Shown: piece by piece, positions 1 to 58,730 of the stretch
Layout of the letters: the number at the start of each line of letters is the position of its first letter
How positions within the stretch are numbered: the first letter of the stretch is position 1
DNA from: Candidatus Woesearchaeota archaeon
Lineage (GTDB): Archaea > Nanobdellota > Nanobdellia > SCGC-AAA011-G17 > JACQNH01
Assembly (NCBI GenBank): GCA_023246445.1
Contig: JAHFIJ010000001.1
Location: 1-58,730 of the forward strand
Length of the DNA stretch: 58,730 bases
Direction of reading: 5' to 3'
Made by a program: the position numbers and the translations under genes
Notes under the pieces: generated by a model
Told to the model about the DNA's origin: nothing
Seen by the model: the letters and a program-made list of their open reading frames with translations, nothing else
The model's database searches: none

Positions 1-37
1 ATTATATTTTTTGCGACTTGTTCGGTTAATGTTATTG

Positions 38-1402
38 TCATTTTACTATCCTCTTAAATTCATCTATATCTAAAAACTTTGGTCTAAATTTGCTATCAGT
101 AAAAATCTTTGTTTGAGTAAGATTTTCTTTTATCCTATCAACATATTTTTTTTCTTTTTCAGTTAAAAAGAAAAATCTATCCAGATTTAAGGCAGATTTG
201 CCAAATGTTCCACTACCTGCGAATGGATCAAAGACTAAATCTCCTTTAAAGGAATAGAATTTGATTACTTTATTGCAGAGTTCTAGTGGAAAAACAGCAC
301 TATGAGTTTTATCAAATGTAGGGTCTATCTTCCAAACATTTGATGATTCAAAATCTCCGTTAATTTTACTTTCTTCAACTATTTTTTTATCGTATTGTTT
401 AATGTTCCAGTCTATTAATTTATCTGTTTTTTTTCTATAAACCATTACGCACTCCGTGCATACATTGGGTTTATATCCTAACGGTTTTCGATGTTGTAAA
501 AAACCAGCATTTCTGTTTTTAGCACTCGCCTCTGGCTTTTCCCAAACAATATCATCAATAAATTCCCAACCCATTTTAATTAATAGTGGATGTATATCAT
601 AAGGAATAGGATATCTTTTACTTGAATATTGCCTACCTACTCGAGGAATAATAATTGGCGATGTATTCAACAAGAAAAAACGACCTTCTTTTGTAATTCT
701 ATAAACTTCTTTAAATACTTCTTCTAAAAATTCTAAATATTCCTTATAACTAGAATAAATAGAATAATCTCTAGCATTATAATATGGAGGAGATGTAAAA
801 GTTAAATGAACAGACTCATCTTTTACTGATTTTAATATATCTCTAACATCACCATAAACAAGAGTGTTTTTCATAAAATCAGGTGAAACTGTATGGTTTG
901 GATCAGAACCACTTGAAGAAGTATTAAAAAATTCTTTTTTTATAACATCTTGAATCATCTCATTAGGATGACTGTTTAATTTTTTAAGTTTTTCTTGAAC
1001 ATCTTTATCTTGCTTGAAAACCAGTAATCCTCGCATAGCTTGCATGACTACTTCAGGGTCAGAGTCATTTAAATACTTAAACAAGATTTGTTTATTAGAT
1101 ATATTTCTTAATCGCCCAATACCTGAAACAGCTTCACGTCTAACACTAGAGCTTTTGTCTTGTTCAACAACATTAATGAAAACGGTTGCTAGATTATCAT
1201 TTCCTATTTTTGCTAAGTTTTTTATTGCTAGACTTCTGACTTTATCATTATCATGTTTGAGAAGATTCATTAAAGGCTTAATATCATAATTTTGGTCAAG
1301 TCTGCCTAGCCTATCAAGTGATTTTACTAATGCACCAACATTATTCTGTCTGATAACATCTTGTATCCTTTCAGGCTCTTTTTTTAATAATTCTGTTTCC
1401 AT
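38..1402 (-). CDS. HEAT-repeat domain fused to beta-class DNA methyltransferase (probable N4-cytosine/N6-adenine MTase)
   Basis: 454-aa ORF. The N-terminal ~170 aa has HEAT/PBS-lyase-like repeats (DKVRSLAIKNLAKIG, SSVRREAVSGIGRL, DPEVVMQAMRGLL). Catalytic TFTSPPYYNARDY lies upstream of the AdoMet motif FDPFAGSGTFG. Confidence 0.75.
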   Translation of the reverse strand: METELLKKEPERIQDVIRQNNVGALVKSLDRLGRLDQNYDIKPLMNLLKHDNDKVRSLAIKNLAKIGNDNLATVFINVVEQDKSSSVRREAVSGIGRLRNISNKQILFKYLNDSDPEVVMQAMRGLLVFKQDKDVQEKLKKLNSHPNEMIQDVIKKEFFNTSSSGSDPNHTVSPDFMKNTLVYGDVRDILKSVKDESVHLTFTSPPYYNARDYSIYSSYKEYLEFLEEVFKEVYRITKEGRFFLLNTSPIIIPRVGRQYSSKRYPIPYDIHPLLIKMGWEFIDDIVWEKPEASAKNRNAGFLQHRKPLGYKPNVCTECVMVYRKKTDKLIDWNIKQYDKKIVEESKINGDFESSNVWKIDPTFDKTHSAVFPLELCNKVIKFYSFKGDLVFDPFAGSGTFGKSALNLDRFFFLTEKEKKYVDRIKENLTQTKIFTDSKFRPKFLDIDEFKRIVK

Positions 1403-1987
1403 ATTACCCCTATAGACTGGTAAGATATCTTATATTTATAATGTTTTCTTTGCGAACTACTCAGCCCTAAGGGGCTGAGCGTCTGATGAAAGACGCCCTT
1501 GAGTTTCTTGCTTCATTGATACATAACTCGTAGACCTAGTTTCTAGTTCTGCTGTCAGGGATATCTCCACAAGCTTAAATTCCGACAGTTCCTGTCGTAT
1601 TGTTTTTTATTATGTTTATTTATTATTTACTTACCAGCACTTTCAGCCTTGTAAGTAAATAAACCTATTTTAAGAAACACAACTAATATTTAATCTTTTC
1701 TTTACACTGTTTAGTAACCTCTTAGTCTTTACAATATTTTCGTAATATTTACAGAAAAGTCATAATATTTACGAATTTTTGTCAAAAATACGCAATTCAT
1801 CTCAGACCTAAAAATGCTATGCTAAATTGTCCAGTGTCCAGTGATAGTTATTCGTTACGGAATTCCCCTCGTTCGTTTCGTTCTTTAGAAAATTGCCCCT
1901 TTCGTTAGCCACTGAAATTATTGAAACTAACATCAGAATTTAACATCCTCATTTTAGAGCTGCGGTCAAAAACATTAATTTATTCTT

Positions 1988-3682
1988 TTATTGAATATTC
2001 TCAGTATAATTTTGAAGGATTTTGCTCATATAAGGCCCTTCTCTTTTATATCCTAATTTATTGCTATAATATTCTCTTACCCCTATTCCAGATATAACTA
2101 ATAACTTATTTTTATTATTTTTAAAAACAATTTTTTCAGCAATTTTCATTAATTTAATCCCTATCCCTCTATGCTGTAAATTTCCTTCACCTTTTTCTCC
2201 TAAACCCAAAGCAGAAGAATAAACATGCAACTCTCTTATTAAAGCAGTTTTATCATTAATCTCCTCTCTTAAAAATTCATAAGGAAATCTTAATCTACAG
2301 AACCCAATTATATTATCATTTATATTAGCAGAAATAAAAAACTCCTTTCCATTAGAAGCCTTATATCTTAAAATTTTAAATTTAATTTTGCTAAAGTCCA
2401 GGGTTTTGCCCATTGGTTCTCTGCATCTTATGCAATTACACTTATATCCTTTTAATTTCATTTTTTCTTTAATAATCTCTCTTAAATTAGCCTTAGTAAT
2501 CCCTTTAACATCCACAGTGCTCGGAATATCTCTATTAATTCTCTGAACTCTGCAATATTTAGGTATTATTCGCTTAAATTCTAAAATTATATCTGCAGCT
2601 CCCTCATCAGTTATAGGCTTAAACTTTCCTAACCTATATAATCCTTCTAAACCAGTTCCAGGAAATACTCTACAAGGATAAATCTTTAGCATATCAGGTC
2701 TATATGCCTCATTTTTGAATATTTCTTTCATTCCTTCCAAGTCTTTTTCTTTATCAATTAAACCAGGCATCAAATGTATGCTAACTTTAAAACCCAAATC
2801 TTTTAATTCCTGCAAGCTTTTTCTGGTATCTAAATCTGTATGTCCTCTATTAAAAAACTTTAAAACTTCATCATAAACACTTTGAACACCAACCTCAACT
2901 CTTGTAACCCCTAATTCAAGCATTTCATTCCCATGTTCCTTAAAGCCATAATCTGGTTTGGTTTCAACGCATAAAGCAACGCATCTTATATTAGAACTTT
3001 CATTTCTTTCCTGCTCTTTAAGTAAACTGCTTTGAGATTTTAATTTTAATAATTTACTATTTATTTTTCTTGTCCTTTCTTTGCTAAAAAATTCAGGTGA
3101 ACCAAAAAATTTATTAAACTTCTTTTTATTAAATTTTTTATCAATAAAAAACATATCAGAAAAATCATTTAAAGATTTTAAGGCATAAGTAATAAATTCT
3201 TTTTGATATTCTTTATCCATTGAACAAAAAGTCCCACCCATTATTATTAACTCAATCTTCTGAAAATTATGATTAATGGCAGCATAATGCTCTAATCTAT
3301 TAAAAATTTGCAAATAAGCATCATAATTATTTCTTATTGCTCTTATAGAAGCAGGTTCATTCCCGGTGTAAGATTGAGGTGTATCCCCAAAATAACTATT
3401 TAAGCCTCCAGGGCAAAACAAGCAGGTTCCATGTGGACATTTATACGGCTTAGTCATAATAGCCACAGGTGCAACACCCGACAAGGTTCTTATAGGTTTA
3501 ATTTTTAATTTTGTATTTAACTTCAAAAAAACTTCAGCAAGTTTAGGAATTTTTTTAGGCTTTAGTTTCCTGCTTAACTCATCTTTAATTTTTATTATCT
3601 CTTCTACACTTTTACTATTCCCTTTCTTAATCTCTTCTATTAATCTTTTAGTAAAACCTTCCATATGAATATAACATAACAA
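1988..3682 (-). CDS. elp3: Elp3-family radical SAM/GNAT tRNA modification enzyme
   Basis: 564 aa. Cys cluster CPHGTCLFCPGG in the radical SAM part; C-terminal GNAT motif QHRGIGIKLM. The true start may be the Met 6 codons downstream. Confidence 0.9.
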   Translation of the reverse strand: MLCYIHMEGFTKRLIEEIKKGNSKSVEEIIKIKDELSRKLKPKKIPKLAEVFLKLNTKLKIKPIRTLSGVAPVAIMTKPYKCPHGTCLFCPGGLNSYFGDTPQSYTGNEPASIRAIRNNYDAYLQIFNRLEHYAAINHNFQKIELIIMGGTFCSMDKEYQKEFITYALKSLNDFSDMFFIDKKFNKKKFNKFFGSPEFFSKERTRKINSKLLKLKSQSSLLKEQERNESSNIRCVALCVETKPDYGFKEHGNEMLELGVTRVEVGVQSVYDEVLKFFNRGHTDLDTRKSLQELKDLGFKVSIHLMPGLIDKEKDLEGMKEIFKNEAYRPDMLKIYPCRVFPGTGLEGLYRLGKFKPITDEGAADIILEFKRIIPKYCRVQRINRDIPSTVDVKGITKANLREIIKEKMKLKGYKCNCIRCREPMGKTLDFSKIKFKILRYKASNGKEFFISANINDNIIGFCRLRFPYEFLREEINDKTALIRELHVYSSALGLGEKGEGNLQHRGIGIKLMKIAEKIVFKNNKNKLLVISGIGVREYYSNKLGYKREGPYMSKILQNYTENIQ

Positions 3683-3700
3683 AAAGACTTTAAAGCATTT

Positions 3701-4510
3701 CTATTTCCTAAATAAGTCTCTTCTAATCTCATATGCCTTTTCAGCATCTTTCAGGATTTTTGTATCAATTTCTTGTATAAACATCTCTTCTTTATTATGG
3801 TTTAATCTTTTTATTACTCCCTTAAATGGCTCAGTTATCTGCGAACAGCCTACAGAATTATTTCTTCCATCAAGAGACTTGCCGGCTGTATTGCAGAACA
3901 CTAAAATTATTTCTTCTTCAAATGCCCTTTCAACACATAAAGAATTAACAGCCTTAACCTCTGAATTTTTATCATATTTTAAGCCCTCTCCTGCATCCTG
4001 ATAGCTCCAATTCGCAGGGCACAATATTAACTCCACGCCTTTCTTTTTCAATGCTCTAAAAATCTCCGGAAATATTAAATCCCAGCAGATAATTAAGCCT
4101 ATTCTTCCATGTTTCGTATTTATTATTGTTATATGCCTTCCTCTTTTTATCAGCCTTTTTTCAGTTGACCATAAATGTTCTTTCCTGTATTTTCCCCTCA
4201 CCTTTCCATTTGCATCAAAATAATAAGTGGTATTATATTTTTTCCCATTATATAATTCAATTATTGAACCAGCAAGAATCGAAATAGAATACTTTTTAGA
4301 CAATTCCTTTATCTTACTTAAGCAGTTTTTATCCGAAATAATAAACTTTTTTTCGAGAGAGCAGTTTCTTGACAAAAAAACCTCGGGGAATACAATCAAA
4401 TCTGCTCTTGATTTTGATGCTGTCTTAATAAATTTTTCTGCATACTCAAGATTATTTTCAGGCAATAATTCTCTAGTCTTAAACTGGACTACTGCAATAC
4501 GAATTTTCAT
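3701..4510 (-). CDS. carbon-nitrogen hydrolase (nitrilase superfamily)
   Basis: 269 aa with a Glu-Lys-Cys triad context: VFPEVF, YRKEHLW, LIICWDL. Confidence 0.8.
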   Translation of the reverse strand: MKIRIAVVQFKTRELLPENNLEYAEKFIKTASKSRADLIVFPEVFLSRNCSLEKKFIISDKNCLSKIKELSKKYSISILAGSIIELYNGKKYNTTYYFDANGKVRGKYRKEHLWSTEKRLIKRGRHITIINTKHGRIGLIICWDLIFPEIFRALKKKGVELILCPANWSYQDAGEGLKYDKNSEVKAVNSLCVERAFEEEIILVFCNTAGKSLDGRNNSVGCSQITEPFKGVIKRLNHNKEEMFIQEIDTKILKDAEKAYEIRRDLFRK

Positions 4511-4551
4511 TATATTAAGCAGGAATTTCCATTATTAAATGTTTTCAAATT

Positions 4552-5250
4552 TCAACAAGGCTCGCTTAAGACTTCAAAACTACAGCCTAATTGTTTATCA
4601 GCCTCTTCTTCTATACTAAATCCAACAATCACACCTATATCATCAAATTCTCTTTTAAGTTTTTCCTCTTCAGAATTTGTAAGCCTCATTCCACAAAATT
4701 CTTCTTCAGGATTTCTCAGTCTATTTTTAGTGCTGCTATGAGAATCCAGATTTACAGCTCTTATCTTATAGCCTATAATATCGTTGCCGCTTAACAGATT
4801 AAACTTTATCTTCCAATCACCATAACTTTCTCCATAATTATTTAAATTTACGCCGCAGGTTACTAATTTCTTTGCACATACAGTCTTTTTCTTAACACAT
4901 AATCCTAGTAAATATTTTAAACATCCATCTTTAGTTTCAACACAATCAGTCTTAACACTCAAATCTGTTATTGTATACTCTTTATTTTCACATTTATTAA
5001 TTTCAGAATCCAAACAATCAGGATAAATTTCTAAAGAATTATCAATAGCCGCATAACCTGTTGGCATCACCATAGCATAAATCACAACACCCCACATCAA
5101 TACAGCAATAATTATCAATATTACAGCAACGCTAATGACTAATTTAGGAACCCTATTGCTTTTAATTTTTTTCTTGATAATCTTTTTACCACAAAATTTG
5201 CAAAACTTAGAACCGGATTCAATATTCCCCCCACATTTAGAACATTTCAT
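4552..5250 (-). CDS. zinc-ribbon membrane-anchored protein, function unknown
   Basis: N-terminal CxxC...CxxC (MKCSKCGG...CKFCGKK), one TM helix, then a Cys-containing extracytoplasmic domain. Confidence 0.5.
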   Translation of the reverse strand: MKCSKCGGNIESGSKFCKFCGKKIIKKKIKSNRVPKLVISVAVILIIIAVLMWGVVIYAMVMPTGYAAIDNSLEIYPDCLDSEINKCENKEYTITDLSVKTDCVETKDGCLKYLLGLCVKKKTVCAKKLVTCGVNLNNYGESYGDWKIKFNLLSGNDIIGYKIRAVNLDSHSSTKNRLRNPEEEFCGMRLTNSEEEKLKREFDDIGVIVGFSIEEEADKQLGCSFEVLSEPC

Positions 5251-5311
5251 TTAATCACTTCTTTTAAAAATACTATAAAACCTGCTTATTTAAAGATTTT
5301 GATAGAAGTTT

Positions 5312-6415
5312 TTATTCTTTGTAAATGAATTTATCAGTCTGTTTTCTAGCTAATTCTCTCTTTCTCTGGTGTTCTTTTAAAAACTTATTAATCTTTTCTA
5401 TTGTTATTTCCTTTAATTCACTGGTTAACATCTTCCCAGATTTATAATCATTGTATATATTGCTTAATTTCTTGTCATCAGGTTCAAATAGATACTTTAA
5501 ATGCAAAAAAGAAACATCTATATCAGGATTTCCCCCCTTCTTTCTATGTTCTTCTAAGGTTTCTTTACCACCTGAAAAAGCATACTTTTTAATTTTTCTT
5601 TCAACATCCTCAGGAGTATCTGTAAGCCATATTGTATTATTCAAAGAAGAAGACATCTTTGGATCACCACTCAAACCTGGAAAAAACTTTGCATGTATAG
5701 CCCCAGGCTTTATAAAATTAAATTTATCAGCAACATCTCTTAATATTCTCATATATGGATCTTGATCAATTGCAATAGGCACAATTGTTCTGTGCGCTCC
5801 TCCCTCAAATTGTGGCAAATATATATGAGCTGACTGCATTGCAGGATAAAATACCCATCCAATATTATTATCATTATTAAAGCCGAAAACTGCCTTTGCT
5901 GTGGAAAACGTTATCTTCTTAGCAATTTGTGCTGCATATTTGTAAATTTTTGTATATTGAAAATCTCTATGAATAAAAGTTTTACTCTGTTTAAAACCAA
6001 GAGCAATTAAATCCAGAATATTGTCCTCAGCATATTTTTCTACATTTTCAAAGCTTAAATCCTTTTTAACATAAAATTTTTCATCATCAGAAATAGGGAT
6101 ATATAATGGGCAGTTAAACTCTTCCTGTAAATATTTTGCTGCTAAATACGGAACTAAATGACCAATATGCATTCTTTCAGATGGCCCTCTTCCAGAAACA
6201 ATTGATACCTTCTTGCCGCTTAAAGCATCTTCCAGCCATAAATCAAAATCTCTATGCGTAAAATACAATCCTCTTTTTATCACAGGTGGAGCATTTTTTA
6301 ATTTAGATAATATCTTAGAATTAATAACAGAGACGCCAAATTCCTTAATTATCTTATTATAGTCAATATCGCCAGAAACTTCCCATGGGGTTAACTTAAA
6401 CTCCTCTTTTGTCAT
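5312..6415 (-). CDS. trpS: tryptophanyl-tRNA synthetase (archaeal/eukaryotic type)
   Basis: 367 aa. Class I signatures: HIGH-like MHIGHLV and KMSKS-like KMSSS. Confidence 0.9.
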   Translation of the reverse strand: MTKEEFKLTPWEVSGDIDYNKIIKEFGVSVINSKILSKLKNAPPVIKRGLYFTHRDFDLWLEDALSGKKVSIVSGRGPSERMHIGHLVPYLAAKYLQEEFNCPLYIPISDDEKFYVKKDLSFENVEKYAEDNILDLIALGFKQSKTFIHRDFQYTKIYKYAAQIAKKITFSTAKAVFGFNNDNNIGWVFYPAMQSAHIYLPQFEGGAHRTIVPIAIDQDPYMRILRDVADKFNFIKPGAIHAKFFPGLSGDPKMSSSLNNTIWLTDTPEDVERKIKKYAFSGGKETLEEHRKKGGNPDIDVSFLHLKYLFEPDDKKLSNIYNDYKSGKMLTSELKEITIEKINKFLKEHQRKRELARKQTDKFIYKE

Positions 6416-6519
6416 GCAATTAACTCTTATTCTTTATTATTTAAAGATTTCCTGTAAAGAGATTTATTTAAAAAACCAAAAAAAGCAAGTTTTATAAACA
6501 CCTCTAAAACATTAAGATT

Positions 6520-6638
6520 GAGGACGACCATAGGAGCTTGGCCCTACCTGATCCCATTTCGAACTCAGAAGTAAAACAGGCTTCCGTTCCAAGTGTGTAT
6601 TGCTCTTTTGAGTGAGAAGCTTGGGAAGTTGTCCCACC
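6520..6638 (+). rRNA. 5S ribosomal RNA, stand-alone
   Basis: GC-rich island with a 5S core (GCCCUACCUGAUCCCAUUUCGAACUCAGAAGUAAAAC). The terminal helix pairs GGACGAC with GUUGUCC. TATA TTTATAAA lies at 6491-6498 and a T-run follows directly. Ends are good to about 3 nt. Confidence 0.85.
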
Positions 6639-6683
6639 TTTTTAATATTTCTTTGAGTTTATTTCCTAAAATCATTTCAATAA

Positions 6684-9600
6684 TTATTTTAAACATTTAC
6701 CATTACTACATTTTTTCTTATTAGGACAGATTACTGTTTTTGTAGCTCTTGTTTTATCTGGTTTACATAGCTGCTCAGTAATCTTAGTCGAGCTCGCACA
6801 TACATCTTTATAATCCACACCATTAAATGTAACTACACCATATGAAAAGATATTATCCCCATCAATGTCTGAACAAGTTCTAGGCTTGCAAGCACCTTTA
6901 TCGCAGCCATTTTCGCATCCTATAGAATAAGTACCTCTCGTATTATCTGCTTTACATTTTTGCTCAAGAACTGATTTCTTATCTGAAGAACAAACATCAT
7001 AATAAGAAACACCATTGAATATAACCTTTTGCTTAACATCAGGTTCATTACCCTCATCAGTGCAAACATTCACAGTTTTACAAGCTCCATCTTCACAACC
7101 ATCAGGACAATCAATAGTATTAAATACAAATTTATTCTGATTACAAGTCCACTCAATTACCTGATTATCTTTACAGAAATCTGTTTTCGAAAATCTCTCC
7201 TCTTTTCCACTAAGGGTTATTGCCATCGCTTTAACCTTCCCTTTAGTAAACCCATTATCTCCATCAGAATCAATACATTCCATTAAAGAACCATCACCAT
7301 TGCATTTTCCTATAGCCACTCCATTTTCACTTAAAGCACAGCCATACTCACATTGATAATTTTCAGATTTAGCCTCTCCATTTTCACAATAATTCTCTTC
7401 TATTATTGTATAAATATTATCCTTAGCAAGACACAGATCATCTATTTTATTATCCCCTGTAATTACTCTTCCTGATTCATAATAATTTTTTCCATTATCT
7501 GAATCACTACAAGGCGGTTGAACATCCAAAACAACATCATCATTATCATCATACCAGCCATTCCCGCATTTATCAGCAGAATCACCAACGAATTCAAACA
7601 CACCCCTGATTACATGATACCCATCAGTGTTATCTAAATTGAAATTAAATTCAAAATCCTCAAGACCACTACCCTTACAAAGAACCGCTTTAATGGTTGA
7701 AAAATCTCTTTTTTCAGTTCTATAGACCAGATTAAAATTATCATAAGGCCCCCAACAAAAGACCTTCACATTTACCTTGACCGCATCGCCCGGTCTAAAT
7801 CTTCCCCCATTTAAATTTTCAACACTAATGCTCTCAATAGATTCATCTGACATATAATAACCCGCACCACCATCTTTACAAAAGAAAGGTTGTATTGTGT
7901 TTGGTTGATTTGGTTCATTCCCTCCTTCAATATTGTCTCTTCCCCCAATCAAAGACTCATCAGCTACGCAGGGAGATTCACTGCATATTTTTGCGACATT
8001 TAAAATACCAATCCCAGAATCAATTATTACATTTCTATCTTCAGTAGTCTCTCCATCAGTATTGAACACTTTTAATCTTAAAACATTTATATCACCTTTT
8101 TTTAATTTTAATTTTTCTGCAAAAAATAAAACACCATTTTCAACAGCCTTATCACTCCTTGTTAGCTCTCCCCATTCAATTGGATTTTCACCTAAACCAA
8201 GCTCTAATTTATAAGAACTGAATTTTCTACCGCTAGCAGTTCCTTTTATTTCAAGATTATTACCATCAACAACCCCATTTGTATCAATCTTGGCGATCGC
8301 AGGTTGTCCTCTAAAAGAAACAACATCCAAGGCATTAATCCTTCCAGCTCCTTGTGTATTAACGTCTTTGCCTAAATCAACAGTCTTGCTTTTCAATACT
8401 AATTTAACTTGCAAAGGTGTTAAATCTGGATTCTTTTGTAACAATAAAGCAGCTAATCCACTAACATGAGGTGTTGCCATTGAAGTTCCGGAAATTGCTA
8501 TATGATTCTCAATTTCAGGGTTACATTCCCTCAAACCTTCCAACCAGTAATAATATTGAGCAGCACAAATATCAACACCTGGCGCTGTTACATCTGGTTT
8601 CATCAAATATCTAGTTTGCCCATATTCATCATTCCAAATAATAGGTCCTCTTGAACTAAAAGGTGCAACATTATCAGATTTATCACTAGCCGCCACAGTT
8701 ATAGCCTTTCTAGCAGTTCCAGGAGTTCCAATTGTTCCAATTCCCCAGTATCCAGAATTACCAGCAGCGATTATTGCAACAACACCATTATCAACAACAG
8801 TGTCTATTGTTTTGGACATAGGATCATCCGGACCACAAAATAAACCATATCTCCCACAACCGGCCCCTAAACTTAAACTTATAATATCCAGATGGTCAGA
8901 AAAATCTCCATCTTGATTTGGATCCATACTTCTTTCAATTCCTGCCATTACACCAGCAAAGCTCCCGCTACCAAAACTATTCAATACTTTATAAGCATAA
9001 ATCTTAGCATCTGGAGCAATACCATTTAATTTTCCTTTTCCAGCAGCAGTAGCTGCCACATGAGTCCCATGCCCATGATCATCCATCGCATCAGTATCAT
9101 CATTCACAAAATCATAACCACCAATTACCTTATCGCAAGGTCCTGATTCTGGTTGTTGTGGAATACTTGGGCGGTTAACTTCAAGAACAACATCATCATT
9201 ATCATCATAAGGTCCAATTCCACAGGGGCTTAAACCTCCCCCATATACAAAAGAAGCTCTTATCACATGATAACCATCAACATTATCAAGAGTTACATTA
9301 AAATTAAACTCCTCAAATTGCTGTTCACCATTACAATTAACAGATTCCAAAACCTTAATTTTGTCTTCATTTTGATAAACTAAATTCAACTTGTCATAAG
9401 GTCCCCAACAATAGACCTTCACATTTACCTTGACAGCATCGCCCTGTCCAAATCTTCCCCCATTTAAATTTTCAACACTAATGCTTTCTATAGATTCGTC
9501 TTGCTTATATACCCCAGCAATGCCATCTTTACACCTGATGTCTATAGTATTTGGTTGATTTGGTTCATTCCCCCAATCAATATTGTCTCTTCCCCCAATC

Positions 9601-10448
9601 AAAGACTCATCAGCTACGCAAGGAGATTCACTGCATATTTTTGCAGCCGCATTATAATTTAATGGTTTCGTAGGGCATCCACCAAGATCTTCATGTGTAT
9701 AATCCACACCAGTATCAATAATTCCGATAGTTACTCCTTTTCCAGTTAAACATTCTTTTCCAGATTCCAAACAATTATTTCCATCAGCATCCAGCTTCCA
9801 TACCTGATCAGCCTTAATTAAAGGAACAGAATCAACTAAAAGAGCCTTAACCTCATAGTTTGGATAAACATTTTTAACAGAAGACAAAGTAGATAATTTT
9901 TTAGCTTCTACCTCAGAAATATCTAAAGCAAGACCATTAAAAGTGTTATAATACTCCCCCAGTATTATGCTCTTTTCTCCCCCGCCTACAGCATTTCCTG
10001 AAATTAAATTAGATTTACCTAGTTTATTTAAAATATCTTTCTTTGCATTTGCATGTTCCTGTATTAATTGAGATTTCGTAAGCACTGGCCTTTCCACAGT
10101 CTTAACTTCAGACGCTATTGTTGATTTCTTAGCTCTTGTAACTGCTACCCCCTGCTCTCTCTTTATTACAGCAGTTTCCACTGTCTCTGCTTTAGCTAAC
10201 AAAGGCTTACCTTTAAATTCTATAATATAACCCATTGATTTTAATTCTTCTTTAGCACCTTTTGTTTCATGTCGACTACCTCCCTTAACACCATTATCTT
10301 TTGTTTGTTGCTTAGCTTCTTTTTCAAGAACAACATCTCCTGTAACTGACTTACTTGAAAAATTTTGAAAATCTACGAAATAAATGAACAAAGAAATAAC
10401 CAAAAAAATAATAATTAAATATCTTAAAGCGTTCTTATTTTCAGCCAT
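6684..10448 (-). CDS. secreted multidomain subtilisin-like (S8) serine protease with duplicated beta-domain and four C-terminal Cys-rich modules
   Basis: 1254 aa with an N-terminal TM/signal anchor. Catalytic motifs: IIDTGVDYTHEDL (Asp), HGHGTHVAATAAG (His), AAGNSGY (Asn), SGTSMATPHVSG (Ser). Confidence 0.9.
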   Translation of the reverse strand: MAENKNALRYLIIIFLVISLFIYFVDFQNFSSKSVTGDVVLEKEAKQQTKDNGVKGGSRHETKGAKEELKSMGYIIEFKGKPLLAKAETVETAVIKREQGVAVTRAKKSTIASEVKTVERPVLTKSQLIQEHANAKKDILNKLGKSNLISGNAVGGGEKSIILGEYYNTFNGLALDISEVEAKKLSTLSSVKNVYPNYEVKALLVDSVPLIKADQVWKLDADGNNCLESGKECLTGKGVTIGIIDTGVDYTHEDLGGCPTKPLNYNAAAKICSESPCVADESLIGGRDNIDWGNEPNQPNTIDIRCKDGIAGVYKQDESIESISVENLNGGRFGQGDAVKVNVKVYCWGPYDKLNLVYQNEDKIKVLESVNCNGEQQFEEFNFNVTLDNVDGYHVIRASFVYGGGLSPCGIGPYDDNDDVVLEVNRPSIPQQPESGPCDKVIGGYDFVNDDTDAMDDHGHGTHVAATAAGKGKLNGIAPDAKIYAYKVLNSFGSGSFAGVMAGIERSMDPNQDGDFSDHLDIISLSLGAGCGRYGLFCGPDDPMSKTIDTVVDNGVVAIIAAGNSGYWGIGTIGTPGTARKAITVAASDKSDNVAPFSSRGPIIWNDEYGQTRYLMKPDVTAPGVDICAAQYYYWLEGLRECNPEIENHIAISGTSMATPHVSGLAALLLQKNPDLTPLQVKLVLKSKTVDLGKDVNTQGAGRINALDVVSFRGQPAIAKIDTNGVVDGNNLEIKGTASGRKFSSYKLELGLGENPIEWGELTRSDKAVENGVLFFAEKLKLKKGDINVLRLKVFNTDGETTEDRNVIIDSGIGILNVAKICSESPCVADESLIGGRDNIEGGNEPNQPNTIQPFFCKDGGAGYYMSDESIESISVENLNGGRFRPGDAVKVNVKVFCWGPYDNFNLVYRTEKRDFSTIKAVLCKGSGLEDFEFNFNLDNTDGYHVIRGVFEFVGDSADKCGNGWYDDNDDVVLDVQPPCSDSDNGKNYYESGRVITGDNKIDDLCLAKDNIYTIIEENYCENGEAKSENYQCEYGCALSENGVAIGKCNGDGSLMECIDSDGDNGFTKGKVKAMAITLSGKEERFSKTDFCKDNQVIEWTCNQNKFVFNTIDCPDGCEDGACKTVNVCTDEGNEPDVKQKVIFNGVSYYDVCSSDKKSVLEQKCKADNTRGTYSIGCENGCDKGACKPRTCSDIDGDNIFSYGVVTFNGVDYKDVCASSTKITEQLCKPDKTRATKTVICPNKKKCSNGKCLK
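7518..7994. repeat. intragenic repeat copy A (domain downstream of the S8 catalytic domain)
   Basis: Encodes KICSESPCVADESLIGGRDNIEGGNEPNQPNTI...DDNDDVVLDV. The run at 7935-7994 matches 9586-9645 at 59 of 60 nt. Confidence 0.85.
9176..9645. repeat. intragenic repeat copy B (domain inserted between catalytic Asp and His)
   Basis: Encodes KICSESPCVADESLIGGRDNIDWGNEPNQPNTI...DDNDDVVLEV. Long near-identical DNA runs are shared with 7518-7994. Confidence 0.85.
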
Positions 10449-10485
10449 TAAATCATCCTCTTTTAACTTAATTTAAACAGCGTTA

Positions 10486-10540
10486 AATCTTATTTATAAA
10501 TATTACTAACCACTAATAAATAATTAAAAAAAAGAAAAAG
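10486..10540 (-). promoter_or_regulatory. duplicated promoter block (copy 1) upstream of the S8 protease gene
   Basis: The ~55-nt block aatcttatttataaatattactaaccactaataaataattaaaaaaa(a)gaaaaag contains TATA-like TTTATAAATA on the minus strand, ~45 nt upstream of the ATG. A conserved GAGGATGAT Shine-Dalgarno follows. Confidence 0.7.
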
Positions 10541-10545
10541 GGAAG

Positions 10546-11937
10546 TTATCCTAATGCAAAGCTATTTGCCTTTACCCCACATACATTTTCAGCATCACAA
10601 TGCCCTTCACATGATTTAGCTGCGTATTGCAACCATAATGTAGCAGACACATGAGTCTGACTCTTTCCAGTCATTTGGATATTATCATTACATATCCAAC
10701 TAGCTTTAGTCACAGTAGTTATATTAGCTATTACAACTTTTGTGTCTAATAATCTTCCAAGCTTATCCAGGAATTTTACTTCAAAGTTTTTATTCCCACT
10801 AAGGCTACAACTAAATGATGCAAATCTAAATGCATGTTCTAATGTTCCGGCAGGGAAAGTCTTTGTTATATTACCATCCCCTCCATTATCATCTATGTAT
10901 TCATCAGTTCCGGGAGAAACTTCAGTATCATTGAATGCGCATCCTTGAGGTATATTTACACTAACAAAATGCTCAAATGGATTATTTTTTGCACTACCTC
11001 TGATCTCAAAGTTGATATTAGCCTCTAAATTTGTAACTGCACTTCCTGCACTGTTGGTTATTGCAACACCACTCAACTCAGGTCTTGTAGATACAGCCTT
11101 ACATTGCCCACCTTTATTAGTTGTTTCACATCCAGTCTGACATATTTGCGTCTCAAATTTAGTAGTTCCTTGATCACAAAAACGCTCTATCAAACCTCTA
11201 CCGGGGAACACAACATCCGAACATACATCTTGATCTCCACTACCATCTTGTGCAGTTGTTGATCCGGCTTCAAATGGATTTACTCCACCATCACTATCTA
11301 TACATCTACAATCAAACTCTGCTCTCTTTGTCCCCCCAATAACTGTAGTTGTTTTCTTATCATTACAATTACTGCTCCATATTATCTTTTCATTTTTCTT
11401 ACCCTTTATATTCTTAACAATACAACTCGTAAAATCAGTTGCATTGCTCTCACAACTCCCTTTTTTAGATACACATCTTTGTTGGACTATAGCTCCGGTA
11501 AATTTGCAGGTAACATCCTCTTTAATTTCAACTGTAGGTGTAGGTTTAGGTGCAGGTGCAGGTTTAGGTGCAGTTTGTTTTTTACATACAAAATTTGCAA
11601 CATTATCTTTGCCCATTTCAGTCGTATCGGAACGGACTACGCTGCATGTGCTTGACCATATAAGTTTTGCACCTTGTCTAAGATTAACATTTTTAATTAC
11701 ACAACTTTCAAAATCATTTCTCATGCTTCGACAAGAAAATCCATTAGCCATACTATTTCCATCCCAACATGTTTGTGAAGAAGTCGCACCATCAAAAACA
11801 CATTTTATTTCTACTGAAGTATCTACGGATTTTTTAACTAAATTACCAGTTAAATAATCAAGAAATCCTGCAGAAACAAAAGAACTCAAAACAACAACAC
11901 TTAAAATCGTAAAAAATAATATCATAATTTTTCTCAT
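10546..11937 (-). CDS. secreted Cys-rich protein with internal duplication and one CxDSDG module
   Basis: Signal peptide MRKIMILFFTILSVVVLSSFVSA. Two related Cys domains are separated by a PAPAPKPTP linker. Start moved to the ATG at 11937 because GGAGG lies 9 nt upstream of it; the track ORF extends to 11946. Confidence 0.6.
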   Translation of the reverse strand: MRKIMILFFTILSVVVLSSFVSAGFLDYLTGNLVKKSVDTSVEIKCVFDGATSSQTCWDGNSMANGFSCRSMRNDFESCVIKNVNLRQGAKLIWSSTCSVVRSDTTEMGKDNVANFVCKKQTAPKPAPAPKPTPTVEIKEDVTCKFTGAIVQQRCVSKKGSCESNATDFTSCIVKNIKGKKNEKIIWSSNCNDKKTTTVIGGTKRAEFDCRCIDSDGGVNPFEAGSTTAQDGSGDQDVCSDVVFPGRGLIERFCDQGTTKFETQICQTGCETTNKGGQCKAVSTRPELSGVAITNSAGSAVTNLEANINFEIRGSAKNNPFEHFVSVNIPQGCAFNDTEVSPGTDEYIDDNGGDGNITKTFPAGTLEHAFRFASFSCSLSGNKNFEVKFLDKLGRLLDTKVVIANITTVTKASWICNDNIQMTGKSQTHVSATLWLQYAAKSCEGHCDAENVCGVKANSFALG

Positions 11938-11994
11938 CAAAATCATCCTCCAATTTTTATTGTTAACTAATATACACCAAATATAGTATCAAAT

Positions 11995-12048
11995 AATCTT
12001 ATTTATAAATATTACTAACCACTAATAAATAATTAAAAAAAGAAAAAG
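11995..12048 (-). promoter_or_regulatory. duplicated promoter block (copy 2) upstream of the Cys-rich secreted protein gene
   Basis: Near-identical to 10486-10540, differing by one A in the A-run. Confidence 0.7.
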
Positions 12049-12049
12049 A

Positions 12050-12502
12050 TTAATTTAGAACATCGCATTCTTCTAAAAACCCTTCTCTCTTAATATCATC
12101 TATCACATAAAACACTTCCTTCTTCTTAATTGGAAACAAACTCTCAAACTCCTCCATGAAATCCTCCTGCGATTTCAAATTCCTAAAAACTGCCTCAAAC
12201 TGAAAGTCATATCCATTATTAATCCTATAAACATTATTAATATTTGGATGGCTTACTAAATAATTTAACATTCCCTCCCTCTTCCCTATTACAGTTTTTA
12301 ATACCACATTAATTCTTGTCACAAATCCCAAACAATTAAAATCAAGTATTGCAGTAAATTTCTTAAACAATACGCCTCTCTGGGCCTTTAACTTCTCATA
12401 TAGCGTAGATATAGGGATATTGGTTTTCCTTGCTATATTTGTCAGGCTTGTTCTTGCATCTTTCCTTAAACTTACCGTTAATAATATATCAGATTTTTTC
12501 AT
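12050..12502 (-). CDS. Lrp/AsnC-family transcriptional regulator
   Basis: 150 aa. N-terminal HTH (LRKDARTSLTNIARKTNIPISTLYEKLK) plus a C-terminal RAM-like domain. Confidence 0.75.
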   Translation of the reverse strand: MKKSDILLTVSLRKDARTSLTNIARKTNIPISTLYEKLKAQRGVLFKKFTAILDFNCLGFVTRINVVLKTVIGKREGMLNYLVSHPNINNVYRINNGYDFQFEAVFRNLKSQEDFMEEFESLFPIKKKEVFYVIDDIKREGFLEECDVLN

Positions 12503-12668
12503 TTTTACCTCCGAAATTCCAACTTTTTTATTATTTTTTCAATTTTATTGGAATTATTACAGAAAAAGTGAAAGATTTATATTAATCCGATTAATATATT
12601 ATTATAATTGATTATAACATTATAATTTTTAGCAAAGATTTAAATATCTTAGAACTATAGCCATTTTA

Positions 12669-13583
12669 ATGAAAAGAAAAGTAGCTAAAATAGGCCCAAG
12701 CACATTAATGATATCATTGCCTAGTAAATGGTGCAAGCATTTTAATATCCAAAAAGGCGTTGAATTAGAAGTAGAAGAGCAGGGCTCAGAATTAAAAATA
12801 AGAACCAATGAAAATAAAACAGAATTAGAAACTACAGTTGATATAAGTGGATTATCGGAAAGAACAATCCAAAGGCTTATTGGTATGCCTAATAAAGTGG
12901 GTTATGATATTGTAAATATAAGACACGAGAATAGTCAATTAGAGGATATCAATAGGATCTTCAAAAATTTGTTTATCGGCTTTGTAATATCAGAACAAAC
13001 TGGAGAAAAAACTATTTTAAAGAAAATTTCCAACGAATCAGAAGAAGAATTCGATTCCATCTTAAGAAGAGCATTTCTGATTACGTTGAATCTTGCCGAG
13101 ACAACTGCAAAATTAATTAAAGAAGGGCAACTATCAAAACTAAAAGATTCATTAATGCTTGAAGTATCTAATAACCAACTAACTGATTACTGTCATAGAT
13201 TGCTAATAAAATTTGGTTATAAGAATTACATTAAAACAAGTTTCTTTTATGTAATTGCTTGGAATTTAGAAAAAATAGCAGACGAATATAAAGACTTAAT
13301 AAAATATTTCAGTAACAAAGAAAATGTTAAGCTAAACAAAGACATATTAAATTTATTAGAAGATATATCTAAAAAATTCAAAGTTTATTATGAACTATTA
13401 TATAAATTCGATATAAATAAACTTGAAGAAATAACTTCAGATATTAAAAAACTTAAAGATAATCTAATTAATTATGAAAATAAATTAACCAAAGATGAAA
13501 CAGTAGTCTACGCCTATTTATTAAAAATAGCAGATAGGTTAGATAATTTCTCTTCAAATTTTGTTGCTGTTAATTTACAATAA
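12669..13583 (+). CDS. AbrB/SpoVT-domain plus PhoU-like domain regulator
   Basis: N-terminus KVAKIGPSTLMISLPSKWCKHFNIQKG (swapped-hairpin AbrB type). The rest is helical and PhoU-like, the common archaeal 'phosphate uptake regulator' architecture. Confidence 0.7.
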   Translation: MKRKVAKIGPSTLMISLPSKWCKHFNIQKGVELEVEEQGSELKIRTNENKTELETTVDISGLSERTIQRLIGMPNKVGYDIVNIRHENSQLEDINRIFKNLFIGFVISEQTGEKTILKKISNESEEEFDSILRRAFLITLNLAETTAKLIKEGQLSKLKDSLMLEVSNNQLTDYCHRLLIKFGYKNYIKTSFFYVIAWNLEKIADEYKDLIKYFSNKENVKLNKDILNLLEDISKKFKVYYELLYKFDINKLEEITSDIKKLKDNLINYENKLTKDETVVYAYLLKIADRLDNFSSNFVAVNLQ

Positions 13584-16413
13584 CCTTTTTCCCTAATCCC
13601 TCTAATTCATAAGTATAATCTAAAGACCTGTTTATTCTACTAACATCAGCTAGTTTATTCTCTTCTGCAGTTTCCAAGGATTGTCTCAGGGAAAATAAGA
13701 CCCCATCAATTTCCCACTCTCTGGTTTTTCTTCTCGGATCCAATAAATTTGGGATTATTTGCACCATTCTCAAAGCAGAAACACTCACTTGGCCACCTAA
13801 ACCAGCTTCACTAAGCTCTTTTCTTTTAAACCTATCAAACCCTGATATATAATATTCAGCGATTTCATATTTTTGTTCCATAGATAATTTAGAAAATCCA
13901 AGCAAACAATAAACATCCATAAAAGGATGCCAACTCTCTTTCGGTTCCAAATCACATCTAAATAATTTATCACGATTATCCTCGGAAACTACGCCCCAGT
14001 TAAGAGGATTAGGATCAGTATTTATAACCGCAACCCCATTAAGATAAGGTCTTGCCATTTCAAGAGATAAATTAGCTAAATCAGCAAATCTTTTATCAGA
14101 ATACAATTTTGTAAATTTATTTATTTTAGTTAATGTAACAACTTCTTCTTCCCTACTCTTAAAATCTCCTTCTTTAAAAGAATAAATCAAATGCATATAT
14201 TCAACAACCTTCTTTAATTGTGTAAGATCATCCAGATCAATTTCCTTATGTTTTTTATATTTAGTAGCTAAAACCCAGTCATCTCTATCCTGAAAAACAG
14301 TTAAAGGATCTGGTGCTAAAAATTCAGGATGATCTCTTACAGCTAAAGCTAATCTGGAAGTTATATCTAATTCTCTTCTCAATTCTTCTCTGCCATTAAA
14401 TTTCAAAACATAATCTAAAAGTTCTCCCCTGACATGCTTAACAACATGCGTTGAATCCAAACCTTCAATTTCAAAATGCCTATTAGATATTAATTTAATT
14501 ACTTCATGCCATTGTTCATCAGCATCTTCAAAACCATTTTTACTCAAAAATTCAGCATAAAGGCAGTTATGCAAAAGGTCATCTGCTAAAGATAAACATT
14601 CCTTCCATCTCTCTCTTGCCTTTTCTTTTTTGCCTAATCCAGAATACAAAATTGCTAATCTTCTTTTGTTTTCCAGATCCGGTTTGCCTTCAAGATTACT
14701 AAAAGTAAACACATTTAACATTTTTCTAAAAAACCCTATACTCTTAACATCAATATCATCAGCCTTTTTTAACACAAGAAAAGCATCTTCCATTCTTCCA
14801 TTTTCAGCCAATAACCCCCCTAAATGTAAACATCTGCTCTTCTTCACAAACATTGAACAAGGTCTTGAAACTATTCTTCTATAAAATTTAATTGCTTCTT
14901 CTAAATTTCCATTAATTTTATTACGATAATATTTAATGTAATCCGGTAAATTTCTTATTCCATTAAATAAACTTCCGGCAAAACTGCTTCCTAAAGATCC
15001 TGCAATACTATAAAACAAAAAATGAGTCATATTTTCATGAAAACTTAATTCATTCAAGCTAACCCCTTGTTGATTTGCTGCACTAACTAATCCATAAACA
15101 CCACTTAAAACTCCAACAGTTAAAGGGTAATGCAAAAATGGTTTTGAAATTAAATTTTTTATAGAAAAATTATTATCAGTAGATTTAAATTCTTGATTAG
15201 CTATTGAAATTAAAGAACTTTTTAAAAAGAACGCAGAAATTGCAGTCATCTCCAAAAACCAGCTGATATCTGGAGTTTGATAATCTATAAATCCGTTATC
15301 TGTTTCATTTAACCTAAAAAATTGGTTAATATGTAATTTTTCTATTACCCCGGCGCTTATTAATCCCCCTAATAATGAAATCTTATTTATTTTACCTAAT
15401 AATCCCTCAATTGTATTCTTGCTTTTCTTAAATAAATCTCTTTCAACAGAGGCTTTCAAACCCAAATAAACTAAATAAGGAAGATAATATACCCCTCTTG
15501 AGGGTTTTAAATCAAAAATATTCATTGTAACCGCAGCTAATGGCAAAGTTGCAATTCCTATTGGTATTGAATAATCTGCAAGTTTCTCTAATGTAATATT
15601 CAAAAGTTTACCTTTTTCATCCTTATATTTATTCCAAGCCCACCATCCGGCTGTGTCTATCAAGCCTAAAACTACACCAAGATCATGCGAGTGTAATACA
15701 GTAGCCAAAGAATAAACCGTTAATGGCTGCATCTGATTTAAACTAAAATTAATAAATTCTCTGCCCGCATCTTTAAGAAAAGGATTAGGATTTTTATATT
15801 TTTTTCCTTCTTTTAATAAGCTGTCTAATTTAACACCTCTCCTCTTCTGTCTGCTGGATCTTTTAGAAATTGTATTTAAAACTGAAAAAGCTAAAAAACT
15901 GGAAATAAATGGAAAAGAAAGAATATTATCATCAAAATGTCCAGAAGGTGAATCAAATTGAGAAATATAACCTATGAAACTTCCGGATAAAACAGCAAGT
16001 AAAGAATAATGAGGGTTATTTACTGCTAAATTTTTCGCTTTGCCAAAGACTTTATTTAAAAAACCAAACTTCATTCTTTTTAACATTCTTTCTGCATCTT
16101 CTTTTACATCGCCATTTAAATCATCTAAAACATTTTCTAAATTTATTTTAGCATTTTTATAATCGCCAAGTTCATATAATGTTCTCCCCTTAGCATACCC
16201 CACAAGTATTTTTTCATCTCCAGAAGCATTCTCAAATGCATTACTAAAATTTTTAAAAGCTAAATGATCCTCGCCTAAAGAAAAATGCATCACACCTAAA
16301 CTGAAAAATCTTGAAAAGTCATCAATTAATTCTCCATAAATACCTTCAGCATCACTAAATTTTCCTTCGCTAAAAAATTTATCCCCTTGAAAACTTAACT
16401 CTTCTTCTAACAT
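13570..16413 (-). CDS. TPR / polytopic membrane / TPR / APH-like kinase-fold protein
   Basis: 947 aa. TPR-like N-terminus, ~8-10 predicted TM helices, a second TPR block. The C-terminal ~300 aa has YVLKF (Lys), INTDPNPLNW (DxxxxN), CDLEPKESWHPFMDV (D-x-E...D), matching the aminoglycoside/choline-kinase-like pattern. Confidence 0.6.
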   Translation of the reverse strand: MLEEELSFQGDKFFSEGKFSDAEGIYGELIDDFSRFFSLGVMHFSLGEDHLAFKNFSNAFENASGDEKILVGYAKGRTLYELGDYKNAKINLENVLDDLNGDVKEDAERMLKRMKFGFLNKVFGKAKNLAVNNPHYSLLAVLSGSFIGYISQFDSPSGHFDDNILSFPFISSFLAFSVLNTISKRSSRQKRRGVKLDSLLKEGKKYKNPNPFLKDAGREFINFSLNQMQPLTVYSLATVLHSHDLGVVLGLIDTAGWWAWNKYKDEKGKLLNITLEKLADYSIPIGIATLPLAAVTMNIFDLKPSRGVYYLPYLVYLGLKASVERDLFKKSKNTIEGLLGKINKISLLGGLISAGVIEKLHINQFFRLNETDNGFIDYQTPDISWFLEMTAISAFFLKSSLISIANQEFKSTDNNFSIKNLISKPFLHYPLTVGVLSGVYGLVSAANQQGVSLNELSFHENMTHFLFYSIAGSLGSSFAGSLFNGIRNLPDYIKYYRNKINGNLEEAIKFYRRIVSRPCSMFVKKSRCLHLGGLLAENGRMEDAFLVLKKADDIDVKSIGFFRKMLNVFTFSNLEGKPDLENKRRLAILYSGLGKKEKARERWKECLSLADDLLHNCLYAEFLSKNGFEDADEQWHEVIKLISNRHFEIEGLDSTHVVKHVRGELLDYVLKFNGREELRRELDITSRLALAVRDHPEFLAPDPLTVFQDRDDWVLATKYKKHKEIDLDDLTQLKKVVEYMHLIYSFKEGDFKSREEEVVTLTKINKFTKLYSDKRFADLANLSLEMARPYLNGVAVINTDPNPLNWGVVSEDNRDKLFRCDLEPKESWHPFMDVYCLLGFSKLSMEQKYEIAEYYISGFDRFKRKELSEAGLGGQVSVSALRMVQIIPNLLDPRRKTREWEIDGVLFSLRQSLETAEENKLADVSRINRSLDYTYELEGLGKKVIVN

Positions 16414-16431
16414 TTATTATCCCCTATCACC

Positions 16432-17391
16432 TCACCAATCAACATCTATCTGATCTAATCTTTCATGCGGATAAAACCCTAACTTTCTATTTGTCTTGTT
16501 AAATTCTAAAACTCCCTGCCATGCAATCATCACAGCCTGATCTCCTGAATATTGCAATGGAACAGAACAAAATCTTGCATCTCTTTCTCTGCACATTATG
16601 TTTAGCATTTCAACTAACCTTTTATTTGCAGCTACCCCCCCGATTAATAATAATTCACTTTTTCTCGTATGTGCCAATGCTCTCTCAGAAACCTCTGTCA
16701 ACATTGAAAATAAAGTTTCCTGCATTGAAAAGCATAAATCTTCCTTTGAAATTTTTTTATTCTTAAAATCATTCACGGCCTTGGTTACAATCCCGGAAAA
16801 AACTAAATCCATCCCCTTAACAGTATATGGTAATTTATAATATTTTCCGGATTTAGCTAAATTTTCTATTAGTGGCCCTGCAGGAAATCCTAACCCAATA
16901 CCTCTTCCAAATTTATCCAATGCATTTCCCAATCCTGTATCTAAAGTTTCTCCTAAAACCCTATATTTTTTATTTTCTAAAACAATAATCTGTGTATTTG
17001 CACCAGAAACATAAATATAAACCGGATCTTTTGCATTTGTGAATAATAGGCCAGAAGTTAAATGCGCAACAGCGTGATTTACTGGGATTAATGGAACTTT
17101 TAAATCTTCAGATAATTCTTTTGCAGCTTTAAAGCCAACATTTAAGCATGGCGGTAATCCGGGGCCTCTTGAATAAGCTATAAAATCTATCTTCTTTTCT
17201 TTAGACTCTTCAATAGCTTTTCTTATTATTTCATTTTTTACTCTTTCATGATGTTTTGCAGCCTCTATGGGTATTATTCCACCTTCTATTGTTTTATACA
17301 TATCTCTAACATCACTTAAAACAGTTCCTTTTGAAGACACAACTGCAGCTCCAAATGTATGAGCTGTGCTTTCTATTCCTAAACATATCAT
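16432..17391 (-). CDS. kae1: tRNA N6-adenosine threonylcarbamoyltransferase Kae1
   Basis: 319 aa. MICLGIESTAHTFGAAVV N-terminus and ASKHA fold motifs (HAVAHL, GGVAAN). Confidence 0.9.
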   Translation of the reverse strand: MICLGIESTAHTFGAAVVSSKGTVLSDVRDMYKTIEGGIIPIEAAKHHERVKNEIIRKAIEESKEKKIDFIAYSRGPGLPPCLNVGFKAAKELSEDLKVPLIPVNHAVAHLTSGLLFTNAKDPVYIYVSGANTQIIVLENKKYRVLGETLDTGLGNALDKFGRGIGLGFPAGPLIENLAKSGKYYKLPYTVKGMDLVFSGIVTKAVNDFKNKKISKEDLCFSMQETLFSMLTEVSERALAHTRKSELLLIGGVAANKRLVEMLNIMCRERDARFCSVPLQYSGDQAVMIAWQGVLEFNKTNRKLGFYPHERLDQIDVDW

Positions 17392-17524
17392 AAATTCGCT
17401 TATACAATAACTTTTAAAAGGTTTATTGTTGCCTGTAAGCTATTGGATTACTAAAGTTTTTTGTTCTTTTAATTTTCTAAAATCCTTCAAAACAGTTCAC
17501 TTTCTGAAAGATCTTCCTATGGAA

Positions 17525-17674
17525 AACAATGCAGGCTGTCCCGCAATTACAAAAAATGTATACTGGCAACATCCCCCAATTGCTAATCTTACAAAAAAGG
17601 TCGTGCCAAAATGCAAAACAAGAGATGAGTGGGCAAAAATAATTATGTGACAGCCTGAGGAATTTAACGGAAAC
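17525..17674. repeat. 150-bp direct repeat, copy 1
   Basis: Aligns without gaps to 19542-19691 with about 16 mismatches. The central 107 nt has only 3 mismatches. Confidence 0.85.
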
Positions 17675-17880
17675 CTCGTTGCAGTTTGGTTTCCCAAATT
17701 TCTTCCGTTTCGCTCTAGAAACTTCTGTTAATGCCGGTGTTATCAGCAATAGGATTTTCAATTTACCGACGAAAAAAAGTCAGAAGCACCCCCACCACCT
17801 CGCACTCGTTTTGCTCGTGCGAAAAAAAACAAAACGAAAAACAAAGATTTATAAATATGTTCTGAAATGCATATATTAAG

Positions 17881-19371
17881 ATGAATAAAAAATTTATTTT
17901 AACATTTCTTTTAGTATTTGTATTAGCGAGTTTTGTTTCTGCTGCGGAAAATCCGATGATTCTCCGAACTATCAAAGAAATAAAGTCTGTAAATCCTTCT
18001 GATGTCGCTAATTTAGGAATTGGTGTTTACCAAATAAGTGCACAATATAATTTAGGTTCTTATCAACAAGGGCAGTGGATGGGTTTTGAAAATAAAAATT
18101 GTGAAGACTTAAAAATTGGTGCAGTTTGGGTTGAGTTCTCATGGGAAAGGCCAGAAACAAACGTTGTTCTAACTGATGGTGCTGGAAATGAAAGAAAAAT
18201 TTATTTGTCTGCTTCAACTCCTGCTGGAAATTCTACTTATGGGGAATATTACTGGATTGCCGAAGATGGTTCTAGTTATTACGCAAATAGCAATCACGGG
18301 CATGGATGGCCTGATTTAATTTATAAACAAGCATTAGTTCCAGAACATCTAGCAAGAACATCTCTTTCACCAGAACAGAAAAATCCTGCAACTGAAGAAC
18401 CTTTAACATGTGGCGTAGGAAATAATATCATAAAATTAAAAGGTCAATTGGTTGACCAAATGACAAACACTCCAATAGGTAGTGCAAAATTAAATAGCGC
18501 TTACGAATTTTCCCCTAAAGAAGTTATAACGGATAGCAATGGAAATTTTGAATTTACGGTAAGTTCAGATTATATGGGTTCGTGGACTTTTCTAGATAAT
18601 TGTCATGGCTGGTCTGGGAATATTGGATTACAAAAGGATTATCAAGTATGGGGAAATGGACAATTAGAACAGACTTATAAATTAGCTTTAATAAAAGAAA
18701 AATTTGATTCTCAACCTAATGTTCAAGATGTTTTTGGGCAGAGTGAAATAGATATGGGTAAAGTCTATGCTTATCCAAACGCAGATATTTCAATAGAATC
18801 AGATTTATCTGCTAGTTTTGATGTGATGTATAAGTTAAAAAATAGCGAGGGATATAATGGGGGTGGAAATTCTAATTTCAGAGAAGAACATTATTTAACA
18901 GGTGCATTGCCATTGAATTATGATGTTTTTATTCAATTTAAAGACCAAAATGGTGCAGTGCATAAGTCTGCAACATATAATATTCCTAATGACGCAATGT
19001 GTGGAGTTGTAAGCTTAAAATACTTTAATGGAGAATCACAATGGTCTATTCTATCCAAAGTTGAGCCTAGTGAAGAAACAGGACCAATACAAATAGATAT
19101 TCCAGAAACTGTTAAAGAAGAAAATCCACAAGTAATTTCAAATCTTTGTTATGGTTGTTTAAAAGAAACTACTTGCTATCCTCTTGGATACAGAAAGGGT
19201 GGAGAGTTTTGTTCGGAAGGTAAAACATTTGTATTTCAATCACAATCAGATTCGGTATGTGATAATAACTTTGAATGTTCTTCAAATGTTTGTGTTTCTG
19301 GAAAATGTATTTCTGAAGGATTTATTCAGAAAATTCTTAATTGGTTTAAAAGATTATTTGGTGCTGACTAA
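17881..19371 (+). CDS. secreted protein, function unknown, with C-terminal Cys-rich knot
   Basis: 496 aa. Signal peptide MNKKFILTFLLVFVLASFVSAAE. C-terminal CYGCLKETTC...CDNNFECSSNVCVSGKC. Confidence 0.6.
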   Translation: MNKKFILTFLLVFVLASFVSAAENPMILRTIKEIKSVNPSDVANLGIGVYQISAQYNLGSYQQGQWMGFENKNCEDLKIGAVWVEFSWERPETNVVLTDGAGNERKIYLSASTPAGNSTYGEYYWIAEDGSSYYANSNHGHGWPDLIYKQALVPEHLARTSLSPEQKNPATEEPLTCGVGNNIIKLKGQLVDQMTNTPIGSAKLNSAYEFSPKEVITDSNGNFEFTVSSDYMGSWTFLDNCHGWSGNIGLQKDYQVWGNGQLEQTYKLALIKEKFDSQPNVQDVFGQSEIDMGKVYAYPNADISIESDLSASFDVMYKLKNSEGYNGGGNSNFREEHYLTGALPLNYDVFIQFKDQNGAVHKSATYNIPNDAMCGVVSLKYFNGESQWSILSKVEPSEETGPIQIDIPETVKEENPQVISNLCYGCLKETTCYPLGYRKGGEFCSEGKTFVFQSQSDSVCDNNFECSSNVCVSGKCISEGFIQKILNWFKRLFGAD

Positions 19372-19541
19372 AATAAATCTTTGTTTTTCCTTGCCCACCC
19401 CAAACCCCAACATAGTAGGGGAGTTTCTGACTAAAAAGTTAGCTTCCTTCGGAAGATTATTTATAATTAAAATTGAAAATTCTACTTTCCCCCTTCGGTC
19501 GAACCCTGTCTTACAGCCTTTCGCTCCGCTCACCCAGACAT

Positions 19542-19691
19542 AACAGCGCAGGTTACCCCGCAATTACCAAAAATGTATACTGGCAACATCGCCCGATTGC
19601 TAATCTTACAAAAAAGGTCGTGCCAAAATGCAAAACAAGAGATGAGTGGGCAAAAATAATTATGGAACAGCCTGAATGTTTAAACGAAAAC
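19542..19691. repeat. 150-bp direct repeat, copy 2
   Basis: See 17525-17674. Lies between the secreted-protein gene stop and the dnaJ stop. Confidence 0.85.
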
Positions 19692-19750
19692 TAGTCTGTA
19701 AAAGAATTAAAAAGACAAATAGATTAAAAAACCTGATAAAATAATTTCTA

Positions 19751-20632
19751 CTAAAAAATCTTTCCAAAAAATCCATTCTCTTCCAGTTTCAACAGCTCTT
19801 TGTATAATTTTTTCTGTTTATCATTTAACTTTTTAGGCGATTCAATAGTTATCACAACATATAAATCTCCAGATTCTCTCCCATTAAATCCAGGCTCACC
19901 CTCACCTTTAACTCTCAACATACTTCCGGGTTCAACGCCTTGTGGAATTTTAATTTTAATTTTTTTCTCAACTTCAATTTGTGCACTCCCATTACACTTC
20001 TTACAAACCTTTTCAATCATTAAGCCTTCACCACCACAAGATCTGCAGTTTGTTATAGAAGTGAAATATCCAAATGGTGTTCTTCTCTGAACTCTTTTCT
20101 GTCCGCTTCCCTGGCAATCTGAACATTTAATTAGTTCTTTAGTCTCCGAGCCAGTCCCATTACAATGCTTGCAAGATTCTAATTTATTAAGCTCTAAAAT
20201 TTTTTCAACGCTTAAAGCAGCCTCTGGAAATGAGATTGTTAAATCATATCTTAAATCATTGCCTCTTGTTTCCTTTCTTCTTTGATGTCCAAAACCGTGT
20301 CTTCCGCCAAATATATTGAATATATCCGTAAAATCATTAAATCCAAAATCTCTGAAAACAGATTCAAAATCCGCTCCTCGAAATATGTCTTCTTGCGAAT
20401 ATCTTTGATCAAACCCCGCATGTCCAAACTGATCATAAGTTTGTCTTTTAGTATCATCAGATAAAACAGCATAAGCCTCTGAAATTTCTTTAAACTTTTC
20501 CTCAGCTTCTTTGCTTTTATTCAAATCAGGATGATATTTCTTTGCTAAATGTTTATATGCTTTCTTTATTTCCTCTTTAGAAGTATTTTTACTTAAGCCT
20601 AAAATCTCATAATAATCTTTTTTAGTTGTCAT
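19751..20632 (-). CDS. dnaJ: DnaJ co-chaperone, short form
   Basis: 293 aa. J domain with HPD (KKYHPDLNK), G/F region, four CxxCxGxG-type Zn motifs ([32 protein letters not shown]). The C-terminal substrate domain II appears absent. Confidence 0.9.
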
Positions 20633-20670
20633 CTTTTTTAACTAAAGCTTTAATTTTTAAAACTATTGTA

Positions 20671-21621
20671 TTAATATTCCCCAGAGGGTAAACCACATAT
20701 TTCCAAAAGAGCATTTAATCTGTTTGGTATTGCCCACTTTAAAAACTCTTTTCTTGAAATAGGAACCATATGATTCCTATAATTTTCAGAACTTAATATT
20801 TGTCTTAAATCCCCGGATTCAAGCCGATTGCCCTTCCCATTAGGATTTTCAAATGAAATACTTCCAAGACCTATCTGCGATGCATTTCCGCCAATTCCAA
20901 GTAATCTTGACATATGGGTATCTGAAGTTGCTATCAATGGTTTTTTATGTATTTCAGCAAAAACCTCGGCAAGAATATTAGATCTTTCCTGATAAGCATC
21001 TCTTAAAAACCTAAATGGTATTTTTTTAGAAAACATTGACATAACAAAATTTTTATATTTATCGGGCAGTAAATTTATACATTGTGCGTTCCACTCTATT
21101 GCATCAAATTCATCAAGATGTTCATCTAACATTCTTTTCCCCATTCCCCCCCAAACTTCAGTATAAGGATGATCTGCAATTACAACTGCATCCTGATCTT
21201 TAGCCATTTTTATAGCTTCCTCCATTGAAGTAGGTTTATTAATCGGAATCTGACGTGGCAAATCAAAAAATAAAATATGCCCTTTTTCTGTTGGGACCTC
21301 CTGCCCCTGATAAAATTGAACAATATCTTCAACACCATCTATTTTTCTAGAGACTGCAAACCATCCAGCTTGTTTAGCTACTACCTCATAACTTCTTCCA
21401 TTTCTATTATGCATCGGTTTCATAAGATTACTTGAAAAATCCAAATATCTAAAGTCTGGCTTGCCAGGCCTTGGAAAATTAGTTATGCCAATACAACTAA
21501 CCCCATTTGAGATACAAACATCAACTAAATCCTTTAATTTAAACTCCCCTGGAGTAAAAACCGGATGTGTATGTGCATCTAATGTTTCTATGTTTCCAGG
21601 AAATTTAATTATCTCTGCCAT
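20671..21621 (-). CDS. PHP-family metal-dependent phosphoesterase
   Basis: 316 aa. LDAHTHP N-terminal His motif, IADHPY, and terminal SDTHM. The start codon lies 3 nt after the dnaK stop. Confidence 0.7.
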   Translation of the reverse strand: MAEIIKFPGNIETLDAHTHPVFTPGEFKLKDLVDVCISNGVSCIGITNFPRPGKPDFRYLDFSSNLMKPMHNRNGRSYEVVAKQAGWFAVSRKIDGVEDIVQFYQGQEVPTEKGHILFFDLPRQIPINKPTSMEEAIKMAKDQDAVVIADHPYTEVWGGMGKRMLDEHLDEFDAIEWNAQCINLLPDKYKNFVMSMFSKKIPFRFLRDAYQERSNILAEVFAEIHKKPLIATSDTHMSRLLGIGGNASQIGLGSISFENPNGKGNRLESGDLRQILSSENYRNHMVPISRKEFLKWAIPNRLNALLEICGLPSGEY

Positions 21622-21623
21622 TT

Positions 21624-23438
21624 TTATTTTACTTCCTCTGCGTCCGCATCATACACTTTTCCATTTTTATTTTCATTCTCAGGATTTTCTTGCTTTGATT
21701 TGTTAGCCTCCTGATACATCTTAGTTCCTATCTCCTGGGCAACTTTTTCTAATTCAGATAATTTCTCTTTAATATCCTCAACATTATCTGATTTAATAGC
21801 TTCTTTCAGCTCTTTTAATTTAGGCTCAATCTTGTCTTTGGTTTCCTGATCAATCTTATCTTTATAATCGGTTAACAATTTTTCAGTTGAATAGACTAAA
21901 GTGTCTGCATTGTTTTTAATTTCAATCAATTCTTTTCTTTTCTTATCCTCTTCAGCAAACTTTTCAGCCTCTTCTCTCATTCTTTCAACTTCTTTCTTGT
22001 CTAGTTTTTGTGTAGACGTAATCCGTATAGACTGTTCTTTTCCTGTTCCTAAATCTTTAGCAGTTACATGAATTATTCCATTTGCATCTATATCAAATGT
22101 AACTTCAATCTGAGGCACACCTCTTGGCGCTGGCGGAATTCCAGTAAGTTCAAATCTCCCAATAGATTTATTGTCTGTAGCCATTTCTCTTTCACCCTGC
22201 AAAACATTTACAGTTACAGCAGGCTGATTATCTGCAGCAGTTGAAAATATCTGAGATTTTTTAGTCGGTATTGTAGTATTTCTTTGTATCAATGGTGTTT
22301 TTATTCCGCCTAAGGTTTCAATTCCTAATGTTAAAGGAGTTACATCTAATAACAAGATATCCTTCACGTCTCCAGCTAAAACCCCTGCCTGAATAGCTGC
22401 GCCCATTGCAACACATTCCATCGGGTCTACTCCGCCCTCAGGTTTCTTATCAGTAATTTTCTCCACAAATTGCCTTACAATCGGCATTCTTGTAGGCCCG
22501 CCAACTAAAATTATTTTATCAATCTGTTTTGAGCTTAATTTAGAATCTTTTACTGCCTGCTCAACAGGTTTTCTGCATCTCTCAATTATTGGTGAAACTA
22601 ATTTTTCTAATTGCGCCCTAGTTAATTTTAATTGTAAATGCTTTTGTCCAGATACAAATGGTAAATTAATATCAGTCTCTAAAACTGTTGATAATTCTAT
22701 TTTAGCCTTTTCAGCAGCTTCTCTTACTCTTTGAACTGCAGTAGCATCTTCATTCAAATCAATTCCAGTTTGTTTTTCAAATTCCCCCATTATAAATTTC
22801 ATCAGCACAGCATCCATATCTGTTCCGCCTAATTGCGTATCGCCTGAAGTGGATTTAACCTCAAATACTCCATCACCAAATTCCATTATAGTTACATCTA
22901 ATGTTCCTGCACCCAAATCAAATACTAATATTTTAGCCTCTTTGTCTTGTCTATCCAAACCAAATGCTAATGAAGCAGCAGTTGGCTCATTTACAATCCT
23001 TACAACCTCTAATCCCGCTATAGTCCCGGCATCTTTCGTAGCCTGTCTCTGATCATCATCAAAATAAGCAGGCACAGTTATAACTGCCTTATCAATCTTA
23101 TCACCTAAGAACTGTTCAGCATCCTTCTTGATTTTTTGCAATACAAAAGCAGAAATCTGTTGCGGGGTATATTCTTTATTATGAATTTTATACTTAAAAC
23201 TTGTGCCCATTTTTCTCTTGGCAGCCATCACTGTTGCCTCTGGATTTGAAACTGCCATTCTTCTAGCAGGCTCTCCAACTAAAACTTGTCCATCTTTTGT
23301 AAATGAAACTACAGATGGAAATGCCTTGCCATATAATGAAGCACCCTCAGCGCTTGGAATTATAACTGGTCTCCCCCCTTGCATAACAGCAGCTGCAGAA
23401 TTCGCAGTGCCCAAATCTATACCTATGATCTTTGCCAT
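21624..23438 (-). CDS. dnaK: Hsp70 chaperone DnaK
   Basis: 604 aa. [20 protein letters not shown] and [11 protein letters not shown] motifs. Confidence 0.97.
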
Positions 23439-23439
23439 T

Positions 23440-24033
23440 TTATTTTCCCCCCAAAATCTCTTCTTTCTTTTTTATTTCTTTTCCGAAGTTTTCTCTTAAG
23501 AAAAGCTCTCCCGAAGCCACTTTAACTCTAGATGGCCTCAATAGTTTTTCCTTAAACATATACCCCTTTTGTATCTCTTCAACAATCTCACCATCTTTTT
23601 TACCATCCACATTTACTTTTTGTATTGGTTCATGCTTAAATGGATCAAACTTATCCCCTACAGATTTAATCTCCCTTAAACCATGATCTTCCAATGTTTT
23701 TTTCAGATTATTAAATATCATTTTCACACCTTTTACAATCTCTTCATCCTCAACTTGTAAATTTTTAATAGCATTCTCAAAATCATCCATAACATTCAGC
23801 AACTTAAATGTTAAATCAAATGCAGCATATTCTTTATGCATCCTTACCTGGCATTCAATCCTCTTTTGATAGTTCTGAAACTCTGCCTGTAATCTCTGCA
23901 AATGCTCTATTGTATTCTTTAACTCATTGTTTTGTTTTTCTAATTCTTCAGTCAACTCTTTATTCCTCTTATCTAAGTCTATGTTTTCATTCTCTCTTTC
24001 TAAATCCTTTAATTTTTGTGGGTTTTTAGTCAT
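23440..24033 (-). CDS. grpE: nucleotide exchange factor GrpE
   Basis: 197 aa. Coiled-coil N-terminus, then GrpE core (FDPFKHEPI...[14 protein letters not shown]). The stop lies 1 nt before the dnaK start. Confidence 0.9.
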
Positions 24034-24062
24034 TTTTTAATACAATTACTCTTAGTTTTCTT

Positions 24063-24099
24063 GTTGACCTTAAATCAACATAGTCTAGATAATATCAAC
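24063..24099. promoter_or_regulatory. candidate tandem operator sites in the grpE-dnaK promoter
   Basis: Site 1 at 24063-24079 is GTTGACCTTAAATCAAC. Site 2 at 24083-24099 is the degenerate GTCTAGATAATATCAAC. Both lie between the TATA (TTTATAAA, 24102-24109, minus strand) and the grpE ATG. Confidence 0.4.
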
Positions 24100-24220
24100 C
24101 CTTTATAAACCTTTCGTTTAGCTGGATTTGACCACTAACACGTCATAAACTTCATCTTTAAATTAAATTCTAAAACACAGGTTCAGAAGCCTTTTATATT
24201 CAATTAAATCGTTCAAAAAA

Positions 24221-24646
24221 ATGGGTAAAAACAACTATACTCCTTATTTTAGCTGTGTTATTCATACAATAGGCAACTATTTTGATAGTCTTTTAGCCAT
24301 ATTACCAAGATTCAATCACCAAGTAGAACTTCCAAAGGATACAATCCCAAAAGAACCAACTTTAGAAGAATTAAGACAAAGAATTGAAAAAGCTGACCGA
24401 ATGATACTTGAAGGCCTAGCAAAAAGAATTAAAGCTTGCGGAGAATTAGGCGAATTTAAAAGAGTATATAATGTGCCTGTTCCTGATTGGAAAAGGGAAC
24501 TAGAAGTAGAAAAAGAATGGGTAAAAATAATCAACCCTTCCCAAAATAGGCTTTTAGTATATGTTCAACAAATGTGTCGTCTGGTAATAGAGATGTCTAA
24601 AGTGATACAGGAAGATAAACAAATAAAAGATTACAATCCCAAATAA
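24221..24646 (+). CDS. AroQ-type chorismate mutase-like protein
   Basis: LEELRQRIEKADRMILEGLAKRIKACGELGEFKRVYNVPVPDWKRELEV matches the CM type II helix pattern (LR..ID..D..L..LL..R......K......D..RE). The ~45-aa N-terminal extension is uncertain. Confidence 0.5.
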   Translation: MGKNNYTPYFSCVIHTIGNYFDSLLAILPRFNHQVELPKDTIPKEPTLEELRQRIEKADRMILEGLAKRIKACGELGEFKRVYNVPVPDWKRELEVEKEWVKIINPSQNRLLVYVQQMCRLVIEMSKVIQEDKQIKDYNPK

Positions 24647-25053
24647 CTAAAAACCAATAATAAAATATTAACTAAATAAATACTGTTGCAGATTAAACAA
24701 AAGCTTCTAACCTTAAAATATAATATATAAGCCAGATATATTGAACCTAAAACAGCTATTAAAGATAAATAAAATACATAAGTCATACTATAAAAGCTCA
24801 ATAAAAACACAATAATGTAAAATATCATTCCATAAAAAGAATTAGATATCCCAAAGGTCTTTCCATAATGGCTATTAAAAGCCTTGGTGCAGGAGATTTT
24901 ATTATTTATATCGCAAACAGCCTTATAATTTTTATTTTTAGATTTTATTTCAACATAACAAGAATACAAGGATAATAATAAACCAATAATACTTACTATA
25001 ACCACCCCTAAAGAAGATATCATACTTTTAGATATTAAAGAGATATACACCAT
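24631..25053 (-). CDS. VKOR-family (vitamin K epoxide reductase-like) membrane thiol oxidoreductase
   Basis: 140 aa, 4 TM helices. Loop Cys pair C-x7-C (CDINNKISC) and CxxC in the last TM (CLIC). Confidence 0.7.
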   Translation of the reverse strand: MVYISLISKSMISSLGVVIVSIIGLLLSLYSCYVEIKSKNKNYKAVCDINNKISCTKAFNSHYGKTFGISNSFYGMIFYIIVFLLSFYSMTYVFYLSLIAVLGSIYLAYILYFKVRSFCLICNSIYLVNILLLVFSYLGL

Positions 25054-25085
25054 AAAAATAAAATTATTTATGCATATTTAAATCT

Positions 25086-25676
25086 TTAGTAGCTTAAAAA
25101 AATAATCTTGCATTTAGACATCTTTTTATAAAACTCCAAATCAGGTTTCTTGTTTCCTGCTGTGTAATATATTTGATCTAATCCAGTCCAGCCAGTAAAC
25201 CACCCACCAGCTTCAAATAAAACAGTAAAAAAATGTATTATTAAATTAGATGACCCTAAAGAAGATAAAAAAGCAGCTAAAATTATCATACCCAGCCCCC
25301 CAAATGCAAAATACCAGCCCTTTCTTTTTATTTTACTTACTTCCAGATTAATTGAATTATGATGCTTCCTGAAGTGTTCTTTCAATCTCTTCTTTATTTG
25401 TTCTTCACTATTAAAATTTCTTAATTTTTTAGGAACAAGAAATTCCAAACCTACATCTTCTTTATCTATACTTGCCCTTTTAGCCTCCTGCAAAAAATCA
25501 TCAGATAATGCCTTTTCATGATAAGGTCTTGGATCAAAACCAGAAAAAATATCTTCATAAGTATTCAAAATTAAACTGATTTTAGATCTTTGTAATAATT
25601 TCCACTCTTTTCCTTTTTTAAATATCTTTCTCTTCTTCGCTTTTATATAATATCTTTTTTTCACTCTCTTTTTCAT
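25086..25676 (-). CDS. membrane protein, function unknown
   Basis: 196 aa. Lys/Arg-rich N-terminus and two C-terminal TM helices. Confidence 0.45.
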   Translation of the reverse strand: MKKRVKKRYYIKAKKRKIFKKGKEWKLLQRSKISLILNTYEDIFSGFDPRPYHEKALSDDFLQEAKRASIDKEDVGLEFLVPKKLRNFNSEEQIKKRLKEHFRKHHNSINLEVSKIKRKGWYFAFGGLGMIILAAFLSSLGSSNLIIHFFTVLFEAGGWFTGWTGLDQIYYTAGNKKPDLEFYKKMSKCKIIFLSY

Positions 25677-25831
25677 ACTTATGTTAAGAACTTTATATAT
25701 TTAAAGATAATGCTTGCAATCTAAACCATATGTATGACATAAACATATGTCCATTTTTTCTTTAATTTCTAATCATTTAAAACAATTTATGAAATGCAGC
25801 TAAAAGAAATTCGGTTACTTTATAAACTAAC

Positions 25832-25848
25832 GTTGACCTTAAATCAAC
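25832..25848. promoter_or_regulatory. candidate operator in the promoter of the wHTH regulator gene
   Basis: Exact GTTGACCTTAAATCAAC, 4 nt downstream of TATA TTTATAAA (25820-25827) and ending 1 nt before the ATG at 25850. Confidence 0.4.
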
Positions 25849-25849
25849 C

Positions 25850-26260
25850 ATGAAAGAAGAAATCTATGAGAAAATACTAATAATAAGAACTAAAAAACCA
25901 GAGGGCAATAATATTAATGCAGACTTGCAATGGTTCTCAAGATCATTAGGATTATTTAATGAAAGAGACAGGGAAAAAAGCTGTTTTAGGATATTTATAG
26001 AATTAGTTAAAGCTACTAAAAATGACAAAAAACTAAGAAGCGATGATCTAGCAGAAAAATCACATCTGTCAAGGGCAACAGTTATCCATCACTTAAACAC
26101 CCTTATGGAAAGAGGTCTTGTAATAAGTAAGAATAATAGATATCTTTTAAGGGAAAGTTCTTTCAATGACCTACTAGAAGATTTAGAAAAAGATTTCTTT
26201 AAAACCTTCAAAGATTTAAAAAAGAAGGCTATAGAATTGGATAGAGAATTAGAAAATTAG
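25850..26260 (+). CDS. winged-helix (ArsR/MarR-like) transcriptional regulator
   Basis: 136 aa. LAEKSHLSRATVIHHLNTLMERGLV recognition-helix region and a C-terminal coiled coil. Confidence 0.7.
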   Translation: MKEEIYEKILIIRTKKPEGNNINADLQWFSRSLGLFNERDREKSCFRIFIELVKATKNDKKLRSDDLAEKSHLSRATVIHHLNTLMERGLVISKNNRYLLRESSFNDLLEDLEKDFFKTFKDLKKKAIELDRELEN

Positions 26261-26302
26261 TAATATATAACTTTTTAAAAATATCTTAGTAATGCATACT
26301 AC

Positions 26303-26998
26303 TCAACCCATATAGTAAGTTCCTTTCTCTTCCTGCTGTTCTTTAACTTTTTTTGTTTTATCAACTATCCCTTTGATCTTAGATTCAAATTGTTGCGCCT
26401 TTTTCAACAATGGTTCATATGGTATCTTTAATCCCAGATAATTATCCAAACTTTCTATTATTTTAGCAGATGCTCTGGAATCAGGCGTTGCAGTATTTGT
26501 CTCAGCAAAAATACAAGTAATAGGTAAACTGTTGGACTTCAAGACCAAAGCACCAGTAACCCCCATCACTATTCCTTCAGTTAATTTTGTTAATTTTGAC
26601 TTTTTATCTTTGCCAGAAAATATAAATGATCTTGGTTCTTGTTCTGTTAAACTAGGGTTCCCTATTCCCTCTAAACAAATAATCTCCTTGGCATTTAATT
26701 GTTTGCTTAACTCTTCAATTGCTAGTGCTATATCCCACTCTTTTCCATTCACCTGTGTTAAAGCATGCACAATTACAATATTAGATTTTTTATCATAATA
26801 AATTTCAATTGGCTGTATTATCTTTCCCTGATGAATCGCAGCTATGGGGCTTAATTCACTTGAGCTAAAATATCCTATAGATTTTGCATTTAAATGAGAT
26901 ATTAAAAATTCTGTTGAGATCGTCCCTACAAACCCAAATCCGGGAAAGCCGCATATCACAATTGGTTTTTTTGGTTTAGAAATTAATACAAGCTTCAT
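26303..26998 (-). CDS. PAC2-family proteasome assembly chaperone-like protein
   Basis: 231 aa. N-terminus KPIVICGFPGFGFVGTISTEFLI is typical of the archaeal PAC2/DUF75 family. Confidence 0.65.
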   Translation of the reverse strand: MKLVLISKPKKPIVICGFPGFGFVGTISTEFLISHLNAKSIGYFSSSELSPIAAIHQGKIIQPIEIYYDKKSNIVIVHALTQVNGKEWDIALAIEELSKQLNAKEIICLEGIGNPSLTEQEPRSFIFSGKDKKSKLTKLTEGIVMGVTGALVLKSNSLPITCIFAETNTATPDSRASAKIIESLDNYLGLKIPYEPLLKKAQQFESKIKGIVDKTKKVKEQQEEKGTYYMG

Positions 26999-27118
26999 TT
27001 TAATTCCTAAATCTAAACTTCTTTAAATAGGTTGTCATATTACTTTAGGGTAGCAAATTCAACTCAAAAAGTTATTTAAATAGACAAAACAAAATAAAAC
27101 GGCAAAAAAGGAGGAAAA

Positions 27119-27238
27119 ATGAAATTTGTCCAATGTAATGAATGTGAAGTTGGTTACGCAAAGTTCATTTGTGAGGAATGCAACAGGCATGTTTGCGACC
27201 AATGTTATAGGGACGGCAAATGTGTCAGCTGTGTATAA
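27119..27238 (+). CDS. 39-aa four-CxxC zinc-finger miniprotein (absent from the ORF track)
   Basis: MKFVQCNECEVGYAKFICEECNRHVCDQCYRDGKCVSCV. AAAGGAGG sits 5 nt upstream of the ATG. Four evenly spaced CxxC pairs. Confidence 0.5.
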   Translation: MKFVQCNECEVGYAKFICEECNRHVCDQCYRDGKCVSCV

Positions 27239-27282
27239 AAAATAAATCAGAACCAATACAAACAGGAGCAATAGGGTCCAAT

Positions 27283-27747
27283 ATGCCAACAGAAAAATCA
27301 GCAGGCGCAGTATTATTCAGGATTGAAAAAGGAAAAATAAAATATTTATTATTGTATAAAAAGAAACATCTGCAGTATAATGAAAGCTGGGACTTTCCAA
27401 AAGGTAATGTAGAAGAAAAATCAGAAATAGATACAGTTAAAAGAGAAATAAAAGAGGAAACCGGAATTGTAGATTTAACCCTTATACAAAGCTTCAAGGA
27501 AACATTAACATTTTTCTATATGAAAGATAAAGATAGAGTTTTTAAAATTGTTAATGTTTATCTGTGCAAAACAAATGAACCGAAAGTGACAATAAGCAAA
27601 GAGCACGACAACTACAAATGGTGCACTTACGAGGAAGCATTGAACTTAGCCTCTTATAAAGACTCAAAAGAAGTAATAAGAAAAGCGAATAATTTCCTGA
27701 GCAGAAGAGGAAAAATAGAAACTTTTACAGGTGGGAATAAAGTTTAG
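27283..27747 (+). CDS. Nudix hydrolase
   Basis: Nudix box GNVEEKSEIDTVKREIKEETGI. Start set at MPTEKSAGAVLF; the track start at 27220 would overlap the zinc-finger ORF. Confidence 0.85.
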   Translation: MPTEKSAGAVLFRIEKGKIKYLLLYKKKHLQYNESWDFPKGNVEEKSEIDTVKREIKEETGIVDLTLIQSFKETLTFFYMKDKDRVFKIVNVYLCKTNEPKVTISKEHDNYKWCTYEEALNLASYKDSKEVIRKANNFLSRRGKIETFTGGNKV

Positions 27748-27781
27748 AAATTAATATTAATCCTTTATCCTGATTAAATAT

Positions 27782-29497
27782 ATGCTAAACGAAGAAATAG
27801 CTAAATTACTTTATGGAATAGCAGAAATCTTGGATATTTTAAAGATACAATGGAAGCCAAGAGCCTATAGGAAAGCAGCTCAGAACTTAGAAAGCTTAGG
27901 TTATGATGTCAAAGAAATATACGAATCTAAAGGTTTAAATGGATTGAAGGAAATTCCGGGCATTGGCGAAGGAATAGCAAAGAAGATTATAGAATACATA
28001 AAAACTAAAAAAATTACAGAATATGAAACTTTAAAGAAAAAAATACCGTCCCATTTTTTAGAGTTAATAAATATTCCAGGTTTAGGCGCAAGAAAAGCTG
28101 AAATCCTAAACAAAAAGCTAGGAATTGAAAACATAAGTGATTTAAGAAAAGCAATAGTGCAGCACAAAATTAAAGATTTAGAAGGCTTTGGGCTTAAATC
28201 AGAGGGGAATATCCTAAAAGGCTTAAATATTTTTAAAAAGAAATCAGAGCGTGTCTTATTATCTCAGGCCCTGCCAATTGCAGATTCAATAAAAGAAATT
28301 TTAAAAAATGTTAATGATGTAAAAACTGTAGATATTGCAGGTTCTTTAAGAAGAATGAAGGAAACCGTAAAAGATATTGATATTTTAGTTATCTCTAACA
28401 ACATAAAAGTTATTGATACTTTCTGTAATATGGAAAATGTAAAAGAGGTAATTGTAAGGGGGAATACTAAAGCCGCCGTATTCTTAAATGAAAATATTGA
28501 AGTAGATTTAAGAGTTGTTCCGGATAAAAGTTATGGTGCAGCCTTAAATTATTTCACAGGCTCAAGAGAACACAACATAGCTCTAAGGCAGATTTCAATA
28601 AAAAAAGGCTTTAAGTTAAATGAATACGGATTATTCAGCAGAAAAACAGGAAAATTTGTCGGTGGAAAAACAGAAGAAGAGCTATACAAATTACTTGGGA
28701 TAGGATATATTGAGCCTGAATTAAGGGAAGATAAAGGTGAAATTGAAGCCTCTATTAAAAATAAATTACCAAACCTGGTTACTTTAAAAGATATTAAATC
28801 AGACCTGCAAATGCACTCAGATTTTTCAGATGGTGGAAACTCTATAGAAGAAATGGCAATAGAAGCAAAAAAATCTTTAAGATATATTGCTATTACAGAC
28901 CATTATGGGAGTTTAAAGATTGCAAATGCATTAAATAAAAAAAGATTTAAGAAATATTCAGAAGCAATAGATAAATTAAATAAAAAATTAATGGATTTTA
29001 AAATTTTAAAAGGATTGGAAGTTGATATAGACAAAAATGGAAACGTAGAATGCGAAGTAGAAGTTTTAAAGGAATTAGACTTCTGCTTAGCCTCAATACA
29101 TAGGGCTTTCACATTAAACAAAACAGACATGACTAAAAGAGTTTGCAAAGCAATGGATAATAGATATGTAAATTGCATTGCACATCCGACAGGCAGATTA
29201 TTATTAAAAAGAGACTCTTATGATTTAGATTTTAATAAAGTATATGAAGCCGCAGTTAGTAATAATGTTGCCTTGGAGATTAATGCTTTTCCGGACAGAT
29301 TGGATTTAAATGATGATTTGATAAAAGAAGCAATTGAAAATAAAGTAAATTTAACAATAGGCACAGACTCTCATGCAAAAGAGCATTTAAGATTTTTATT
29401 TTTAGGTGTCTCAACTGCAAGAAGAGGATGGGCTGAAAGAAAGAATATTTTAAATACTTTGGAACTAAATAAATTTTTAAAAACAATAAAAAGGTGA
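27782..29497 (+). CDS. polX: family X DNA polymerase with C-terminal PHP domain (PolX)
   Basis: 571 aa. HhH motifs (GIGEGIAKKI, GLGARKAE), GSLRRMKETVKDIDIL, PHP HSDFSDG...TDHY...GTDSH. Confidence 0.9.
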   Translation: MLNEEIAKLLYGIAEILDILKIQWKPRAYRKAAQNLESLGYDVKEIYESKGLNGLKEIPGIGEGIAKKIIEYIKTKKITEYETLKKKIPSHFLELINIPGLGARKAEILNKKLGIENISDLRKAIVQHKIKDLEGFGLKSEGNILKGLNIFKKKSERVLLSQALPIADSIKEILKNVNDVKTVDIAGSLRRMKETVKDIDILVISNNIKVIDTFCNMENVKEVIVRGNTKAAVFLNENIEVDLRVVPDKSYGAALNYFTGSREHNIALRQISIKKGFKLNEYGLFSRKTGKFVGGKTEEELYKLLGIGYIEPELREDKGEIEASIKNKLPNLVTLKDIKSDLQMHSDFSDGGNSIEEMAIEAKKSLRYIAITDHYGSLKIANALNKKRFKKYSEAIDKLNKKLMDFKILKGLEVDIDKNGNVECEVEVLKELDFCLASIHRAFTLNKTDMTKRVCKAMDNRYVNCIAHPTGRLLLKRDSYDLDFNKVYEAAVSNNVALEINAFPDRLDLNDDLIKEAIENKVNLTIGTDSHAKEHLRFLFLGVSTARRGWAERKNILNTLELNKFLKTIKR

Positions 29498-29596
29498 TAA
29501 AAAACGCAAAAGCTAAGTCCAATAAAGTGGGGTCAGCTAGAGCTTTTTTTAAATCTCGTAGGTTTAGTCAATGATAATGTTTCTATTCCGGCAGAA

Positions 29597-30094
29597 ATGT
29601 TTGGCATTGATGTCAACGGAGTAATATATCATATCAAGATAAAAGGCGACCCTCAATCCTCATTTAAATATGAATTCATCGAAAAAGAAGAGCTTATTGG
29701 CTATTTAGGCAGAGAGAGTTATTTTAAATTCAAAAGATTAGCAACTCCGGATCCGGAAACAATAACCCTTAAAACAGTCATAAATTTCACAAAAGAATGG
29801 ACAAATAATCCCCATCTGGTATGTTATTTCCCCCCGTTAATGTTTACAGAAATCTTTCAAAGGTTTGATCAAATAGATCGTTCAATCCCCTATATGCGTC
29901 TGTCAGAAGAAGACTTCCAATTATTCACAAAAGAAGTTCACGAAATAACAGCAGCTCTTGAAAAGAGATTAGTCTTAATAAAAGAGTTGGAAAATAAATC
30001 CTCAATAGATAAATTTTTTACTTTCTATAGACCTTACAAAATAGAAAGGATAGAAACTCTTGATCAAAACCAAAGATTCAGGATCTCACGCTAA
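29597..30094 (+). CDS. hypothetical protein
   Basis: 165-aa ORF with no recognisable motif. Confidence 0.45.
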   Translation: MFGIDVNGVIYHIKIKGDPQSSFKYEFIEKEELIGYLGRESYFKFKRLATPDPETITLKTVINFTKEWTNNPHLVCYFPPLMFTEIFQRFDQIDRSIPYMRLSEEDFQLFTKEVHEITAALEKRLVLIKELENKSSIDKFFTFYRPYKIERIETLDQNQRFRISR

Positions 30095-31281
30095 CTAGTT
30101 TTAATCTCTATCACATCCAAATGTTTTAATTTATAATCTTTAGCTAATGGCATTTTTTTCTTAACATCTATTGCTTTAACAAATCTCTTTCCAATATCCG
30201 TATGAATTCTAAAAGCAAAATCAAGAGCAGTAGAATTTGAAGGCAATAAGAAGCAATCAGGAATTACTCTTCCTTCAGAATCTTTTAAATTATTAACCCC
30301 CCCGGGAAATATTGCCATATATTTCAACAGCTCAAAAACAGCACAATCTAATGCCTCCTGAACCCCAGTAGAATTAAATTTTTTTAAAACATTATCTCTT
30401 ATAGATTCCAAAGCTCTCCTCTGATTTTCACTTAATTTCTTCTCATCTATTATTTTAAAATCTGAATCTCCGGGTATATATTCAATTAACTTTAATTTTG
30501 CAGCTTCTCTTAATGCCAATTCAGAATCAGAACTGCATGGGATTACCTTGCATTCAGGATATTTTTCTTTTAGTCTATGATAATTTAATTCAGCGCCTTC
30601 AACATCAATTTTATTAGCAGCAATTAGCATAGGTTTTGATAATTTTCTTAGTATGGAACAAAACTGCTTTAATTCATCTTTGCTCCATTTCAGAGGATCT
30701 CCAGATTTAAAAACTTTTACAGCCTTTTCAACCATTTCTTCAGTAATCTTTAATCCTGAAAATTGTTTAGCCACTTCTTTCCGGATATCTTTCTTTTCAT
30801 TTACCACTTTCCTAACAAACTTATCCCACGCCTTCTCTAAAATAGAAAAAAACCATAAATCTACTTCTTTCTCAATCATTTCTACATCTTTTAATGGATC
30901 GTGGCTTAATGCTTGAACAACTTCACCCTTTTCATTTGTCATTCCAGCTATATCAATTATATGTATTAAAGCGTCCCCCTGGCTTAAATCATTCAAAAAT
31001 TGATTCCCTAAACCTTTTCCATCATACGCCCCTTCAATTAATCCGGCAACATCCAATAAATCTACAGGCACAAATCTTTTTCCGTTTATACAATAGCCTT
31101 CTCTAGGATTACATTTAACTTTAAAAAAACTCTCAACGCAGTCTATTTTAACAAATCCCATAGCATGATTCGGCTTTATGGTTGTAAAAGGTCTAGGAGA
31201 GATTTCAACATTTGCTAAAGTAGCTGCCTTAAAGAACGTTGATTTTCCGCATGATGGTTTTCCTATAATTCCAATTAGCAT
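30091..31281 (-). CDS. Obg-like (YchF/DRG-type) GTPase with C-terminal TGS domain
   Basis: G1 GKPSCGKST, G3 DVAGL, G4 NKID. TGS-like C-terminus (FAFRIHTDIGKRFVKAIDV). Confidence 0.85.
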   Translation of the reverse strand: MLIGIIGKPSCGKSTFFKAATLANVEISPRPFTTIKPNHAMGFVKIDCVESFFKVKCNPREGYCINGKRFVPVDLLDVAGLIEGAYDGKGLGNQFLNDLSQGDALIHIIDIAGMTNEKGEVVQALSHDPLKDVEMIEKEVDLWFFSILEKAWDKFVRKVVNEKKDIRKEVAKQFSGLKITEEMVEKAVKVFKSGDPLKWSKDELKQFCSILRKLSKPMLIAANKIDVEGAELNYHRLKEKYPECKVIPCSSDSELALREAAKLKLIEYIPGDSDFKIIDEKKLSENQRRALESIRDNVLKKFNSTGVQEALDCAVFELLKYMAIFPGGVNNLKDSEGRVIPDCFLLPSNSTALDFAFRIHTDIGKRFVKAIDVKKKMPLAKDYKLKHLDVIEIKTS

Positions 31282-31311
31282 AAAAACTAACTAAAAATTA
31301 AACTTTTAAAA

Positions 31312-31521
31312 CTATCTACTGCAGGGTTCTCCTTTAATCTTTAAATACTGTTTAACAGATAAAAACTTCGCTCTTCTTGCAGTTTCAATATGCCCTTTTA
31401 TTAAGAAGTTCTGTTGTTTTTTCCAGACCTCATCAGGAGTTTCCCGTATATACTCTGCCCAATACTCTATAAAATTATTCCTATCCTCTTGATTAGTCTT
31501 CCCGGGTTTAAGCTTTCTCAT
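31312..31521 (-). CDS. small protein, function unknown (second gene of the NTase pair)
   Basis: 69 aa. Overlaps the upstream NTase gene by 14 nt. Confidence 0.4.
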   Translation of the reverse strand: MRKLKPGKTNQEDRNNFIEYWAEYIRETPDEVWKKQQNFLIKGHIETARRAKFLSVKQYLKIKGEPCSR

Positions 31522-32104
31522 TTTTAATTCGTTTTCTATATTCTTCTATCTTATTATAATCGATATTATTTTTAAATGTATCCTCCAAGTGCTTAGCATC
31601 CTCAACATCCTTATAAGATGCAAGATAATATTTTTTAAAAGCAATCTGTCTCTCCAGAGTTGAGATTTTATAATCTCCTATTTCAGTTGTCACAGTTATA
31701 AATTCCTTTAAAGATTCCTTGTCTATACCTTTAATAGCAAATTTAACCTCGAAATTTGGTGCATACTCTCCTTTTTCAGCAAACCTCAAACCTAATCCAT
31801 CCTTAAGATAGGAATACGCATCCTCTAAATCTTCGGAATTCAAGCACCAGAAACCATTTTTAATTATCTCCCCATATAATCTAGAAAACTTTTCCTTACT
31901 CATCTCGTTTATATAGATATCTACATCCTCAGTAGACCTTGACCTGCCTAATAGAATAGACACATAACCACTAACAATAACATAACTCGTATGTTCCTGT
32001 AGAAGATTAATAAACTTAAAAACTAACTTGTCTAATTCCGTCAAGCCTTCCAACTTAATTTTATTTCTTCCAACAAATTTCATTGCCTTAATCATATTTT
32101 CCAT
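31508..32104 (-). CDS. minimal nucleotidyltransferase-fold protein (DUF2204-like)
   Basis: SGYVSILLGRSRSTEDVDIYI fits the G[SG]...DxD NTase motif. The C-terminal ISTLERQIAFKKYY...KDVEDAKHL resembles archaeal NTase families. Confidence 0.55.
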   Translation of the reverse strand: MENMIKAMKFVGRNKIKLEGLTELDKLVFKFINLLQEHTSYVIVSGYVSILLGRSRSTEDVDIYINEMSKEKFSRLYGEIIKNGFWCLNSEDLEDAYSYLKDGLGLRFAEKGEYAPNFEVKFAIKGIDKESLKEFITVTTEIGDYKISTLERQIAFKKYYLASYKDVEDAKHLEDTFKNNIDYNKIEEYRKRIKNEKA

Positions 32105-32302
32105 CTTTTTAACCTTTACTACCTACTTAACCAATAAAAGTTAAGGCGTCTAATATTATGTTACGTAAGATTTCTGCAAAATTTTCTAAAAATTAGTTAA
32201 ACCTTATAACTTTATCAGAATTTATTTATAAAGTATTATTAAAAAACAGCGAATTTTACAGAAAAACCGTAGAGTATTACAATCCAAAATTATCGAAATC
32301 AA

Positions 32303-33040
32303 CTATGAAGACAAATAACCTGCAAAATAAACAAATACAACAATCAATAATATTAAAGCTACATAATCTTTAAACTTAAACTTTAATCTTGGCGGATAAG
32401 TCCTTCTTGGCTTAGCTCTAAATGCTCTAGCTTCTATACTTAAACTTAAATCAAAGGCCTTTATTAACAACAAATGAAAAGTTGGTATTAAAATAGGCAA
32501 AAAAGTCTGCATTGAAGCTATTGGTTTTAAAATCGAAAATTTAATCTTATGTGCTCTTGCTTTCTGAGCGTCTATTACATGATTAATCTCTCTCGTTATT
32601 ACGGGCACAAATCTTATTGCTAATGTTAACATAAACGCTAATTCATAAGGAACTTTCATTTTAGTCAAGCTTAACATTAAATCTCTTGGAGAAGTTGACA
32701 TTGCAAATACTATACTGCTTAAAATCAAAACTAAAAATTTAATGGAAAAAAATACTCCTTCTACTGCACCTTTTTTAAAATCCCACAATAACAAACTAAA
32801 TAATATTATATAGCTAATTGTAAATAAAATAATAAATATTTTAGAAGAATTCCAAACAGATTTTAATGGTAGTTTAGATAATAAAATTGTTAATATTACA
32901 ATCCCAAATATTTCTAATACAAAATACTTGTCAGTTACAATAAAAACTAAGAAACTTAATACCAATAACCACAATATTTTAGTTCTAGGGTCTAACTTAT
33001 GGATTACCGAATCCCTATAGATATAATCATAAAATTGCAT
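32303..33040 (-). CDS. ecfT: ECF transporter transmembrane component EcfT (CbiQ family)
   Basis: 245 aa, polytopic. LDPRTKILWLL start and the ARAFR motif region typical of EcfT/CbiQ. Confidence 0.8.
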   Translation of the reverse strand: MQFYDYIYRDSVIHKLDPRTKILWLLVLSFLVFIVTDKYFVLEIFGIVILTILLSKLPLKSVWNSSKIFIILFTISYIILFSLLLWDFKKGAVEGVFFSIKFLVLILSSIVFAMSTSPRDLMLSLTKMKVPYELAFMLTLAIRFVPVITREINHVIDAQKARAHKIKFSILKPIASMQTFLPILIPTFHLLLIKAFDLSLSIEARAFRAKPRRTYPPRLKFKFKDYVALILLIVVFVYFAGYLSS

Positions 33041-33080
33041 AACCGTTAAATTAATAAACCAATATTTAAATTATACTATT

Positions 33081-33638
33081 ATGTTTAAGCACTTCACAAC
33101 TAAACAATTAATATTCATTGCTTTAATTGGTGCAGTTTTATTCTTAATGGATCTAACAATATCCACCGTAATAGACGTAGCAACAGGGATCATAGGAGCA
33201 GGCTATATAGTTATTATAATATTTTTCACATTAATTGCAACAGTAGGCGCTTTAATTATTCCAAAATTTCTAGTTTTTACAATAATGGCATTTATTTATG
33301 CAGCTCTGGCAATTCCCACACAAGTTTTTGGCCCACCGGGATTCTCAAAAGTTATAATAGCTATAGTTATAGGTCTTACAATGGATATAATAGTAAAAAC
33401 TTTCAAATATAAAAAAATTAGTTACTATCTCGCCCTTATCATAGGCAACATAGCTTCTTTATTATTATACGTTTTATCTCCTCTATTTTTGGATTTTCAT
33501 AGCATAGAGGAGCTATTTCCATACTTGTTCTTATTTACAGTTTTGTATGGAATTGAATCAATTGTTGGCGTCTGGATAGGTTTCAAATTATATAACAAAC
33601 TAAAAAATAAAAGAATTCTTCAACAAATAAGCGAATAG
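33081..33638 (+). CDS. putative ECF S-component-like membrane protein (paralog 1)
   Basis: 185 aa, ~6 TM helices. Shares N-terminus (M-x-KH-x-TTK-x-L-x-FIAL) and C-terminus (KNKRI-x-QQI) with 35923-36483. Adjacent to ecfT. Confidence 0.5.
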   Translation: MFKHFTTKQLIFIALIGAVLFLMDLTISTVIDVATGIIGAGYIVIIIFFTLIATVGALIIPKFLVFTIMAFIYAALAIPTQVFGPPGFSKVIIAIVIGLTMDIIVKTFKYKKISYYLALIIGNIASLLLYVLSPLFLDFHSIEELFPYLFLFTVLYGIESIVGVWIGFKLYNKLKNKRILQQISE

Positions 33639-33675
33639 AAAGATTTATATACATCCTTCCCTATAAAAGAAGGAT

Positions 33676-34446
33676 ATGGATAAAAAAAACTATTTAACAA
33701 ACGAAGAGCAGGAAGTCTGGAGATACGTCCAAGATAAAGAGATAATAGACAATGAATTAATCAAACAAATATTTCCGGAAATAAAAGAAAACAAAAGAAA
33801 TAAAATATTGCATAGTTTGTTCAAAAAAGGCTACCTAAAAAGAGCAAAAAAAGACCTTTATTATAATCCCAAAAATTTAACTAGCTTTTACAAACTGGCA
33901 TTAAAATTCAGGGAAGGCTATATAAGTCTTAGCTCAGCCCTTAGATACTACAACCTCTTAGATTACGAAGACTTTACTATTTCAATTATTACCAAAAATT
34001 TCCAAAAAAAGATAGATCTCAAAGATACAAAATATACCATTCAATTCACACCATTAAACAATTTATTCCTTGGTTTCGAAAGAAGAGATGGTTTATACAT
34101 CTCAACAATAGAAAAAACATTGTTTGACTGCCTACTAAAACCAACCTCTATCGGATTTACAAATATAACAAAGGCTTTTTACGACGCTAAGATCGACTGG
34201 GATAAATTCATAAGATTTTTTACATTAACAAATAATAATTCTCTATATCAAAGAACAGGTTATATCCTCGAATTAATGAAGGTAAAAACAAAATTAATAG
34301 TTCCGGAATTTGTCTTCAAATATCTATTAAAAAAAGTTAAATACCCAGTTAAATTAATCCCAATAGATTCCCATTCACACTTTAACACAAAATGGAAAAT
34401 AGAGGATAATTTAGGCGAAAATAAGATATTGTCCTGGTGGCACTAA
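33676..34446 (+). CDS. abiEi: AbiEi-like antitoxin/transcriptional regulator
   Basis: 256 aa. N-terminal wHTH. Overlaps the AbiEii-like gene by 10 nt. Confidence 0.6.
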   Translation: MDKKNYLTNEEQEVWRYVQDKEIIDNELIKQIFPEIKENKRNKILHSLFKKGYLKRAKKDLYYNPKNLTSFYKLALKFREGYISLSSALRYYNLLDYEDFTISIITKNFQKKIDLKDTKYTIQFTPLNNLFLGFERRDGLYISTIEKTLFDCLLKPTSIGFTNITKAFYDAKIDWDKFIRFFTLTNNNSLYQRTGYILELMKVKTKLIVPEFVFKYLLKKVKYPVKLIPIDSHSHFNTKWKIEDNLGENKILSWWH

Positions 34447-35171
34447 TGGAAATAGAAGAATTAAGAAGATTATCAGCAAAGGAAGAGCTTTCTCTTAATT
34501 ACATTGCTAAGGATGAAATGATTAGTAAAATTCTTTTTAATCTGCAAGATTTTGATGATATTATCCTAAAAGGCGGAACAGCAATCAACCGCATATACAT
34601 CAAAAATAAAAGATTTTCAGAAGATATAGATTTTGATATTATTTCCAACGGAACAGTAAAAGAAGCATTGGCAAAGACTAAAGAAAATGTCCTAAAATTA
34701 AAAGACTTCTTTGAAATAGCTAAACCAAGGATAATGAATAAAACCATAAGATATGATTTATACTATCTAAATCCTTTAAATCATAAAGATAGAATCATGC
34801 TCGAATTTAAACCCGTTAATAAGGTTTTAAATTATAGTAAAAAGATAATAAACTACGGTTTTGTCCCTTTTGAAGCAACTTTGTTAAATGTCTATGAACT
34901 TGAAACGTTAATTGCTTTTAAATTAGAATGTCTTTTAACAAGAATGGAAGGAAAGGACTTATTTGACTTGTATTATCTTTTAGACCTTATTCATAAACCT
35001 ATAAAATTGCCAAAAGAAAAAAGGGATTTAATAATAAACAGATTGCAATTAAACGATGAAGAAGTAAAAGCAATGGCAAATGTGATTAATCATTACATTC
35101 CTAAAAACATTAGACCAAATTGGGGTATTTTTATAAGTGAATTAATAGAAAAAATCAAACAGATTAGTTAA
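34437..35171 (+). CDS. abiEii: AbiEii/AbiGii-family nucleotidyltransferase toxin
   Basis: NYIAKDEMISKILFNL and LKGGTAINRIY...RFSEDIDFDI signature (DUF1814 family). Confidence 0.8.
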   Translation: MALMEIEELRRLSAKEELSLNYIAKDEMISKILFNLQDFDDIILKGGTAINRIYIKNKRFSEDIDFDIISNGTVKEALAKTKENVLKLKDFFEIAKPRIMNKTIRYDLYYLNPLNHKDRIMLEFKPVNKVLNYSKKIINYGFVPFEATLLNVYELETLIAFKLECLLTRMEGKDLFDLYYLLDLIHKPIKLPKEKRDLIINRLQLNDEEVKAMANVINHYIPKNIRPNWGIFISELIEKIKQIS

Positions 35172-35201
35172 ATATTTAAACACGATAATTATCGTATTGT
35201 T

Positions 35202-35855
35202 ATGTGGGTCGCTAAATTACAGATAGATTCAGAAGACAAATTATTGGGCAGTAGAACTAAAAAATTTAGAGTTGTTTTAGCAGGTTATCCTGTATCCTCT
35301 TATGAAAAAGGAGTTAATCTCTACTTATTTATTGCAGGCTTTCTTACGGGCAAAGAAAAAAACAAAATAGAATTTATCAATGATTTAAGGAAAGATAAAA
35401 GGGTTTTAAATCTTGAAAACAAAGGAGATTTTATTATTGGCCAAATTAAACAACCACCAGAAGCCAAAATTCTATACAGACCAAACATAATACATTTAGA
35501 GCCAGTAATCATTGATGAACGAGGTTATACCAACTGGACTATAGGGAGTTGGGACAAAAAAGCATTAATTGATCTTATTAAAGTTATTAAAAAAATATTC
35601 AAAAATTGTAAATTAATCCATATTAAAGAAAGAAAAATAACAAGTTTCTCGATAGTTAGTATCAGGCCAGAATTAACAGAAAAACAAGAAAAAGCTGTAG
35701 AATTGGCAATAAAAAACAGTTACTATGACTATCCGAGAAAAATAGAACTAAAGAGATTAGCAAAATTAATGCGCCTTTCCTATTCCACTTATCAGGCTCA
35801 TTTAAGAAAAGCAGAAAAAAAGCTCATCCATTTCCTTTTCAATAAAACCAAATAA
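35202..35855 (+). CDS. HTH_10 (Bat-type) domain transcriptional regulator
   Basis: C-terminal LTEKQEKAVELAIKNSYYDYPRKIELKRLAKLMRLSYSTYQAHLRKAEKKL. Confidence 0.7.
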   Translation: MWVAKLQIDSEDKLLGSRTKKFRVVLAGYPVSSYEKGVNLYLFIAGFLTGKEKNKIEFINDLRKDKRVLNLENKGDFIIGQIKQPPEAKILYRPNIIHLEPVIIDERGYTNWTIGSWDKKALIDLIKVIKKIFKNCKLIHIKERKITSFSIVSIRPELTEKQEKAVELAIKNSYYDYPRKIELKRLAKLMRLSYSTYQAHLRKAEKKLIHFLFNKTK

Positions 35856-35922
35856 AATACACGATATATATCGCTATAAATTAGATATATAGTTTTCAGT
35901 TATTGTAATCAAAGGGTAAAAA

Positions 35923-36483
35923 ATGTTAAAACACTCTACAACAAAAGAATTAGTATTCATAGCCTTAATGGCAGCCTCTTTATTTATTGTAAATTTCATT
36001 ACAGGGGCCGGTTTAGTCGCAATTACGGGGATTCCACTTTCAAATATGTTCATCAACTCTCTTTTTCTAGCTCTATGGGTCTTTTTGATGGTTAAGATTA
36101 TCCCTAAATTCTGGTCTTTGACTCTTATGCTTTTAGTCTATAGCATTCTGTCTGTCCCAACATTTATTGGTGGCGCTCCAGGTTTCTGGCTTAAAGTCCC
36201 AATAGTTACATTTGCAGGTTTCCTAGGGGATATTTTCCTATATTTTACAAAATACAAAAGCTGGGCGATCTTTATAGCTTACTATATTTTAACCACAGCA
36301 ACTTTATTAACTTTTACTTTTGCCTTACTCAAGCTCGGAATTCCAGCAGCAGATAAAATATTACCTATTGTCCATTGGTTGATCCTAGCAATATGTCTTA
36401 TTGGAACTATAGGCTTAGTTTTAGGTATTTTTATACATAGCAGAATTAAAAACAAAAGAATTATTCAACAGATTACATCTTAA
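35923..36483 (+). CDS. putative ECF S-component-like membrane protein (paralog 2)
   Basis: 186 aa. Paralog of 33081-33638. Its 3' end overlaps the convergent ecfA by 11 nt. Confidence 0.5.
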   Translation: MLKHSTTKELVFIALMAASLFIVNFITGAGLVAITGIPLSNMFINSLFLALWVFLMVKIIPKFWSLTLMLLVYSILSVPTFIGGAPGFWLKVPIVTFAGFLGDIFLYFTKYKSWAIFIAYYILTTATLLTFTFALLKLGIPAADKILPIVHWLILAICLIGTIGLVLGIFIHSRIKNKRIIQQITS

Positions 36484-37942
36484 AATATTCTTTAAAAACT
36501 TCCTCAGGATTTACAATTTTTCCATCCTTCATCCCAATTATCCTATTACAATATTCAGCAACTAATTCTATACTATGCGAGATCATAATTATCGTTTTCC
36601 CATCTTCATTTAACTTTTTAATATAATCCATTAATTCTCTAGCATTCTTATGATCTAATCCTGTATCAGGCTCATCTACTATCATAATCTCAGGTTTCAT
36701 AGCTAAAACAGAAGCAATAGAAACTCTTCTTTTCTGCCCCACACTTAAAGCATGTGGATCATTATTTCTAAGTTCAGCCAAATTAACTATATGCAGTGCT
36801 TCATTTGCTCTTTTTTCAACTTCTTTTTCATTTAATCCAATATTCTTTAAACCAAAAGCAATCTCATTATACAAATTTTCTTCAAATAACTGATAATTAG
36901 GATTCTGAAACACATAACCAATTTTTTTAGTTCTCTCATAAACATCACTTTTATTAATATTTTTACCTTCTAACAAAATTTCCCCTGAACCTCTTAAAAT
37001 CCCAATTATATTCAATGCTAAAGTGCTTTTTCCACTTCCGTTTAAACCCAATATCCCTATAAAATCTCTTTTACCGATTGATAAATGAATATCATTTAAT
37101 GCTCGAACATTATTAGAATATTTAAAATTCAAATCTCTAATCTCCAATATTGTTTTATTCTTGCTTTGGGTATTAATTTTTTCTATTTTATTAATAATCT
37201 CATACATATTGTGTGGTTTCAACATTATTTTGTTATACTCTTCACTTCTAAAAACATTTTCAGTTCTACCTTCAACTAAAACTTTCCCATTATCGATCAA
37301 CAAAACTCTATCGCAAATTTCTTTTATCATTCCAACATTATGCTCTACAATAATAATAGTATGCCTTTTCTTTAATTCTTTTATTAAATCTATTAATTTC
37401 CTAATTGAAGGTTGGTCTAAATTTGCAGTTGGCTCATCAAACAATAAGATTTTAGGCTCCATCGCTAATATAGAAGCTAAAGCAACTCTCTGTTTTTGTC
37501 CAGAACTTAATTCCTCTATTGATCTGTTTCTTAAATCTTCAATATTTAATAACTCTAAAACATTATCTAATCTTCTTTCAATCTCGAACCAAGGCATATT
37601 TAAATTCTCTAATCCAAATGTAATTTCATCTTCAACATTTAAAGCAAACAATTGTGACTCAGGGCTCTGAAACAGAATCTGTATTTTCTGCGACAATTCA
37701 ATCATTGATGAATTTTTAGTATCTTTTCCTAAAACAAATACATTTCCATTTAAATTTCCCTTAATAGAATGTGGAATTAAACCACTTAAAGCTAGCATTA
37801 ATGTAGATTTCCCACAACCAGAAGGCCCTATAATACCATAAATTTCTCCTTCTTTAACAGAAAAAGAAACGTCATTTAAAACTAAATTCTTTTCTTGCGG
37901 ATAATTATAGCTCAATTTCTTAACCTCTATAGCATTTATCAT
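36473..37942 (-). CDS. ecfA: fused ECF transporter ATPase (EcfA-EcfA', two ABC domains)
   Basis: 489 aa. Two Walker A motifs (GPSGCGKST, GLNGSGKST), two LSGGQ-like signatures (LSSGQKQR, LSVGQKRR) and two Walker B motifs. Confidence 0.9.
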   Translation of the reverse strand: MINAIEVKKLSYNYPQEKNLVLNDVSFSVKEGEIYGIIGPSGCGKSTLMLALSGLIPHSIKGNLNGNVFVLGKDTKNSSMIELSQKIQILFQSPESQLFALNVEDEITFGLENLNMPWFEIERRLDNVLELLNIEDLRNRSIEELSSGQKQRVALASILAMEPKILLFDEPTANLDQPSIRKLIDLIKELKKRHTIIIVEHNVGMIKEICDRVLLIDNGKVLVEGRTENVFRSEEYNKIMLKPHNMYEIINKIEKINTQSKNKTILEIRDLNFKYSNNVRALNDIHLSIGKRDFIGILGLNGSGKSTLALNIIGILRGSGEILLEGKNINKSDVYERTKKIGYVFQNPNYQLFEENLYNEIAFGLKNIGLNEKEVEKRANEALHIVNLAELRNNDPHALSVGQKRRVSIASVLAMKPEIMIVDEPDTGLDHKNARELMDYIKKLNEDGKTIIMISHSIELVAEYCNRIIGMKDGKIVNPEEVFKEYFKM

Positions 37943-38026
37943 TAAAATATAACTTTATCAGAATATTTAATAGTTTCGCCTTAACAACCTTTAAAAACTT
38001 CAAAGACATCCATATACCGATTTTAA

Positions 38027-40081
38027 ATGAAAAAGAAGAGGTCTGAAGTAGAATATAAGCTAGTTTTCATACTGATAATCTCTTTCTTAATTATTTCTTT
38101 ATTATCTTTTACAAACTTAACTGGATTTTTAATCGTTGGTTGTAATGATTCTGATAATGGAGATAAATATGTAAAAGGAACATTAAGCTACCAGAGTTTA
38201 AAAGCAGATGATGAATGTATTCAGGATAAGCTGGCAGAGTATTTTTGCAATCCTTCAGGTATTCCAAGCGTTACAATAAGCGAATGCCCTTCGGGGTGTG
38301 TTAATGGCGCATGTAAAAAAATTGAAAACAAAACTACTTACAAAGAAATTTTTCAAATTAAGCAGGGTTCTGATGTTCTTGAGATAAATGAATTTATAGG
38401 TGATGTCCTAAGCTCAATAACCTCAAATGAAATGCCTTTTCTATTAAAAAGTTCAAGTATAAGCACAAGTAATGGAATTTCACGCTATAATCAATACTTA
38501 ACATTTAATGATACAGATTTACAGACAGGAAAAGTAAAGTTTGACGAGGATGAAGGTGAAATTTCAGATTTCTTATTTTTCGACGAAGATAATTACTTAT
38601 TTGAATATGAACTTGACTTTGGAAATAATCTAATAAGTGATATAAGCTCATCAAATAAGCTTGAAGACTTGCACAATGAAAAATTAAATATCTTAGGAAA
38701 CGAATATCAAATTATAGACAGCAATGTAAATGGAAATACAGTAGAACTTAAATTTATTGGGGGGAAAATAAAAGATACATTAAAAGAAGGAGAATCAAAA
38801 ACATACAATCTTAAAGGAAAACAGTATAATGTTAAATTAGTCTTAGTAAGTAATGATAGAGCCATCTTTGAAATAAACAGTAACAGAAGCAAAACCTTGG
38901 AAGAAGGAGAAGTAGACTCTTTAGATGACATTTCAATCGCAGTAATCTCAATCTTAGAAGATAATAAAGGAGATCTAGTTGACTTCTATTTAGACAGTAA
39001 CATGTTCAAATTCAAAGACACTATAAATGATGACAATTTCAGGCAGGGTGTTGAAATCAACGGCAATATTATTTCAGATGGCTTTGTTAAGATAAAGGGA
39101 GAAAAAACCTCAACAGAAGTAAAAATAAACAATATAAAATACAAAGTAAAGGCCAAAGGAATAAGAGCTGGTGATTTATTTGTTCCTCCGGGCAGCAGCG
39201 TTAAAAATAATATCCCTAACCCATCACTTTTTCTTGGGAGCTGGGATATCTTGTATCAAGGATTATTAAATGAAGTAAAAAAATTAAACAACAATCTTAT
39301 AATATTTAATCCTTCAGGAAGCAAATATAGATTAGTATTCACAAATCTTAAAGGCAAAACATATTCAATCCCTTTCATAAGCAATAATGCCGGAACCTTA
39401 ACAATAGGCAATGATGAAGACACATTATATTTCATAGAAGCTTCTTCCACTAATAATTTTATTATTAACACCAAAGATTATTTTATCCTAACCTCAAAAA
39501 ACTCTAACAGCGGCATAACAAATATTTTAAGATACAATTCTCTAAATGAAGAAAATAAACAATTAAGTGTTGTTGATTTAGCAGAAGGCAAGAAAGATGT
39601 AATCTACACAGGCACACCAGGAACAAATGCTGTAGCAAATTTAGTAATCTCAGGAAGAACATATAAAGTTTATATTGGTTCAGCACCCGATTATAAATTA
39701 GCAGTTGACTTAAATGGTGACAATGATCTGGCAAGTGATGAAGTAAACATAATTACAAACGGTGGTGGAATCTTAGACTTAGGTTCTGCACAAACCTCCA
39801 GCAATAATTTCAATATGACACTAACCACAGAATCAAGGCAGTTCAACAAAAGAACAACAAATGAAAACATTAATATTGAAGTGCAAAAAGACGGGAGTAG
39901 TGTTAATATAAATCTGCCATCTCAATCAGACTTAGCATTAGAAAGCGTTTCAGGTGGAAAAGAAGGGCTAAGCAGCTTCGGAATTGAGTTTACTTTAACA
40001 GAAAAATCAGGTCCTGATAAATTAACAGTTATATACCCCGGTCAACAGGCAGAAGCAAATGTTAGTATTATTTCATATTGA
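38027..40081 (+). CDS. surface protein (S-layer-like candidate) with N-terminal CxDSDG module
   Basis: 684 aa. Signal anchor, Cys module at aa 39-96, then a long Cys-free region rich in Asn/Ser/Ile that looks beta-rich. Confidence 0.55.
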   Translation: MKKKRSEVEYKLVFILIISFLIISLLSFTNLTGFLIVGCNDSDNGDKYVKGTLSYQSLKADDECIQDKLAEYFCNPSGIPSVTISECPSGCVNGACKKIENKTTYKEIFQIKQGSDVLEINEFIGDVLSSITSNEMPFLLKSSSISTSNGISRYNQYLTFNDTDLQTGKVKFDEDEGEISDFLFFDEDNYLFEYELDFGNNLISDISSSNKLEDLHNEKLNILGNEYQIIDSNVNGNTVELKFIGGKIKDTLKEGESKTYNLKGKQYNVKLVLVSNDRAIFEINSNRSKTLEEGEVDSLDDISIAVISILEDNKGDLVDFYLDSNMFKFKDTINDDNFRQGVEINGNIISDGFVKIKGEKTSTEVKINNIKYKVKAKGIRAGDLFVPPGSSVKNNIPNPSLFLGSWDILYQGLLNEVKKLNNNLIIFNPSGSKYRLVFTNLKGKTYSIPFISNNAGTLTIGNDEDTLYFIEASSTNNFIINTKDYFILTSKNSNSGITNILRYNSLNEENKQLSVVDLAEGKKDVIYTGTPGTNAVANLVISGRTYKVYIGSAPDYKLAVDLNGDNDLASDEVNIITNGGGILDLGSAQTSSNNFNMTLTTESRQFNKRTTNENINIEVQKDGSSVNINLPSQSDLALESVSGGKEGLSSFGIEFTLTEKSGPDKLTVIYPGQQAEANVSIISY

Positions 40082-40124
40082 TAACAACAAAAGAGTTTTA
40101 AGTATTTGACTTTCAAATAATACT

Positions 40125-40556
40125 ATGGAATATAAATCACAAACACTAGAAAAACATTTACAGGTATTGGGTTTGACTTATGAACAATTAACACATGAAC
40201 TAGGAAATGAAAAAACAGATGATTTTAACAGAATAATCTCAGCTAAAGAAAGAAACAAGCCAGTGACCCTGGAAGACGCATTAAGAACTATAGAATTTCT
40301 GGGTCTGGAAGATCTGGTTGTTTATACCTTTAATAAAAAATTGAAAAGAGATTCATTATTTTGCAGTTTTAATATAGGAACGGGTATTACTCTGCTTTAT
40401 GCAATAGTTTCTTATGATCTGCCAACAAAATTCAGATACCTTTTTGGTATTGGGTTTTACATTATGGGAACAATAGGGGTAATTGAGCTTATAAAAATAA
40501 TTAAAGATAGTAAAAATGTAAAAGATTGTTTAAGAAATTATCCTAATAACTCTTAG
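40125..40556 (+). CDS. small membrane protein with a possible N-terminal HTH
   Basis: 143 aa with two C-terminal TM helices. Confidence 0.4.
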   Translation: MEYKSQTLEKHLQVLGLTYEQLTHELGNEKTDDFNRIISAKERNKPVTLEDALRTIEFLGLEDLVVYTFNKKLKRDSLFCSFNIGTGITLLYAIVSYDLPTKFRYLFGIGFYIMGTIGVIELIKIIKDSKNVKDCLRNYPNNS

Positions 40557-41979
40557 CAAAATAGCAGATTACGTTAGCCTTCTTACCGCAACAAAAACAA
40601 TTTTCTTTTATATTTTTAGGTTGGTCAAGAGGCATATTCAGGCTTTTAACACTAAACTCATTTTTAACTATTTTTTCACATTCAGAATTCCCGCACCAAT
40701 AAGCCTTTACAGCCATCTTATTTTCAATAGCTTTCTTAAACTCATTTTTATTTTTAACACTGGCAATTTTACTGTCCATTAATTTCTTAGCCCTATTAAA
40801 CAAGTTTTCCTGAATTAAATCTAAAGTTCTTTCAACTTCTTCACTTAAATTTTTATCTTTAACAGACATCTTCTCATAATTATCCCTTCTTACTAATACA
40901 ATTTGCTTCTTCTCAATATCTCTAGGCCCAATTTCAATTCTTAATGGTATTCCCTTCAATTCCCAATCATTAAATTTCCATCCAGGTGTATAGCCCTCTC
41001 TATCATCTAATATAGCATTAAATTTACCTAACTCTCTAAAAACTTCTTTAGCTCTTTTCAAAACCTTTTCATTATCCCCTGTTAGTATCGGCACAATTAC
41101 AGCCTTATTCTCAGCAGCTCTTGGGGGGATTACCATTCCTTTATCATCACCGTGCACCATTACCAAAGCACCTATTAATCTGGTCGAAACACCCCAGGAA
41201 TTTTGCCATGGGATATGTTCTTTCCCATCTTCACCCAAAAATCTTATACCAAAAGCCTTTGCAAATCCCTGTCCTAGGTTATGAGAAGTTCCCATCTGTA
41301 ACCCTTTTCCATCAGGCATTACACCTTCAACACTTAAAGTATATAAAGCACCGGCAAATTTTTCACTTTCACTTTTCTTTCCAATCAAAACAGGTAAAGC
41401 TAATAATTCTTCGCATAAATTTTTGTATTCTTTTAAATATTCTAAAGTTTCTTTATCGCATTCTTCTTTGGTTTCATAAACACAATGACCTTCCTGCCAT
41501 AAAAATTCTCTTGTTCTCAAAAATAATCTGGTTGCCTTTGTCTCCCATCTTACAATATTACACCATTGATTTATTCTTAAAGGCAAATCTCTATGGCTTC
41601 TAATCCATCTTGAATAAGAATCATACATTATGGTTTCAGATGTTGGTCTTATAGCTAATCTTTCACCCTCTTCTGTGTTTGCAATCCAGGCTACTTCAGG
41701 CGTAAAGCCTTTTGCATGTTCACTTTCTTTTTTAAAAAATGATTCTGGTATAAATAATGGAAAATAAGCATTTTTAACTCCTATCTTTTTAATTTTTTTA
41801 TTTAAATATTCTTGAATTTTCTCCCATATAGAATAAGCATTAGCCCTTATAATCATACACCCTTTAACAGTTGAATAATCAGCTAATTCTGCCTTCTGAA
41901 CTACTTGGGTATACCATTCAGAGAAATCTTGATCTTTCTTAACTGTAATTCCAAGCTCAATTTTTTTATCCTTATTCAT
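40543..41979 (-). CDS. proS: prolyl-tRNA synthetase (archaeal type)
   Basis: 478 aa. Class II core plus a C-terminal Zn-binding domain (CGNSECE...CFCCGKKA). Confidence 0.92.
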   Translation of the reverse strand: MNKDKKIELGITVKKDQDFSEWYTQVVQKAELADYSTVKGCMIIRANAYSIWEKIQEYLNKKIKKIGVKNAYFPLFIPESFFKKESEHAKGFTPEVAWIANTEEGERLAIRPTSETIMYDSYSRWIRSHRDLPLRINQWCNIVRWETKATRLFLRTREFLWQEGHCVYETKEECDKETLEYLKEYKNLCEELLALPVLIGKKSESEKFAGALYTLSVEGVMPDGKGLQMGTSHNLGQGFAKAFGIRFLGEDGKEHIPWQNSWGVSTRLIGALVMVHGDDKGMVIPPRAAENKAVIVPILTGDNEKVLKRAKEVFRELGKFNAILDDREGYTPGWKFNDWELKGIPLRIEIGPRDIEKKQIVLVRRDNYEKMSVKDKNLSEEVERTLDLIQENLFNRAKKLMDSKIASVKNKNEFKKAIENKMAVKAYWCGNSECEKIVKNEFSVKSLNMPLDQPKNIKENCFCCGKKANVICYFAKSY

Positions 41980-42065
41980 GAGATTAGCTTATTTTACTCA
42001 ATTTAAATACATTTCTAGAACTAAAAAACAAAAAGTTTAAATATTACTTATTCCCTTAAACACCT

Positions 42066-42335
42066 ATGGGATTTATTAAAATAAAATTACCGGATAAAAT
42101 AGAGAATTCTTTTAGAAAAACCGCTATGGAAATATTTGGATACCGCAAAGGTGCAATAAGCTCAGCTGTCCAGGAAGCAATCAGGAATTGGGAATCTTCA
42201 AAGATAAAAATTAAGCATATTGACGATCCGGTTGAAGCAATTTCCGGTTTATTAAGCCATGTCAAAAAAAAATCAGTAGAATTACAGCACGAAGTGGGGG
42301 GGATATTAAGTGAAAAATATTCTAATCGACGCTAA
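42066..42335 (+). CDS. vapB: ribbon-helix-helix antitoxin (VapB-like)
   Basis: 89 aa. IKIKLPDKIENSFRKTAMEIFGYRKGAISSAVQEAIRNW. Overlaps the PIN gene by 26 nt. Confidence 0.6.
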   Translation: MGFIKIKLPDKIENSFRKTAMEIFGYRKGAISSAVQEAIRNWESSKIKIKHIDDPVEAISGLLSHVKKKSVELQHEVGGILSEKYSNRR

Positions 42336-42717
42336 TATTTTTTTAGAAGTTCTTCTTGCCCAAGAAAAATCTGAACAATGTAAAAGAATACTAAAAAAAT
42401 TTCAGCAGGGTAATCAAAGGGGTGTAGTGTCATCATTCACTATAGACGCAATACTTATAATAATGACAAGAAATAAAAAAGAAAATAAAGACCTAGAATT
42501 ATTCATCACTAGTCTACTTAACTACAAAGGTCTTGTAATCCATCAAATCACTATTAAAGACAGGCTAGAGGCAACAAAATTAATGAAATCCCATAATATT
42601 GATTACGAAGATGCAATAACACTCCAAACCGCATTTTCAAACAATATAAAAGAGATACTTAGTTTAGATAAACATTTTGATAAGGTGAAAGAGATAAAGA
42701 GAATTGAATCTTTATGA
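42310..42717 (+). CDS. vapC: PIN-domain toxin (VapC-like)
   Basis: 135 aa. ILIDANIFLE (first acidic residue), internal Asp/Glu, DYEDAITLQ. Confidence 0.8.
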   Translation: MKNILIDANIFLEVLLAQEKSEQCKRILKKFQQGNQRGVVSSFTIDAILIIMTRNKKENKDLELFITSLLNYKGLVIHQITIKDRLEATKLMKSHNIDYEDAITLQTAFSNNIKEILSLDKHFDKVKEIKRIESL

Positions 42718-42718
42718 A

Positions 42719-43489
42719 CTATATATGTTTCAGAGGTTCTTCCTTAGCGATTCCCCATAGATTATCAAATACCTGCTCAAAAGTCTGTGAAAATTTCTCA
42801 TCTTTTATTAAAAACCCCCTTGGGGATTTACCAGTTATATATTGAAGGAAAAAATAGCCTTTCATTACCCCCCACTCCACATCATTCTTTAAATCCATAA
42901 ATCTTATTTCAGTAAGTTTATTCCTTCTTTTTTTAGCTAACCATCTTCCTTCATTAGGGAAAATCATTCTTTCTCTTACTTGTTTCTTAACTCTTAAATT
43001 ATGATACTCAGTATAAAATCCCACTAATCTTTCATAACTACCAGGTTTACATGTATGAATTTTTATCATATTTTCTTTATCCATAATAGAATTAATATTA
43101 TACCATAAAGATTTAATTCCGCTCAATCCCTCAAAATATTTATAGTTCGAATAAGGTTCTTTTTTAATTTCTTTTTTCTTTAAGTTTATTATTAATTCAT
43201 TTATCTCTACCCTTTCTTCCTCTAATTTCCTCTGTTTCTCCAAAAATAATTCATTTAAATAATCAGGAGGGGATGGCATAAAAATCTTAATATTATTCTG
43301 CATTCTAAAACTAACCAATCCTTTCTGTATTAAAGAATCCAGAATTTTATATATATTTGAACTGGCTATTCTTGTAAAATTACATATAAGCCCTGTTTGA
43401 GCCTGCTGTAATCCTAAAAGTGCCAAGTAAACCCTTGATTCTCGATCTGTTAATCCTATTTTTGTTAATATTTCTTCTATTTTATTCAT
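42719..43489 (-). CDS. TrmB-family transcriptional regulator
   Basis: N-terminal LGLTDRESRVYLALLGL...IASSNIYKILDSLIQKGLVS. Confidence 0.75.
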   Translation of the reverse strand: MNKIEEILTKIGLTDRESRVYLALLGLQQAQTGLICNFTRIASSNIYKILDSLIQKGLVSFRMQNNIKIFMPSPPDYLNELFLEKQRKLEEERVEINELIINLKKKEIKKEPYSNYKYFEGLSGIKSLWYNINSIMDKENMIKIHTCKPGSYERLVGFYTEYHNLRVKKQVRERMIFPNEGRWLAKKRRNKLTEIRFMDLKNDVEWGVMKGYFFLQYITGKSPRGFLIKDEKFSQTFEQVFDNLWGIAKEEPLKHI

Positions 43490-43561
43490 ACTACTATATT
43501 AGAATAGTAGTTAGCTTATAAATATTTCCTTTATACCTAACTGTCAAGAAGTAACAACAAA

Positions 43562-44644
43562 ATGAAAACAATTTTAAAAATCATCTTCGGGATTATGATC
43601 TTTCTTTTAATTAGTTGTAACAATACAGAACAAGAAACAATTAAAATAGGCGCAATTGTTCCATTAAGTGATTGGGGGGCTTATTGGGGTATCCCATTCA
43701 TAAAGGGTGCAGAAATCGCCAAAGAAGAAATCAACAGCAACAATAAAATCAAATTTGAGATAATTACCGAAGACAGTAAAGGTAATGGAAAAGATGCGGT
43801 AACAGCCGTCCAAAAACTAATAAATATCGATAAAGTAAAAGCTATAGTTGTAGAATTCGCACCACCCACTCTAGCAGTTTCCCCTATACTAAAGGAAGCC
43901 AAAATTCCATTTATCTATGATGCTTATATAAAATCGCCCCTCAAAGACAACAAATATGCCTTCAAATCATTTCTTGATGTTAAAATCGGATGTAAAGATT
44001 TAATAAAACACGCAAAAGAAAGTTACAAAAATCTAGGTTTAATATTAGCAAAAATGGAATATAGTGAAATATGTTTAGACGCTGTCAAAGAAATCGAACC
44101 AGCTGTAAATGTTTATTGGTATACTTTTGGAGACACAGATTTCAGAACTTTACTAATAAAAGCGAAAAGCGATAAGATTGATACTATCCTTATCTTAGGA
44201 TGGGCAAATGAATTCACCGCTTTTTTCCAGCAAAAAACAGAATTAGGTTATAAGTTTAATATCCTCTGTGGTAGTGGATCAGAATGTCTAAATGATGATG
44301 TAATCAATTTAATTCCAAAAGAAGAATTAGAAGGAACAATCGCATTTGATTATACTGCTTTAACAGATACTAGTTTCGCAAGAGAATATAAAGAAAAATA
44401 TCCGGATACAACTACACCAAACATTATTGCAGCGGTCCATGGTTACGAATCTATTATCTTATTTAGTGAAGCTGTAAAAAATTGCAATGAAATAACTTCA
44501 GAGTGTATTCAAGAAAATTTAAACAATGTTAGAGAATACCCTAGTGCATTAAAAAGTAATGGTTTTAAAGACAGAGTTTTACAAATTGAAACAGAACTTT
44601 ACGAATTTAAAAACGCAAAATTAACAGAAATTAAACAACCCTAA
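43562..44644 (+). CDS. periplasmic-binding-protein type I solute-binding lipoprotein (LivJ-like)
   Basis: 360 aa. Signal peptide with LLISC lipobox-like Cys. IKIGAIVPLSDWGAYWG is typical of Peripla_BP_6. Confidence 0.7.
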   Translation: MKTILKIIFGIMIFLLISCNNTEQETIKIGAIVPLSDWGAYWGIPFIKGAEIAKEEINSNNKIKFEIITEDSKGNGKDAVTAVQKLINIDKVKAIVVEFAPPTLAVSPILKEAKIPFIYDAYIKSPLKDNKYAFKSFLDVKIGCKDLIKHAKESYKNLGLILAKMEYSEICLDAVKEIEPAVNVYWYTFGDTDFRTLLIKAKSDKIDTILILGWANEFTAFFQQKTELGYKFNILCGSGSECLNDDVINLIPKEELEGTIAFDYTALTDTSFAREYKEKYPDTTTPNIIAAVHGYESIILFSEAVKNCNEITSECIQENLNNVREYPSALKSNGFKDRVLQIETELYEFKNAKLTEIKQP

Positions 44645-45347
44645 AATAAACTCTTTTCCTTCCTTTGCCTTTATTTTCAGCATCTACAAACTCCAATCTT
44701 CCAATCTCCTTTAAAGATTTAACATGTGTTCCGCCATCAGCCTGTATGTCTACTCTCTCAATTTCAGTAATTCTATACTCCTCTAAATCCTTAGGCAGTT
44801 TATCTTTTAATTTAAACAAACCAGGGTTTTTCATAGCTTCATCTTTTTTAATAAAATAATTATTCACTTTAGCATCAGTCTTTATTATTTCATTTACTTC
44901 CTGTATCCATTTAATAAAAGCCTCTTTATCAAAATTTTCTAAGCTTAAATCCAATCTTGACTTATCCTCACTAATCTGATTCCCGGTAATTAAAGCCCCT
45001 GAATGTTTATTTATTGTAGAGATTAACAAATGCATTGCAGTATGATACCTCATAAACATATATCTTCTATTCCAGTTTAATATACATTTAACTTTATCTC
45101 CTTTCTGTAAGCCTTCTTCACTGGCTTCATGAGAAACTTCCTCATTAAAAACTCCAACAAAAACAACATTAAATTCCTTATTATCTTTTAATCTGATAAT
45201 TTTCCCGGTATCAAATGGCTGCCCGCCTCCTTGAGCGTAAAATATAGTTTTTTCCAACACAACATATTTTCCATTAGCAGATTTTACTTCAGTCTCTACT
45301 TCTTTAAGATATGAATCCTTTAAATACAATAAATTTTCCGTATTCAT
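44631..45347 (-). CDS. alaX: alanyl-tRNA editing protein AlaX
   Basis: 238 aa. HTAMHLL and DGGTHV zinc-binding motifs. Confidence 0.85.
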   Translation of the reverse strand: MNTENLLYLKDSYLKEVETEVKSANGKYVVLEKTIFYAQGGGQPFDTGKIIRLKDNKEFNVVFVGVFNEEVSHEASEEGLQKGDKVKCILNWNRRYMFMRYHTAMHLLISTINKHSGALITGNQISEDKSRLDLSLENFDKEAFIKWIQEVNEIIKTDAKVNNYFIKKDEAMKNPGLFKLKDKLPKDLEEYRITEIERVDIQADGGTHVKSLKEIGRLEFVDAENKGKGRKRVYFRVV

Positions 45348-45405
45348 TTTTATTTTTTCAGATTTTTTTCTTTCACCAATCTCTCTTTTGTAAAAATAAA
45401 TATTG

Positions 45406-45538
45406 AGGGCCTACTGGGACTTTCAGCGTTTTTTCTTTCAACCTTTCTTTACGAGGTTTCTTTTTTAAAGAAAACTCTTTTGAACCCAGATCACCCGGTC
45501 CGAGGCCGGAGGCTCGATCCAGATTAAGCTATAGGCCC
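45406..45538 (-). tRNA. tRNA-Arg(UCG) candidate interrupted by a ~59-nt intron in the T-loop
   Basis: Minus strand: acceptor GGGCCUA/UAGGCCC, D arm GCUU-AAUCUGGAUC-GAGC, anticodon arm UCCGG-CCUCGGA-CCGGG. The T stem CUGGG...CCCAG is separated by 66 nt that begins UUCAAA. TATA TTTAAAAA lies ~25 nt upstream and a T-run follows. No encoded CCA. Confidence 0.8.
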
Positions 45539-45584
45539 TTCAAAAATCTTTAGGATTTAATCTTTTTAAATTCTTCTACCCTAA

Positions 45585-47498
45585 TTAAAATAACTCTTCA
45601 AAAAACCCTATAACCCTTAGATACCAGGGAACCCCACTAACATTAACATCAAACTCTTTATTTAAATTATATTTATTTCCTGATTCATCCTTAAATTCAA
45701 TCCCGATATCTGCATTCCCACTATATACTGTTCTGCCGCTTAAATTCCCCTTTATAACATTTATTCCATCAAACTCTTTAATATTGCTGAAATCAGCACC
45801 ATTTACCTTAATCTTTAAATCATTAATTTTTGTATTAGAGCTTAGAACAATATCAGTAGTTTTAATTTCATTATAATTTAAATTTTCAACATTGAATTCA
45901 GAGATCACAACACTAGGAATTTTATTTATTTTTATATCTAAATATTCTTTCTTAAAAAATTCATTATTCTCGGCAGTTATCAATAATCCATTAACATTAT
46001 TTTTAAAATCAACACTAAAATCAATATCTAAACTTTTATTCATATTAACTAATTTACAATCATCAATCAAACAAAAATTAACATTTTTATAACCTTCGTT
46101 GCTTGTAATTAAGCATTTAATCACTCCAGTTTCATTCCCTAAATAACTATTTTTATTTCCATTGCAACTAAAATTTAAAGAACTAAATTCACTTTTCTTT
46201 TCTCTCTTATCAACAGCTTTTAAAAACTCTAATGCCTTATCTAAGCTGTAATCTTCATAATCCTTAGCAGCCTGAATTAAAAAAATTGCTGAATCATCAA
46301 ACTGATCCTTAACCTTAACTTCACTGGAATAAATAAAATCTTCTTTTAAATTTCCTTTAAATTCTGCAATAAATACCAAATTTTTCTTTTCTTTTGGTTT
46401 TAATACTATTATTTTCTCTGAAACCCCATAAACACCAGGCGCATTAGCTAAATACAGCATTGCACTTAGATAAGAATCTTCTAAATTTTCTACTTCAACA
46501 ATTATTGGAGCATAACTTTCAAATTTAACTCTCTGAACAACAGATCTTGCACTAATCTTAATTGGGCTCTTAAAATCATCTTTTTTTTCGTTTATATAAT
46601 AAGCATTCAAATCTATCTTATCTAATTTTACTTCACCCCCGACAGAATGCCATCTATAATTTACACTGGCCTCTCCAGACCCTGCAGTATGCTGCAATTT
46701 CACATGGCTCGGATCTATCCATCCATATTGTCCAAATGTGACATCAAATGGCACCCAGCCATAACCGGGAAAATAAACCTCACTCCATCCATGATTTAAC
46801 CATTTATATCCTAAATTCGTGTAAACAACACCAGTAACAAATCTTGCAGGAATCCCTAAACTTCTCATTAAAGAGATAAATAAATTAGTTATCTCATCAC
46901 AAACACCCTCCCCATTCCTCAAAACTTCGCTGCTCTTAAAAACAGTTTCAGCATTTATCGTGCTTAGATTATATTTTATGTTTCTTCTCACCCATTCAGC
47001 AGTCTTAACAGCAATCAAAAACAAATCATCGCTATCCACTAAATCTCTTGCTGTATTTCTTATATCTTCATTTATGTCTATATATTTGCTTTCACCCAAA
47101 TACTCCTTATTACCATCAAAAACCACAGGATATTTAACCTTCTTATCTATCTTAAAAAGAATATTCTTATTTACTATTTCAGTCTTTAGATTAGCAGTCA
47201 CAATTTCAGATTTCGGATATCTCCATGCATATCTTATTAATCCTGGTTTTTCATTTTTTTCCCCTTCAGGATTCATTTCTAATTCAAAACTTTTTATTGT
47301 TTGCCTGTAATTAACCTCAGGTTTTAAAAACAAATCCGCAGTTAGATCATTCATTTTAGTTTTATCTAAATTATACAGCTTAAAATTTAAATTAATATCG
47401 AGTCCAATATTTAACTCATTAACATTGTTATAATTTTCAGCAGAAAAGACTAGCTGAGGCATTAAAACAACCAATACTAACAAGATTAACTTTCGCAC
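45585..47498 (-). CDS. secreted transglutaminase-like cysteine protease-fold protein
   Basis: 637 aa with a signal peptide. GEGVCDEITNLFISLMRSLGIPARFVTG (Cys), HGWSEVYF (His), GWVPFDVT (Asp). Confidence 0.8.
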   Translation of the reverse strand: MRKLILLVLVVLMPQLVFSAENYNNVNELNIGLDINLNFKLYNLDKTKMNDLTADLFLKPEVNYRQTIKSFELEMNPEGEKNEKPGLIRYAWRYPKSEIVTANLKTEIVNKNILFKIDKKVKYPVVFDGNKEYLGESKYIDINEDIRNTARDLVDSDDLFLIAVKTAEWVRRNIKYNLSTINAETVFKSSEVLRNGEGVCDEITNLFISLMRSLGIPARFVTGVVYTNLGYKWLNHGWSEVYFPGYGWVPFDVTFGQYGWIDPSHVKLQHTAGSGEASVNYRWHSVGGEVKLDKIDLNAYYINEKKDDFKSPIKISARSVVQRVKFESYAPIIVEVENLEDSYLSAMLYLANAPGVYGVSEKIIVLKPKEKKNLVFIAEFKGNLKEDFIYSSEVKVKDQFDDSAIFLIQAAKDYEDYSLDKALEFLKAVDKREKKSEFSSLNFSCNGNKNSYLGNETGVIKCLITSNEGYKNVNFCLIDDCKLVNMNKSLDIDFSVDFKNNVNGLLITAENNEFFKKEYLDIKINKIPSVVISEFNVENLNYNEIKTTDIVLSSNTKINDLKIKVNGADFSNIKEFDGINVIKGNLSGRTVYSGNADIGIEFKDESGNKYNLNKEFDVNVSGVPWYLRVIGFFEELF

Positions 47499-48532
47499 CC
47501 CTTATTCACCTCTTCTTTTACAACTTTAAAAAATTTATCCCAATCATCTTTCGCTATATTAAAGCCGCATGCATTCTTATGCCCCCCACCATAACTTCCA
47601 TTGCTTAAGCCTTCTAATGATTTACTAATCACCGGCTGCAAATTTATATTTCTGCTTCTCAAACTCCCTTTTACAAACTCCCCTGTATCTCTCCCAACTA
47701 ATATAACTTCCATCCCTGTTGAATATTTTAAAAACTGCGCCAGCTCAGAAGAAAAACTTATCTTCCCCGAAGGATAAATAAACCACAATAAATTTTTTTC
47801 TTTCTTCATATTGTCTAACGCTTTTTTTAATAATTCCTCATACTGCTCGTTTATTCTTAAAAATTTATTCTTTAGCTGTTCGCATCTATCTTCAAAATCT
47901 AAAATATCATAAGGGCTTTTAACCTGCTCCAAAACATTAGCTATGTCCATTACATCTCTGACTTTTGATTTCAATAAAAAACTTACTATCTTTATTATTC
48001 TCCCTAATTTGCTGTTATAGATTAAATCCTCTTCACCCTTAAAATCATTAAACAATTCTTTATATTCTTTTCTGACATCTTCTAGAAAATCAGGTATATA
48101 ATAATCAGCCACGCACCCAATTAATGCCAGCCATTTATCTCTATTAACACATTTATAGCTCCAGTATGTTGTAGCGCTTCTTTCATTTGGATTTTTAAAT
48201 TTCGGATTAAAATATTTCATATTTTCAATTTCAATTATAGGATGATGATCAATCCATATTACCGGAGCTTTACAGTTATCAATGAATTCCTGTTCTATTA
48301 TAGGTTTATCTAAAACAATTATAAGATCAGGATTATACTTATTTGCTATTAGAGCATATTTTTTTCCAACTTTAGGGGAATCTTTCACAACTCTCCCATT
48401 TCCTTTTTTACAATATCTTTTAAATAATAAATAACTGCACAACCCATCACAATCTTCATCAAATAAAAAAAATGGATTTTCACTTTTATCCAATAGTTTC
48501 TTGACTTCATTTAATTCTATTATCTTAGCCAT
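47486..48532 (-). CDS. DHH/DHHA1-family phosphoesterase (RecJ/NrnA-like)
   Basis: 348 aa. DEDCDGLCS, IWIDHHPI and GGGHKNACGF motifs. Confidence 0.75.
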   Translation of the reverse strand: MAKIIELNEVKKLLDKSENPFFLFDEDCDGLCSYLLFKRYCKKGNGRVVKDSPKVGKKYALIANKYNPDLIIVLDKPIIEQEFIDNCKAPVIWIDHHPIIEIENMKYFNPKFKNPNERSATTYWSYKCVNRDKWLALIGCVADYYIPDFLEDVRKEYKELFNDFKGEEDLIYNSKLGRIIKIVSFLLKSKVRDVMDIANVLEQVKSPYDILDFEDRCEQLKNKFLRINEQYEELLKKALDNMKKEKNLLWFIYPSGKISFSSELAQFLKYSTGMEVILVGRDTGEFVKGSLRSRNINLQPVISKSLEGLSNGSYGGGHKNACGFNIAKDDWDKFFKVVKEEVNKGCES

Positions 48533-48578
48533 TAAAAATTTAATTAAAAATTGAGTTTAAAATAGTTTTGATTGAATT

Positions 48579-49148
48579 TTAACGTGCCTTTTGTTTATTT
48601 GCTCTTAAACTGGGTCTTATCTTCTCAGCACCCTTCCCTTTATTCCTTAACCCTCTTGATTTTCTCCCGGCAGAAGTTTTTCCCCTGTAAACTCTCCCTC
48701 TTGACTCATTTATCCATTCCATCCCTTTATACTTTGAAACCTTAACTCTGTCTGCTAGTATAATCTCAAACCAGTTATAAATTCCATCCTGAATAACAAA
48801 ATAACTCCCCAATACTTCACAATTAGGATATTTATTATTTACTCTCTCCTCTGCAATCCACTGATAATTTTTGCTTACGCTTCTATGAACATAATAATTT
48901 CTTGATTTTCTGCCTCTTTTTAATTGTGGCCTCTGTTTTCCGCCTCTTTTCAATCTTATTCTTACAACTAAATATCCCTCTTTAGCCTTATAACCTAAAG
49001 CTCTAGCTCGGTCTAATCTAGTCGGGTTATCAATTCTTAAAAAAACAGGCTGTCTCCTGAACTTCATTAATCTCTCCTTATATATCTGAGGATTTAATTC
49101 TCTTAAATTCTGCCAGTTTTCTCTGATAAAGGAATATGCGCTTTTCAT
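48579..49148 (-). CDS. rpl15e: 50S ribosomal protein L15e
   Basis: MKSAYSFIRENWQN...RLDRARALGYKAKEGYLVVRIRLKRGG. Start set at the second Met (49148) because the TATA-like TTATAAAT overlaps the first ATG (49172), which suggests a leaderless mRNA. Confidence 0.9.
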   Translation of the reverse strand: MKSAYSFIRENWQNLRELNPQIYKERLMKFRRQPVFLRIDNPTRLDRARALGYKAKEGYLVVRIRLKRGGKQRPQLKRGRKSRNYYVHRSVSKNYQWIAEERVNNKYPNCEVLGSYFVIQDGIYNWFEIILADRVKVSKYKGMEWINESRGRVYRGKTSAGRKSRGLRNKGKGAEKIRPSLRANKQKAR

Positions 49149-49196
49149 AGAGAGTCTAGCTTGAAAAATCATTTATAAGCCTTTCTTTTAAATCTT

Positions 49197-50360
49197 TTAA
49201 AATAGTATTATCAGTAAATTTCCAATCCCTGCTAATATAAACCCTAATTTATAGCTCAATGTATAATAAACAGCTACCAACACTAAAAGCTGGCCAAAAC
49301 CCAATGCCATCTGTCTAAATGCTAAATATTCTAATTTATTTTTATGATAGCTAACTCGATCATATACTAATGCAGTAAATGGCCCTTCAAATAACATAGA
49401 CATTAAGCCAGAATATAAAGAAACTAAAGTTACTCCAGCAATAGTATTAAAGAAATATCTAAAAAACCAGGACAAGCTATTCAAGATGCTCCCTAGATTA
49501 ATAAAAACTTTTTTTCCTGTTTTATTACTCACTCTTCCAGTTGCATAAGAAACTAATGCTCTTAATATTCCAGATAAACTAGCCAACCCCCCTATAGCAA
49601 CATAATTTGTCAATACTAAAAATAAAAACAAAGGCCATAGTATTCCTTCTCCAATGCCAAAAGCTCCATAACCAAAGAACCCTAAAAAATCTCTAAAATG
49701 TTTTAAATTAAACACATCACCGAAATTAAATTTAAATCTTTCATTCAAGTCTTTAGTCATATATAATGGCACAGCAGATATTATCAATAAGCAACCCACC
49801 AACACAAACAAAGATAAAAACCCTAAATAATAAACAATTAAACCGCCGATAATAGGCCCTAAAATTCCAATTAATATCATCATAACATTTGCAATAGAAA
49901 CTTCCTCGCTTCTATGATTTTTATCAGTTGAATTTACAAAAATACTATGATAGCTCAGCCAAAAAAACCCATCTGCAAATCCGCTCAATACTGCAACATT
50001 TATTAATAATGATGGATTAAATTTCATCAGATAAATTAGAGCATATAATAAAATATAAAACGGCTGTATCATTACCATCATGTGTCTCGCACCGACTTTT
50101 GAACAAAATAAAGCACCAAATATCGCACTTATAACATAAACAATTACGGAAATTATATAAAAAAATAAAACCTGGCTTAAACTCAAACCAACCTCTTTGA
50201 TTAAATATAAAGGAACGAATAATGCAATTAAGCTCAAAGCAAAAGTCCTTAACACAATACTCAAATAAAATTGTTTTAAATCCTTGTTAGCCTTGAAGTT
50301 TATAAAATGCCAGTGATGTGCATGCAGATGATTGCCGTATATATGTCCGAATATTCTCAT
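49197..50360 (-). CDS. MFS-type transporter
   Basis: 387 aa, ~11-12 TM helices. The loop GRVSNKTGKK resembles MFS motif A. Confidence 0.65.
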   Translation of the reverse strand: MRIFGHIYGNHLHAHHWHFINFKANKDLKQFYLSIVLRTFALSLIALFVPLYLIKEVGLSLSQVLFFYIISVIVYVISAIFGALFCSKVGARHMMVMIQPFYILLYALIYLMKFNPSLLINVAVLSGFADGFFWLSYHSIFVNSTDKNHRSEEVSIANVMMILIGILGPIIGGLIVYYLGFLSLFVLVGCLLIISAVPLYMTKDLNERFKFNFGDVFNLKHFRDFLGFFGYGAFGIGEGILWPLFLFLVLTNYVAIGGLASLSGILRALVSYATGRVSNKTGKKVFINLGSILNSLSWFFRYFFNTIAGVTLVSLYSGLMSMLFEGPFTALVYDRVSYHKNKLEYLAFRQMALGFGQLLVLVAVYYTLSYKLGFILAGIGNLLIILF

Positions 50361-50469
50361 TTAATTTCACCTTTTTTGTTTTAAATAATAATAGTAGTAT
50401 AAAAATCTAATGTATGAACTAAAGAACAATAAAGCTTTTAAATAAAAACTATTCTAAAGTGGTATCAAA

Positions 50470-50658
50470 ATGGCAATTAAAAATGCAATTCAAATCATAA
50501 TTGGATTAATTATTCTGGCAGTCTTAGCTATCATAGGAACTACTTTTCAATATATAAGAATCAAAGCATTTGCCTTTTTAGTTGGGGGGATATTCTGGGC
50601 TATTGTATTAATTGCTCTATTCCTGATTTTTGTAGGTATAAACGAGTTAAGAAATTAA
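50470..50658 (+). CDS. small two-TM membrane protein
   Basis: 62 aa and hydrophobic. Its stop codon is the first 3 nt of the 149-bp repeat. Confidence 0.4.
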   Translation: MAIKNAIQIIIGLIILAVLAIIGTTFQYIRIKAFAFLVGGIFWAIVLIALFLIFVGINELRN

Positions 50659-50804
50659 AAACAATTTTAAACTCAGATATCTTATTATTATTCAATGAAA
50701 ATCCCAACTTCTAAATATGATAAAGCCTTCCTATTGAATAAAGCATTAAAAAATATTAAAGAATTCTTGCCCAGAATAATATCTAATTCATTTTCAGGTT
50801 CTTC
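50656..50804 (+). repeat. 149-bp perfect direct repeat, copy 1
   Basis: Identical by eye to 51534-51682. Contains 39 nt of upstream sequence plus the first ~37 codons of the nre-like gene. Confidence 0.95.
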
Positions 50805-50844
50805 CAATCAAAAAGAAAGGTATGAACTTACTCTAAAAAAGTAA
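50695..50844 (+). pseudogene. truncated 5' duplicate of the nre-like gene
   Basis: MKIPTSKYDKAFLLNKALKNIKEFLPRIISNSFSGSS is identical to the N-terminus of 51573-52766. It then diverges and stops after 12 more codons. Confidence 0.7.
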
Positions 50845-50886
50845 TGTTTATATAGTTAAACAGTTTTACAGTTAAACGAGGTAAAA

Positions 50887-51147
50887 ATGGAAAAAGAGTT
50901 ATTAAAAATGAGCCCTAAAGGCCAATTGGTAATCCCACAGGAAATAAGAGAAATGGAGTCCTTCAAAGAAGGGGATAGATTCATTGCTGTCCCTGTTAAA
51001 GAGGGGGTATTATTTAAAAAAGTCAAAATCCCTAATATAAAAATAGAGTTTGAAAAGATAGCTCGGGAAATAGAAGCACATTTCAAAGAGAAAAAAGTAA
51101 CTCGGGAAGACGTTGTGGGAGCAATTAAATGGGCCAGAAAAAGATAG
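50887..51147 (+). CDS. AbrB/SpoVT-family antitoxin
   Basis: 86 aa. MSPKGQLVIPQEIREMESFKEGDRFIAVPVKEGVLF swapped-hairpin motif. Confidence 0.75.
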   Translation: MEKELLKMSPKGQLVIPQEIREMESFKEGDRFIAVPVKEGVLFKKVKIPNIKIEFEKIAREIEAHFKEKKVTREDVVGAIKWARKR

Positions 51148-51536
51148 TTTTAGATACAAATATCTTAATCTCGGCTTGCGGATGGGAAGGTAAACCAAAA
51201 GAATTATTTAAAAAAATATTAAACCACGAATATGAATTAATTATTTCAATAGAACAGATAGACGAACTAAAAAGAGTTTTAGATTATCCAAGATTTGATT
51301 TTACCGAGGATCAAAAATCAAAGTTTTTAGTTATATTAACATTAATTTCAACAATTATCCCACTCAACCAGTCAATCAATATTATAAAAGAAGATCCTGA
51401 TGACAACATAATACTGGAAACGGCAATAGAATCCGAAGCCGAATTTCTTATTTCAGGTGACCCGCATCTTCTTAACCTAAAAGAATATAAAACTATAAAA
51501 ATAATGACAGTTTCGGATTTCTTAAACCAACAATAA
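51129..51536 (+). CDS. PIN-domain toxin
   Basis: 135 aa. KIVLDTNILISA, ...DPDDNIILETA..., ISGDPHLL. Overlaps the antitoxin gene by 19 nt. Confidence 0.8.
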   Translation: MGQKKIVLDTNILISACGWEGKPKELFKKILNHEYELIISIEQIDELKRVLDYPRFDFTEDQKSKFLVILTLISTIIPLNQSINIIKEDPDDNIILETAIESEAEFLISGDPHLLNLKEYKTIKIMTVSDFLNQQ

Positions 51537-51682
51537 AAACAATTTTAAACTCAGATATCTTATTATTATTCAATGAAAATCCCAACTTCTAAATATGATA
51601 AAGCCTTCCTATTGAATAAAGCATTAAAAAATATTAAAGAATTCTTGCCCAGAATAATATCTAATTCATTTTCAGGTTCTTC
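51534..51682 (+). repeat. 149-bp perfect direct repeat, copy 2
   Basis: See 50656-50804. It begins with the PIN gene stop codon. Confidence 0.95.
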
Positions 51683-52766
51683 ACCGCCAGAAATTTTCAT
51701 TGGTCAACACGGTTATCCCCAAGTCTTTACAGGAATATTAGCTCCTTTAGGGCATTTAGAAGATGCGCAAAAACTAAGTTCTCCAGAAGATTGGTTTAAG
51801 AATAATTTAGATATTCAACAAATTTTACAGCTAAGATCTTCTTTAATATATTCCAGATTCAAAACACAGATTAAACCGCAAACAAATAAATTACTGGAAG
51901 TTTTACAAGAAACCTCAATGGCAAAGAAACCCACAGACATAGAATTTTTCCTTAAAAAACCCCCTAAGCCTAAGATAAATCTAGACAACTTCGTAAACCC
52001 ATTAGCAAATCCAGCCTCTTTACAAAAAGCTAAACTGCAGGAAAATCCATCAGTAGACACAATAGTAGAAAAAGTTGTTTCAGATACAGATCTAAAAGCA
52101 GTAGATGCAATTTCAAAATTATATAAATCCTCAAAAACTTCCTCGGAGATTATTAAATTATTATCTTCAGGTTTATTAGGAATAAAAATTCAGAGAAAAT
52201 TGGTTCCAACTAAATGGTCAATCACTGCAGTAGATGATACAATTTCAAAACAATTATTATCTCAAATTAAAAATTATTCTTGGATTAATGAATATTTATT
52301 ATTTCATCACGAATATTCAGGGAATCATTATGAGATTATTTTATTGCCTAAAGAATGGGGTTTTGAAGTTATAGAAGCTGAATCCAGAAATTCTTATCCC
52401 ACTCAAAATAACATTTTAATATTTTCAGATTATGAAGATTTTTATGGAAGAAAAGATTATGCCTCAAATGTAACTGGTGCTTACTACTCAAATAAAATTG
52501 CAATCTGCGAATACTTGTCTAAAATCAAAAAACAGGCATCAGTTTTAGTTTTAAGAGAAGTTAAGCCTGAATATTTTGCTCCATTAGGTGTTGGGATCTT
52601 AAGAGAAACAACAAGATTCGCATTTACCAAATCACCTGAAAAATTCTTAACTTTAAAAGAAGCATTGAATAAAGCACAAACAAGACTAACTATAGACATT
52701 AATAAATTAATTGAAAGTTCTAAACTACTAAAGTCCTTGCATCAAACCAAATTAACTATGTTTTAA
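51573..52766 (+). CDS. Nre-family (archaeal DNA repair-associated) protein, tentative
   Basis: 397 aa. SGSSPPEIFIGQHGYPQVFTGILAP resembles the Nre N-terminal domain signature as I recall it. Not verified. Confidence 0.5.
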   Translation: MKIPTSKYDKAFLLNKALKNIKEFLPRIISNSFSGSSPPEIFIGQHGYPQVFTGILAPLGHLEDAQKLSSPEDWFKNNLDIQQILQLRSSLIYSRFKTQIKPQTNKLLEVLQETSMAKKPTDIEFFLKKPPKPKINLDNFVNPLANPASLQKAKLQENPSVDTIVEKVVSDTDLKAVDAISKLYKSSKTSSEIIKLLSSGLLGIKIQRKLVPTKWSITAVDDTISKQLLSQIKNYSWINEYLLFHHEYSGNHYEIILLPKEWGFEVIEAESRNSYPTQNNILIFSDYEDFYGRKDYASNVTGAYYSNKIAICEYLSKIKKQASVLVLREVKPEYFAPLGVGILRETTRFAFTKSPEKFLTLKEALNKAQTRLTIDINKLIESSKLLKSLHQTKLTMF

Positions 52767-52807
52767 AAACAACAATATTTTTAAACCTTTACTTCCTTAA
52801 CTTAATA

Positions 52808-52915
52808 ATGTTCATAGACGAAGATTTAGAAGAAGAAAATTTAGAGGAACTTAATTTTGAAGAGTTATTAAAAGAAAGACCTAAAAAACAAATATTACCC
52901 GCAATAGCATCCTAA
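52808..52915 (+). CDS. possible 35-aa acidic leader peptide upstream of the M50 protease
   Basis: MFIDEDLEEENLEELNFEELLKERPKKQILPAIAS. The stop lies 1 nt before the M50 ATG. Very short, so weakly supported. Confidence 0.25.
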   Translation: MFIDEDLEEENLEELNFEELLKERPKKQILPAIAS

Positions 52916-52916
52916 A

Positions 52917-53456
52917 ATGGCAATTCTAACCTTAAAGGAAATATTTGACTTAATAATTATGACTATAGCTTTAGGCTATATCTTTTCAGGCTATATCCCA
53001 CAGCCAAAAACAATTTACAAAGTTTTAAAGCCGACATTTAATTTCCAAGTTTTAAAATACTCTTGTTTGATTGCAGCTCCAGCTGTTGTATTACATGAAT
53101 TAGCACATAAGTTTACAGCATTAGCCTTTGGGATTCCTGCCACATTCAAAATGTTTCCTTTTGGTTTAATCTTGGGTGTTGTTTTAAAATTATTAAATTC
53201 TCCCTTATTGATAATTGCTCCAGGCTATGTCCAATTGCCAGCTATATCCTCTACACTAACAAGAGTTACAGCTTTAGCAGGCCCATTAACAAACCTTTTG
53301 ATATTCCTTATTGCTTTAATAGTTATTAAAAAAGTAAAATTATCAAACAAAGCATTTATTTTATGGTCTTTAACAAAACAAATTAATTTAATATTGTTTA
53401 TTTTTAATATGATTCCGATTTCTCCTTTAGACGGTTCAAAAGTATTCTTCGGATAA
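52917..53456 (+). CDS. M50-family (site-2 protease-like) membrane metalloprotease, minimal form
   Basis: 179 aa. HELAHKF (HExxH) in a TM helix and NMIPISPLDGSKV (NxxPxxxLDG). Confidence 0.75.
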   Translation: MAILTLKEIFDLIIMTIALGYIFSGYIPQPKTIYKVLKPTFNFQVLKYSCLIAAPAVVLHELAHKFTALAFGIPATFKMFPFGLILGVVLKLLNSPLLIIAPGYVQLPAISSTLTRVTALAGPLTNLLIFLIALIVIKKVKLSNKAFILWSLTKQINLILFIFNMIPISPLDGSKVFFG

Positions 53457-53471
53457 CTATCCCACCCCAAA

Positions 53472-53903
53472 TTATTTCTTATTCAACACATATTGTTTTA
53501 ATACCAATAATAATGTTCCTGATTCACTAATATTGCCAATAGACCCATTATCACCAAAAGCATTAGCAGCACATCCTCCATCTCCCAAAGATACAGGGTT
53601 ATTAAATTTAATTTGAAGTTCTCTAGCCAAATCACTAAAAACTTTTTCAGGTTTGCTTAAATCAAGTCCCTTAACACGGGCAACTAAAACCAAATTACCC
53701 TGATGAGCAGGATAATTATTATTTCTTCCACTTATCTCTATTCTAATATCAGAAATACCAATCTCTTCCTCAAAAAAAAGGCCTCTAAGATTATAAAGCC
53801 CAGCATATAGTCTTCTAAATTTATCATACTTCAAACCCTGTTGCTCAATAAGCCCTTTCAACAAACTTAAAGAACTAACCCTATTATATTTCGTCGACAC
53901 CAT
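53472..53903 (-). CDS. hypothetical protein
   Basis: 143-aa ORF with no recognisable motif. Confidence 0.4.
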   Translation of the reverse strand: MVSTKYNRVSSLSLLKGLIEQQGLKYDKFRRLYAGLYNLRGLFFEEEIGISDIRIEISGRNNNYPAHQGNLVLVARVKGLDLSKPEKVFSDLARELQIKFNNPVSLGDGGCAANAFGDNGSIGNISESGTLLLVLKQYVLNKK

Positions 53904-53960
53904 AAAGAATAAAATTATTTAAAGCTATAAAAACCTTTCTTAAATCAATTATTACTACTA

Positions 53961-54584
53961 TTATCTTCTCTTCTTTTTATTTTTAACAGCCTTTTTAGTC
54001 TTCTTAACAATTTTTTTAATCTTCTTTGAAGTTTTAGCAATCTTTTTCTCAAAATCTTTTTGTATCTCTAATTTTTCTTCAGTTAATTCATTTTGTATTT
54101 TTTTAATTTCTTCTCTAATTTTAATTATCCCTGGAATATTGCTCTCCTGCACCATTAATTTTCCGCAATCAGGGCATTTAAAATTACATTCCAATGCATC
54201 CTCACTGCTGACTCTTTCACATTCATCAGGGCATATATAATAATTTATTTTTTCTTCTATTTTCAACTGGCTCTTTAATTCATCTAATTTTTTTTGATTA
54301 ACCTCATGCTTCAATTTAAAAGCAGTTTCTTCTTCAAAATTCCAGAAATAAACATACCAGCCCTTTTTTTTATCTTTCTTGCGTATATTAGTTACCAAAC
54401 CATAATTGCTTAAGCTGTATAATAAGCTTCTTATTTGATTTATAGTTAATTTTAATTTTTCAGCTAATTTAACCTCACTCACGTTTTTCTTACCCCTTAA
54501 TAAATTAACAATAGCAACCGCATCTTTTCTAACTACTTGGGATATTAATTCATTTAAGACCTCTTCAGAAAGTTTCATGACCAT
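53961..54584 (-). CDS. tfe: transcription factor E alpha subunit (TFE/TFIIE-alpha homologue)
   Basis: 207 aa. N-terminal winged helix, Zn ribbon CPDEC...CPDCG, Lys-rich tail. Confidence 0.8.
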   Translation of the reverse strand: MVMKLSEEVLNELISQVVRKDAVAIVNLLRGKKNVSEVKLAEKLKLTINQIRSLLYSLSNYGLVTNIRKKDKKKGWYVYFWNFEEETAFKLKHEVNQKKLDELKSQLKIEEKINYYICPDECERVSSEDALECNFKCPDCGKLMVQESNIPGIIKIREEIKKIQNELTEEKLEIQKDFEKKIAKTSKKIKKIVKKTKKAVKNKKKRR

Positions 54585-54692
54585 AAAGATAAAAATAGGC
54601 CAGATAGTATAAAAATCTTCCTATTATTTAAAAAAGTAATCACTCCACAATACATAAAAATCTTTATATAAAAGACCTATTCAGAGTTATAT

Positions 54693-55268
54693 ATGCTTAA
54701 CTTCTTAAAACATCAGGAAAAACCTAAATTTCCGGAATTTCCTTCTATAACAACTACAGAAGGCCCAACATTCCCGGAATATCCCCAGGGGAAAAAAGAA
54801 TTTCCAAATCTTCCAGAACCAAAAGGAACATTTCTAGAGGAAAAACACGACGAATTCCCGACATATAAGCCTGCATTTCCGCAGCAAGTAATGCCTGAGC
54901 CATTAAAAGTTAATATTCCTGAAGAAAGGCCAAGAATAGAACCCAAAGATGAGCTCGAAATACCTATCAGAAAACCTGTTTTTAAGCCCAATCTATCCCA
55001 GGATAAAGAACCACCAAAACAAGAGATTAAAGAATTTAAACCCATACACTCAAAAGAGGATTCAATATTTGTTAAGGTAGAGAAATATGAAGAAGCCCGT
55101 GATCTTTTAACAGAGATACAAAGTAAATTAGAAGAAACACAGACTCTAATCTCAGAGCTGGATAAATCAAAAGAAGATGAAGAATTACAACTAAAATCCT
55201 ATCAGGAATCAATAAACTCAGTAAAACAAAAGCTTATAGAAATTGAAAGAACACTATTCGCAGAATAA
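54693..55268 (+). CDS. Pro-rich plus coiled-coil protein, function unknown
   Basis: 191 aa. The N-terminal half has repeated (F)PE(F/Y)P motifs. The C-terminal ~70 aa is predicted coiled coil. Confidence 0.45.
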   Translation: MLNFLKHQEKPKFPEFPSITTTEGPTFPEYPQGKKEFPNLPEPKGTFLEEKHDEFPTYKPAFPQQVMPEPLKVNIPEERPRIEPKDELEIPIRKPVFKPNLSQDKEPPKQEIKEFKPIHSKEDSIFVKVEKYEEARDLLTEIQSKLEETQTLISELDKSKEDEELQLKSYQESINSVKQKLIEIERTLFAE

Positions 55269-55269
55269 A

Positions 55270-55611
55270 ATGTCGCAAACTATCTTTAAAAAAATTGACT
55301 ATCCAATGCATTTAAGGAAGAGTATTCTCTCTCTAGCCTTAGAAACAGCGCATTTAAACTCTAACCTTAAAACACTAATTCTGGATAAAAAAATAAAGCT
55401 GGAAACCTATAATAAAATCAAGTTAAACATAAATGAAGCCAATGAAATGCTAACCAAACTAGAAAAAGAATATTTAAAGGAAATAAATGATTCAAAAGTT
55501 GATAAATATAAAGATAAAGGCTTTAAACCAAAATTTAAGCCTAAATCAGACGAAGATTACAGTTTAATAAAAGAAATAAACGAAATAAGGGAAAAACTAG
55601 CTAGATTATAG
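55270..55611 (+). CDS. coiled-coil protein, function unknown
   Basis: Start set at MSQTIFKK, 1 nt after the upstream stop; the track ORF starts at 55243. Confidence 0.4.
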   Translation: MSQTIFKKIDYPMHLRKSILSLALETAHLNSNLKTLILDKKIKLETYNKIKLNINEANEMLTKLEKEYLKEINDSKVDKYKDKGFKPKFKPKSDEDYSLIKEINEIREKLARL

Positions 55612-55660
55612 TTATTTTTCATTTCAAAAAGTATTTAAATAACTACTATTATCCTATACT

Positions 55661-58150
55661 ATGGACATCTCAAAATCTTTTTTACTGGATCGCTTTAAAC
55701 AGCAGCCAGAAAAATACTGGCAGGTTGAACTATTCAATGAAAAAGGCTTTACAAGGCTGCAATGTAAAAAATGCGATAAATTCTTCTGGTCTTTAGATCA
55801 GAATAAGCAAATCTGCTCTGATTCCTCCTGCACACCTTATTCCTTCTTAAATTCCCCAATAACAAAGAAAAAATTAAATTATGTTGAAATGTGGAAAGCA
55901 TTTGAAAACTATTTTAAAAAACAGGATCATACAGCTATATCTCGTTATCCTGTTATTGATCGTGTAAGGCCGGATTTATACTTTACAATAGCTTCAATAC
56001 AGGATTTCCAGAGAATAGATAAATCAGGCAATATATTCTTTGTATACCCGGCTAATCCTTTAATAATCCCTCAAATCTGCCTAAGATTTGGAGACATCCA
56101 ATCTGTAGGAGTTTCAGGCAGACACTTAACATCCTTTTGTATGTCAGGCCAACATGCATTTAACATAAAGAACAAGGGATATTTCAAAAATGAATGTATA
56201 AGATATAATTTTGATTTTTTAACAAAAGAATTAGGAATTCCAGAAGAAGAATTGGTTTACATAGAAGACCTATGGCATATGCCGGACTTTTCAGCCTTTG
56301 GCCCGTGCTTAGAAACATTTTCAAAAGGCTGTGAATTAGTTAACTCAGTATTCATGCAGTTTCAGGCAACTCAGGGAACAAACTTCAAGGAATTGCCAAT
56401 GAAAGTAATAGATGTTGGCTGGGGTCATGAAAGATTAACATGGTTTTCAAATGGAACTCCAACTATATATGAATCAACATTTGGGCCCATAGTAAACCTC
56501 TTAAAGAAAAAAGCATCAATAAAGATTAGTGAAGATTTATTAGCAGAAATCACATCAGCAGTTTCATCTCTGGATTTCGATAAAGAAGGAAAAAATATAA
56601 AAAAAGTTTATAAAAAGATTGGTATCTCTGACAATATTTTAAATAAGCAGTTATATCCACTACAAGCAGTCTATTCTATCTGTGATCATCTAAGAACAAT
56701 ATTATTTGCGATATCTGACGGAGGCATCCCATCTAATGTTGGGGGCGGTTATAATCTAAGGGTTTTATTAAGAAGAGTCTTTAATTTTGAAGACAAATAT
56801 AAATTTAATTTTGATCTGATGGCTATTGCAGAATCACATGCATCCTTTTTAAAAAAAATGTATCCTGAACTAAAAGGCTCTTTAGAAACAGTAAAAAAAG
56901 TTTTAGAAATAGAAAGATCTAAATACAATTCTACAAAAGAAGCATCAAAAAAAACAGTTGAAAGAATGATATCAAGAAATGAATCATTTAATGCTGAAAA
57001 ATTAATTACTTTGTATGAATCCCAGGGAATCCAGCCAGAATATATCCAGCAATTCAAAAACATAAAGATCCCTGAAGACTTCTACGAAAGAATTACTTCC
57101 AAGCATGTCCGGACAGAAAATCCAATAAGGCGTGATAAAGAAGAAATATACTTTAAGGTTCAGCCCACAAAATTAAATTACTATGAAACCCCTGCAGAAC
57201 TTGAATTTGATGCTAATATAATTAAAATCATAAATAAATGTGTAGTTCTAGAAAAAACCTTGTTCTATCCTGGCGGTGGCGGCCAGGAAAATGATTTGGG
57301 CAGAATAGGGGATTCAAGAGTATTATCAGTTGAAAAAAAGGGTGACGTAGTTATGCATCTGGTTGATAATCCAACATTTAATGAAGGAGATCTTGTTCAT
57401 TGTGTTATTGATAAAGAAAGGCGTTTACAATTAATGCAGCATCATACAGGAACACATATAATTAATGCAGCAGCTCGTCATATTCTTGGATCGCACATTA
57501 ATCAGGCAGGCGCACACAAATCCATTGAAAAAGCGCATTTGGATATTACCCATTATCAGAATATTTCAAATGAAGAATTAACAAAAATAGAGGAATTTGC
57601 AAATGACATTATAAAAAGGGGGATTAAAACAAGAATTAACGTATATCCAAGAGAAGTTGCAGAAAAAAGATTCGGATTAAAAATTTATCAGGGCGGAGCA
57701 ATTGAAGGAAAGAAAATCAGAATAGTAGAAATCCCGAAAATAGATGTGGAAGCCTGTTCAGGAACTCATCTGCCATCAACTAAAGATGTAAAAGCAATTA
57801 AAATTTTAAAAGCTTTTAAAATCCAAGATGGAATTGTCAGAATAGAATTTGTAGCAGGCTCAAGAGCCTTGAATGAAGCCAGCAAAGAAAAAGAATTATT
57901 AAAAAGATTGTCTTTAAAGTTAAAAGTTTCTCCTCAAGAAATACCAGAGAGAACAAAAGAGTTGTTTGAGATATGGAAAGAGGTTAAAAAAGGAAAAGAA
58001 TTTTCAGGATTTAAAATAAAAAAGAAAACCTTAGGGAATGATAGGGAATTAATTTCTATAACTGCTTCTATATTAAAAACACAAACAGAGCATTTAGAAA
58101 AAACCATAGATAGATTCTTGAAAGAAATAGAAGAATCTAAAAAAGTTTAA
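55661..58150 (+). CDS. alaS: alanyl-tRNA synthetase (archaeal type)
   Basis: 829 aa. Class II catalytic core, editing domain HHTGTHIINAA...CSGTHL. Confidence 0.93.
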   Translation: MDISKSFLLDRFKQQPEKYWQVELFNEKGFTRLQCKKCDKFFWSLDQNKQICSDSSCTPYSFLNSPITKKKLNYVEMWKAFENYFKKQDHTAISRYPVIDRVRPDLYFTIASIQDFQRIDKSGNIFFVYPANPLIIPQICLRFGDIQSVGVSGRHLTSFCMSGQHAFNIKNKGYFKNECIRYNFDFLTKELGIPEEELVYIEDLWHMPDFSAFGPCLETFSKGCELVNSVFMQFQATQGTNFKELPMKVIDVGWGHERLTWFSNGTPTIYESTFGPIVNLLKKKASIKISEDLLAEITSAVSSLDFDKEGKNIKKVYKKIGISDNILNKQLYPLQAVYSICDHLRTILFAISDGGIPSNVGGGYNLRVLLRRVFNFEDKYKFNFDLMAIAESHASFLKKMYPELKGSLETVKKVLEIERSKYNSTKEASKKTVERMISRNESFNAEKLITLYESQGIQPEYIQQFKNIKIPEDFYERITSKHVRTENPIRRDKEEIYFKVQPTKLNYYETPAELEFDANIIKIINKCVVLEKTLFYPGGGGQENDLGRIGDSRVLSVEKKGDVVMHLVDNPTFNEGDLVHCVIDKERRLQLMQHHTGTHIINAAARHILGSHINQAGAHKSIEKAHLDITHYQNISNEELTKIEEFANDIIKRGIKTRINVYPREVAEKRFGLKIYQGGAIEGKKIRIVEIPKIDVEACSGTHLPSTKDVKAIKILKAFKIQDGIVRIEFVAGSRALNEASKEKELLKRLSLKLKVSPQEIPERTKELFEIWKEVKKGKEFSGFKIKKKTLGNDRELISITASILKTQTEHLEKTIDRFLKEIEESKKV

Positions 58151-58374
58151 TCCCCATGCCCCGTCTGCCAATAATAATGTCTTAAATCTTCTTCAGATAA
58201 ACTTGCTTCAAAACTTGGAAAGTAACTTTCTCTTGAAGAGATAGGATAAACCAGTTTATCTTCTAATCTTCCTCCATTCCCCCCTCTTTGTCTACTATCA
58301 GCACGATTTCTGTCGTTTAAATCCCCCCTCGCCAAATACACCCAACTCAATTCAACACCACTATTGTCTCCCAT
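58147..58374 (-). CDS. small hypothetical protein
   Basis: 75 aa. AGGAGG lies 7 nt upstream of the ATG. Gly/Arg-rich middle. Its 3' end overlaps the convergent alaS by 4 nt. Confidence 0.4.
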   Translation of the reverse strand: MGDNSGVELSWVYLARGDLNDRNRADSRQRGGNGGRLEDKLVYPISSRESYFPSFEASLSEEDLRHYYWQTGHGD

Positions 58375-58730
58375 TTTATTCCTCCTGTTTTTGCCCGGTT
58401 TTCCCAGGACTTTTTCTGTAAGGAGATTCTTCTAGCAAGATATCATTGAAGCCCAAACATTAAATTTTAAAAAAATAATGCTCAGGCATTAATTAATAAA
58501 AACAACTAAAAGAACACTAACTAAACATAACAGATTCAGTTTCATCTTATTATATCTAGTTTCCATAAGGATTTATATCCCAAGACACTATTTAAAGATT
58601 TCCTTCCTACGTAACTGGTTAGCTACTCTATCACAATAATCAACAAATAGTTGTTTAACACCTTAATTCTGGGGGGTTATAAAGGCAGGCAAACAAGATG
58701 CAAATACCCCCAGAATTAAAGGAAATAAGT

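Follow-up and report, generated by a model that had tools for sequence, protein, structure and literature searches.

Small cysteine-rich extracellular repeats are a familiar design. The EGF domain, for instance, has about 40 residues and six cysteines, which pair 1-3, 2-4 and 5-6, and it is built of two small two-stranded sheets. Among DPANN archaea and CPR bacteria, which live attached to other cells by means that are largely unknown, surface proteins are mostly annotated 'hypothetical'. Here we describe a six-cysteine module of 60-72 residues, carried by several surface-type proteins of one such archaeon, and compare it with these described repeats.

The window, that is, the whole stretch of 58,730 nt that was analysed, is contig C23 of a genome of 883 kb in 46 contigs (31% G+C, about 91% complete). 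Using a six-frame motif scan and a profile search of the genome, we located 15 copies of the module, six in the window and nine on contig C16. An earlier note on this DNA had placed six copies in three proteins, and all of them were found again by the scan and the profile, at the same positions and with the same pattern. A profile built from the six copies gave exactly six matches in the window, with E-values between 1e-20 and 1e-24, and individual copies scored E=1e-14 to 1e-25 against a profile made from all copies of the genome. Chance is therefore excluded as the source of the repeat, and these values bear out the view that one homologous unit is common to a protease, an orphan secreted protein and an S-layer-like protein. 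The profile search of the genome also revealed a fourth carrier of the module (contig C16, 22833..20863, minus strand), which has at least nine tandem copies and ends at the contig edge.

The first carrier is a subtilisin-like protease, whose gene and modules are as follows.

6684..10448, minus strand: gene for an exported subtilisin-like (S8) protease, 1254 aa (ORF list and Pfam)
7299..7511, minus strand: protease module 1 (profile match E=3e-15, and motif scan)
7077..7280, minus strand: protease module 2, CIDSDGDNGF...CEDGAC, the copy that the earlier note gave as its example (profile match E=2e-21)
6885..7064, minus strand: protease module 3 (profile match E=3e-16)
6690..6878, minus strand: protease module 4 (profile match E=7e-20, and ORF translation)

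The protein starts with a hydrophobic signal/anchor segment, followed by an I9 propeptide (Inhibitor_I9, Pfam, E=5.6e-7) and the S8 catalytic domain, and it belongs to this family by a Pfam match to Peptidase_S8 (PF00082) at E=4.3e-52 over profile positions 1-288. The S8 domain holds an insert of ~150 aa, and a second copy of the insert domain, 67% identical to the first, lies after it. The final 277 residues are four head-to-tail six-cysteine units; the profile matched all four, which confirmed the tandem array proposed for this C-terminus. Module 1 has a long C5-C6 loop (CALSENGVAIGKC), and module 4 is the very C-terminus of the protein, with no membrane anchor downstream. Close relatives of the protease in Woesearchaeota retain the four modules in unchanged order. 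This long-loop variant of module 1 is also found, again with module 2 behind it, as a cassette in P0008 and P0009, neither of which is a protease.

The neighbouring gene, upstream of the protease gene and in the same orientation, encodes the second carrier, and both genes are preceded by the same short block.

10546..11946, minus strand: gene for an orphan secreted cysteine-rich protein, 466 aa (ORF list)
11098..11307, minus strand: the single module of the 466-aa protein (profile match E=7e-17)
10486..10532, minus strand: 47-nt block preceding the protease gene, with TATA-like TTTATAAATA, identical to 11995-12041
11995..12041, minus strand: 47-nt block preceding the 466-aa gene, identical to 10486-10532

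This protein has a signal peptide, two N-terminal repeats of ~75 aa with a different cysteine pattern, and one module in the centre, where the profile match agrees with the single copy reported before; its C-terminal part is unassigned. No Pfam or NCBIfam match was obtained for it, and a word-indexed search of 5.8 billion proteins yielded no relative except the protein itself. The 47-nt block occurs in two copies only in the whole genome, one upstream of each of these genes, and its identity before both suggests that the protease and the 466-aa gene may be under common regulation.

The third carrier is encoded on the other strand, and its module follows the signal segment directly.

38027..40081, plus strand: gene for an S-layer-type protein, 684 aa (ORF and homologues)
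38141..38317, plus strand: N-terminal module of the S-layer-type protein, directly after the signal segment (profile match E=9e-18)

The profile match bears out the copy that had been assigned to this N-terminus. The protein had also been called S-layer-like. The protein itself fell below every threshold of Pfam, and the likeness is an indirect one, through distant homologues with S_layer_C (PF05124), which match the 684-aa protein at E=1e-31 to 1e-70. Its orthologues (P0161-P0168, 39-64% identity) have without exception retained the module, at about residues 32-110, and in the distant homologues P0169-P0175 the Pfam domain S_layer_C is present and the module is absent.

Each of the three carriers begins with a signal-like hydrophobic segment, in line with the earlier proposal that all three are secreted; the stand-alone relatives described below begin in the same way, and the partner domains of the module are of extracellular types.

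Next, we consider the pattern of the module. The window copies follow C1-x21-39-C2-x9-10-C3-x11-12-C4-x3-C5-x4-C6, and the positions invariant across all six, besides the six cysteines, are D4, an Asp that precedes C2, a Glu three residues ahead of C3 and a Gly that precedes C6. The consensus reads xCxDSDGGxNYYxKGxV...DxC....LxEYYC.........YxCPxGCxDGAC. Conservation in other organisms was measured on 1,305 full-length copies, taken from pattern-fetched loci (see below) and from the 150 best proteins of a large profile search. In this sample the six cysteines were about 100% conserved, and high values were obtained for D4 (92%, else Glu), D6 (96%), G8 (90%), G15 (93%), D28 (98%), E38 (97%) and G60 (96%); the acidic positions D4, D6, D28 and E38 were thus conserved at 92-98%, with exchanges between Asp and Glu only. 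The commonest spacings were C1-x25-30-C2, C2-x10-C3, C3-x11-12-C4, C4-x3-C5 and C5-x4-C6, with extremes of C1-x21-39-C2, up to 24 residues for C2-C3, up to 23 for C3-C4 and 1-6 for C4-C5. The alignment hence upheld conservation of the cysteine spacing across copies, as the earlier note had claimed. Tyr was frequent at positions 11, 12, 39, 40 and 51 of the aligned copies; in so small a domain such residues may merely make up the core, and hence they provide no argument for a ligand. A mean-field covariation analysis, noisy and unstable at the invariant cysteine columns, weakly linked positions 7 and 9 of the loop with 38-40 and 54-55.

The number of cysteines per copy was even in 1,284 of 1,298 copies (1,165 with six, 109 with eight and 10 with ten) and odd in 14. 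Copies with a missing cysteine, which were examined for disulfide pairing, were nearly all alignment shifts or had a relocated cysteine, and were uninformative. As for the machinery that could form disulfides, the window encodes one candidate enzyme.

24646..25005, minus strand: VKOR homologue, candidate disulfide-generating membrane enzyme (PF07884, E=1.4e-27, above cut-off)

Contig C8 of the same genome carries a DsbA-like gene (Thioredoxin_4). Co-occurrence of the module with VKOR/DsbA-like genes, which had been put forward as a check, was not supported among 41 genomes of the order: VKOR was present in 13 of 32 module-positive versus 8 of 9 module-negative genomes, and Thioredoxin_4 in 18 of 32 versus 8 of 9. 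The difference for VKOR runs opposite to the proposed link (Fisher p=0.02), in a small sample of phylogenetically non-independent genomes. Moreover, 11 of the 32 module-positive genomes are without both VKOR and an above-cut-off Thioredoxin_4, and six of these 11 are at least 93% complete.

The many module-positive genomes without VKOR and DsbA-like genes fit a reading in which the six cysteines bind a metal (Zn, Fe or Cu) and form no disulfides, which would make the module a metal-handling or metal-stabilised domain suited to anoxic habitats; module-bearing organisms often live without oxygen. However, the C-x3-C-x4-C arrangement in CPxGCxxGAC and the all-beta bead resemble disulfide-rich extracellular repeats and not CxxC metal sites, the eight- and ten-cysteine variants gain their cysteines pairwise, as expected of extra disulfides, and the source genome itself has both VKOR and DsbA. 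Metal binding by the module cysteines is thus unlikely, and we give it hardly any weight.

The earlier note could not place the module in a named family, and this view held in all the collections searched. Neither Pfam-A (2025 copy) nor NCBIfam 20 gave a match to the module at E<=1, either in the window proteins or in eight proteins that consist almost wholly of canonical copies, and PHROGs had no family on it. Searching PDB sequences with the 6-copy and the 117-copy profiles gave best E-values of 0.23 and 2, both for unrelated proteins. The public names of ten module-rich proteins were all 'hypothetical' or 'uncharacterised', and in the full-text literature on DPANN surface, cysteine-rich and disulfide proteins we found no paper that describes the module.

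Several known families with similar features were rejected individually. The EGF-like and calcium-binding EGF profiles (PF00008, PF07645) had no match at E<=1 in the three window proteins and the eight module-rich ones. LDL-receptor class A (PF00057) likewise gave no match at E<=1, and the acidic motif of the module is N-terminal, not a C-terminal D-x-S-D-E cage. No match on the module was found for thrombospondin type 3, TSP3_bac or dockerin loops; the Dockerin_1 matches in P0008 and P0018 fall outside the modules. The Myxococcus cysteine-rich repeat (TIGR02232 / DUF4215, of the CxxGxxExGEECDDGN type) gave no NCBIfam or Pfam match either.

For the fold, AlphaFold2 was run on protease module 2 with a 117-sequence alignment. 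The resulting model is all-beta (mean pLDDT 96.0, pTM 0.77), and its six main beta strands form two main hairpins, preceded by a short strand at the N-terminus and followed by a small hairpin at the C-terminus. A tandem model of protease modules 3-4 had a pLDDT of 96.6, including the four-residue linker, and a pTM of 0.68. Foldseek searches with the single and tandem models against PDB (350,542 chains) returned nothing at E<=0.001, the best hits being unrelated folds at E=1.1 (TM 0.38) and 0.58, and the single model against BFVD also returned nothing at E<=0.001 (best E=0.43, an unrelated fold). An EGF fold was rejected on the same grounds, since the pLDDT-96 model had no match in PDB, with a best TM of 0.38. 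The copies are one homologous family of an extracellular domain which, as judged by these very confident models, is autonomous, self-folding and all-beta.

We favour, with moderate confidence, the explanation that the module serves as a stalk and contact element of the cell surface, stapled by disulfides and probably stabilised by calcium. The six cysteines would pair into three disulfides, and D4, D6, D28 and E38 would serve as a calcium site or as a hydrogen-bond clamp that fixes the N-terminal DSDGG loop on the central hairpin. Each module would thereby become a small bead that resists proteases. Strung in arrays, the beads could act as semi-rigid stalks which keep enzymes or coat domains on the cell surface, and could present repeated contact surfaces to a partner, either a host cell or the envelope of the cell itself. 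In the window, four beads would make up the C-terminal tail of the protease, one would lie in the orphan secreted protein and one would be the N-terminal tip of the S-layer-type protein, so that the module may be a common stalk and contact element among the surface proteins of this cell. A shared anchoring or host-binding function for the three carriers, as first proposed from the recurrence of the module, is at most a reasonable inference.

To describe how widely the module occurs, an 11-copy profile from the genome was run against 1.84 billion cluster representatives. It matched 8,037 representatives at E<=1e-3, 2,700 at E<=1e-10 and 375 at E<=1e-30; the richest protein has 25 copies. By genome, the module was present in 32 of 41 members of the order of the window and, at E<=1e-5, in 216 of 301 (72%) high-quality genomes of its phylum. 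Outside the phylum it was found in 19 of 201 genomes (about 10%) of one CPR class, that of a Parcubacteria genome in which the module lies on three contigs, and in 6 of 151 genomes (4%) of the methanogen class that contains a Methanoregula genome. Loci from species-representative genomes were also fetched with a degenerate DNA pattern for C.DSDGG.NYY, which yielded ~120 loci, and the whole module was confirmed by profile in 109 of these. Their archaeal titles named Woese-, Pace-, Nano-, Aenigm-, Micr-, Iain-, Undin-, Nanohalo- and Altiarchaeota, and the CPR titles Peribacteria, Paceibacter, Parcubacteria, Saccharibacteria and Buchananbacteria; a few titles were euryarchaeal. These results indicated that the module is centred on DPANN archaea and is patchy in CPR bacteria and a few methanogens.

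The architectures of module-bearing proteins bear on what the module does. Linkers between adjacent modules (1,023 pairs) had a median length of 8 residues and a mode of 4-7, and were rich in T, P and S. A Pfam scan of 73 module-bearing reading frames of other genomes identified as partner domains PEGA, Laminin_G_3, CARDB, Kazal, Mucin2_WxxW, DsbA/Thioredoxin_4, S_layer_C, Dockerin, PKD, FG-GAP and CBM60, as well as peptidases of the papain (Peptidase_C1), M14 and C25 types. Two relatives of the same order have arrays of 5-6 small genes (106-131 aa), each encoding a hydrophobic N-terminus and a single module. These stand-alone, anchored single-module genes in arrays argue that the module is functional on its own.

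A reading in which the beads add only length and protease resistance, with no binding, fits the arrays of up to 25 copies, the short T/P/S-rich linkers and the invariant positions, which are all structural in type. Such an inert spacer is nevertheless improbable: some proteins are just an anchor and one bead, and particular variants, such as the cassette of modules 1 and 2, are kept across differing architectures. Anchored single-module proteins cannot space anything, which argues that a pure stalk role is too narrow, and the stand-alone forms together with the conserved variants argue that the module does more than add length.

The same arrays of anchored single-module genes, whose tandem members diverge, fit a lectin-like or adhesin module. 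The ligand of each bead would then be a defined one, such as a glycan or protein from a host or from the envelope of the cell itself; arrays would act multivalently, and specificity would lie in the variable beta2-beta3 hairpin and in the C2-C3 loop. Single modules are appended to enzymes in the manner of carbohydrate-binding modules, the C1-C2 (21-39 residues) and C2-C3 (9-24 residues) segments vary in length and sequence around an invariant frame, and the module is found mainly in episymbiotic lineages, archaeal as well as bacterial. However, no known lectin or CBM was similar by sequence (Pfam) or by fold (Foldseek), and the near-invariant residues (Cys, Gly and acidic) look structural. We regard this reading as possible but tentative. 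A binding role is the main rival to the stalk and contact explanation, or a refinement of it, as the two overlap rather than exclude each other.

On a further reading, which we consider doubtful, the module would be an attachment fold that depends on calcium and is peculiar to ultra-small episymbionts; DPANN archaea and CPR bacteria would have exchanged it, and it would mediate contact with host cell envelopes. If this were true, the anchored single-module arrays would provide a variable repertoire for host recognition, and the beads of the protease and of the S-layer-type protein would direct both proteins to the same host surface.

Found in 72% of the sampled genomes of the phylum and in thousands of clusters, the module is among the commonest recurring pieces of DPANN/CPR surface proteins. 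Defining the family would annotate thousands of proteins together and would flag candidate surface and host-contact proteins in genomes of organisms that cannot be cultured. Its patchy occurrence in CPR bacteria and methanogens offers a marker for gene exchange among cohabiting ultra-small organisms, and it is small enough for expression, structure solution and tests of calcium and ligand binding.

Taken together, the module represents a large undescribed domain family without a fold match in PDB or BFVD; its general kind is familiar, and it is not a new type of system. The animal cbEGF and LDL-receptor class A repeats are likewise small extracellular six-cysteine modules with acidic residues that suggest a calcium site, and they too occur in tandem with short linkers as stalks and have many fusion partners. 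The module differs from them in length (60-72 versus about 40 residues) and in cysteine spacing, and has no sequence match to them, so the likeness is one of design, not of ancestry. Similarly, its D-S-D-G-G-x-N/D motif is rich in Asp and Gly like the DxDxDG calcium loops of TSP3 and dockerin type I, and Dockerin domains are present in some module-bearing proteins; in contrast to those loops, the register is DxDGGxN and the motif lies inside a cysteine-stapled beta domain. With respect to archaeal S-layer proteins that contain S_layer_C (PF05124), the 684-aa protein of the window is a distant homologue, and its lineage differs from them by the six-cysteine module at the N-terminus.

A fourth protein with the six-cysteine module was found elsewhere in the genome:

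Contig C16, 20863-22833, minus strand: fourth module protein, nine tandem copies, cut by the contig end

Two of these nine copies are identical and others nearly identical, with PEPPVITPT linkers connecting the modules. The contig stops inside this gene, and a break of the assembly at the repeats is the probable cause. Relatives of the same order also encode the module in stand-alone form:

G008, contig C1, 199300-201900: array of small single-module genes (locus L129)
G035, contig C1, 752300-757800: array of small single-module genes (locus L130)

Both arrays contain five to six tandem genes, whose products of 106-131 aa consist of a hydrophobic N-terminal segment followed by one module; the paralogues within the arrays have diverged from one another, and a release-factor (aRF1-like) gene adjoins them.

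When module presence was compared with candidate disulfide-forming genes in 41 genomes of the same order, VKOR and an above-cut-off Thioredoxin_4 match were both absent from 11 module-positive genomes, several of which are >93% complete. Archaeal-type modules were further detected at low frequency in CPR bacterial genomes (~10% of the sampled class) and in a few methanogen or Archaeoglobus genomes (~4% of the sampled class):

L018, L032, L037, L046, L066, L080: CPR bacterial loci
L014, L061: euryarchaeal loci

This low-frequency occurrence would fit transfer of the module among organisms that live together.

Other cysteine-containing units were recognized in proteins encoded by the window:

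7518-7994 and 9176-9645, minus strand: ~150-aa Cys-containing domain of the S8 protease, two copies, 67% identical
11266-11814, minus strand: two N-terminal copies of a ~75-aa six-Cys unit in the 466-aa orphan protein, pattern VEIKC...IWSS(T/N)C...C
4552-5250, minus strand: 232-aa protein, adjoining trpS

One copy of the ~150-aa domain, which no Pfam family covers, interrupts the catalytic domain ahead of the His motif, while the other sits after the catalytic domain, ahead of the six-Cys modules. The ~75-aa unit differs from the module, to which it is unrelated, and it had no match in the libraries. The 232-aa protein, which has an N-terminal zinc-ribbon (by weak Pfam matches), crosses the membrane once and is rich in Cys in its outer part, is a further unassigned surface protein of the window.

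In this genome, numerous putatively exported proteins were also observed to carry an (L/I/F/T)-T-G motif a few residues past a signal-like hydrophobic stretch (22 of 251, versus 3.8% of random 30-residue windows), at sites on other contigs and in the window:

38027-38140: S-layer-type ORF
10330-10448: S8 protease
11830-11946: 466-aa orphan protein

The relatives' stand-alone module proteins bear the same kind of motif (TTGNV, TTGKV, VTGF). It may represent a processing or sorting site.

Follow-up and report, generated by a model that had tools for sequence, protein, structure and literature searches.

The Hsp70 stress genes of this woesearchaeal genome very probably come with their own on/off switch, to judge from their sequence context: a 136-amino-acid winged-helix protein encoded next to the grpE-dnaK-PHP-dnaJ operon, together with a 17-base palindromic site at the promoters of both. 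We infer that the protein binds the site, that it represses, and that stress is the inducing signal; its likely identity is that of an autoregulated Hsp70 operon repressor. The original prediction had read the arrangement in this way, and it is supported by a site unique to the two promoters, by the linkage of the genes, and by the tendency of regulator, motif, and Hsp70 to go together. The window referred to below is the whole 58,730-nucleotide stretch that was analyzed.

Archaea acquired the Hsp70 machine (DnaK-DnaJ-GrpE) from bacteria, and the finding bears on its control at an archaeal promoter. Many DPANN archaea carry this machine (PMC8204110). The only archaeal heat shock transcription regulators described are Phr (Pyrococcus furiosus PF1790) and HSR1 (Archaeoglobus fulgidus AF1298), neither of which controls Hsp70 (2022 review, PMC9133787). 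Full-text literature searches returned no published description of the regulator or motif reported here. The 136-amino-acid protein and its 17-bp site are a concrete, easily testable candidate pair. They open a way into stress regulation in DPANN archaea, a group with no such regulation on record, and provide a case study of a transferred bacterial operon under an archaeal-type regulator. So compact an operator/repressor module may also be of use in genetic tools.

The palindrome marks two promoters of the genome

The 17-mer GTTGACCTTAAATCAAC is present in exactly two copies in the 883-kb genome. As predicted, the copies are identical and lie just 3′ of a TATA box, one (O1) in front of grpE-dnaK-PHP-dnaJ and the other (OR) in front of the winged-helix gene (Table 1). 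The dyad had been described as 5-nt arms around a 7-nt spacer; its actual geometry, GTTGAC-N5-GTCAAC, is 6-5-6, and a TTAAA-like center is conserved.

In AT-rich DNA, two identical 17-mers could arise by chance, or they could be the functionless leftover of a promoter duplication. The original caveat that a few such repeats are expected by chance was correct: first-order Markov simulations of the window gave a mean of 3.25 repeated 17-mers per window. Repeats with 5-nt palindromic arms, however, arose in only 3 of 100 simulations (mean, 0.03 per window), and the identity between the two copies stops exactly at the borders of the dyad (flanks t/a versus c/c). Taken by itself, without relatives, the palindromic repeat is weakly significant, and it is comparative genomics that settles the matter: dozens of genomes, with regulators sharing 31 to 76% identity, have the motif at an unchanged place in the promoter. 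On the simulations, the uniqueness in the genome, and the comparative data together, we rejected a chance origin, to which we assign almost no probability.

The pattern GTTGA-N7-TCAAC occurs three times in the 883 kb, and two of these occurrences are the grpE and regulator promoter sites. With a weight matrix built from the sites of relatives, O1 scored 27.0 bits and OR 26.6 bits, and the next best match in the genome reached about 15 bits. The runners-up fall inside open reading frames (ORFs) (C22:7492, 15.3 bits; C19:1116, 12.7 bits), and a 10-bit match just within a LonB-like gene (C28:47947) is regarded as chance. The motif is therefore not scattered over the genome; no other promoter was picked up by the weight-matrix scan, nor is there an hsp20 in the genome, and a wider regulon was rejected.

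Both promoters place the site where a repressor would act

On the minus strand, the grpE promoter consists of the TATA box, 2 nt, a second, degenerate site (O2), 3 nt, O1, and 29 nt leading to the ATG at 24,033. O2 had been predicted near the TATA box, and the distances bear this out. It lies 20 bp from O1, center to center, and its weight-matrix score, though only −2.4 bits, ranks in the top 0.03% for the window. In 39 relatives, the −20 offset is the only one at which the second-site score is raised. The position of O1 relative to the TATA box is the same in 39 aligned relatives: the distance from the BRE-TATA block to the site is constant, and the consensus starts at the predicted grpE transcription start site (TSS), about 27 nt from the TATA center, so that the first base of the site is at approximately +1 and the grpE transcript is predicted to begin at about 24,079 on the minus strand. 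The likeness to operators of archaeal repressors such as Phr, which had been part of the prediction, thus holds, with O1 starting at the predicted TSS and O2 filling the gap between TATA box and TSS.

Table 1. Features of the Hsp70 operon, the regulator gene, and their promoters (window positions)
Feature	Position	Strand	Basis or remark
dnaJ, last operon gene	19751-20632	minus	Pfam DnaJ, DnaJ_CXXCXGXG, DnaJ_C
316-aa metallohydrolase-like (PHP/CehA-type) gene, between dnaK and dnaJ	20671-21621	minus	Weak NCBIfam CehA/McbA match
dnaK (Hsp70)	21624-23438	minus	Pfam HSP70, E = 4e-228; close spacing after grpE
grpE, first operon gene	23440-24033	minus	Pfam GrpE, E = 7.8e-40
O1, strong candidate operator, grpE promoter	24063-24079		GTTGATTTAAGGTCAAC on grpE sense strand; about +1 to +17 of predicted transcript
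O2, degenerate second candidate operator, GTCTAGATAATATCAAC	24083-24099		GTTGATATTATCTAGAC on grpE sense strand; between TATA and predicted TSS
grpE promoter: TATA box TTTATAAA; BRE cgaaagg	24102-24109; 24110-24116	minus	Sequence; GAAAg-TTTATATA block at fixed distance in relatives
Regulator TATA box TTTATAAA	25819-25826	plus	Sequence
OR, candidate operator, regulator promoter	25832-25848		Sequence, weight matrix; fills TATA-to-TSS gap, about -17 to -1
136-aa winged-helix regulator	25850-26260	plus	Pfam HTH_IclR, HTH_5, HTH_24 above threshold

The 316-amino-acid product encoded between dnaK and dnaJ had no Pfam match; judging from the gene spacing, its gene is probably cotranscribed. A scan for bacterial sigma-70 promoters and terminators gave counts equal to those in shuffled sequence.

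In the regulator promoter, the TATA box is followed by 5 nt, OR, 1 nt, and the ATG at 25,850. The predicted distance of 1 nt to the ATG stands, and that of 4 nt to the TATA box was recounted as 5 nt. From the usual archaeal TATA-to-TSS distance, transcription is predicted to start at about 25,849 to 25,850, which would give a leaderless mRNA.

A protein bound at these sites might instead activate transcription or work in both directions, for example by recruiting TBP or TFB to a divergent regulator promoter or by being needed for induction, rather than repression, of grpE. Some archaeal winged helix-turn-helix (wHTH) factors of the TrmBL1 type do act both ways, depending on the position of the site, and in the divergent layout common among relatives the sites lie upstream of the regulator's BRE/TATA, a typical position for an archaeal activator. 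At grpE, however, the site, which begins at the predicted +1, always follows the TATA box, and the regulator site in the window lies between the TATA box and the predicted TSS; both are repressor positions (PMC9133787). We therefore consider activation or dual regulation improbable.

The palindrome could also work in RNA, as a hairpin in the 5′ untranslated region of the grpE mRNA that serves as a thermometer or as a processing or stability element. O1 is predicted to form the first 17 nt of this mRNA, a hairpin of up to 8 bp is possible, and in some relatives the arms have changed symmetrically and can still pair (GTCGA..TCGAC and GTAGA..TCTAC). The fold is nevertheless no better than that of shuffled sequence (z = −0.85), the hairpin is distant from the start codon, with no SD sequence to mask, and the second copy, situated between a TATA box and a leaderless ATG, would be mostly untranscribed. 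Further, the arms are kept in sequence and not merely in pairing, and two spacer columns that were not selected for, T8 (39 of 41 sites) and A10 (41 of 41), are conserved like the arms. The fold and the position of the second copy led us to reject a grpE hairpin or thermometer; an RNA element of any kind is very unlikely.

The motif and the regulator occur together in relatives

The regulator family is present in 161 of the 201 genomes of the class, including 156 of the 169 sampled genomes that bear Hsp70. At the class level, 156 genomes have both regulator and GrpE, 5 have the regulator only, 13 have GrpE only, and 27 have neither (Fisher P = 7e-19); the corresponding numbers for the order are 23, 2, 6, and 30 (P = 3e-9). 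These P values ignore phylogeny, and the counts are not independent, four GrpE-only genomes being from one family (f15). The two genes are also neighbors: grpE lies divergently upstream, within 3 kb, in 66 of 80 GTDB loci encoding a relative of the regulator, and the divergent layout is found in at least 15 of the 23 order-level genomes with both genes. GTTGA-N7-TCAAC, with at most one arm mismatch, occurs within 150 nt of the grpE ATG in 50 of these 66 loci. The proposed linkage of motif, regulator, and hsp70 thus holds across order and class, and the probable switch is shared by hundreds of Woesearchaeota-type archaea, all of them tiny and uncultured.

The distribution of the motif follows that of the regulator. 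Of 23 relatives with the regulator, 20 have the motif at grpE; of 12 genomes with GrpE but no regulator, 1 does. Exact matches to the pattern number 21 in 61 genomes; 14 of them fall in the promoter of grpE or of the regulator, in each case in a genome that carries the regulator. The grpE promoters of regulator-less lineages lack the motif. The one exception is G185, a genome that is 95% complete and has a perfect operator at grpE without a detectable regulator orthologue. Conversely, two regulator-bearing genomes (G025 and G059) have no recognizable motif at grpE, and a third (G014) has perfect arms with a deviating spacer.

G185 is what would be expected if the palindrome were a real Hsp70 operator read by another transcription factor, with the neighboring wHTH protein regulating or binding something else. 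The same could be said of the lack of a clean code between recognition helix and half-site: a one-to-one correspondence of residues and half-site variants was rejected, leaving a correlation at the level of clades. That correlation itself speaks for the neighbor as the reader of the site, since half-sites are systematically changed, to GTT[A/C/T]AC, in the clade whose recognition helix is altered to HHI[S/T/N]HL. In addition, the regulator gene adjoins the motif in most loci, the motif at grpE goes with the regulator (20 of 23 genomes versus 1 of 12), and the regulator's own promoter carries a site whenever the gene stands apart from grpE. Recognition by a different factor is accordingly a poor prospect in our estimation.

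Loci in which the two genes are separated bear on autoregulation by the 136-amino-acid protein. Where the regulator gene is apart from grpE, it has its own operator abutting its own ATG, in the pattern seen at OR; this is the case in G002, which belongs to the same genus, and in L066, L099, and L102, which represent a second clade. Three more loci of that clade also have an own-promoter operator; in one, L075, grpE is just 99 nt from the regulator, and the other two, L073 and L101, have no grpE match on record. The own-promoter operator in split loci argues for autoregulation under selection. In the split arrangement of the window, each promoter has its own operator, and because each keeps it, both control of the operon and autoregulation would be under selection. 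Where the two genes diverge, as they commonly do, the regulator's TATA box has the sites on its upstream side, and their effect on the regulator may be nil or even positive.

The regulator is a distant Lrs14/Sso10a/ArsR-like winged-helix protein

The AlphaFold2 (AF2) model of the 136-amino-acid protein (pLDDT, 85.6) and the family alignment outline a disordered N-terminal tail, an N-terminal helix, the wHTH (helices 64-71 and 75-87), a wing (91-100), and a long C-terminal helix (105-133). The recognition helix of the family carries a near-invariant HH. A score of 27.4 bits against PF01022 (HTH_5; cutoff, 22) identifies the domain as an ArsR/SmtB-type wHTH, and relatives carry precomputed PF12840/PF01022 matches. 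The score against the NCBIfam metalloregulator model was 21 (cutoff, 55), and no canonical CxC or DxHxxxxxxH set of the metal-sensing alpha3N or alpha5 Cys/His type was seen in the family alignment; its one mostly conserved cysteine, C45, gives way in places to K, S, V, T, or G.

The closest structural matches were archaeal. Sso10a (1r7j) was the best Foldseek match of the AF2 model, and ST1889 (2d1h), also among the matches, was found with an E value of 1e-7 when family profile A1 was searched against all PDB chains. Lrs14, Sso10a, and ST1889 are thus the nearest solved relatives, and they have in common a wHTH and, after it, a long helix through which they dimerize as a coiled coil. The modeled monomer has this Lrs14/Sso10a fold, wHTH plus long C-terminal helix, whereas its sequence scores stay below the family cutoffs (NF040939 for Lrs14, 27.5 bits against 90; Sso10a_fam, 14.8 against 60). 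The family differs from Lrs14 and Sso10a proteins in its specific linkage to Hsp70 genes and in an extra conserved N-terminal module (ITIIxxxKP ... LQWFSxSLGLFxxRDKEKSCFRIF).

No significant sequence tie to Phr and HSR1 emerged. The profile search of all PDB chains gave the Phr homolog PH1932 (1uly) at an E value of 0.32, over the HTH only, and returned neither Phr itself nor 2P4W at an E value of ≤1; neither 2P4W nor 1ULY was in the top 50 Foldseek matches. Homology to Phr/HSR1 is therefore not supported. Pfam and NCBIfam scans of the regulator likewise gave no match to HrcA (PF01628) or to a MerR-type HTH. The regulator is a distant Lrs14/Sso10a/ArsR-like winged helix and not a homolog of Phr/HSR1 or HrcA.

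Comparison with known heat shock repressors

Phr and HSR1 act via operators overlapping the TSS (PMC9133787). The regulator described here resembles them in being a small wHTH protein with a C-terminal helical part that would serve dimerization, in having an operator downstream of the TATA box that overlaps the predicted TSS and would exclude RNA polymerase, in a small regulon of chaperone genes, and in autoregulation, to which in this case the site at the regulator's own gene points. The dyad read by HSR1, CTAAC-N5-GTTAG, likewise has 5 nt between its arms. The operator sequence, GTTGAC-N5-GTCAAC, differs from this and from that of Phr (TTTA..TGGTAA..AAAA). Unlike the hsp20 and AAA+ ATPase genes controlled by Phr and HSR1, the predicted targets are the bacterial-type grpE-dnaK-dnaJ genes and the regulator itself, in a genome in which no hsp20 was found, and the hosts are mesophilic DPANN archaea instead of hyperthermophiles.

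Bacteria offer two further parallels. HspR, which acts at HAIR in Actinobacteria, Helicobacter, and Deinococcus, is a MerR-type protein inside a bacterial sigma-70-driven operon. Like HspR, the regulator would be a dedicated, autoregulated repressor encoded at a dnaK operon; it would bind an inverted repeat in the promoter of that operon and have a very small regulon, but it is an ArsR/Lrs14-like wHTH protein on an archaeal TATA/BRE promoter. HrcA is a protein of about 340 amino acids with an extra sensor domain, and its operator CIRCE is TTAGCACTC-N9-GAGTGCTAA. The resemblance here is in a repressor gene adjoining grpE-dnaK-dnaJ and a palindromic operator of fixed spacer at the promoter; the size of the protein, 136 amino acids, and the operator sequence are different.

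Model for repression of the Hsp70 operon

In the model that we propose, the 136-amino-acid protein would be a dimeric repressor that reads the 17-bp dyad, whose half-site centers are 11 bp apart and hence on one face of the helix. One dimer would occupy O1, the strong site beginning at the predicted grpE TSS, and a second would bind O2, 20 bp upstream between TATA box and start, probably cooperatively. Together they would exclude RNA polymerase, while TBP and TFB may still occupy the promoter, and grpE-dnaK-PHP-dnaJ would be silenced under nonstress conditions. At the leaderless regulator gene, OR fills the gap between TATA box and start, so that the protein would exert negative feedback on its own synthesis. 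Stress, whether heat or unfolded protein, would free the repressor from DNA. The genome has no hsp20 and the site is at no other promoter, which puts a heat-specific tie in question.

The regulator might in addition be the sensor of a chaperone-titration loop, the first in Archaea, although we think this rather doubtful. HspR offers a plausible model for feedback by DnaK. The part of interest is the family-specific N-terminal module, which is absent from Lrs14 and Sso10a proteins and consists of the disordered tail, which contains a hydrophobic core flanked by basic residues (KILIIRTKK here; ITIIKxxKP in relatives), and then the LQWFSxSLGLF helix; it may be a client site for DnaK/DnaJ. As long as DnaK is free, it would maintain the repressor in a form able to bind DNA, and unfolded proteins, by drawing off DnaK, would derepress both grpE-dnaK-dnaJ and the regulator gene. 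Such a loop would mirror the bacterial HspR-DnaK and sigma32-DnaK systems, but on an archaeal TATA/TFB promoter, and if true would reveal the way in which chaperones taken over from bacteria by lateral transfer came to be wired to a regulator of archaeal type.

A shared dyad at the grpE and regulator promoters

The window, contig C23, belongs to a genome of 883 kb (31% G+C, 46 contigs). Gene calls and Pfam matches agreed with the genes named in the original prediction, which had placed one identical 17-mer at the promoters of the grpE-dnaK-PHP-dnaJ (Hsp70) operon and of a winged-helix regulator. The window indeed contains GTTGACCTTAAATCAAC only twice, at 24063-24079 and 25832-25848, even when up to three mismatches are allowed, and the dyad borders are the exact limits of identity between the copies.

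Genes and promoter elements in the window
Feature	Coordinates	Strand	Remarks
grpE	23440-24033	-	
dnaK	21624-23438	-	
Metallohydrolase-like gene, 316 aa	20671-21621	-	Weak CehA/McbA (PHP-like) match; between dnaK and dnaJ
dnaJ	19751-20632	-	
Winged-helix gene, 136 aa	25850-26260	+	HTH_IclR, HTH_5, HTH_24 matches above cutoffs
grpE BRE, cgaaagg	24116-24110	grpE sense	
grpE TATA, TTTATAAA	24109-24102	grpE sense	2 nt before degenerate site
Degenerate site O2, GTTGATATTATCTAGAC	24099-24083	grpE sense	3 nt before exact site
Exact site O1, GTTGATTTAAGGTCAAC	24079-24063	grpE sense	29 nt, then ATG (24033)
Regulator TATA, TTTATAAA	25819-25826	+	Then 5 nt, exact site (OR), 1 nt, ATG

On its own, a two-copy repeat exceeds chance only weakly, as had been cautioned: simulated windows contained a mean of 3.25 repeated 17-mers. 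Repeats with 5-nt palindromic arms averaged 0.03 per simulated window (3 of 100 simulations), and GTTGA-N7-TCAAC occurs three times in the whole 883-kb genome, twice at the sites in question. A weight matrix built on other genomes' sites gave the window sites 27.0 and 26.6 bits, and the next-best position in 883 kb, within an ORF, 15.3 bits. We give a chance repeat next to no weight.

Two lesser resemblances were noted. A weak operator-like sequence outside the window (GTTAATTTTAAAACAAC, C28:47947-47963 of the source genome G000) scores 10 bits with two mismatches in its arms and is located 15 nt inside a LonB-like protease ORF; it is probably a chance occurrence, although Lon would be a plausible regulon member. 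TTTGAAGTnAAATCnAC, the coding sequence of the conserved DnaK peptide FEVKST, is operator-like (5-15 bits) in many relatives' dnaK genes (e.g., loci L029:918, L038:892, and L141 at G185:C1:68213; only 5 bits in the window). This looks like a coding coincidence, one that would produce false positives in regulon scans.

Architecture of the putative operator

In an alignment of 39 to 41 independent sites in grpE sense orientation, unselected columns inside the site were conserved (position 6, C/T; 7-8, T; 10, A; 11, A/G; 12, G/A). The palindrome originally read as a 5-7-5 dyad, GTTGA-N7-TCAAC, is therefore in truth GTTGAC-TTAAA-GTCAAC, with half-site centers 11 bp apart. Aligned relatives also have a GAAAg-TTTATATA block at a fixed distance from the site and a TATA center about 27 nt upstream of its first base, which by the established distance rule for archaeal promoters is the expected transcript start. 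The second, degenerate site proposed at the grpE promoter is a conserved element two helical turns away: the upstream weight-matrix score is raised at one offset only, exactly -20 bp, with most of the rise in the half nearer the TATA box (GTTnAnnTTA). In the window, this geometry and offset therefore place O1 at a predicted +1 to about +17 and O2 at about -20 to -4; OR would span about -17 to -1 of a leaderless regulator promoter. The archaeal repressor Phr shuts RNA polymerase out from such positions, and the same exclusion is proposed for HSR1 (PMC9133787). By analogy, all three predicted positions are those of archaeal repressors that exclude polymerase. That the palindrome instead acts as an RNA hairpin is very unlikely, given a fold z of -0.85 and a second copy, OR, predicted to be mostly untranscribed.

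A winged-helix family and its putative site

In an alignment of the family (22 sequences, 31-76% identity), the N-terminal module is conserved (ITIIxxxKP followed by N..LQWFSxSLGLFxxRDKEKSCFRIF); after it come the recognition helix LSRGTVIHHLNKL, a wing, and a long helix at the C terminus. In the AF2 model (pLDDT 85.6), residues 1-21 form a disordered tail, followed by helices at 22-32 and 40-57, an HTH (helices 64-71 and 75-87), a beta-hairpin wing (91-100), and a helix at 105-133. The nearest solved relative by profile was ST1889 (2d1h, Lrs14-like; E = 1e-7) and the top Foldseek match was Sso10a, each of which dimerizes via its C-terminal helix. The Phr homologue PH1932 matched the family profile at only E = 0.32, and the regulator fell far below every cutoff of the NCBIfam Lrs14, Sta1, and ArsR models. 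One clade, whose recognition helix is changed to HHI[S/T/N]HL, also has changed half-sites (GTT[A/C/T]AC), and symmetric arm variants exist (GTCGA..TCGAC, GTAGA..TCTAC). This covariation suggests, without proving, protein-DNA coevolution.

Public annotation of these proteins goes no further than [quoted passage not shown] and a full-text literature search found no description of the regulator or operator. The archaeal heat-shock regulators listed in a 2022 review are Phr and HSR1 alone (PMC9133787), and a DPANN genomics paper noted the bacterial KJE system and named no regulator. Relative to published knowledge, the family is new; it is proposed to do the job of Phr/HSR1, HspR, or HrcA, to none of which it shows sequence homology.

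Linkage of regulator, operator, and grpE in relatives

A six-frame search of the window genome and 60 relatives of its order found a regulator homologue in 25 of 61 genomes and GrpE in 29 (23 both, 2 regulator only, 6 GrpE only, 30 neither); the two regulator-only genomes have a form 31-34% identical. The motif-regulator-hsp70 linkage extends to relatives in the order: of the 23 genomes with both genes, at least 15 have regulator and grpE back to back on one contig, and 20 carry a site of ≥12 bits at grpE. Upstream regions share the window's layout (BRE-TATA, degenerate site, 3 nt, GTTGAyTTAArGTCAAC, grpE ATG). None of the six GrpE-only genomes has such a site; in four of them hsp20 is instead fused ahead of grpE. 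The exact pattern GTTGANNTNANNTCAAC occurs at 21 sites over the 61 genomes (~50 Mb): 14 at grpE/regulator promoters, all in regulator-bearing genomes, and seven with a GATAAT-type center, found also in genomes lacking the regulator.

GrpE without regulator or motif was seen in G016, G041, G058, and G184 (family f15) and in G054, G086, and G194, with hsp20 directly upstream of grpE. A divergent subfamily (31-35% identity; loci L023-L025 in G059, G042, and G017, genus g16) carries another conserved block upstream, tgtcaaNaaNNNgttgattcaaacgaaa. A GTGAC-N10-GTCAC palindrome replaces the usual dyad upstream of G059 grpE (locus L030), and G017 and G042 lack GrpE; the subfamily may represent a paralogue whose specificity has changed.

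Relatives of the regulator are encoded at no fewer than 593 loci in GTDB species representatives. At 66 of the best 80, a divergent grpE lies no more than 3 kb upstream, in most cases with dnaK behind it, and 50 of the 66 have the dyad (at most one arm mismatch) no farther than 150 nt from the grpE ATG; relatives' start codons were chosen heuristically, and several of the misses arise because they were wrongly picked. Across 201 high-quality genomes drawn evenly from the phylum, all of one class, 161 had the regulator and 169 GrpE (156 both, 5 regulator only, 13 GrpE only, 27 neither; Fisher p = 7e-19, uncorrected for shared ancestry). The motif was not found in five of six further GrpE-only genomes scanned. 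The sixth, G185 (L141), has a perfect operator with standard BRE/TATA in front of grpE (G185:C1:66198-66214); its 95%-complete assembly yielded no regulator orthologue, only a generic wHTH match (E = 2e-5), and other genomes of its genus carry the regulator. Either an assembly gap hides the regulator or the operator is an orphan; the case favors the view, which we think unlikely, that another factor reads the site.

Proposed autoregulation and mechanism

In most genomes a single intergenic region is common to grpE and the regulator. In the window and the same-genus genome G002, genes for VKOR and a 196-aa protein intervene, and each promoter has a separate operator. At 24221-25676 of the window, three unrelated genes (chorismate-mutase-like, VKOR, and a 196-aa basic/membrane protein) divide regulator from grpE; the first is absent from G002, where the other two keep their places. 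An operator abutting the regulator ATG (1-9 nt) recurs in another clade, at L066, L099, and L102, where 0.8-1.8 kb separates regulator and grpE, and likewise at L073, L075, and L101. This recurrence argues that the autoregulation originally predicted would be a selected property and not an accident of divergent layout.

We consider it probable that the regulator is a dimeric autorepressor: bound to the operators, it would block polymerase recruitment at the Hsp70 operon and at its own gene until released by stress. We are more confident of the assignment of factor to site than of the direction of control or the signal. An activating or dual role seems improbable to us; the putative repressor might be released through either intrinsic thermosensing or DnaK titration. 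If the repressor model is right, the 316-aa metallohydrolase-like gene would be under the same operator control.

Elsewhere in the window, 7530-7900 and 9186-9550, about 1,655 nt apart, share 17-mers in long runs, suggesting a tandem paralogous gene pair or a recent duplication.

Follow-up and report, generated by a model that had tools for sequence, protein, structure and literature searches.

Introns between positions 59 and 60 of tRNA genes have been documented in ARMAN-2, a member of the DPANN archaea, and are cut in vitro by archaeal EndA (PMC3239211). Non-canonical and multiple tRNA introns are also known from the Thermoproteales (Sugahara et al., reviewed in PMC4033280). Disrupted tRNA genes and an alpha4 EndA with an L3 loop have been reported in DPANN archaea including Woesearchaeota and Pacearchaeota, and incompletely predicted tRNA sets have already been flagged for DPANN genomes (PMC5829648). 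Here we describe a tRNA-Arg(UCG) gene with an intron at position 59/60 in a 58,730-nt stretch of DNA from Candidatus Woesearchaeota archaeon (GCA_023246445.1, contig JAHFIJ010000001.1, positions 1-58,730), hereafter called the window; the source sequence is ~30% GC. This class of intron is already known, and the window gene adds one case to it; the one uncommon trait of the gene is a C at position 33.

Like the intron of ARMAN-2 tRNA-Cys, that of the window gene belongs to a DPANN archaeon, occupies the 59/60 site of the T-loop, is short and non-coding, and has a bulge-helix-bulge (BHB)-type motif on the T stem. The two genes differ in isoacceptor and intron length (59 nt in the Arg-UCG gene and 13 nt in tRNA-Cys) and in the motif, which is near-strict with both 3-nt bulges in the window but a relaxed hBH in ARMAN-2 tRNA-Cys; the host is of Woesearchaeota/Nanoarchaeota type, whereas ARMAN-2 has an epsilon2 EndA. 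With the canonical hBHBh' introns at 37/38, the window intron shares a 5-bp stem, a 4-bp helix in which the intron pairs with loop nucleotides one to four, and two 3-nt bulges. Both loops are of 7 nt with the cut after their sixth nucleotide, which makes 59/60 of the T-loop the exact counterpart of 37/38 of the anticodon loop. However, the window motif is formed in the T arm and not in the anticodon arm; the homologous gene of a close relative (L132, described below) bears both kinds of intron. The Thermoproteales introns likewise lie outside 37/38, are recognised through a BHB and are patchily distributed between related genomes, but they belong to another lineage, and the window intron gave no sign of transposition: no other copy of it was found in the window or in the 135 loci that we retrieved.

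Structure of the interrupted gene

The gene lies on the minus strand at 45538..45406 and reads GGGCCUA-UA-GCUU-AAUCUGGAUC-GAGC-C-UCCGG-CCUCGGA-CCGGG-UGAU-CUGGG-UUCAAA-[59 nt]-U-CCCAG-UAGGCCC-U, with 66 nt between the T-stem halves CUGGG and CCCAG. The initial annotation had read these stems and their spacing in exactly this way, and had proposed a tRNA-Arg with anticodon UCG and an insert of about 59 nt in the T-loop. ARAGORN called no tRNA from the unspliced gene, or anywhere else in the 58.7-kb window, and Rfam returned no tRNA on the raw window at either the gathering threshold or E <= 1; the tRNA model RF00005 matched only the 5' 58 nt of the gene (45481-45538), where it scored 17.6 bits, the gathering score being 29. 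When positions 45478..45420 were deleted in silico, ARAGORN recognised the remaining 74 nt as a tRNA-Arg(tcg) in which the T-loop is UUCAAAU and none of the four stems is disrupted. The failure of both programs on the raw gene is thus due to the intron, whose length is exactly 59 nt, and the proposed gene, insert and anticodon were borne out.

The 5' exon (45479..45538, minus strand; 60 nt, tRNA positions 1-59) was delimited by the sequence, by splicing in silico with ARAGORN and by the partial Rfam match; it comprises the acceptor 5' strand, the D arm, the anticodon arm, a 4-nt variable loop, the T-stem 5' strand and UUCAAA (54-59). The intron (45420..45478, minus strand) was placed between tRNA positions 59 and 60 by splicing in silico, by the register of the BHB motif and by homology with L132. 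The 14-nt 3' exon (45406..45419, minus strand), read from the sequence and from splicing in silico, consists of U60, CCCAG, the acceptor strand UAGGCCC and the discriminator U73; CCA is not encoded. The exons are collinear, on one strand and 59 nt apart, and hence the gene is neither split nor permuted. The anticodon UCG (positions 34-36; 45501..45503, minus strand) lies in the loop C32-C33-U34-C35-G36-G37-A38. The cloverleaf has stems of 7, 4, 5 and 5 bp with U8, A14, G18 G19, G53, U54 U55 C56, A58 and C61.

Upstream of the gene we found a TATA-box-like element, UUUAAAAA, at -32 to -25 from tRNA position 1 (45563..45570, minus strand), which was read in the sequence and recovered in an alignment of syntenic relatives; it is conserved at these loci and is a presumed promoter box. 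A T-rich tract, TTTATTTTT, begins 6 nt past the discriminator (45392..45400, minus strand) and is likely to be an archaeal terminator.

A bulge-helix-bulge motif in the T arm

We enumerated all pairs of cut sites that restore a 7-nt T-loop and scored each for a BHB motif. Position 59/60 was the only register with a central helix H of 4/4 pairs, a 5-bp helix h and 3-nt bulges; every other register in the T-loop scored below it. The initial annotation had placed the insert at or near 59/60 and had defined no BHB boundaries; the motif settles the site as exactly 59/60. The 5' strand of helix H is U54 U55 C56 A57 (45481..45484, minus strand), which pairs with UGAA, intron nucleotides 54-57 (45422..45425, minus strand), as seen by register enumeration and folding and in the comparison of 19 genes described below. 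The helix is bounded on opposite strands by the 5' bulge AAA, formed by A58, A59 and the first intron nucleotide (45478..45480, minus strand), and by the 3' bulge AGU, formed by intron A and G and by U60 (45419..45421, minus strand). From the known BHB rule, cleavage is predicted at 45479/45478 and 45420/45419. Helix h is the 5-bp T stem, and h' consists of a G-C pair, an A.G mismatch, and then a G-C and four U-A pairs. With a single G-C pair before the mismatch, h' is weak in the window, and the motif is probably short of a strict hBHBh', which calls for at least 2 bp in each of h and h'; h' of L132 has two contiguous pairs.

When the cloverleaf stems were set as a constraint, the BHB fold had a free energy of -35.7 kcal/mol and the best alternative -35.8 kcal/mol, and the pairs of helix H had an ensemble probability of ~0.3 under the same constraint without protein. 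In this model the motif is accessible but not dominant when no protein is bound. Without constraints, the precursor took on a structure other than the cloverleaf at minimum energy; such misfolded minima are usual for AT-rich precursors. We also considered a C/D-box guide RNA within the intron, but no C box (RUGAUGA) was found, and the sole CUGA belongs to helix H.

For cleavage, ligation and the enzymes involved, we infer the following course. Transcription of the gene would give a 133-nt precursor plus flanks, in which the 5-bp T stem would stack on the 4-bp helix between T-loop nucleotides U54-A57 and intron UGAA; with two 3-nt bulges flanking this helix, the T arm would take the role that the anticodon arm has for 37/38 introns. 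EndA would then cut once in each bulge, on the 3' side of A59 and on the 5' side of U60, an RNA ligase would join the exons into a 74-nt tRNA with the T-loop UUCAAAU, and CCA would be added after splicing. An epsilon2 or heterotetrameric EndA, which the initial annotation had expected, is not required by this substrate, since its 3-4-3 geometry and 5-bp h are canonical and only the weak h' departs from the standard; moreover, an alpha4 enzyme with an L3 loop is the form reported in Woesearchaeota and Pacearchaeota (PMC5829648). Pfam detected no tRNA_int_endo domain in the ~40 window ORFs scanned or among the precomputed labels of called neighbours; the 58.7-kb window yielded no gene for EndA, for a ligase or for any other part of the splicing machinery, and the neighbourhoods retrieved yielded none for EndA.

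Recurrence of 59/60 inserts in archaeal tRNA-Arg(UCG) genes

A pattern scan based on the anticodon arm and the start of the T-loop, using one genome per GTDB species, gave at least 119 matches, mostly from DPANN archaea, and 3' halves were assigned by requiring acceptor pairing. A tRNA-pattern scan of viral contigs gave no matches. Among the matches listed, 17 of ~113 archaeal tRNA-Arg(UCG) genes were interrupted at precisely 59/60, by inserts of 19-234 nt; this amounts to ~15% of the DPANN tRNA-Arg(UCG) genes sampled. Seven of the 17 carried Woesearchaeota/Nanoarchaeota labels (L013, L027, L029, L039, L049, L076 and L105), seven Micrarchaeota-type labels (L045, L059, L063, L070, L074, L095 and L116) and two Aenigmatarchaeota labels (L038 and L110); the remaining one came from an unclassified archaeon (L060). 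The initial annotation had described non-canonical sites as known mainly from the Thermoproteales and a few other lineages; this frequency among the matches listed and the 59/60 introns of ARMAN-2 (PMC3239211) speak against that emphasis on the Thermoproteales.

The 17 genes from the scan (among the matches listed), the window gene and L132 formed a set of 19 genes. Helix H was paired in 71 of 76 cells of this set, as compared with 19-42 of 76 when the 3' partner was slid by 1-3 nt. The pair 57:n-5 covaried, being A-U in nine genes and G-C in six (UUCA/UGAA versus UUCG/CGAA). The first h' pair was present in 16 of the 19 genes as four pair types (C-G, U-A, A-U and G-C), and the 3' bulge ended in U60 in all 19. 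These patterns lend comparative support, independent of the window, to a conserved motif at 59/60 that would be recognised by a protein.

Three further observations were made on the genes retrieved. Many Woesearchaeota/Nanoarchaeota tRNA-Arg(UCG) genes had inserts of 12-40 nt in the D-arm region (L005, L010, L011, L013, L023, L027, L029, L039, L041, L048, L050, L066, L105 and L113), and the distance from acceptor to anticodon stem in these genes was 39-68 nt instead of the usual 26-30; several also bear the 59/60 intron and are multi-intron genes. In seven loci (L122, L028, L069, L084, L085, L092 and L096), the last ~14 nt of the tRNA, that is, the T-stem 3' half and the acceptor 3' strand, were repeated 45-105 nt downstream, in tandem in L069; integrated elements may have left these repeats as att-like duplications, or they may serve as alternative 3' exons. 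The tRNA-Arg genes in many TPA_asm 'binchicken' records titled 'uncultured Methanosarcinales archaeon' (L008, L010, L018, L022, L025, L032, L039, L040 and others) were of DPANN type and lay between AT-rich flanks, and some of them had an intron in the T-loop or the D-loop; the taxonomic labels of these records look unreliable.

Intron content at the syntenic locus

The window gene sits between a Transglut_core gene and a gene for an AlaX-type editing protein. Relatives with AlaX proteins 79-92% identical, which carry Woesearchaeota/Nanoarchaeota labels, share with the window the gene order L15e, DHH, Transglut_core, [tRNA], (MazG-like), AlaX, PIN and ProRS, and a tRNA-Arg(UCG) gene occupies the same site in them behind a conserved TATA-like box. 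The gene occurs there in two forms. Type A (L124/L125, L127/L128, L129/L130 and L131; coordinates 9553-9624 in L124, 4900-4971 in L129 and 167-240 in L131) is intronless, with U33, the T-loop UUCGAAU and A or G as the discriminator. Type B (L132-L134, with AlaX 86% identical; the gene lies at 418-553 in L132) is the nearest homologue of the window gene and has the D arm, variable loop, T-loop and U73 in common with it. The 59/60 intron of L132 is 49 nt long and can be aligned with the window intron through UUUCUUU, AAACCUCG, AAGAAAAAA and UGAAAG. L132 has a second intron of 13 nt at the canonical 37/38 position, with a perfect BHB of its own (CUUC/GAAG), and it has U33.

Between the window gene and L132, 98% of structural cells were paired. 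The two genes differ by three compensatory double changes (7:66 A-U/G-C, 29:41 C-G/U-A and 50:64 U-A/C-G) and two one-sided G-U changes, and they have the first h' pair in opposite orientations (G-C in the window, C-G in L132). The compensatory changes and the swap in h' indicate that the gene has been evolving under selection for both the cloverleaf and the splice motif, and thus speak against a pseudogene.

The number of introns at this one syntenic locus is therefore none in type A, one in the window and two in L132-L134. The initial annotation had regarded the intron as a useful lineage marker; with close relatives (AlaX 79-92%) that are either intronless (L124, L125 and L127-L131) or two-intron (L132-L134), it is a poor one because of its patchy distribution and rapid turnover. 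The presence of two very different tRNA-Arg(UCG) genes at one site suggests rapid divergence or allelic replacement. Two observations concern the space upstream of AlaX. In L127, a 259-aa ORF of the LAGLIDADG_3 (homing-endonuclease) type lies between Transglut_core and tRNA-Arg (4116-4895) and, as called, extends over nucleotides 1-23 of the tRNA; in P0003, a co-occurring relative, the gap upstream of AlaX is 240 nt, as in the window.

Cytidine at position 33

U33 is a conserved, nearly universal nucleotide of tRNAs, though not a criterion for membership among them, and the window gene has C at this position (45504, minus strand). Other registers of the anticodon stem that would give U33 were tried by hand, and none of them paired. 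The C had already been noticed in the initial annotation as needing verification, and it was reproduced in a Logan contig (L136, run SRR14366766) that was separately assembled, spans 48998..45458 and is identical over the whole 5' exon, including C33; outside the exon, a single base (48482) distinguishes L136 from the window. A second contig from the same run (L001) reproduces 45461..44467 and with it the 3' exon and the adjoining end of the intron.

Among the pattern matches listed, C32-U33 was present in 115 of 119, and C32-C33 only in L046 (5367-5444), a tRNA-Arg(UCG) gene from a Methanocaldococcus sp. MAG with the loop C32-C33-UCG-G37-A38; C33 in tRNA-Arg(UCG) is thus not confined to DPANN archaea. 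An OTTR-seq paper does not mention C33 in Methanocaldococcus. A metagenome scan with C33 fixed yielded three more genes of DPANN-like sequence from JGI metagenomes (L121, L122 and L123), of which L121 and L123 both have C33 despite compensatory differences in the acceptor and T stems, and L122 is nearly identical to a U33 gene (L073). All credible ARAGORN tRNAs in the loci retrieved had U33 except the genes picked for C33. The syntenic relatives, including L132, have U33, and C33 is private to the window gene within its immediate clade. Judged from these contigs and genes, C33 is a real, rare and recurrent variant of tRNA-Arg(UCG) and not a read error.

The codons read by this tRNA are very rare: CGA (17) and CGG (4) account for 21 of 666 Arg codons among the 17,347 codons counted. 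Most likely, a tRNA for codons as rare as these tolerates C33, and relaxed selection is the simplest explanation for it. A more tentative reading, which we consider possible but do not favour, is that C33 in tRNA-Arg(UCG) has evolved repeatedly as a functional departure from the U33 rule of archaeal elongators, either used as C or edited from C to U. What speaks for it is that C33 occurs in five separate genes (window, L121/L123, L122 and the Methanocaldococcus MAG) and is kept by L121 and L123 through their compensatory changes. If used as C, the residue is perhaps harmless because m1G37 would block a C33-G37 pair; alternatively, the C may be converted to U within the anticodon loop by a type of editing not yet described. 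Eukaryotic initiator tRNAs also have C33. In archaea, the tRNA-Cys(GCA) of Sulfolobales has C33 with a G.U pair at 27:43 (PMC7668247). The window tRNA is likewise an archaeal elongator with C for U33 and has a wobble pair (U.G) at 27:43; however, the isoacceptor and the lineage are different, and its C33 is sporadic, whereas that of Sulfolobales is described as clade-wide.

Weighing of alternative explanations

We consider it very probable, from the sequence comparisons above, that the locus is a functional tRNA-Arg(UCG) gene of a DPANN host of Woesearchaeota/Nanoarchaeota type whose 59/60 intron is spliced by EndA-type cleavage at a BHB in the T arm. That the motif arose by chance is argued against by the canonical spliced product, by the BHB in the sole register that restores a 7-nt T-loop and by homologous genes with the same architecture. 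The gene nevertheless departs from its relatives at C33 and shares U73 with L132 only, and the rarity of its codons could mean that selection on it is weak. Carried further, these points would make it a decaying gene, in which the T-loop insertion is one lesion, C33 and U73 are two more, and CGA and CGG are served by a different tRNA-Arg; C33 is indeed found in only one of ~115 tRNA-Arg(UCG) genes among the matches listed, the other credible tRNAs of the loci have U33, and syntenic relatives carry an intronless U33 gene. Yet the four stems and the BHB are intact, the three compensatory double substitutions relative to L132 preserve pairing, the helix at the intron boundary covaries, and the gene occupies a conserved locus with its promoter box; U73, which L132 also has, is a trait of the clade and not damage. 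We therefore regard a pseudogene as improbable.

A true U33, with the C introduced by assembly or sequencing error or representing a minority variant, would agree with the U33 of L132 and all other syntenic relatives, and the C was read in consensus sequence only. This is unlikely, though somewhat less so than a pseudogene, given that the same C is present in the separately built L136, itself distinct from the window at one other base, and in four other distinct tRNA-Arg(UCG) genes (L121, L122, L123 and L046), with L121 and L123 retaining it despite compensatory changes. Hardly credible at all is an insert of another kind, either the remnant of a mobile element or integration event or a sequence kept in the mature RNA. 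It is true that the 3' halves of tRNA genes are common integration targets, that several related loci have duplicated tRNA 3' ends downstream, and that ARAGORN does not model such an insert; but this one is just 59 nt long and non-coding, lacks repeats of the flanking exons, has no second copy in the window or the 135 loci, and has ends that form a BHB in the exact register, with covariation across 19 genes. If retained, the resulting 66-nt T-loop would abolish the tertiary interaction between the D-loop and the T-loop.

Other features of the window

Apart from the tRNA gene, the window contains a 150-nt direct repeat (17525-17674 and 19542-19691, 89% identical) flanking a 496-aa ORF (17881-19371, plus strand) without a Pfam match, and a 20-nt inverted repeat (17833-17852 / 19373-19392) right at the ends of this ORF. 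Rfam gave no match here, and the predicted fold was weak (z = -1.1); the arrangement may represent a mobile cassette, or else a regulatory RNA that has been duplicated. Three non-coding islands (1439-1523, 19393-19585 and 58271-58334) are GC-rich (45-52%, against 30% in the genome) and contain short G+C hairpins, such as CAGCCC-UAAG-GGGCUG; they had no Rfam match and are candidates for unannotated structured RNAs. A 5S rRNA gene (6520-6637, plus strand; RF00001, 61 bits), the only gathering-level Rfam match in the window, is solitary, and its neighbours are a TyrRS/TrpRS-type gene and a large subtilase gene.

Significance

The practical consequence of these findings is mostly one for annotation: a gene of this kind is missed by standard tRNA finders, and the genome would seem to be without a decoder of CGA and CGG. 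For the DPANN archaea, our comparison marks position 59/60 of tRNA-Arg(UCG) as a recurrent intron site across several phyla, and intron content at a single syntenic locus as subject to fast turnover between close relatives. The repeated occurrence of C33 in one isoacceptor offers a natural test of the extent to which a tRNA for rare codons can do without the U-turn nucleotide.

What the first reader, a model, noticed from the sequence alone, without database searches (positions are those of the whole stretch)
50656..51682. Perfect 149-bp direct repeats flank an AbrB-PIN toxin-antitoxin cassette and duplicate the 5' end of the nre-like gene
Positions 50656-50804 and 51534-51682 look identical base for base. 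Each copy starts with a TAA stop codon, of the 62-aa membrane protein gene and of the PIN gene respectively. Each contains 39 nt of upstream sequence and the first ~37 codons of the nre-like gene. Copy 1 therefore creates a 49-aa truncated pseudo-start (50695-50844), while copy 2 heads the intact 397-aa gene. The 729 bp in between carry only the AbrB-type antitoxin and the PIN toxin. This is the footprint expected from Campbell-type single-crossover integration of a small circular element that carried 149 bp of target homology. A duplication-mediated insertion is also possible. Either way it is direct evidence that a TA cassette was recently mobile without any integrase or transposase in sight. 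The perfect identity implies a very recent event or an assembly artefact.
Basis: seen in the sequence. Interest (0 to 1): 0.7.

Follow-up and report, generated by a model that had tools for sequence, protein, structure and literature searches.

The report
Young repeat around an old toxin-antitoxin cassette
A perfect 149-base direct repeat really does bracket a small toxin-antitoxin gene pair in this Woesearchaeota contig, but relatives show the gene pair has sat at this exact spot for a long time, so only the repeat is recent and the finding is a fairly ordinary local rearrangement rather than a freshly mobile element.

Summary
50656-50804 and 51534-51682 are identical (149/149). They flank 729 nt that carry only an AbrB-like antitoxin gene and a PIN_3 toxin gene. 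They duplicate the nreA promoter plus 36 2/3 codons.

A second assembly (ENA ERZ27297570) breaks into three contigs exactly at this repeat with 141-nt overlaps. Both novel junctions therefore exist in reads. The linear order and copy number rest on how an assembler resolved a self-loop.

The interpretation of a recently mobile cassette is not supported. Three diverged relatives (L004, L005, L093) have the same PIN gene, or a 3' remnant of it, abutting the same nreA promoter motif. Cassette and flanking genes are about equally diverged (about 78% nt, synonymous sites saturated), and dN/dS of 0.05-0.14 shows purifying selection. The module is old and vertically inherited at this variable site. 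L002 and L003 have an empty site.

What is young is the left repeat copy and its junction (50804|50805). R differs 23-30% between lineages but 0% within the window.

Best reading: a recent homologous or illegitimate recombination event (insertion-duplication type) on a resident cassette. The main rival is an old duplication kept identical by gene conversion. Interest is low.

The parts
50470..50658 (+). 62-aa membrane protein gene (left flank). Its TAA stop codon is the first 3 nt of repeat copy 1.
   Evidence: One search lists the ORF. Orthologues lie next to nreA in L002, L003, L004 and L093. The junction with R1 has the same structure as in the empty-site outgroup L003.
50656..50804 (+). 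Repeat copy 1 (R1): a duplicate of the nreA promoter plus its first 36 2/3 codons. It is continuous with the ancestral left flank.
   Evidence: Searches show 149/149 identity with 51534-51682. ERZ27297570 contig A ends at R[141].
50657..50672 (+). Conserved AAAAACAATTTTAAAC motif in R1, a putative archaeal BRE/TATA promoter element. The same motif lies at 51535-51550 in R2.
   Evidence: The motif is nearly invariant in six lineages, about 23 nt upstream of the nreA ATG. An inverted copy lies at the DHH gene promoter (pair I3). The promoter role is inferred, not tested.
50695..50844 (+). 49-aa pseudo-ORF: the first 36 NreA codons fused to 13 unrelated codons. It ends inside the abrB promoter.
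   Evidence: It is annotated only in the NCBI record.
50805..50835 (.). 31-nt junction segment of unknown origin between R1 and the conserved module. The novel junction is 50804|50805.
   Evidence: It has no homologue in L004 or in other AbrB-PIN loci. Homology to those loci starts at 50836.
50836..50877 (+). abrB promoter/operator (TTTATATA box followed by repeated AGTTAAAC). This is the conserved left end of the AbrB-PIN module.
   Evidence: 88% identical to L004 1611-1652. It is conserved in more than 15 unrelated AbrB-PIN loci, partly on both strands.
50887..51147 (+). 86-aa AbrB/MazE/SpoVT-type antitoxin gene. It overlaps the PIN gene by 19 nt.
   Evidence: matches below cut-off. 188 homologues of about 86 aa, followed by a PIN_3 gene in the loci examined. 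dN/dS 0.05 against L004.
51129..51536 (+). 135-aa PIN_3 (TIGR00305) toxin gene. It is full length and its stop codon is the first 3 nt of repeat copy 2.
   Evidence: Homologues are 134-137 aa long. dN/dS 0.08-0.14.
51534..51682 (+). Repeat copy 2 (R2): the native promoter and 5' end of the intact nreA gene.
   Evidence: The junction between the PIN 3' end and R is shared with L004, L005 and L093.
51573..52766 (+). nreA, 397 aa, intact.
   Evidence: Nre_N and Nre_C cover the full length. It is 78-83% identical in amino acids to L002, L003, L004, L005 and L093.

Best explanation
The AbrB-PIN pair is an old, vertically inherited, functional type II toxin-antitoxin module. It sits in a variable intergenic spot between a 62-aa membrane protein gene and the nreA promoter in a clade of Woesearchaeota.

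In the window's lineage a recent recombination event placed a second, identical copy of the nreA promoter plus 5' end (R, 149 nt) on the left side of the resident module, giving A-R-cassette-R-nreA.

The event needs only two ordinary steps, in either order:
1. An illegitimate join of R position 149 to the sequence 31 nt upstream of the abrB promoter. This could be circularisation of a cassette+R fragment, or a tandem duplication of cassette+R.
2. A homologous exchange within R. This could be single-crossover re-integration into a cassette-less allele, or a deletion from the short promoter remnant left of the module into the first R.

Consequences (inferred): nreA keeps its own promoter and stays intact. 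Copy 1 is a decoy start giving a 49-aa ORF, and its promoter may read into the TA operon. The perfect repeats make the cassette excisable by homologous recombination, a loss that the toxin-antitoxin pair itself would penalise.

Shown: the repeat, the junctions, the residency and purifying selection of the cassette, and the youth of the repeat identity. Inferred: the recombination pathway and the functional consequences.
For: - The repeat and gene content are confirmed.
- The junctions are seen in a second assembly with exact k=141 break points.
- Synteny is conserved, with empty sites in L002 and L003.
- L004 and L005 have orthologous AbrB-PIN abutting the same promoter motif. L093 keeps only a PIN 3' remnant there.
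- Cassette and flanks are equally diverged. Window vs L004 is 77.7-78.5% against 75.7-80.6% nt. L004 vs L005 is PIN 81.1% against nreA 82.0%.
- pS is 0.58-0.71 for cassette genes against 0.61-0.82 for flanks. dN/dS is 0.05-0.14.
- R is only 70-77% identical between lineages but 100% within the window.
- The window's A|R1 junction matches the outgroup's empty site, and L004 keeps only 13 nt of R at that position.
- No second cassette copy, transposase, tRNA or Rfam RNA family match was found nearby.
- Experimental precedent: single crossover of small circles leaves 109-950-bp duplications of the homologous segment (PMC3240628).
Against: - No reads were available, so coverage, read-pair links and the single-traversal path of the loop are unverified.
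- Only one relative (L004) shows a left junction, so the ancestral length of the left repeat (13 nt or 149 nt) is not established.
- No cassette-less allele or circular form was found at species level.
- The proposed pathway needs a rare illegitimate join whose source sequence (the 31 nt at 50805-50835) could not be traced.
- Synonymous sites are saturated, so co-divergence of cassette and flanks is approximate.
Confidence: 0.55

Rival explanations
1. Old duplication with concerted evolution. The original insertion of the module in the common ancestor was itself a Campbell-type event that duplicated R. In the window's lineage the two copies have been kept identical by repeated gene conversion, and the TA module penalises the competing pop-out deletion. 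In L004 the left copy was eroded to 13 nt by a later insertion or deletion, and in L093 and L002 the region was remodelled.
For: - One event explains both the pristine A|R1 junction, which matches L003, and the ancient PIN|R2 junction.
- L004 retains exactly the first 13 nt of R at the orthologous position.
- The site has clearly been remodelled repeatedly.
Against: - It requires uninterrupted homogenisation of a 149-nt non-functional copy while everything else diverged by about 22%.
- No relative shows a longer or diverged left copy.
- L002's empty site is not the clean product expected from recombination between R1 and R2. About 20 unrelated nt lie between the 62-aa stop codon and R.
Confidence: 0.2
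2. The linear contig path is not the whole truth. The graph is a self-loop on a collapsed repeat. The sample could hold A-R-B chromosomes plus an 878-bp circle, tandem arrays A-(R-C)n-R-B, or a mixture of these. The assembler simply traversed the loop once.
For: - ERZ27297570 contigs break exactly at R. The cassette contig starts and ends in R.
- The overlaps show k=141, and R (149 nt) exceeds it, so no k-mer of that graph can link A to C or A to B across R; a 150-nt read (length assumed, not known) could not either.
- Perfect 149-nt direct repeats are expected to generate pop-out circles.
Against: - An 878-bp circle encodes no replication function and would be too rare to assemble unless it were continually produced.
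- The NCBI contig (58,730 nt) was resolved through the loop, which usually needs read-pair support. This point is an inference.
- Every alternative still requires the real R-to-cassette junction, so the rearrangement itself is not an artefact.
Confidence: 0.12
3. One reading: a small circular TA element carrying 149 nt of target homology recently arrived from elsewhere and integrated by single crossover, so the cassette is newly acquired at this site.
For: - The topology of the repeats fits this event.
- AbrB-PIN modules of this family do occur at unrelated chromosomal sites in other Woesearchaeota, Pacearchaeota and Nanoarchaeota, so the family moves over evolutionary time.
Against: - Orthologous cassettes or remnants lie at the identical junction in L004, L005 and L093.
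- The cassette is no more similar to any known copy than the flanks are to their orthologues.
- The nearest PIN elsewhere is 65% identical or less. Nothing above 62% was found in JGI metagenomes, and only 35% matches were found in viral contigs.
Confidence: 0.07

Closest known systems
Insertion-duplication by single-crossover (Campbell-type) integration of a small circular DNA
   Same: - Identical direct repeats of the homologous segment flank the insert.
- One copy is joined to the left flank and the other to the right flank.
- The target gene is restored intact.
- The repeat length of 149 nt lies within the experimentally observed range of 109-950 bp (PMC3240628).
   Different: - The 'insert' is not foreign. 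Its orthologues were already at this site in relatives.
- No circular donor, vector backbone or cassette-less allele was observed at species level.
Homology-facilitated illegitimate recombination and displacement arrays (Rhs, CDI and T6SS effector-immunity loci)
   Same: - One homologous anchor plus one illegitimate join.
- Toxin/immunity-type modules sit at a hot spot next to a conserved gene.
- Partial duplicates and orphan remnants accumulate (PMC5361080). Here these are the PIN 3' remnant in L093 and the orphan VapB-like gene in L004.
   Different: - The duplicated anchor here is the 5' end and promoter of an unrelated housekeeping repair gene, not part of the toxin gene.
- No array of displaced modules is present in the window.
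- DNA uptake or exchange in these archaea has not been demonstrated.
Type II toxin-antitoxin module with an AbrB/SpoVT-fold antitoxin and a PIN_3 (TIGR00305) toxin, VapBC-like
   Same: - A small antitoxin gene overlaps the downstream PIN gene by 19 nt.
- PIN_3/TIGR00305 scores well above the curated cut-off.
- A conserved promoter with a repeated operator-like motif lies upstream.
- Both genes are under purifying selection.
   Different: - The antitoxin's AbrB match is below the curated cut-offs.
- No activity was tested.
- The family is annotated only as 'putative' in NCBIfam.
Transposon or IS target-site duplication
   Same: Direct repeats of target sequence flank an inserted segment.
   Different: - 149 nt is far longer than known target-site duplications.
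- No transposase, terminal inverted repeats or second copy is present.

Membership tests
Type II TA module, AbrB-fold antitoxin + PIN_3 toxin | PIN-domain toxin | tested here: met
   Pfam PIN_3 1.7e-16 (61.5 bits against a cut-off of 27). NCBIfam TIGR00305 74.4 bits against a cut-off of 29.15. The protein is 135 aa, within the 134-137 aa range of homologues.
Type II TA module, AbrB-fold antitoxin + PIN_3 toxin | Small DNA-binding antitoxin gene immediately upstream and translationally coupled to the toxin gene | tested here: met
   abrB 50887-51147 overlaps PIN 51129-51536 by 19 nt. The same 86-aa + PIN pairing is found in L004, L088 and many other loci.
Type II TA module, AbrB-fold antitoxin + PIN_3 toxin | Antitoxin belongs to the AbrB/MazE/SpoVT family | tested here: inconclusive
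   Pfam MazE_antitoxin 22.2 bits against a cut-off of 24.7. TIGR01439 22.6 bits against 28.3. Some homologues are named AbrB/MazE/SpoVT by NCBI.
Type II TA module, AbrB-fold antitoxin + PIN_3 toxin | Toxicity of the PIN protein and its neutralisation by the antitoxin | not testable with these tools
   This needs expression experiments. Only purifying selection (dN/dS 0.05-0.14) speaks for function.
Campbell-type single-crossover insertion-duplication | Identical direct repeats of the target segment flank the insert, with each copy contiguous with one native flank | tested here: met
   149/149 identity. The A|R1 junction matches the L003 empty site, and R2|B matches all relatives.
Campbell-type single-crossover insertion-duplication | The inserted DNA is new to the site (arrived with the event) | tested here: not met
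   Orthologous cassettes or remnants lie at the same junction in L004, L005 and L093, with divergence equal to the flanks.
Campbell-type single-crossover insertion-duplication | A circular donor carrying the R-to-cassette junction, or an empty allele in the same population | not testable with these tools
   No reads were available. The k=141 graph is compatible with either state but cannot distinguish them.
Transposable element with target-site duplication | Transposase gene and terminal inverted repeats | tested here: not met
   No inverted repeats lie at 50805/51533. The IS240-family transposase of L093 has no homologue in the window. Only two ORFs lie in the 729 nt.
Site-specific integrative element or integron cassette | Integrase nearby, tRNA or att target, attC-like palindrome | tested here: not met
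   No tRNA gene in the window. No RNA family match in 46-56 kb. The neighbours scanned with Pfam (47486-53903) are housekeeping genes, and L093's TFIIE_alpha gene (TFE) has a 207-aa ORF at the syntenic position in the window; none is a recombinase. No palindrome lies at the cassette ends.
Assembly artefact (spurious duplication) | The junctions are absent from other assemblies, or the repeat length equals the k-mer overlap of naively concatenated contigs | tested here: not met
   ERZ27297570 contig C begins with R[9-149] and ends with R[1-141], so both junctions are present. R is 149 nt, not 141 nt. Whether that assembly used the same reads is unknown.

The most novel reading that the evidence does not exclude
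The nreA promoter plus 5' segment acts as a recurrent, recombinase-free homology anchor. Through it, small TA-type cassettes are excised as circles and recaptured by the host's homologous recombination machinery. This would be an integrase-independent cassette exchange site in DPANN archaea, with the TA module policing its own retention. The several states of the site (empty, AbrB-PIN with a 149-nt repeat, VapB-like + AbrB-PIN with a 13-nt repeat, and a 99-aa ORF with a PIN remnant) would be snapshots of that turnover.
Probability: 0.06. Interest if true: 0.55.

Novelty: new member of a known kind. Interest (0 to 1): 0.2.

Why it matters
It matters little beyond this locus. The case documents, with comparative evidence, that a chromosomal TA module in a reduced DPANN-type genome can be a long-term resident of a variable intergenic spot. 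It also shows that a striking perfect repeat around such a module need not mean recent acquisition.

The case is useful as a caution. Repeats just longer than the assembler's k appear as self-loops in the assembly graph. The contig path through them should be verified before mobility is inferred.

If the duplicated allele is real and single-copy, it gives a natural substrate for measuring homologous pop-out and the stabilising effect of a TA pair in an uncultivated archaeon.

Tried and rejected
- **Transposon, IS or integron explanations.** No terminal inverted repeats, transposase, integrase, tRNA or attC-like structure was found.
- **Naive contig-concatenation artefact.** Rejected because R is 149 nt rather than the 141-nt overlap, and both junctions are present in a second assembly.
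- **Recent horizontal arrival.** The PIN and AbrB searches of 5.8 billion proteins, JGI metagenomes and IMG/VR found no copy closer than the syntenic orthologues. PIN 76% and 74% are L004 and L005. The next PIN hits are 65% or less, and the next AbrB hits 73% or less; the AbrB hits looked up sit in other contexts.
- **Remnants of R[14-149] left of the cassette in L004.** A local alignment found only the 13-nt start of R.
- **Origin of the 31 nt at 50805-50835.** No match was found in the window or in any of the 94 loci.
- **A second left junction from the L005 strain.** Its AbrB could not be assigned to any hit.
- **L002's 20-nt spacer as a PIN 3' remnant.** Only the last 6 nt (TTTGAA) match L005, which is too weak to use.
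- **The 12-mer AAAAACAATTTT as a unique duplication marker.** It is enriched (4 observed against 0.33 expected in the window; 2 against 0.04 in L004). It is also part of a general promoter consensus, so the L004 copy is a probable rather than certain remnant.
- **Contig DNA of ERZ27297570.** The DNA could not be fetched because the file is too large, so only gene coordinates were used.
Full report
**1. Observation**

Positions 50656-50804 and 51534-51682 are identical over 149 nt, with a spacing of 878 nt. They are the only copies in the window and its longest perfect repeat.

- Each copy begins with a TAA that terminates the upstream ORF. These are the 62-aa membrane protein gene (50470-50658) and the PIN gene (51129-51536).
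- An ATG lies 39 nt into each copy.
- Copy 1 yields a 49-aa ORF (50695-50844). Copy 2 heads an intact 397-aa NreA gene (Nre_N 1.8e-82, Nre_C 2e-31).
- The 729 nt between the copies hold an 86-aa AbrB/MazE-like gene. Its family matches are just under the curated cut-offs.
- They also hold a 135-aa PIN_3/TIGR00305 gene that overlaps the AbrB-like gene by 19 nt.

The contig is chromosomal Woesearchaeota DNA. It carries L15e, a DHH-family gene and an MFS gene, plus ORFs at the positions that encode TFE and an alanyl-tRNA synthetase-like protein in matching contigs. Its closest genomes are Woesearchaeota MAGs. The window is a complete 58,730-nt NCBI contig.

**2. Is it an assembly artefact?**

Exact-protein look-ups found the same genes in another assembly, ENA ERZ27297570, split over three contigs. 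Converted to window coordinates:
- Contig A covers 1601-50796 and ends at R position 141.
- Contig C (1,011 nt) covers 50664-51674. This is R[9-149] + 729 nt + R[1-141].
- Contig B covers 51542-54362 and starts at R position 9.

This is what a k=141 de Bruijn assembler emits when R is a collapsed two-in/two-out node and the cassette is a self-loop on it. Three conclusions follow:
- The two copies are identical in the reads. Any difference would have separated the paths.
- The junctions R149-to-50805 and PIN-stop-to-R are supported by sequence and are not an artefact of contig joining. R is 149 nt, not the 141-nt overlap.
- The order A-R-C-R-B and a loop count of one are an assembler's resolution. 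No 141-mer can bridge the 149-nt repeat, and a 150-nt read (a length I assume, not one I could check) could not either.

A free 878-bp circle plus A-R-B, or tandem copies, would give the same graph. I consider these alternatives unlikely but cannot exclude them without reads.

A Logan contig from run SRR14366766 (L001) matches window 45458-50437 with one mismatch. The population therefore exists in at least one identifiable run.

**3. Relatives**

Synteny (DHH, L15e, MFS, 62-aa gene, nreA, M50 peptidase, 143-aa gene, TFE) is conserved in L002, L003 and L093/L094, and partly in L004. The intergenic spot between the 62-aa gene and nreA has several states.

| Locus | State of the site between the 62-aa gene and nreA |
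|---|---|
| L003 (outgroup, NreA 79%) | Empty. The 62-aa stop codon TAA is the first three bases of TAAAAACAATTTTATAC, exactly as at the window's A\|R1 junction. |
| L002 | Empty, with about 20 unrelated nt between the stop codon and the motif. |
| L004 | 62-aa gene, 18 nt, TAAAAACAATTTT (13 nt of R), an orphan VapB-like RHH gene on the minus strand, then abrB and PIN. These are followed by CAAAAACAATTTTAAAC and nreA. |
| L005 | 3' end of abrB, then PIN, TAAAAACAAATTTAAAC and nreA. The contig starts inside abrB, so the left junction is not seen. |
| L093/L094 | 62-aa gene, an unrelated 99-aa ORF, then an orphan PIN 3' remnant (FIISGDSHLFELKNYNRIKIVTVSDFLDSEQKQF*). These are followed by CAAAAACAATTTTAAAC and nreA. 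|

The PIN-to-nreA-promoter junction is therefore shared by four diverged lineages. It must predate their split. L002, whose flanks are about 90% identical to L004, has lost the module.

**4. Age of the cassette**

Nucleotide identities:

| Pair | Cassette genes | Flanking genes |
|---|---|---|
| Window vs L004 | abrB 78.5%, PIN 77.7% | 62-aa gene 78.8%, MFS 80.6%, nreA 75.7-77.8% |
| L004 vs L005 | PIN 81.1% | nreA 82.0% |
| Window vs L005 | PIN 76.7% | nreA 78.6% |

Synonymous differences are saturated in both classes. pS is 0.58-0.71 for cassette genes and 0.61-0.82 for flanks. dN/dS is 0.05 for abrB and 0.08-0.14 for PIN. The module has therefore co-diverged with its neighbours under purifying selection.

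No closer copy exists anywhere searched:
- The next PIN hits are 65% identical or less.
- The next AbrB hits are 73% or less; those looked up (P0123-P0125) lie in unrelated contexts, for example between topoisomerase I and seryl-tRNA synthetase in L088.
- JGI metagenomes gave 62% at best, and IMG/VR gave only 35% matches.

Family members at other chromosomal sites share the abrB promoter/operator (window 50836-50877). This defines the transferable module as about 50836-51536. The 31 nt at 50805-50835 lie outside the module and have no traceable origin.

**5. What is young**

R is 70-77% identical between lineages but 100% identical between the two copies in the window. If the left copy dated from the lineage split without homogenisation, more than 30 differences would be expected in 149 nt. 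None is seen.

Either the left copy was created recently, or it was recently overwritten by gene conversion. L004 retains only the first 13 nt of R at the orthologous left position and nothing further. That 12-mer is strongly enriched, but it is also part of a general promoter consensus.

R begins exactly at a nearly invariant AAAAACAATTTTAAAC motif about 23 nt upstream of the ATG. I read this as the BRE/TATA of a leaderless or short-leader nreA transcript. That reading is an inference from general knowledge of archaeal promoters and was not tested.

**6. Mechanism**

The structure needs one illegitimate join (R149 to 50805) and one exchange within R or its 13-nt remnant. Equivalent routes are:
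- **Circle and re-integration.** A cassette+R fragment circularises and integrates by single crossover into a cassette-less allele.
- **Tandem duplication and deletion.** Cassette+R duplicates in tandem. A deletion from the left promoter remnant into the first R follows.
- **Unequal exchange.** An empty allele and a filled allele recombine unequally.

All are standard recombination outcomes. Single-crossover integration of small circles leaving 109-950-bp duplications has been observed experimentally (PMC3240628). Anchor-plus-illegitimate-end events are the proposed origin of orphan arrays at toxin/immunity hot spots (PMC5361080).

The main rival is that the ancestral insertion already duplicated R and that gene conversion has kept the copies identical here. 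This explains the pristine A|R1 junction economically. It requires sustained homogenisation, and no relative supports it. I give the recent event 0.55, old duplication with conversion 0.20, an unresolved loop (circle, tandem or mixture) 0.12, and genuine recent arrival of the cassette 0.07.

**7. Consequences (inferred)**

- nreA is intact and keeps its promoter.
- Copy 1 is a decoy promoter and start. Its transcript would run into the autoregulated abrB-PIN operon.
- The perfect repeats allow precise pop-out of the cassette. Post-segregational toxicity would select against that loss. This is established TA biology and was not tested here.

**8. Comparison and novelty**

The TA pair is an ordinary member of a widespread archaeal AbrB-like + PIN_3 family. 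The repeat is an insertion-duplication footprint of a known kind.

Transposon, integron and integrase-mediated models fail their defining features. Campbell-type integration fits in topology but fails the feature 'the insert is new to the site'.

The finding is real. Its headline interpretation, a TA cassette caught in recent movement, is not supported. Interest is low (0.2). The remaining novel possibility is a recombinase-free cassette exchange site anchored on the nreA promoter. I rate it at about 6%.

Noticed in passing
window 10486-10538 and 11995-12047: A 53-nt direct repeat, 96% identical, lies immediately upstream of two adjacent minus-strand genes for large secreted or Cys-rich proteins (6684-10448, 1254 aa; 10546-11946, 466 aa). 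It looks like a duplicated promoter/leader segment. This is a second case in the contig of a promoter-containing repeat bracketing a gene.
   Followed up: partly
window 7508-7994 vs 9164-9644: Three collinear repeat blocks (74-94% identical, spacing about 1650 nt) lie inside the 1254-aa ORF. They indicate an internal domain duplication.
   Followed up: no
window 17525-17674 vs 19542-19691: A 150-nt direct repeat at 89% identity with spacing 2017 nt. Its gene content was not examined.
   Followed up: no
window 48552-48574; L002 2861-2880: An inverted copy of the nreA promoter motif (TAAAAACAATTTTAAACTCA) lies between the DHH and L15e genes. In L002 it matches R[1-20] exactly on the minus strand. 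The motif therefore appears to be a general strong BRE/TATA-type consensus in this clade.
   Followed up: partly
L004 1110-1675: The same intergenic site in a relative also holds an orphan VapB-like RHH antitoxin gene (1179-1409, minus strand; NCBIfam VapB 29.6 bits, below cut-off). It has no partner toxin, and degenerate ORFs lie nearby. The site behaves as a small TA graveyard or hot spot.
   Followed up: partly
L093 4557-4977 and 8934-9803: In another relative the cassette is replaced by a 99-aa Cys-rich ORF with no family match, leaving a 3' remnant of the PIN gene (about 100 nt of recognisable coding sequence). An IS240-family DDE transposase lies about 2.7 kb downstream of nreA in that genome. 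It has no counterpart in the window.
   Followed up: partly
window 1601 and 54362: The ERZ27297570 contigs that match the window also end at these two positions. This implies further graph branch points (repeats or strain variation) that the NCBI contig reads through.
   Followed up: no
ERZ27297570, 2,651-nt contig (protein P0125): The same sample holds a second AbrB homologue (70% identical) next to a TrmB-family regulator gene. It is either a paralogous module in this genome or one from a co-occurring relative.
   Followed up: no
L088 115-3798: The 1227-aa topoisomerase I gene next to an AbrB-PIN module in another Woesearchaeota MAG carries an intein (Pfam Intein_splicing between the Topoisom_bac segments).
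   Followed up: no
window 52743-52766: NreA ends with QTKLTMF, which resembles a PCNA-interacting (PIP-box) motif. It is conserved as Q..KLT.F in the relatives. The resemblance is from memory and was not tested.
   Followed up: no
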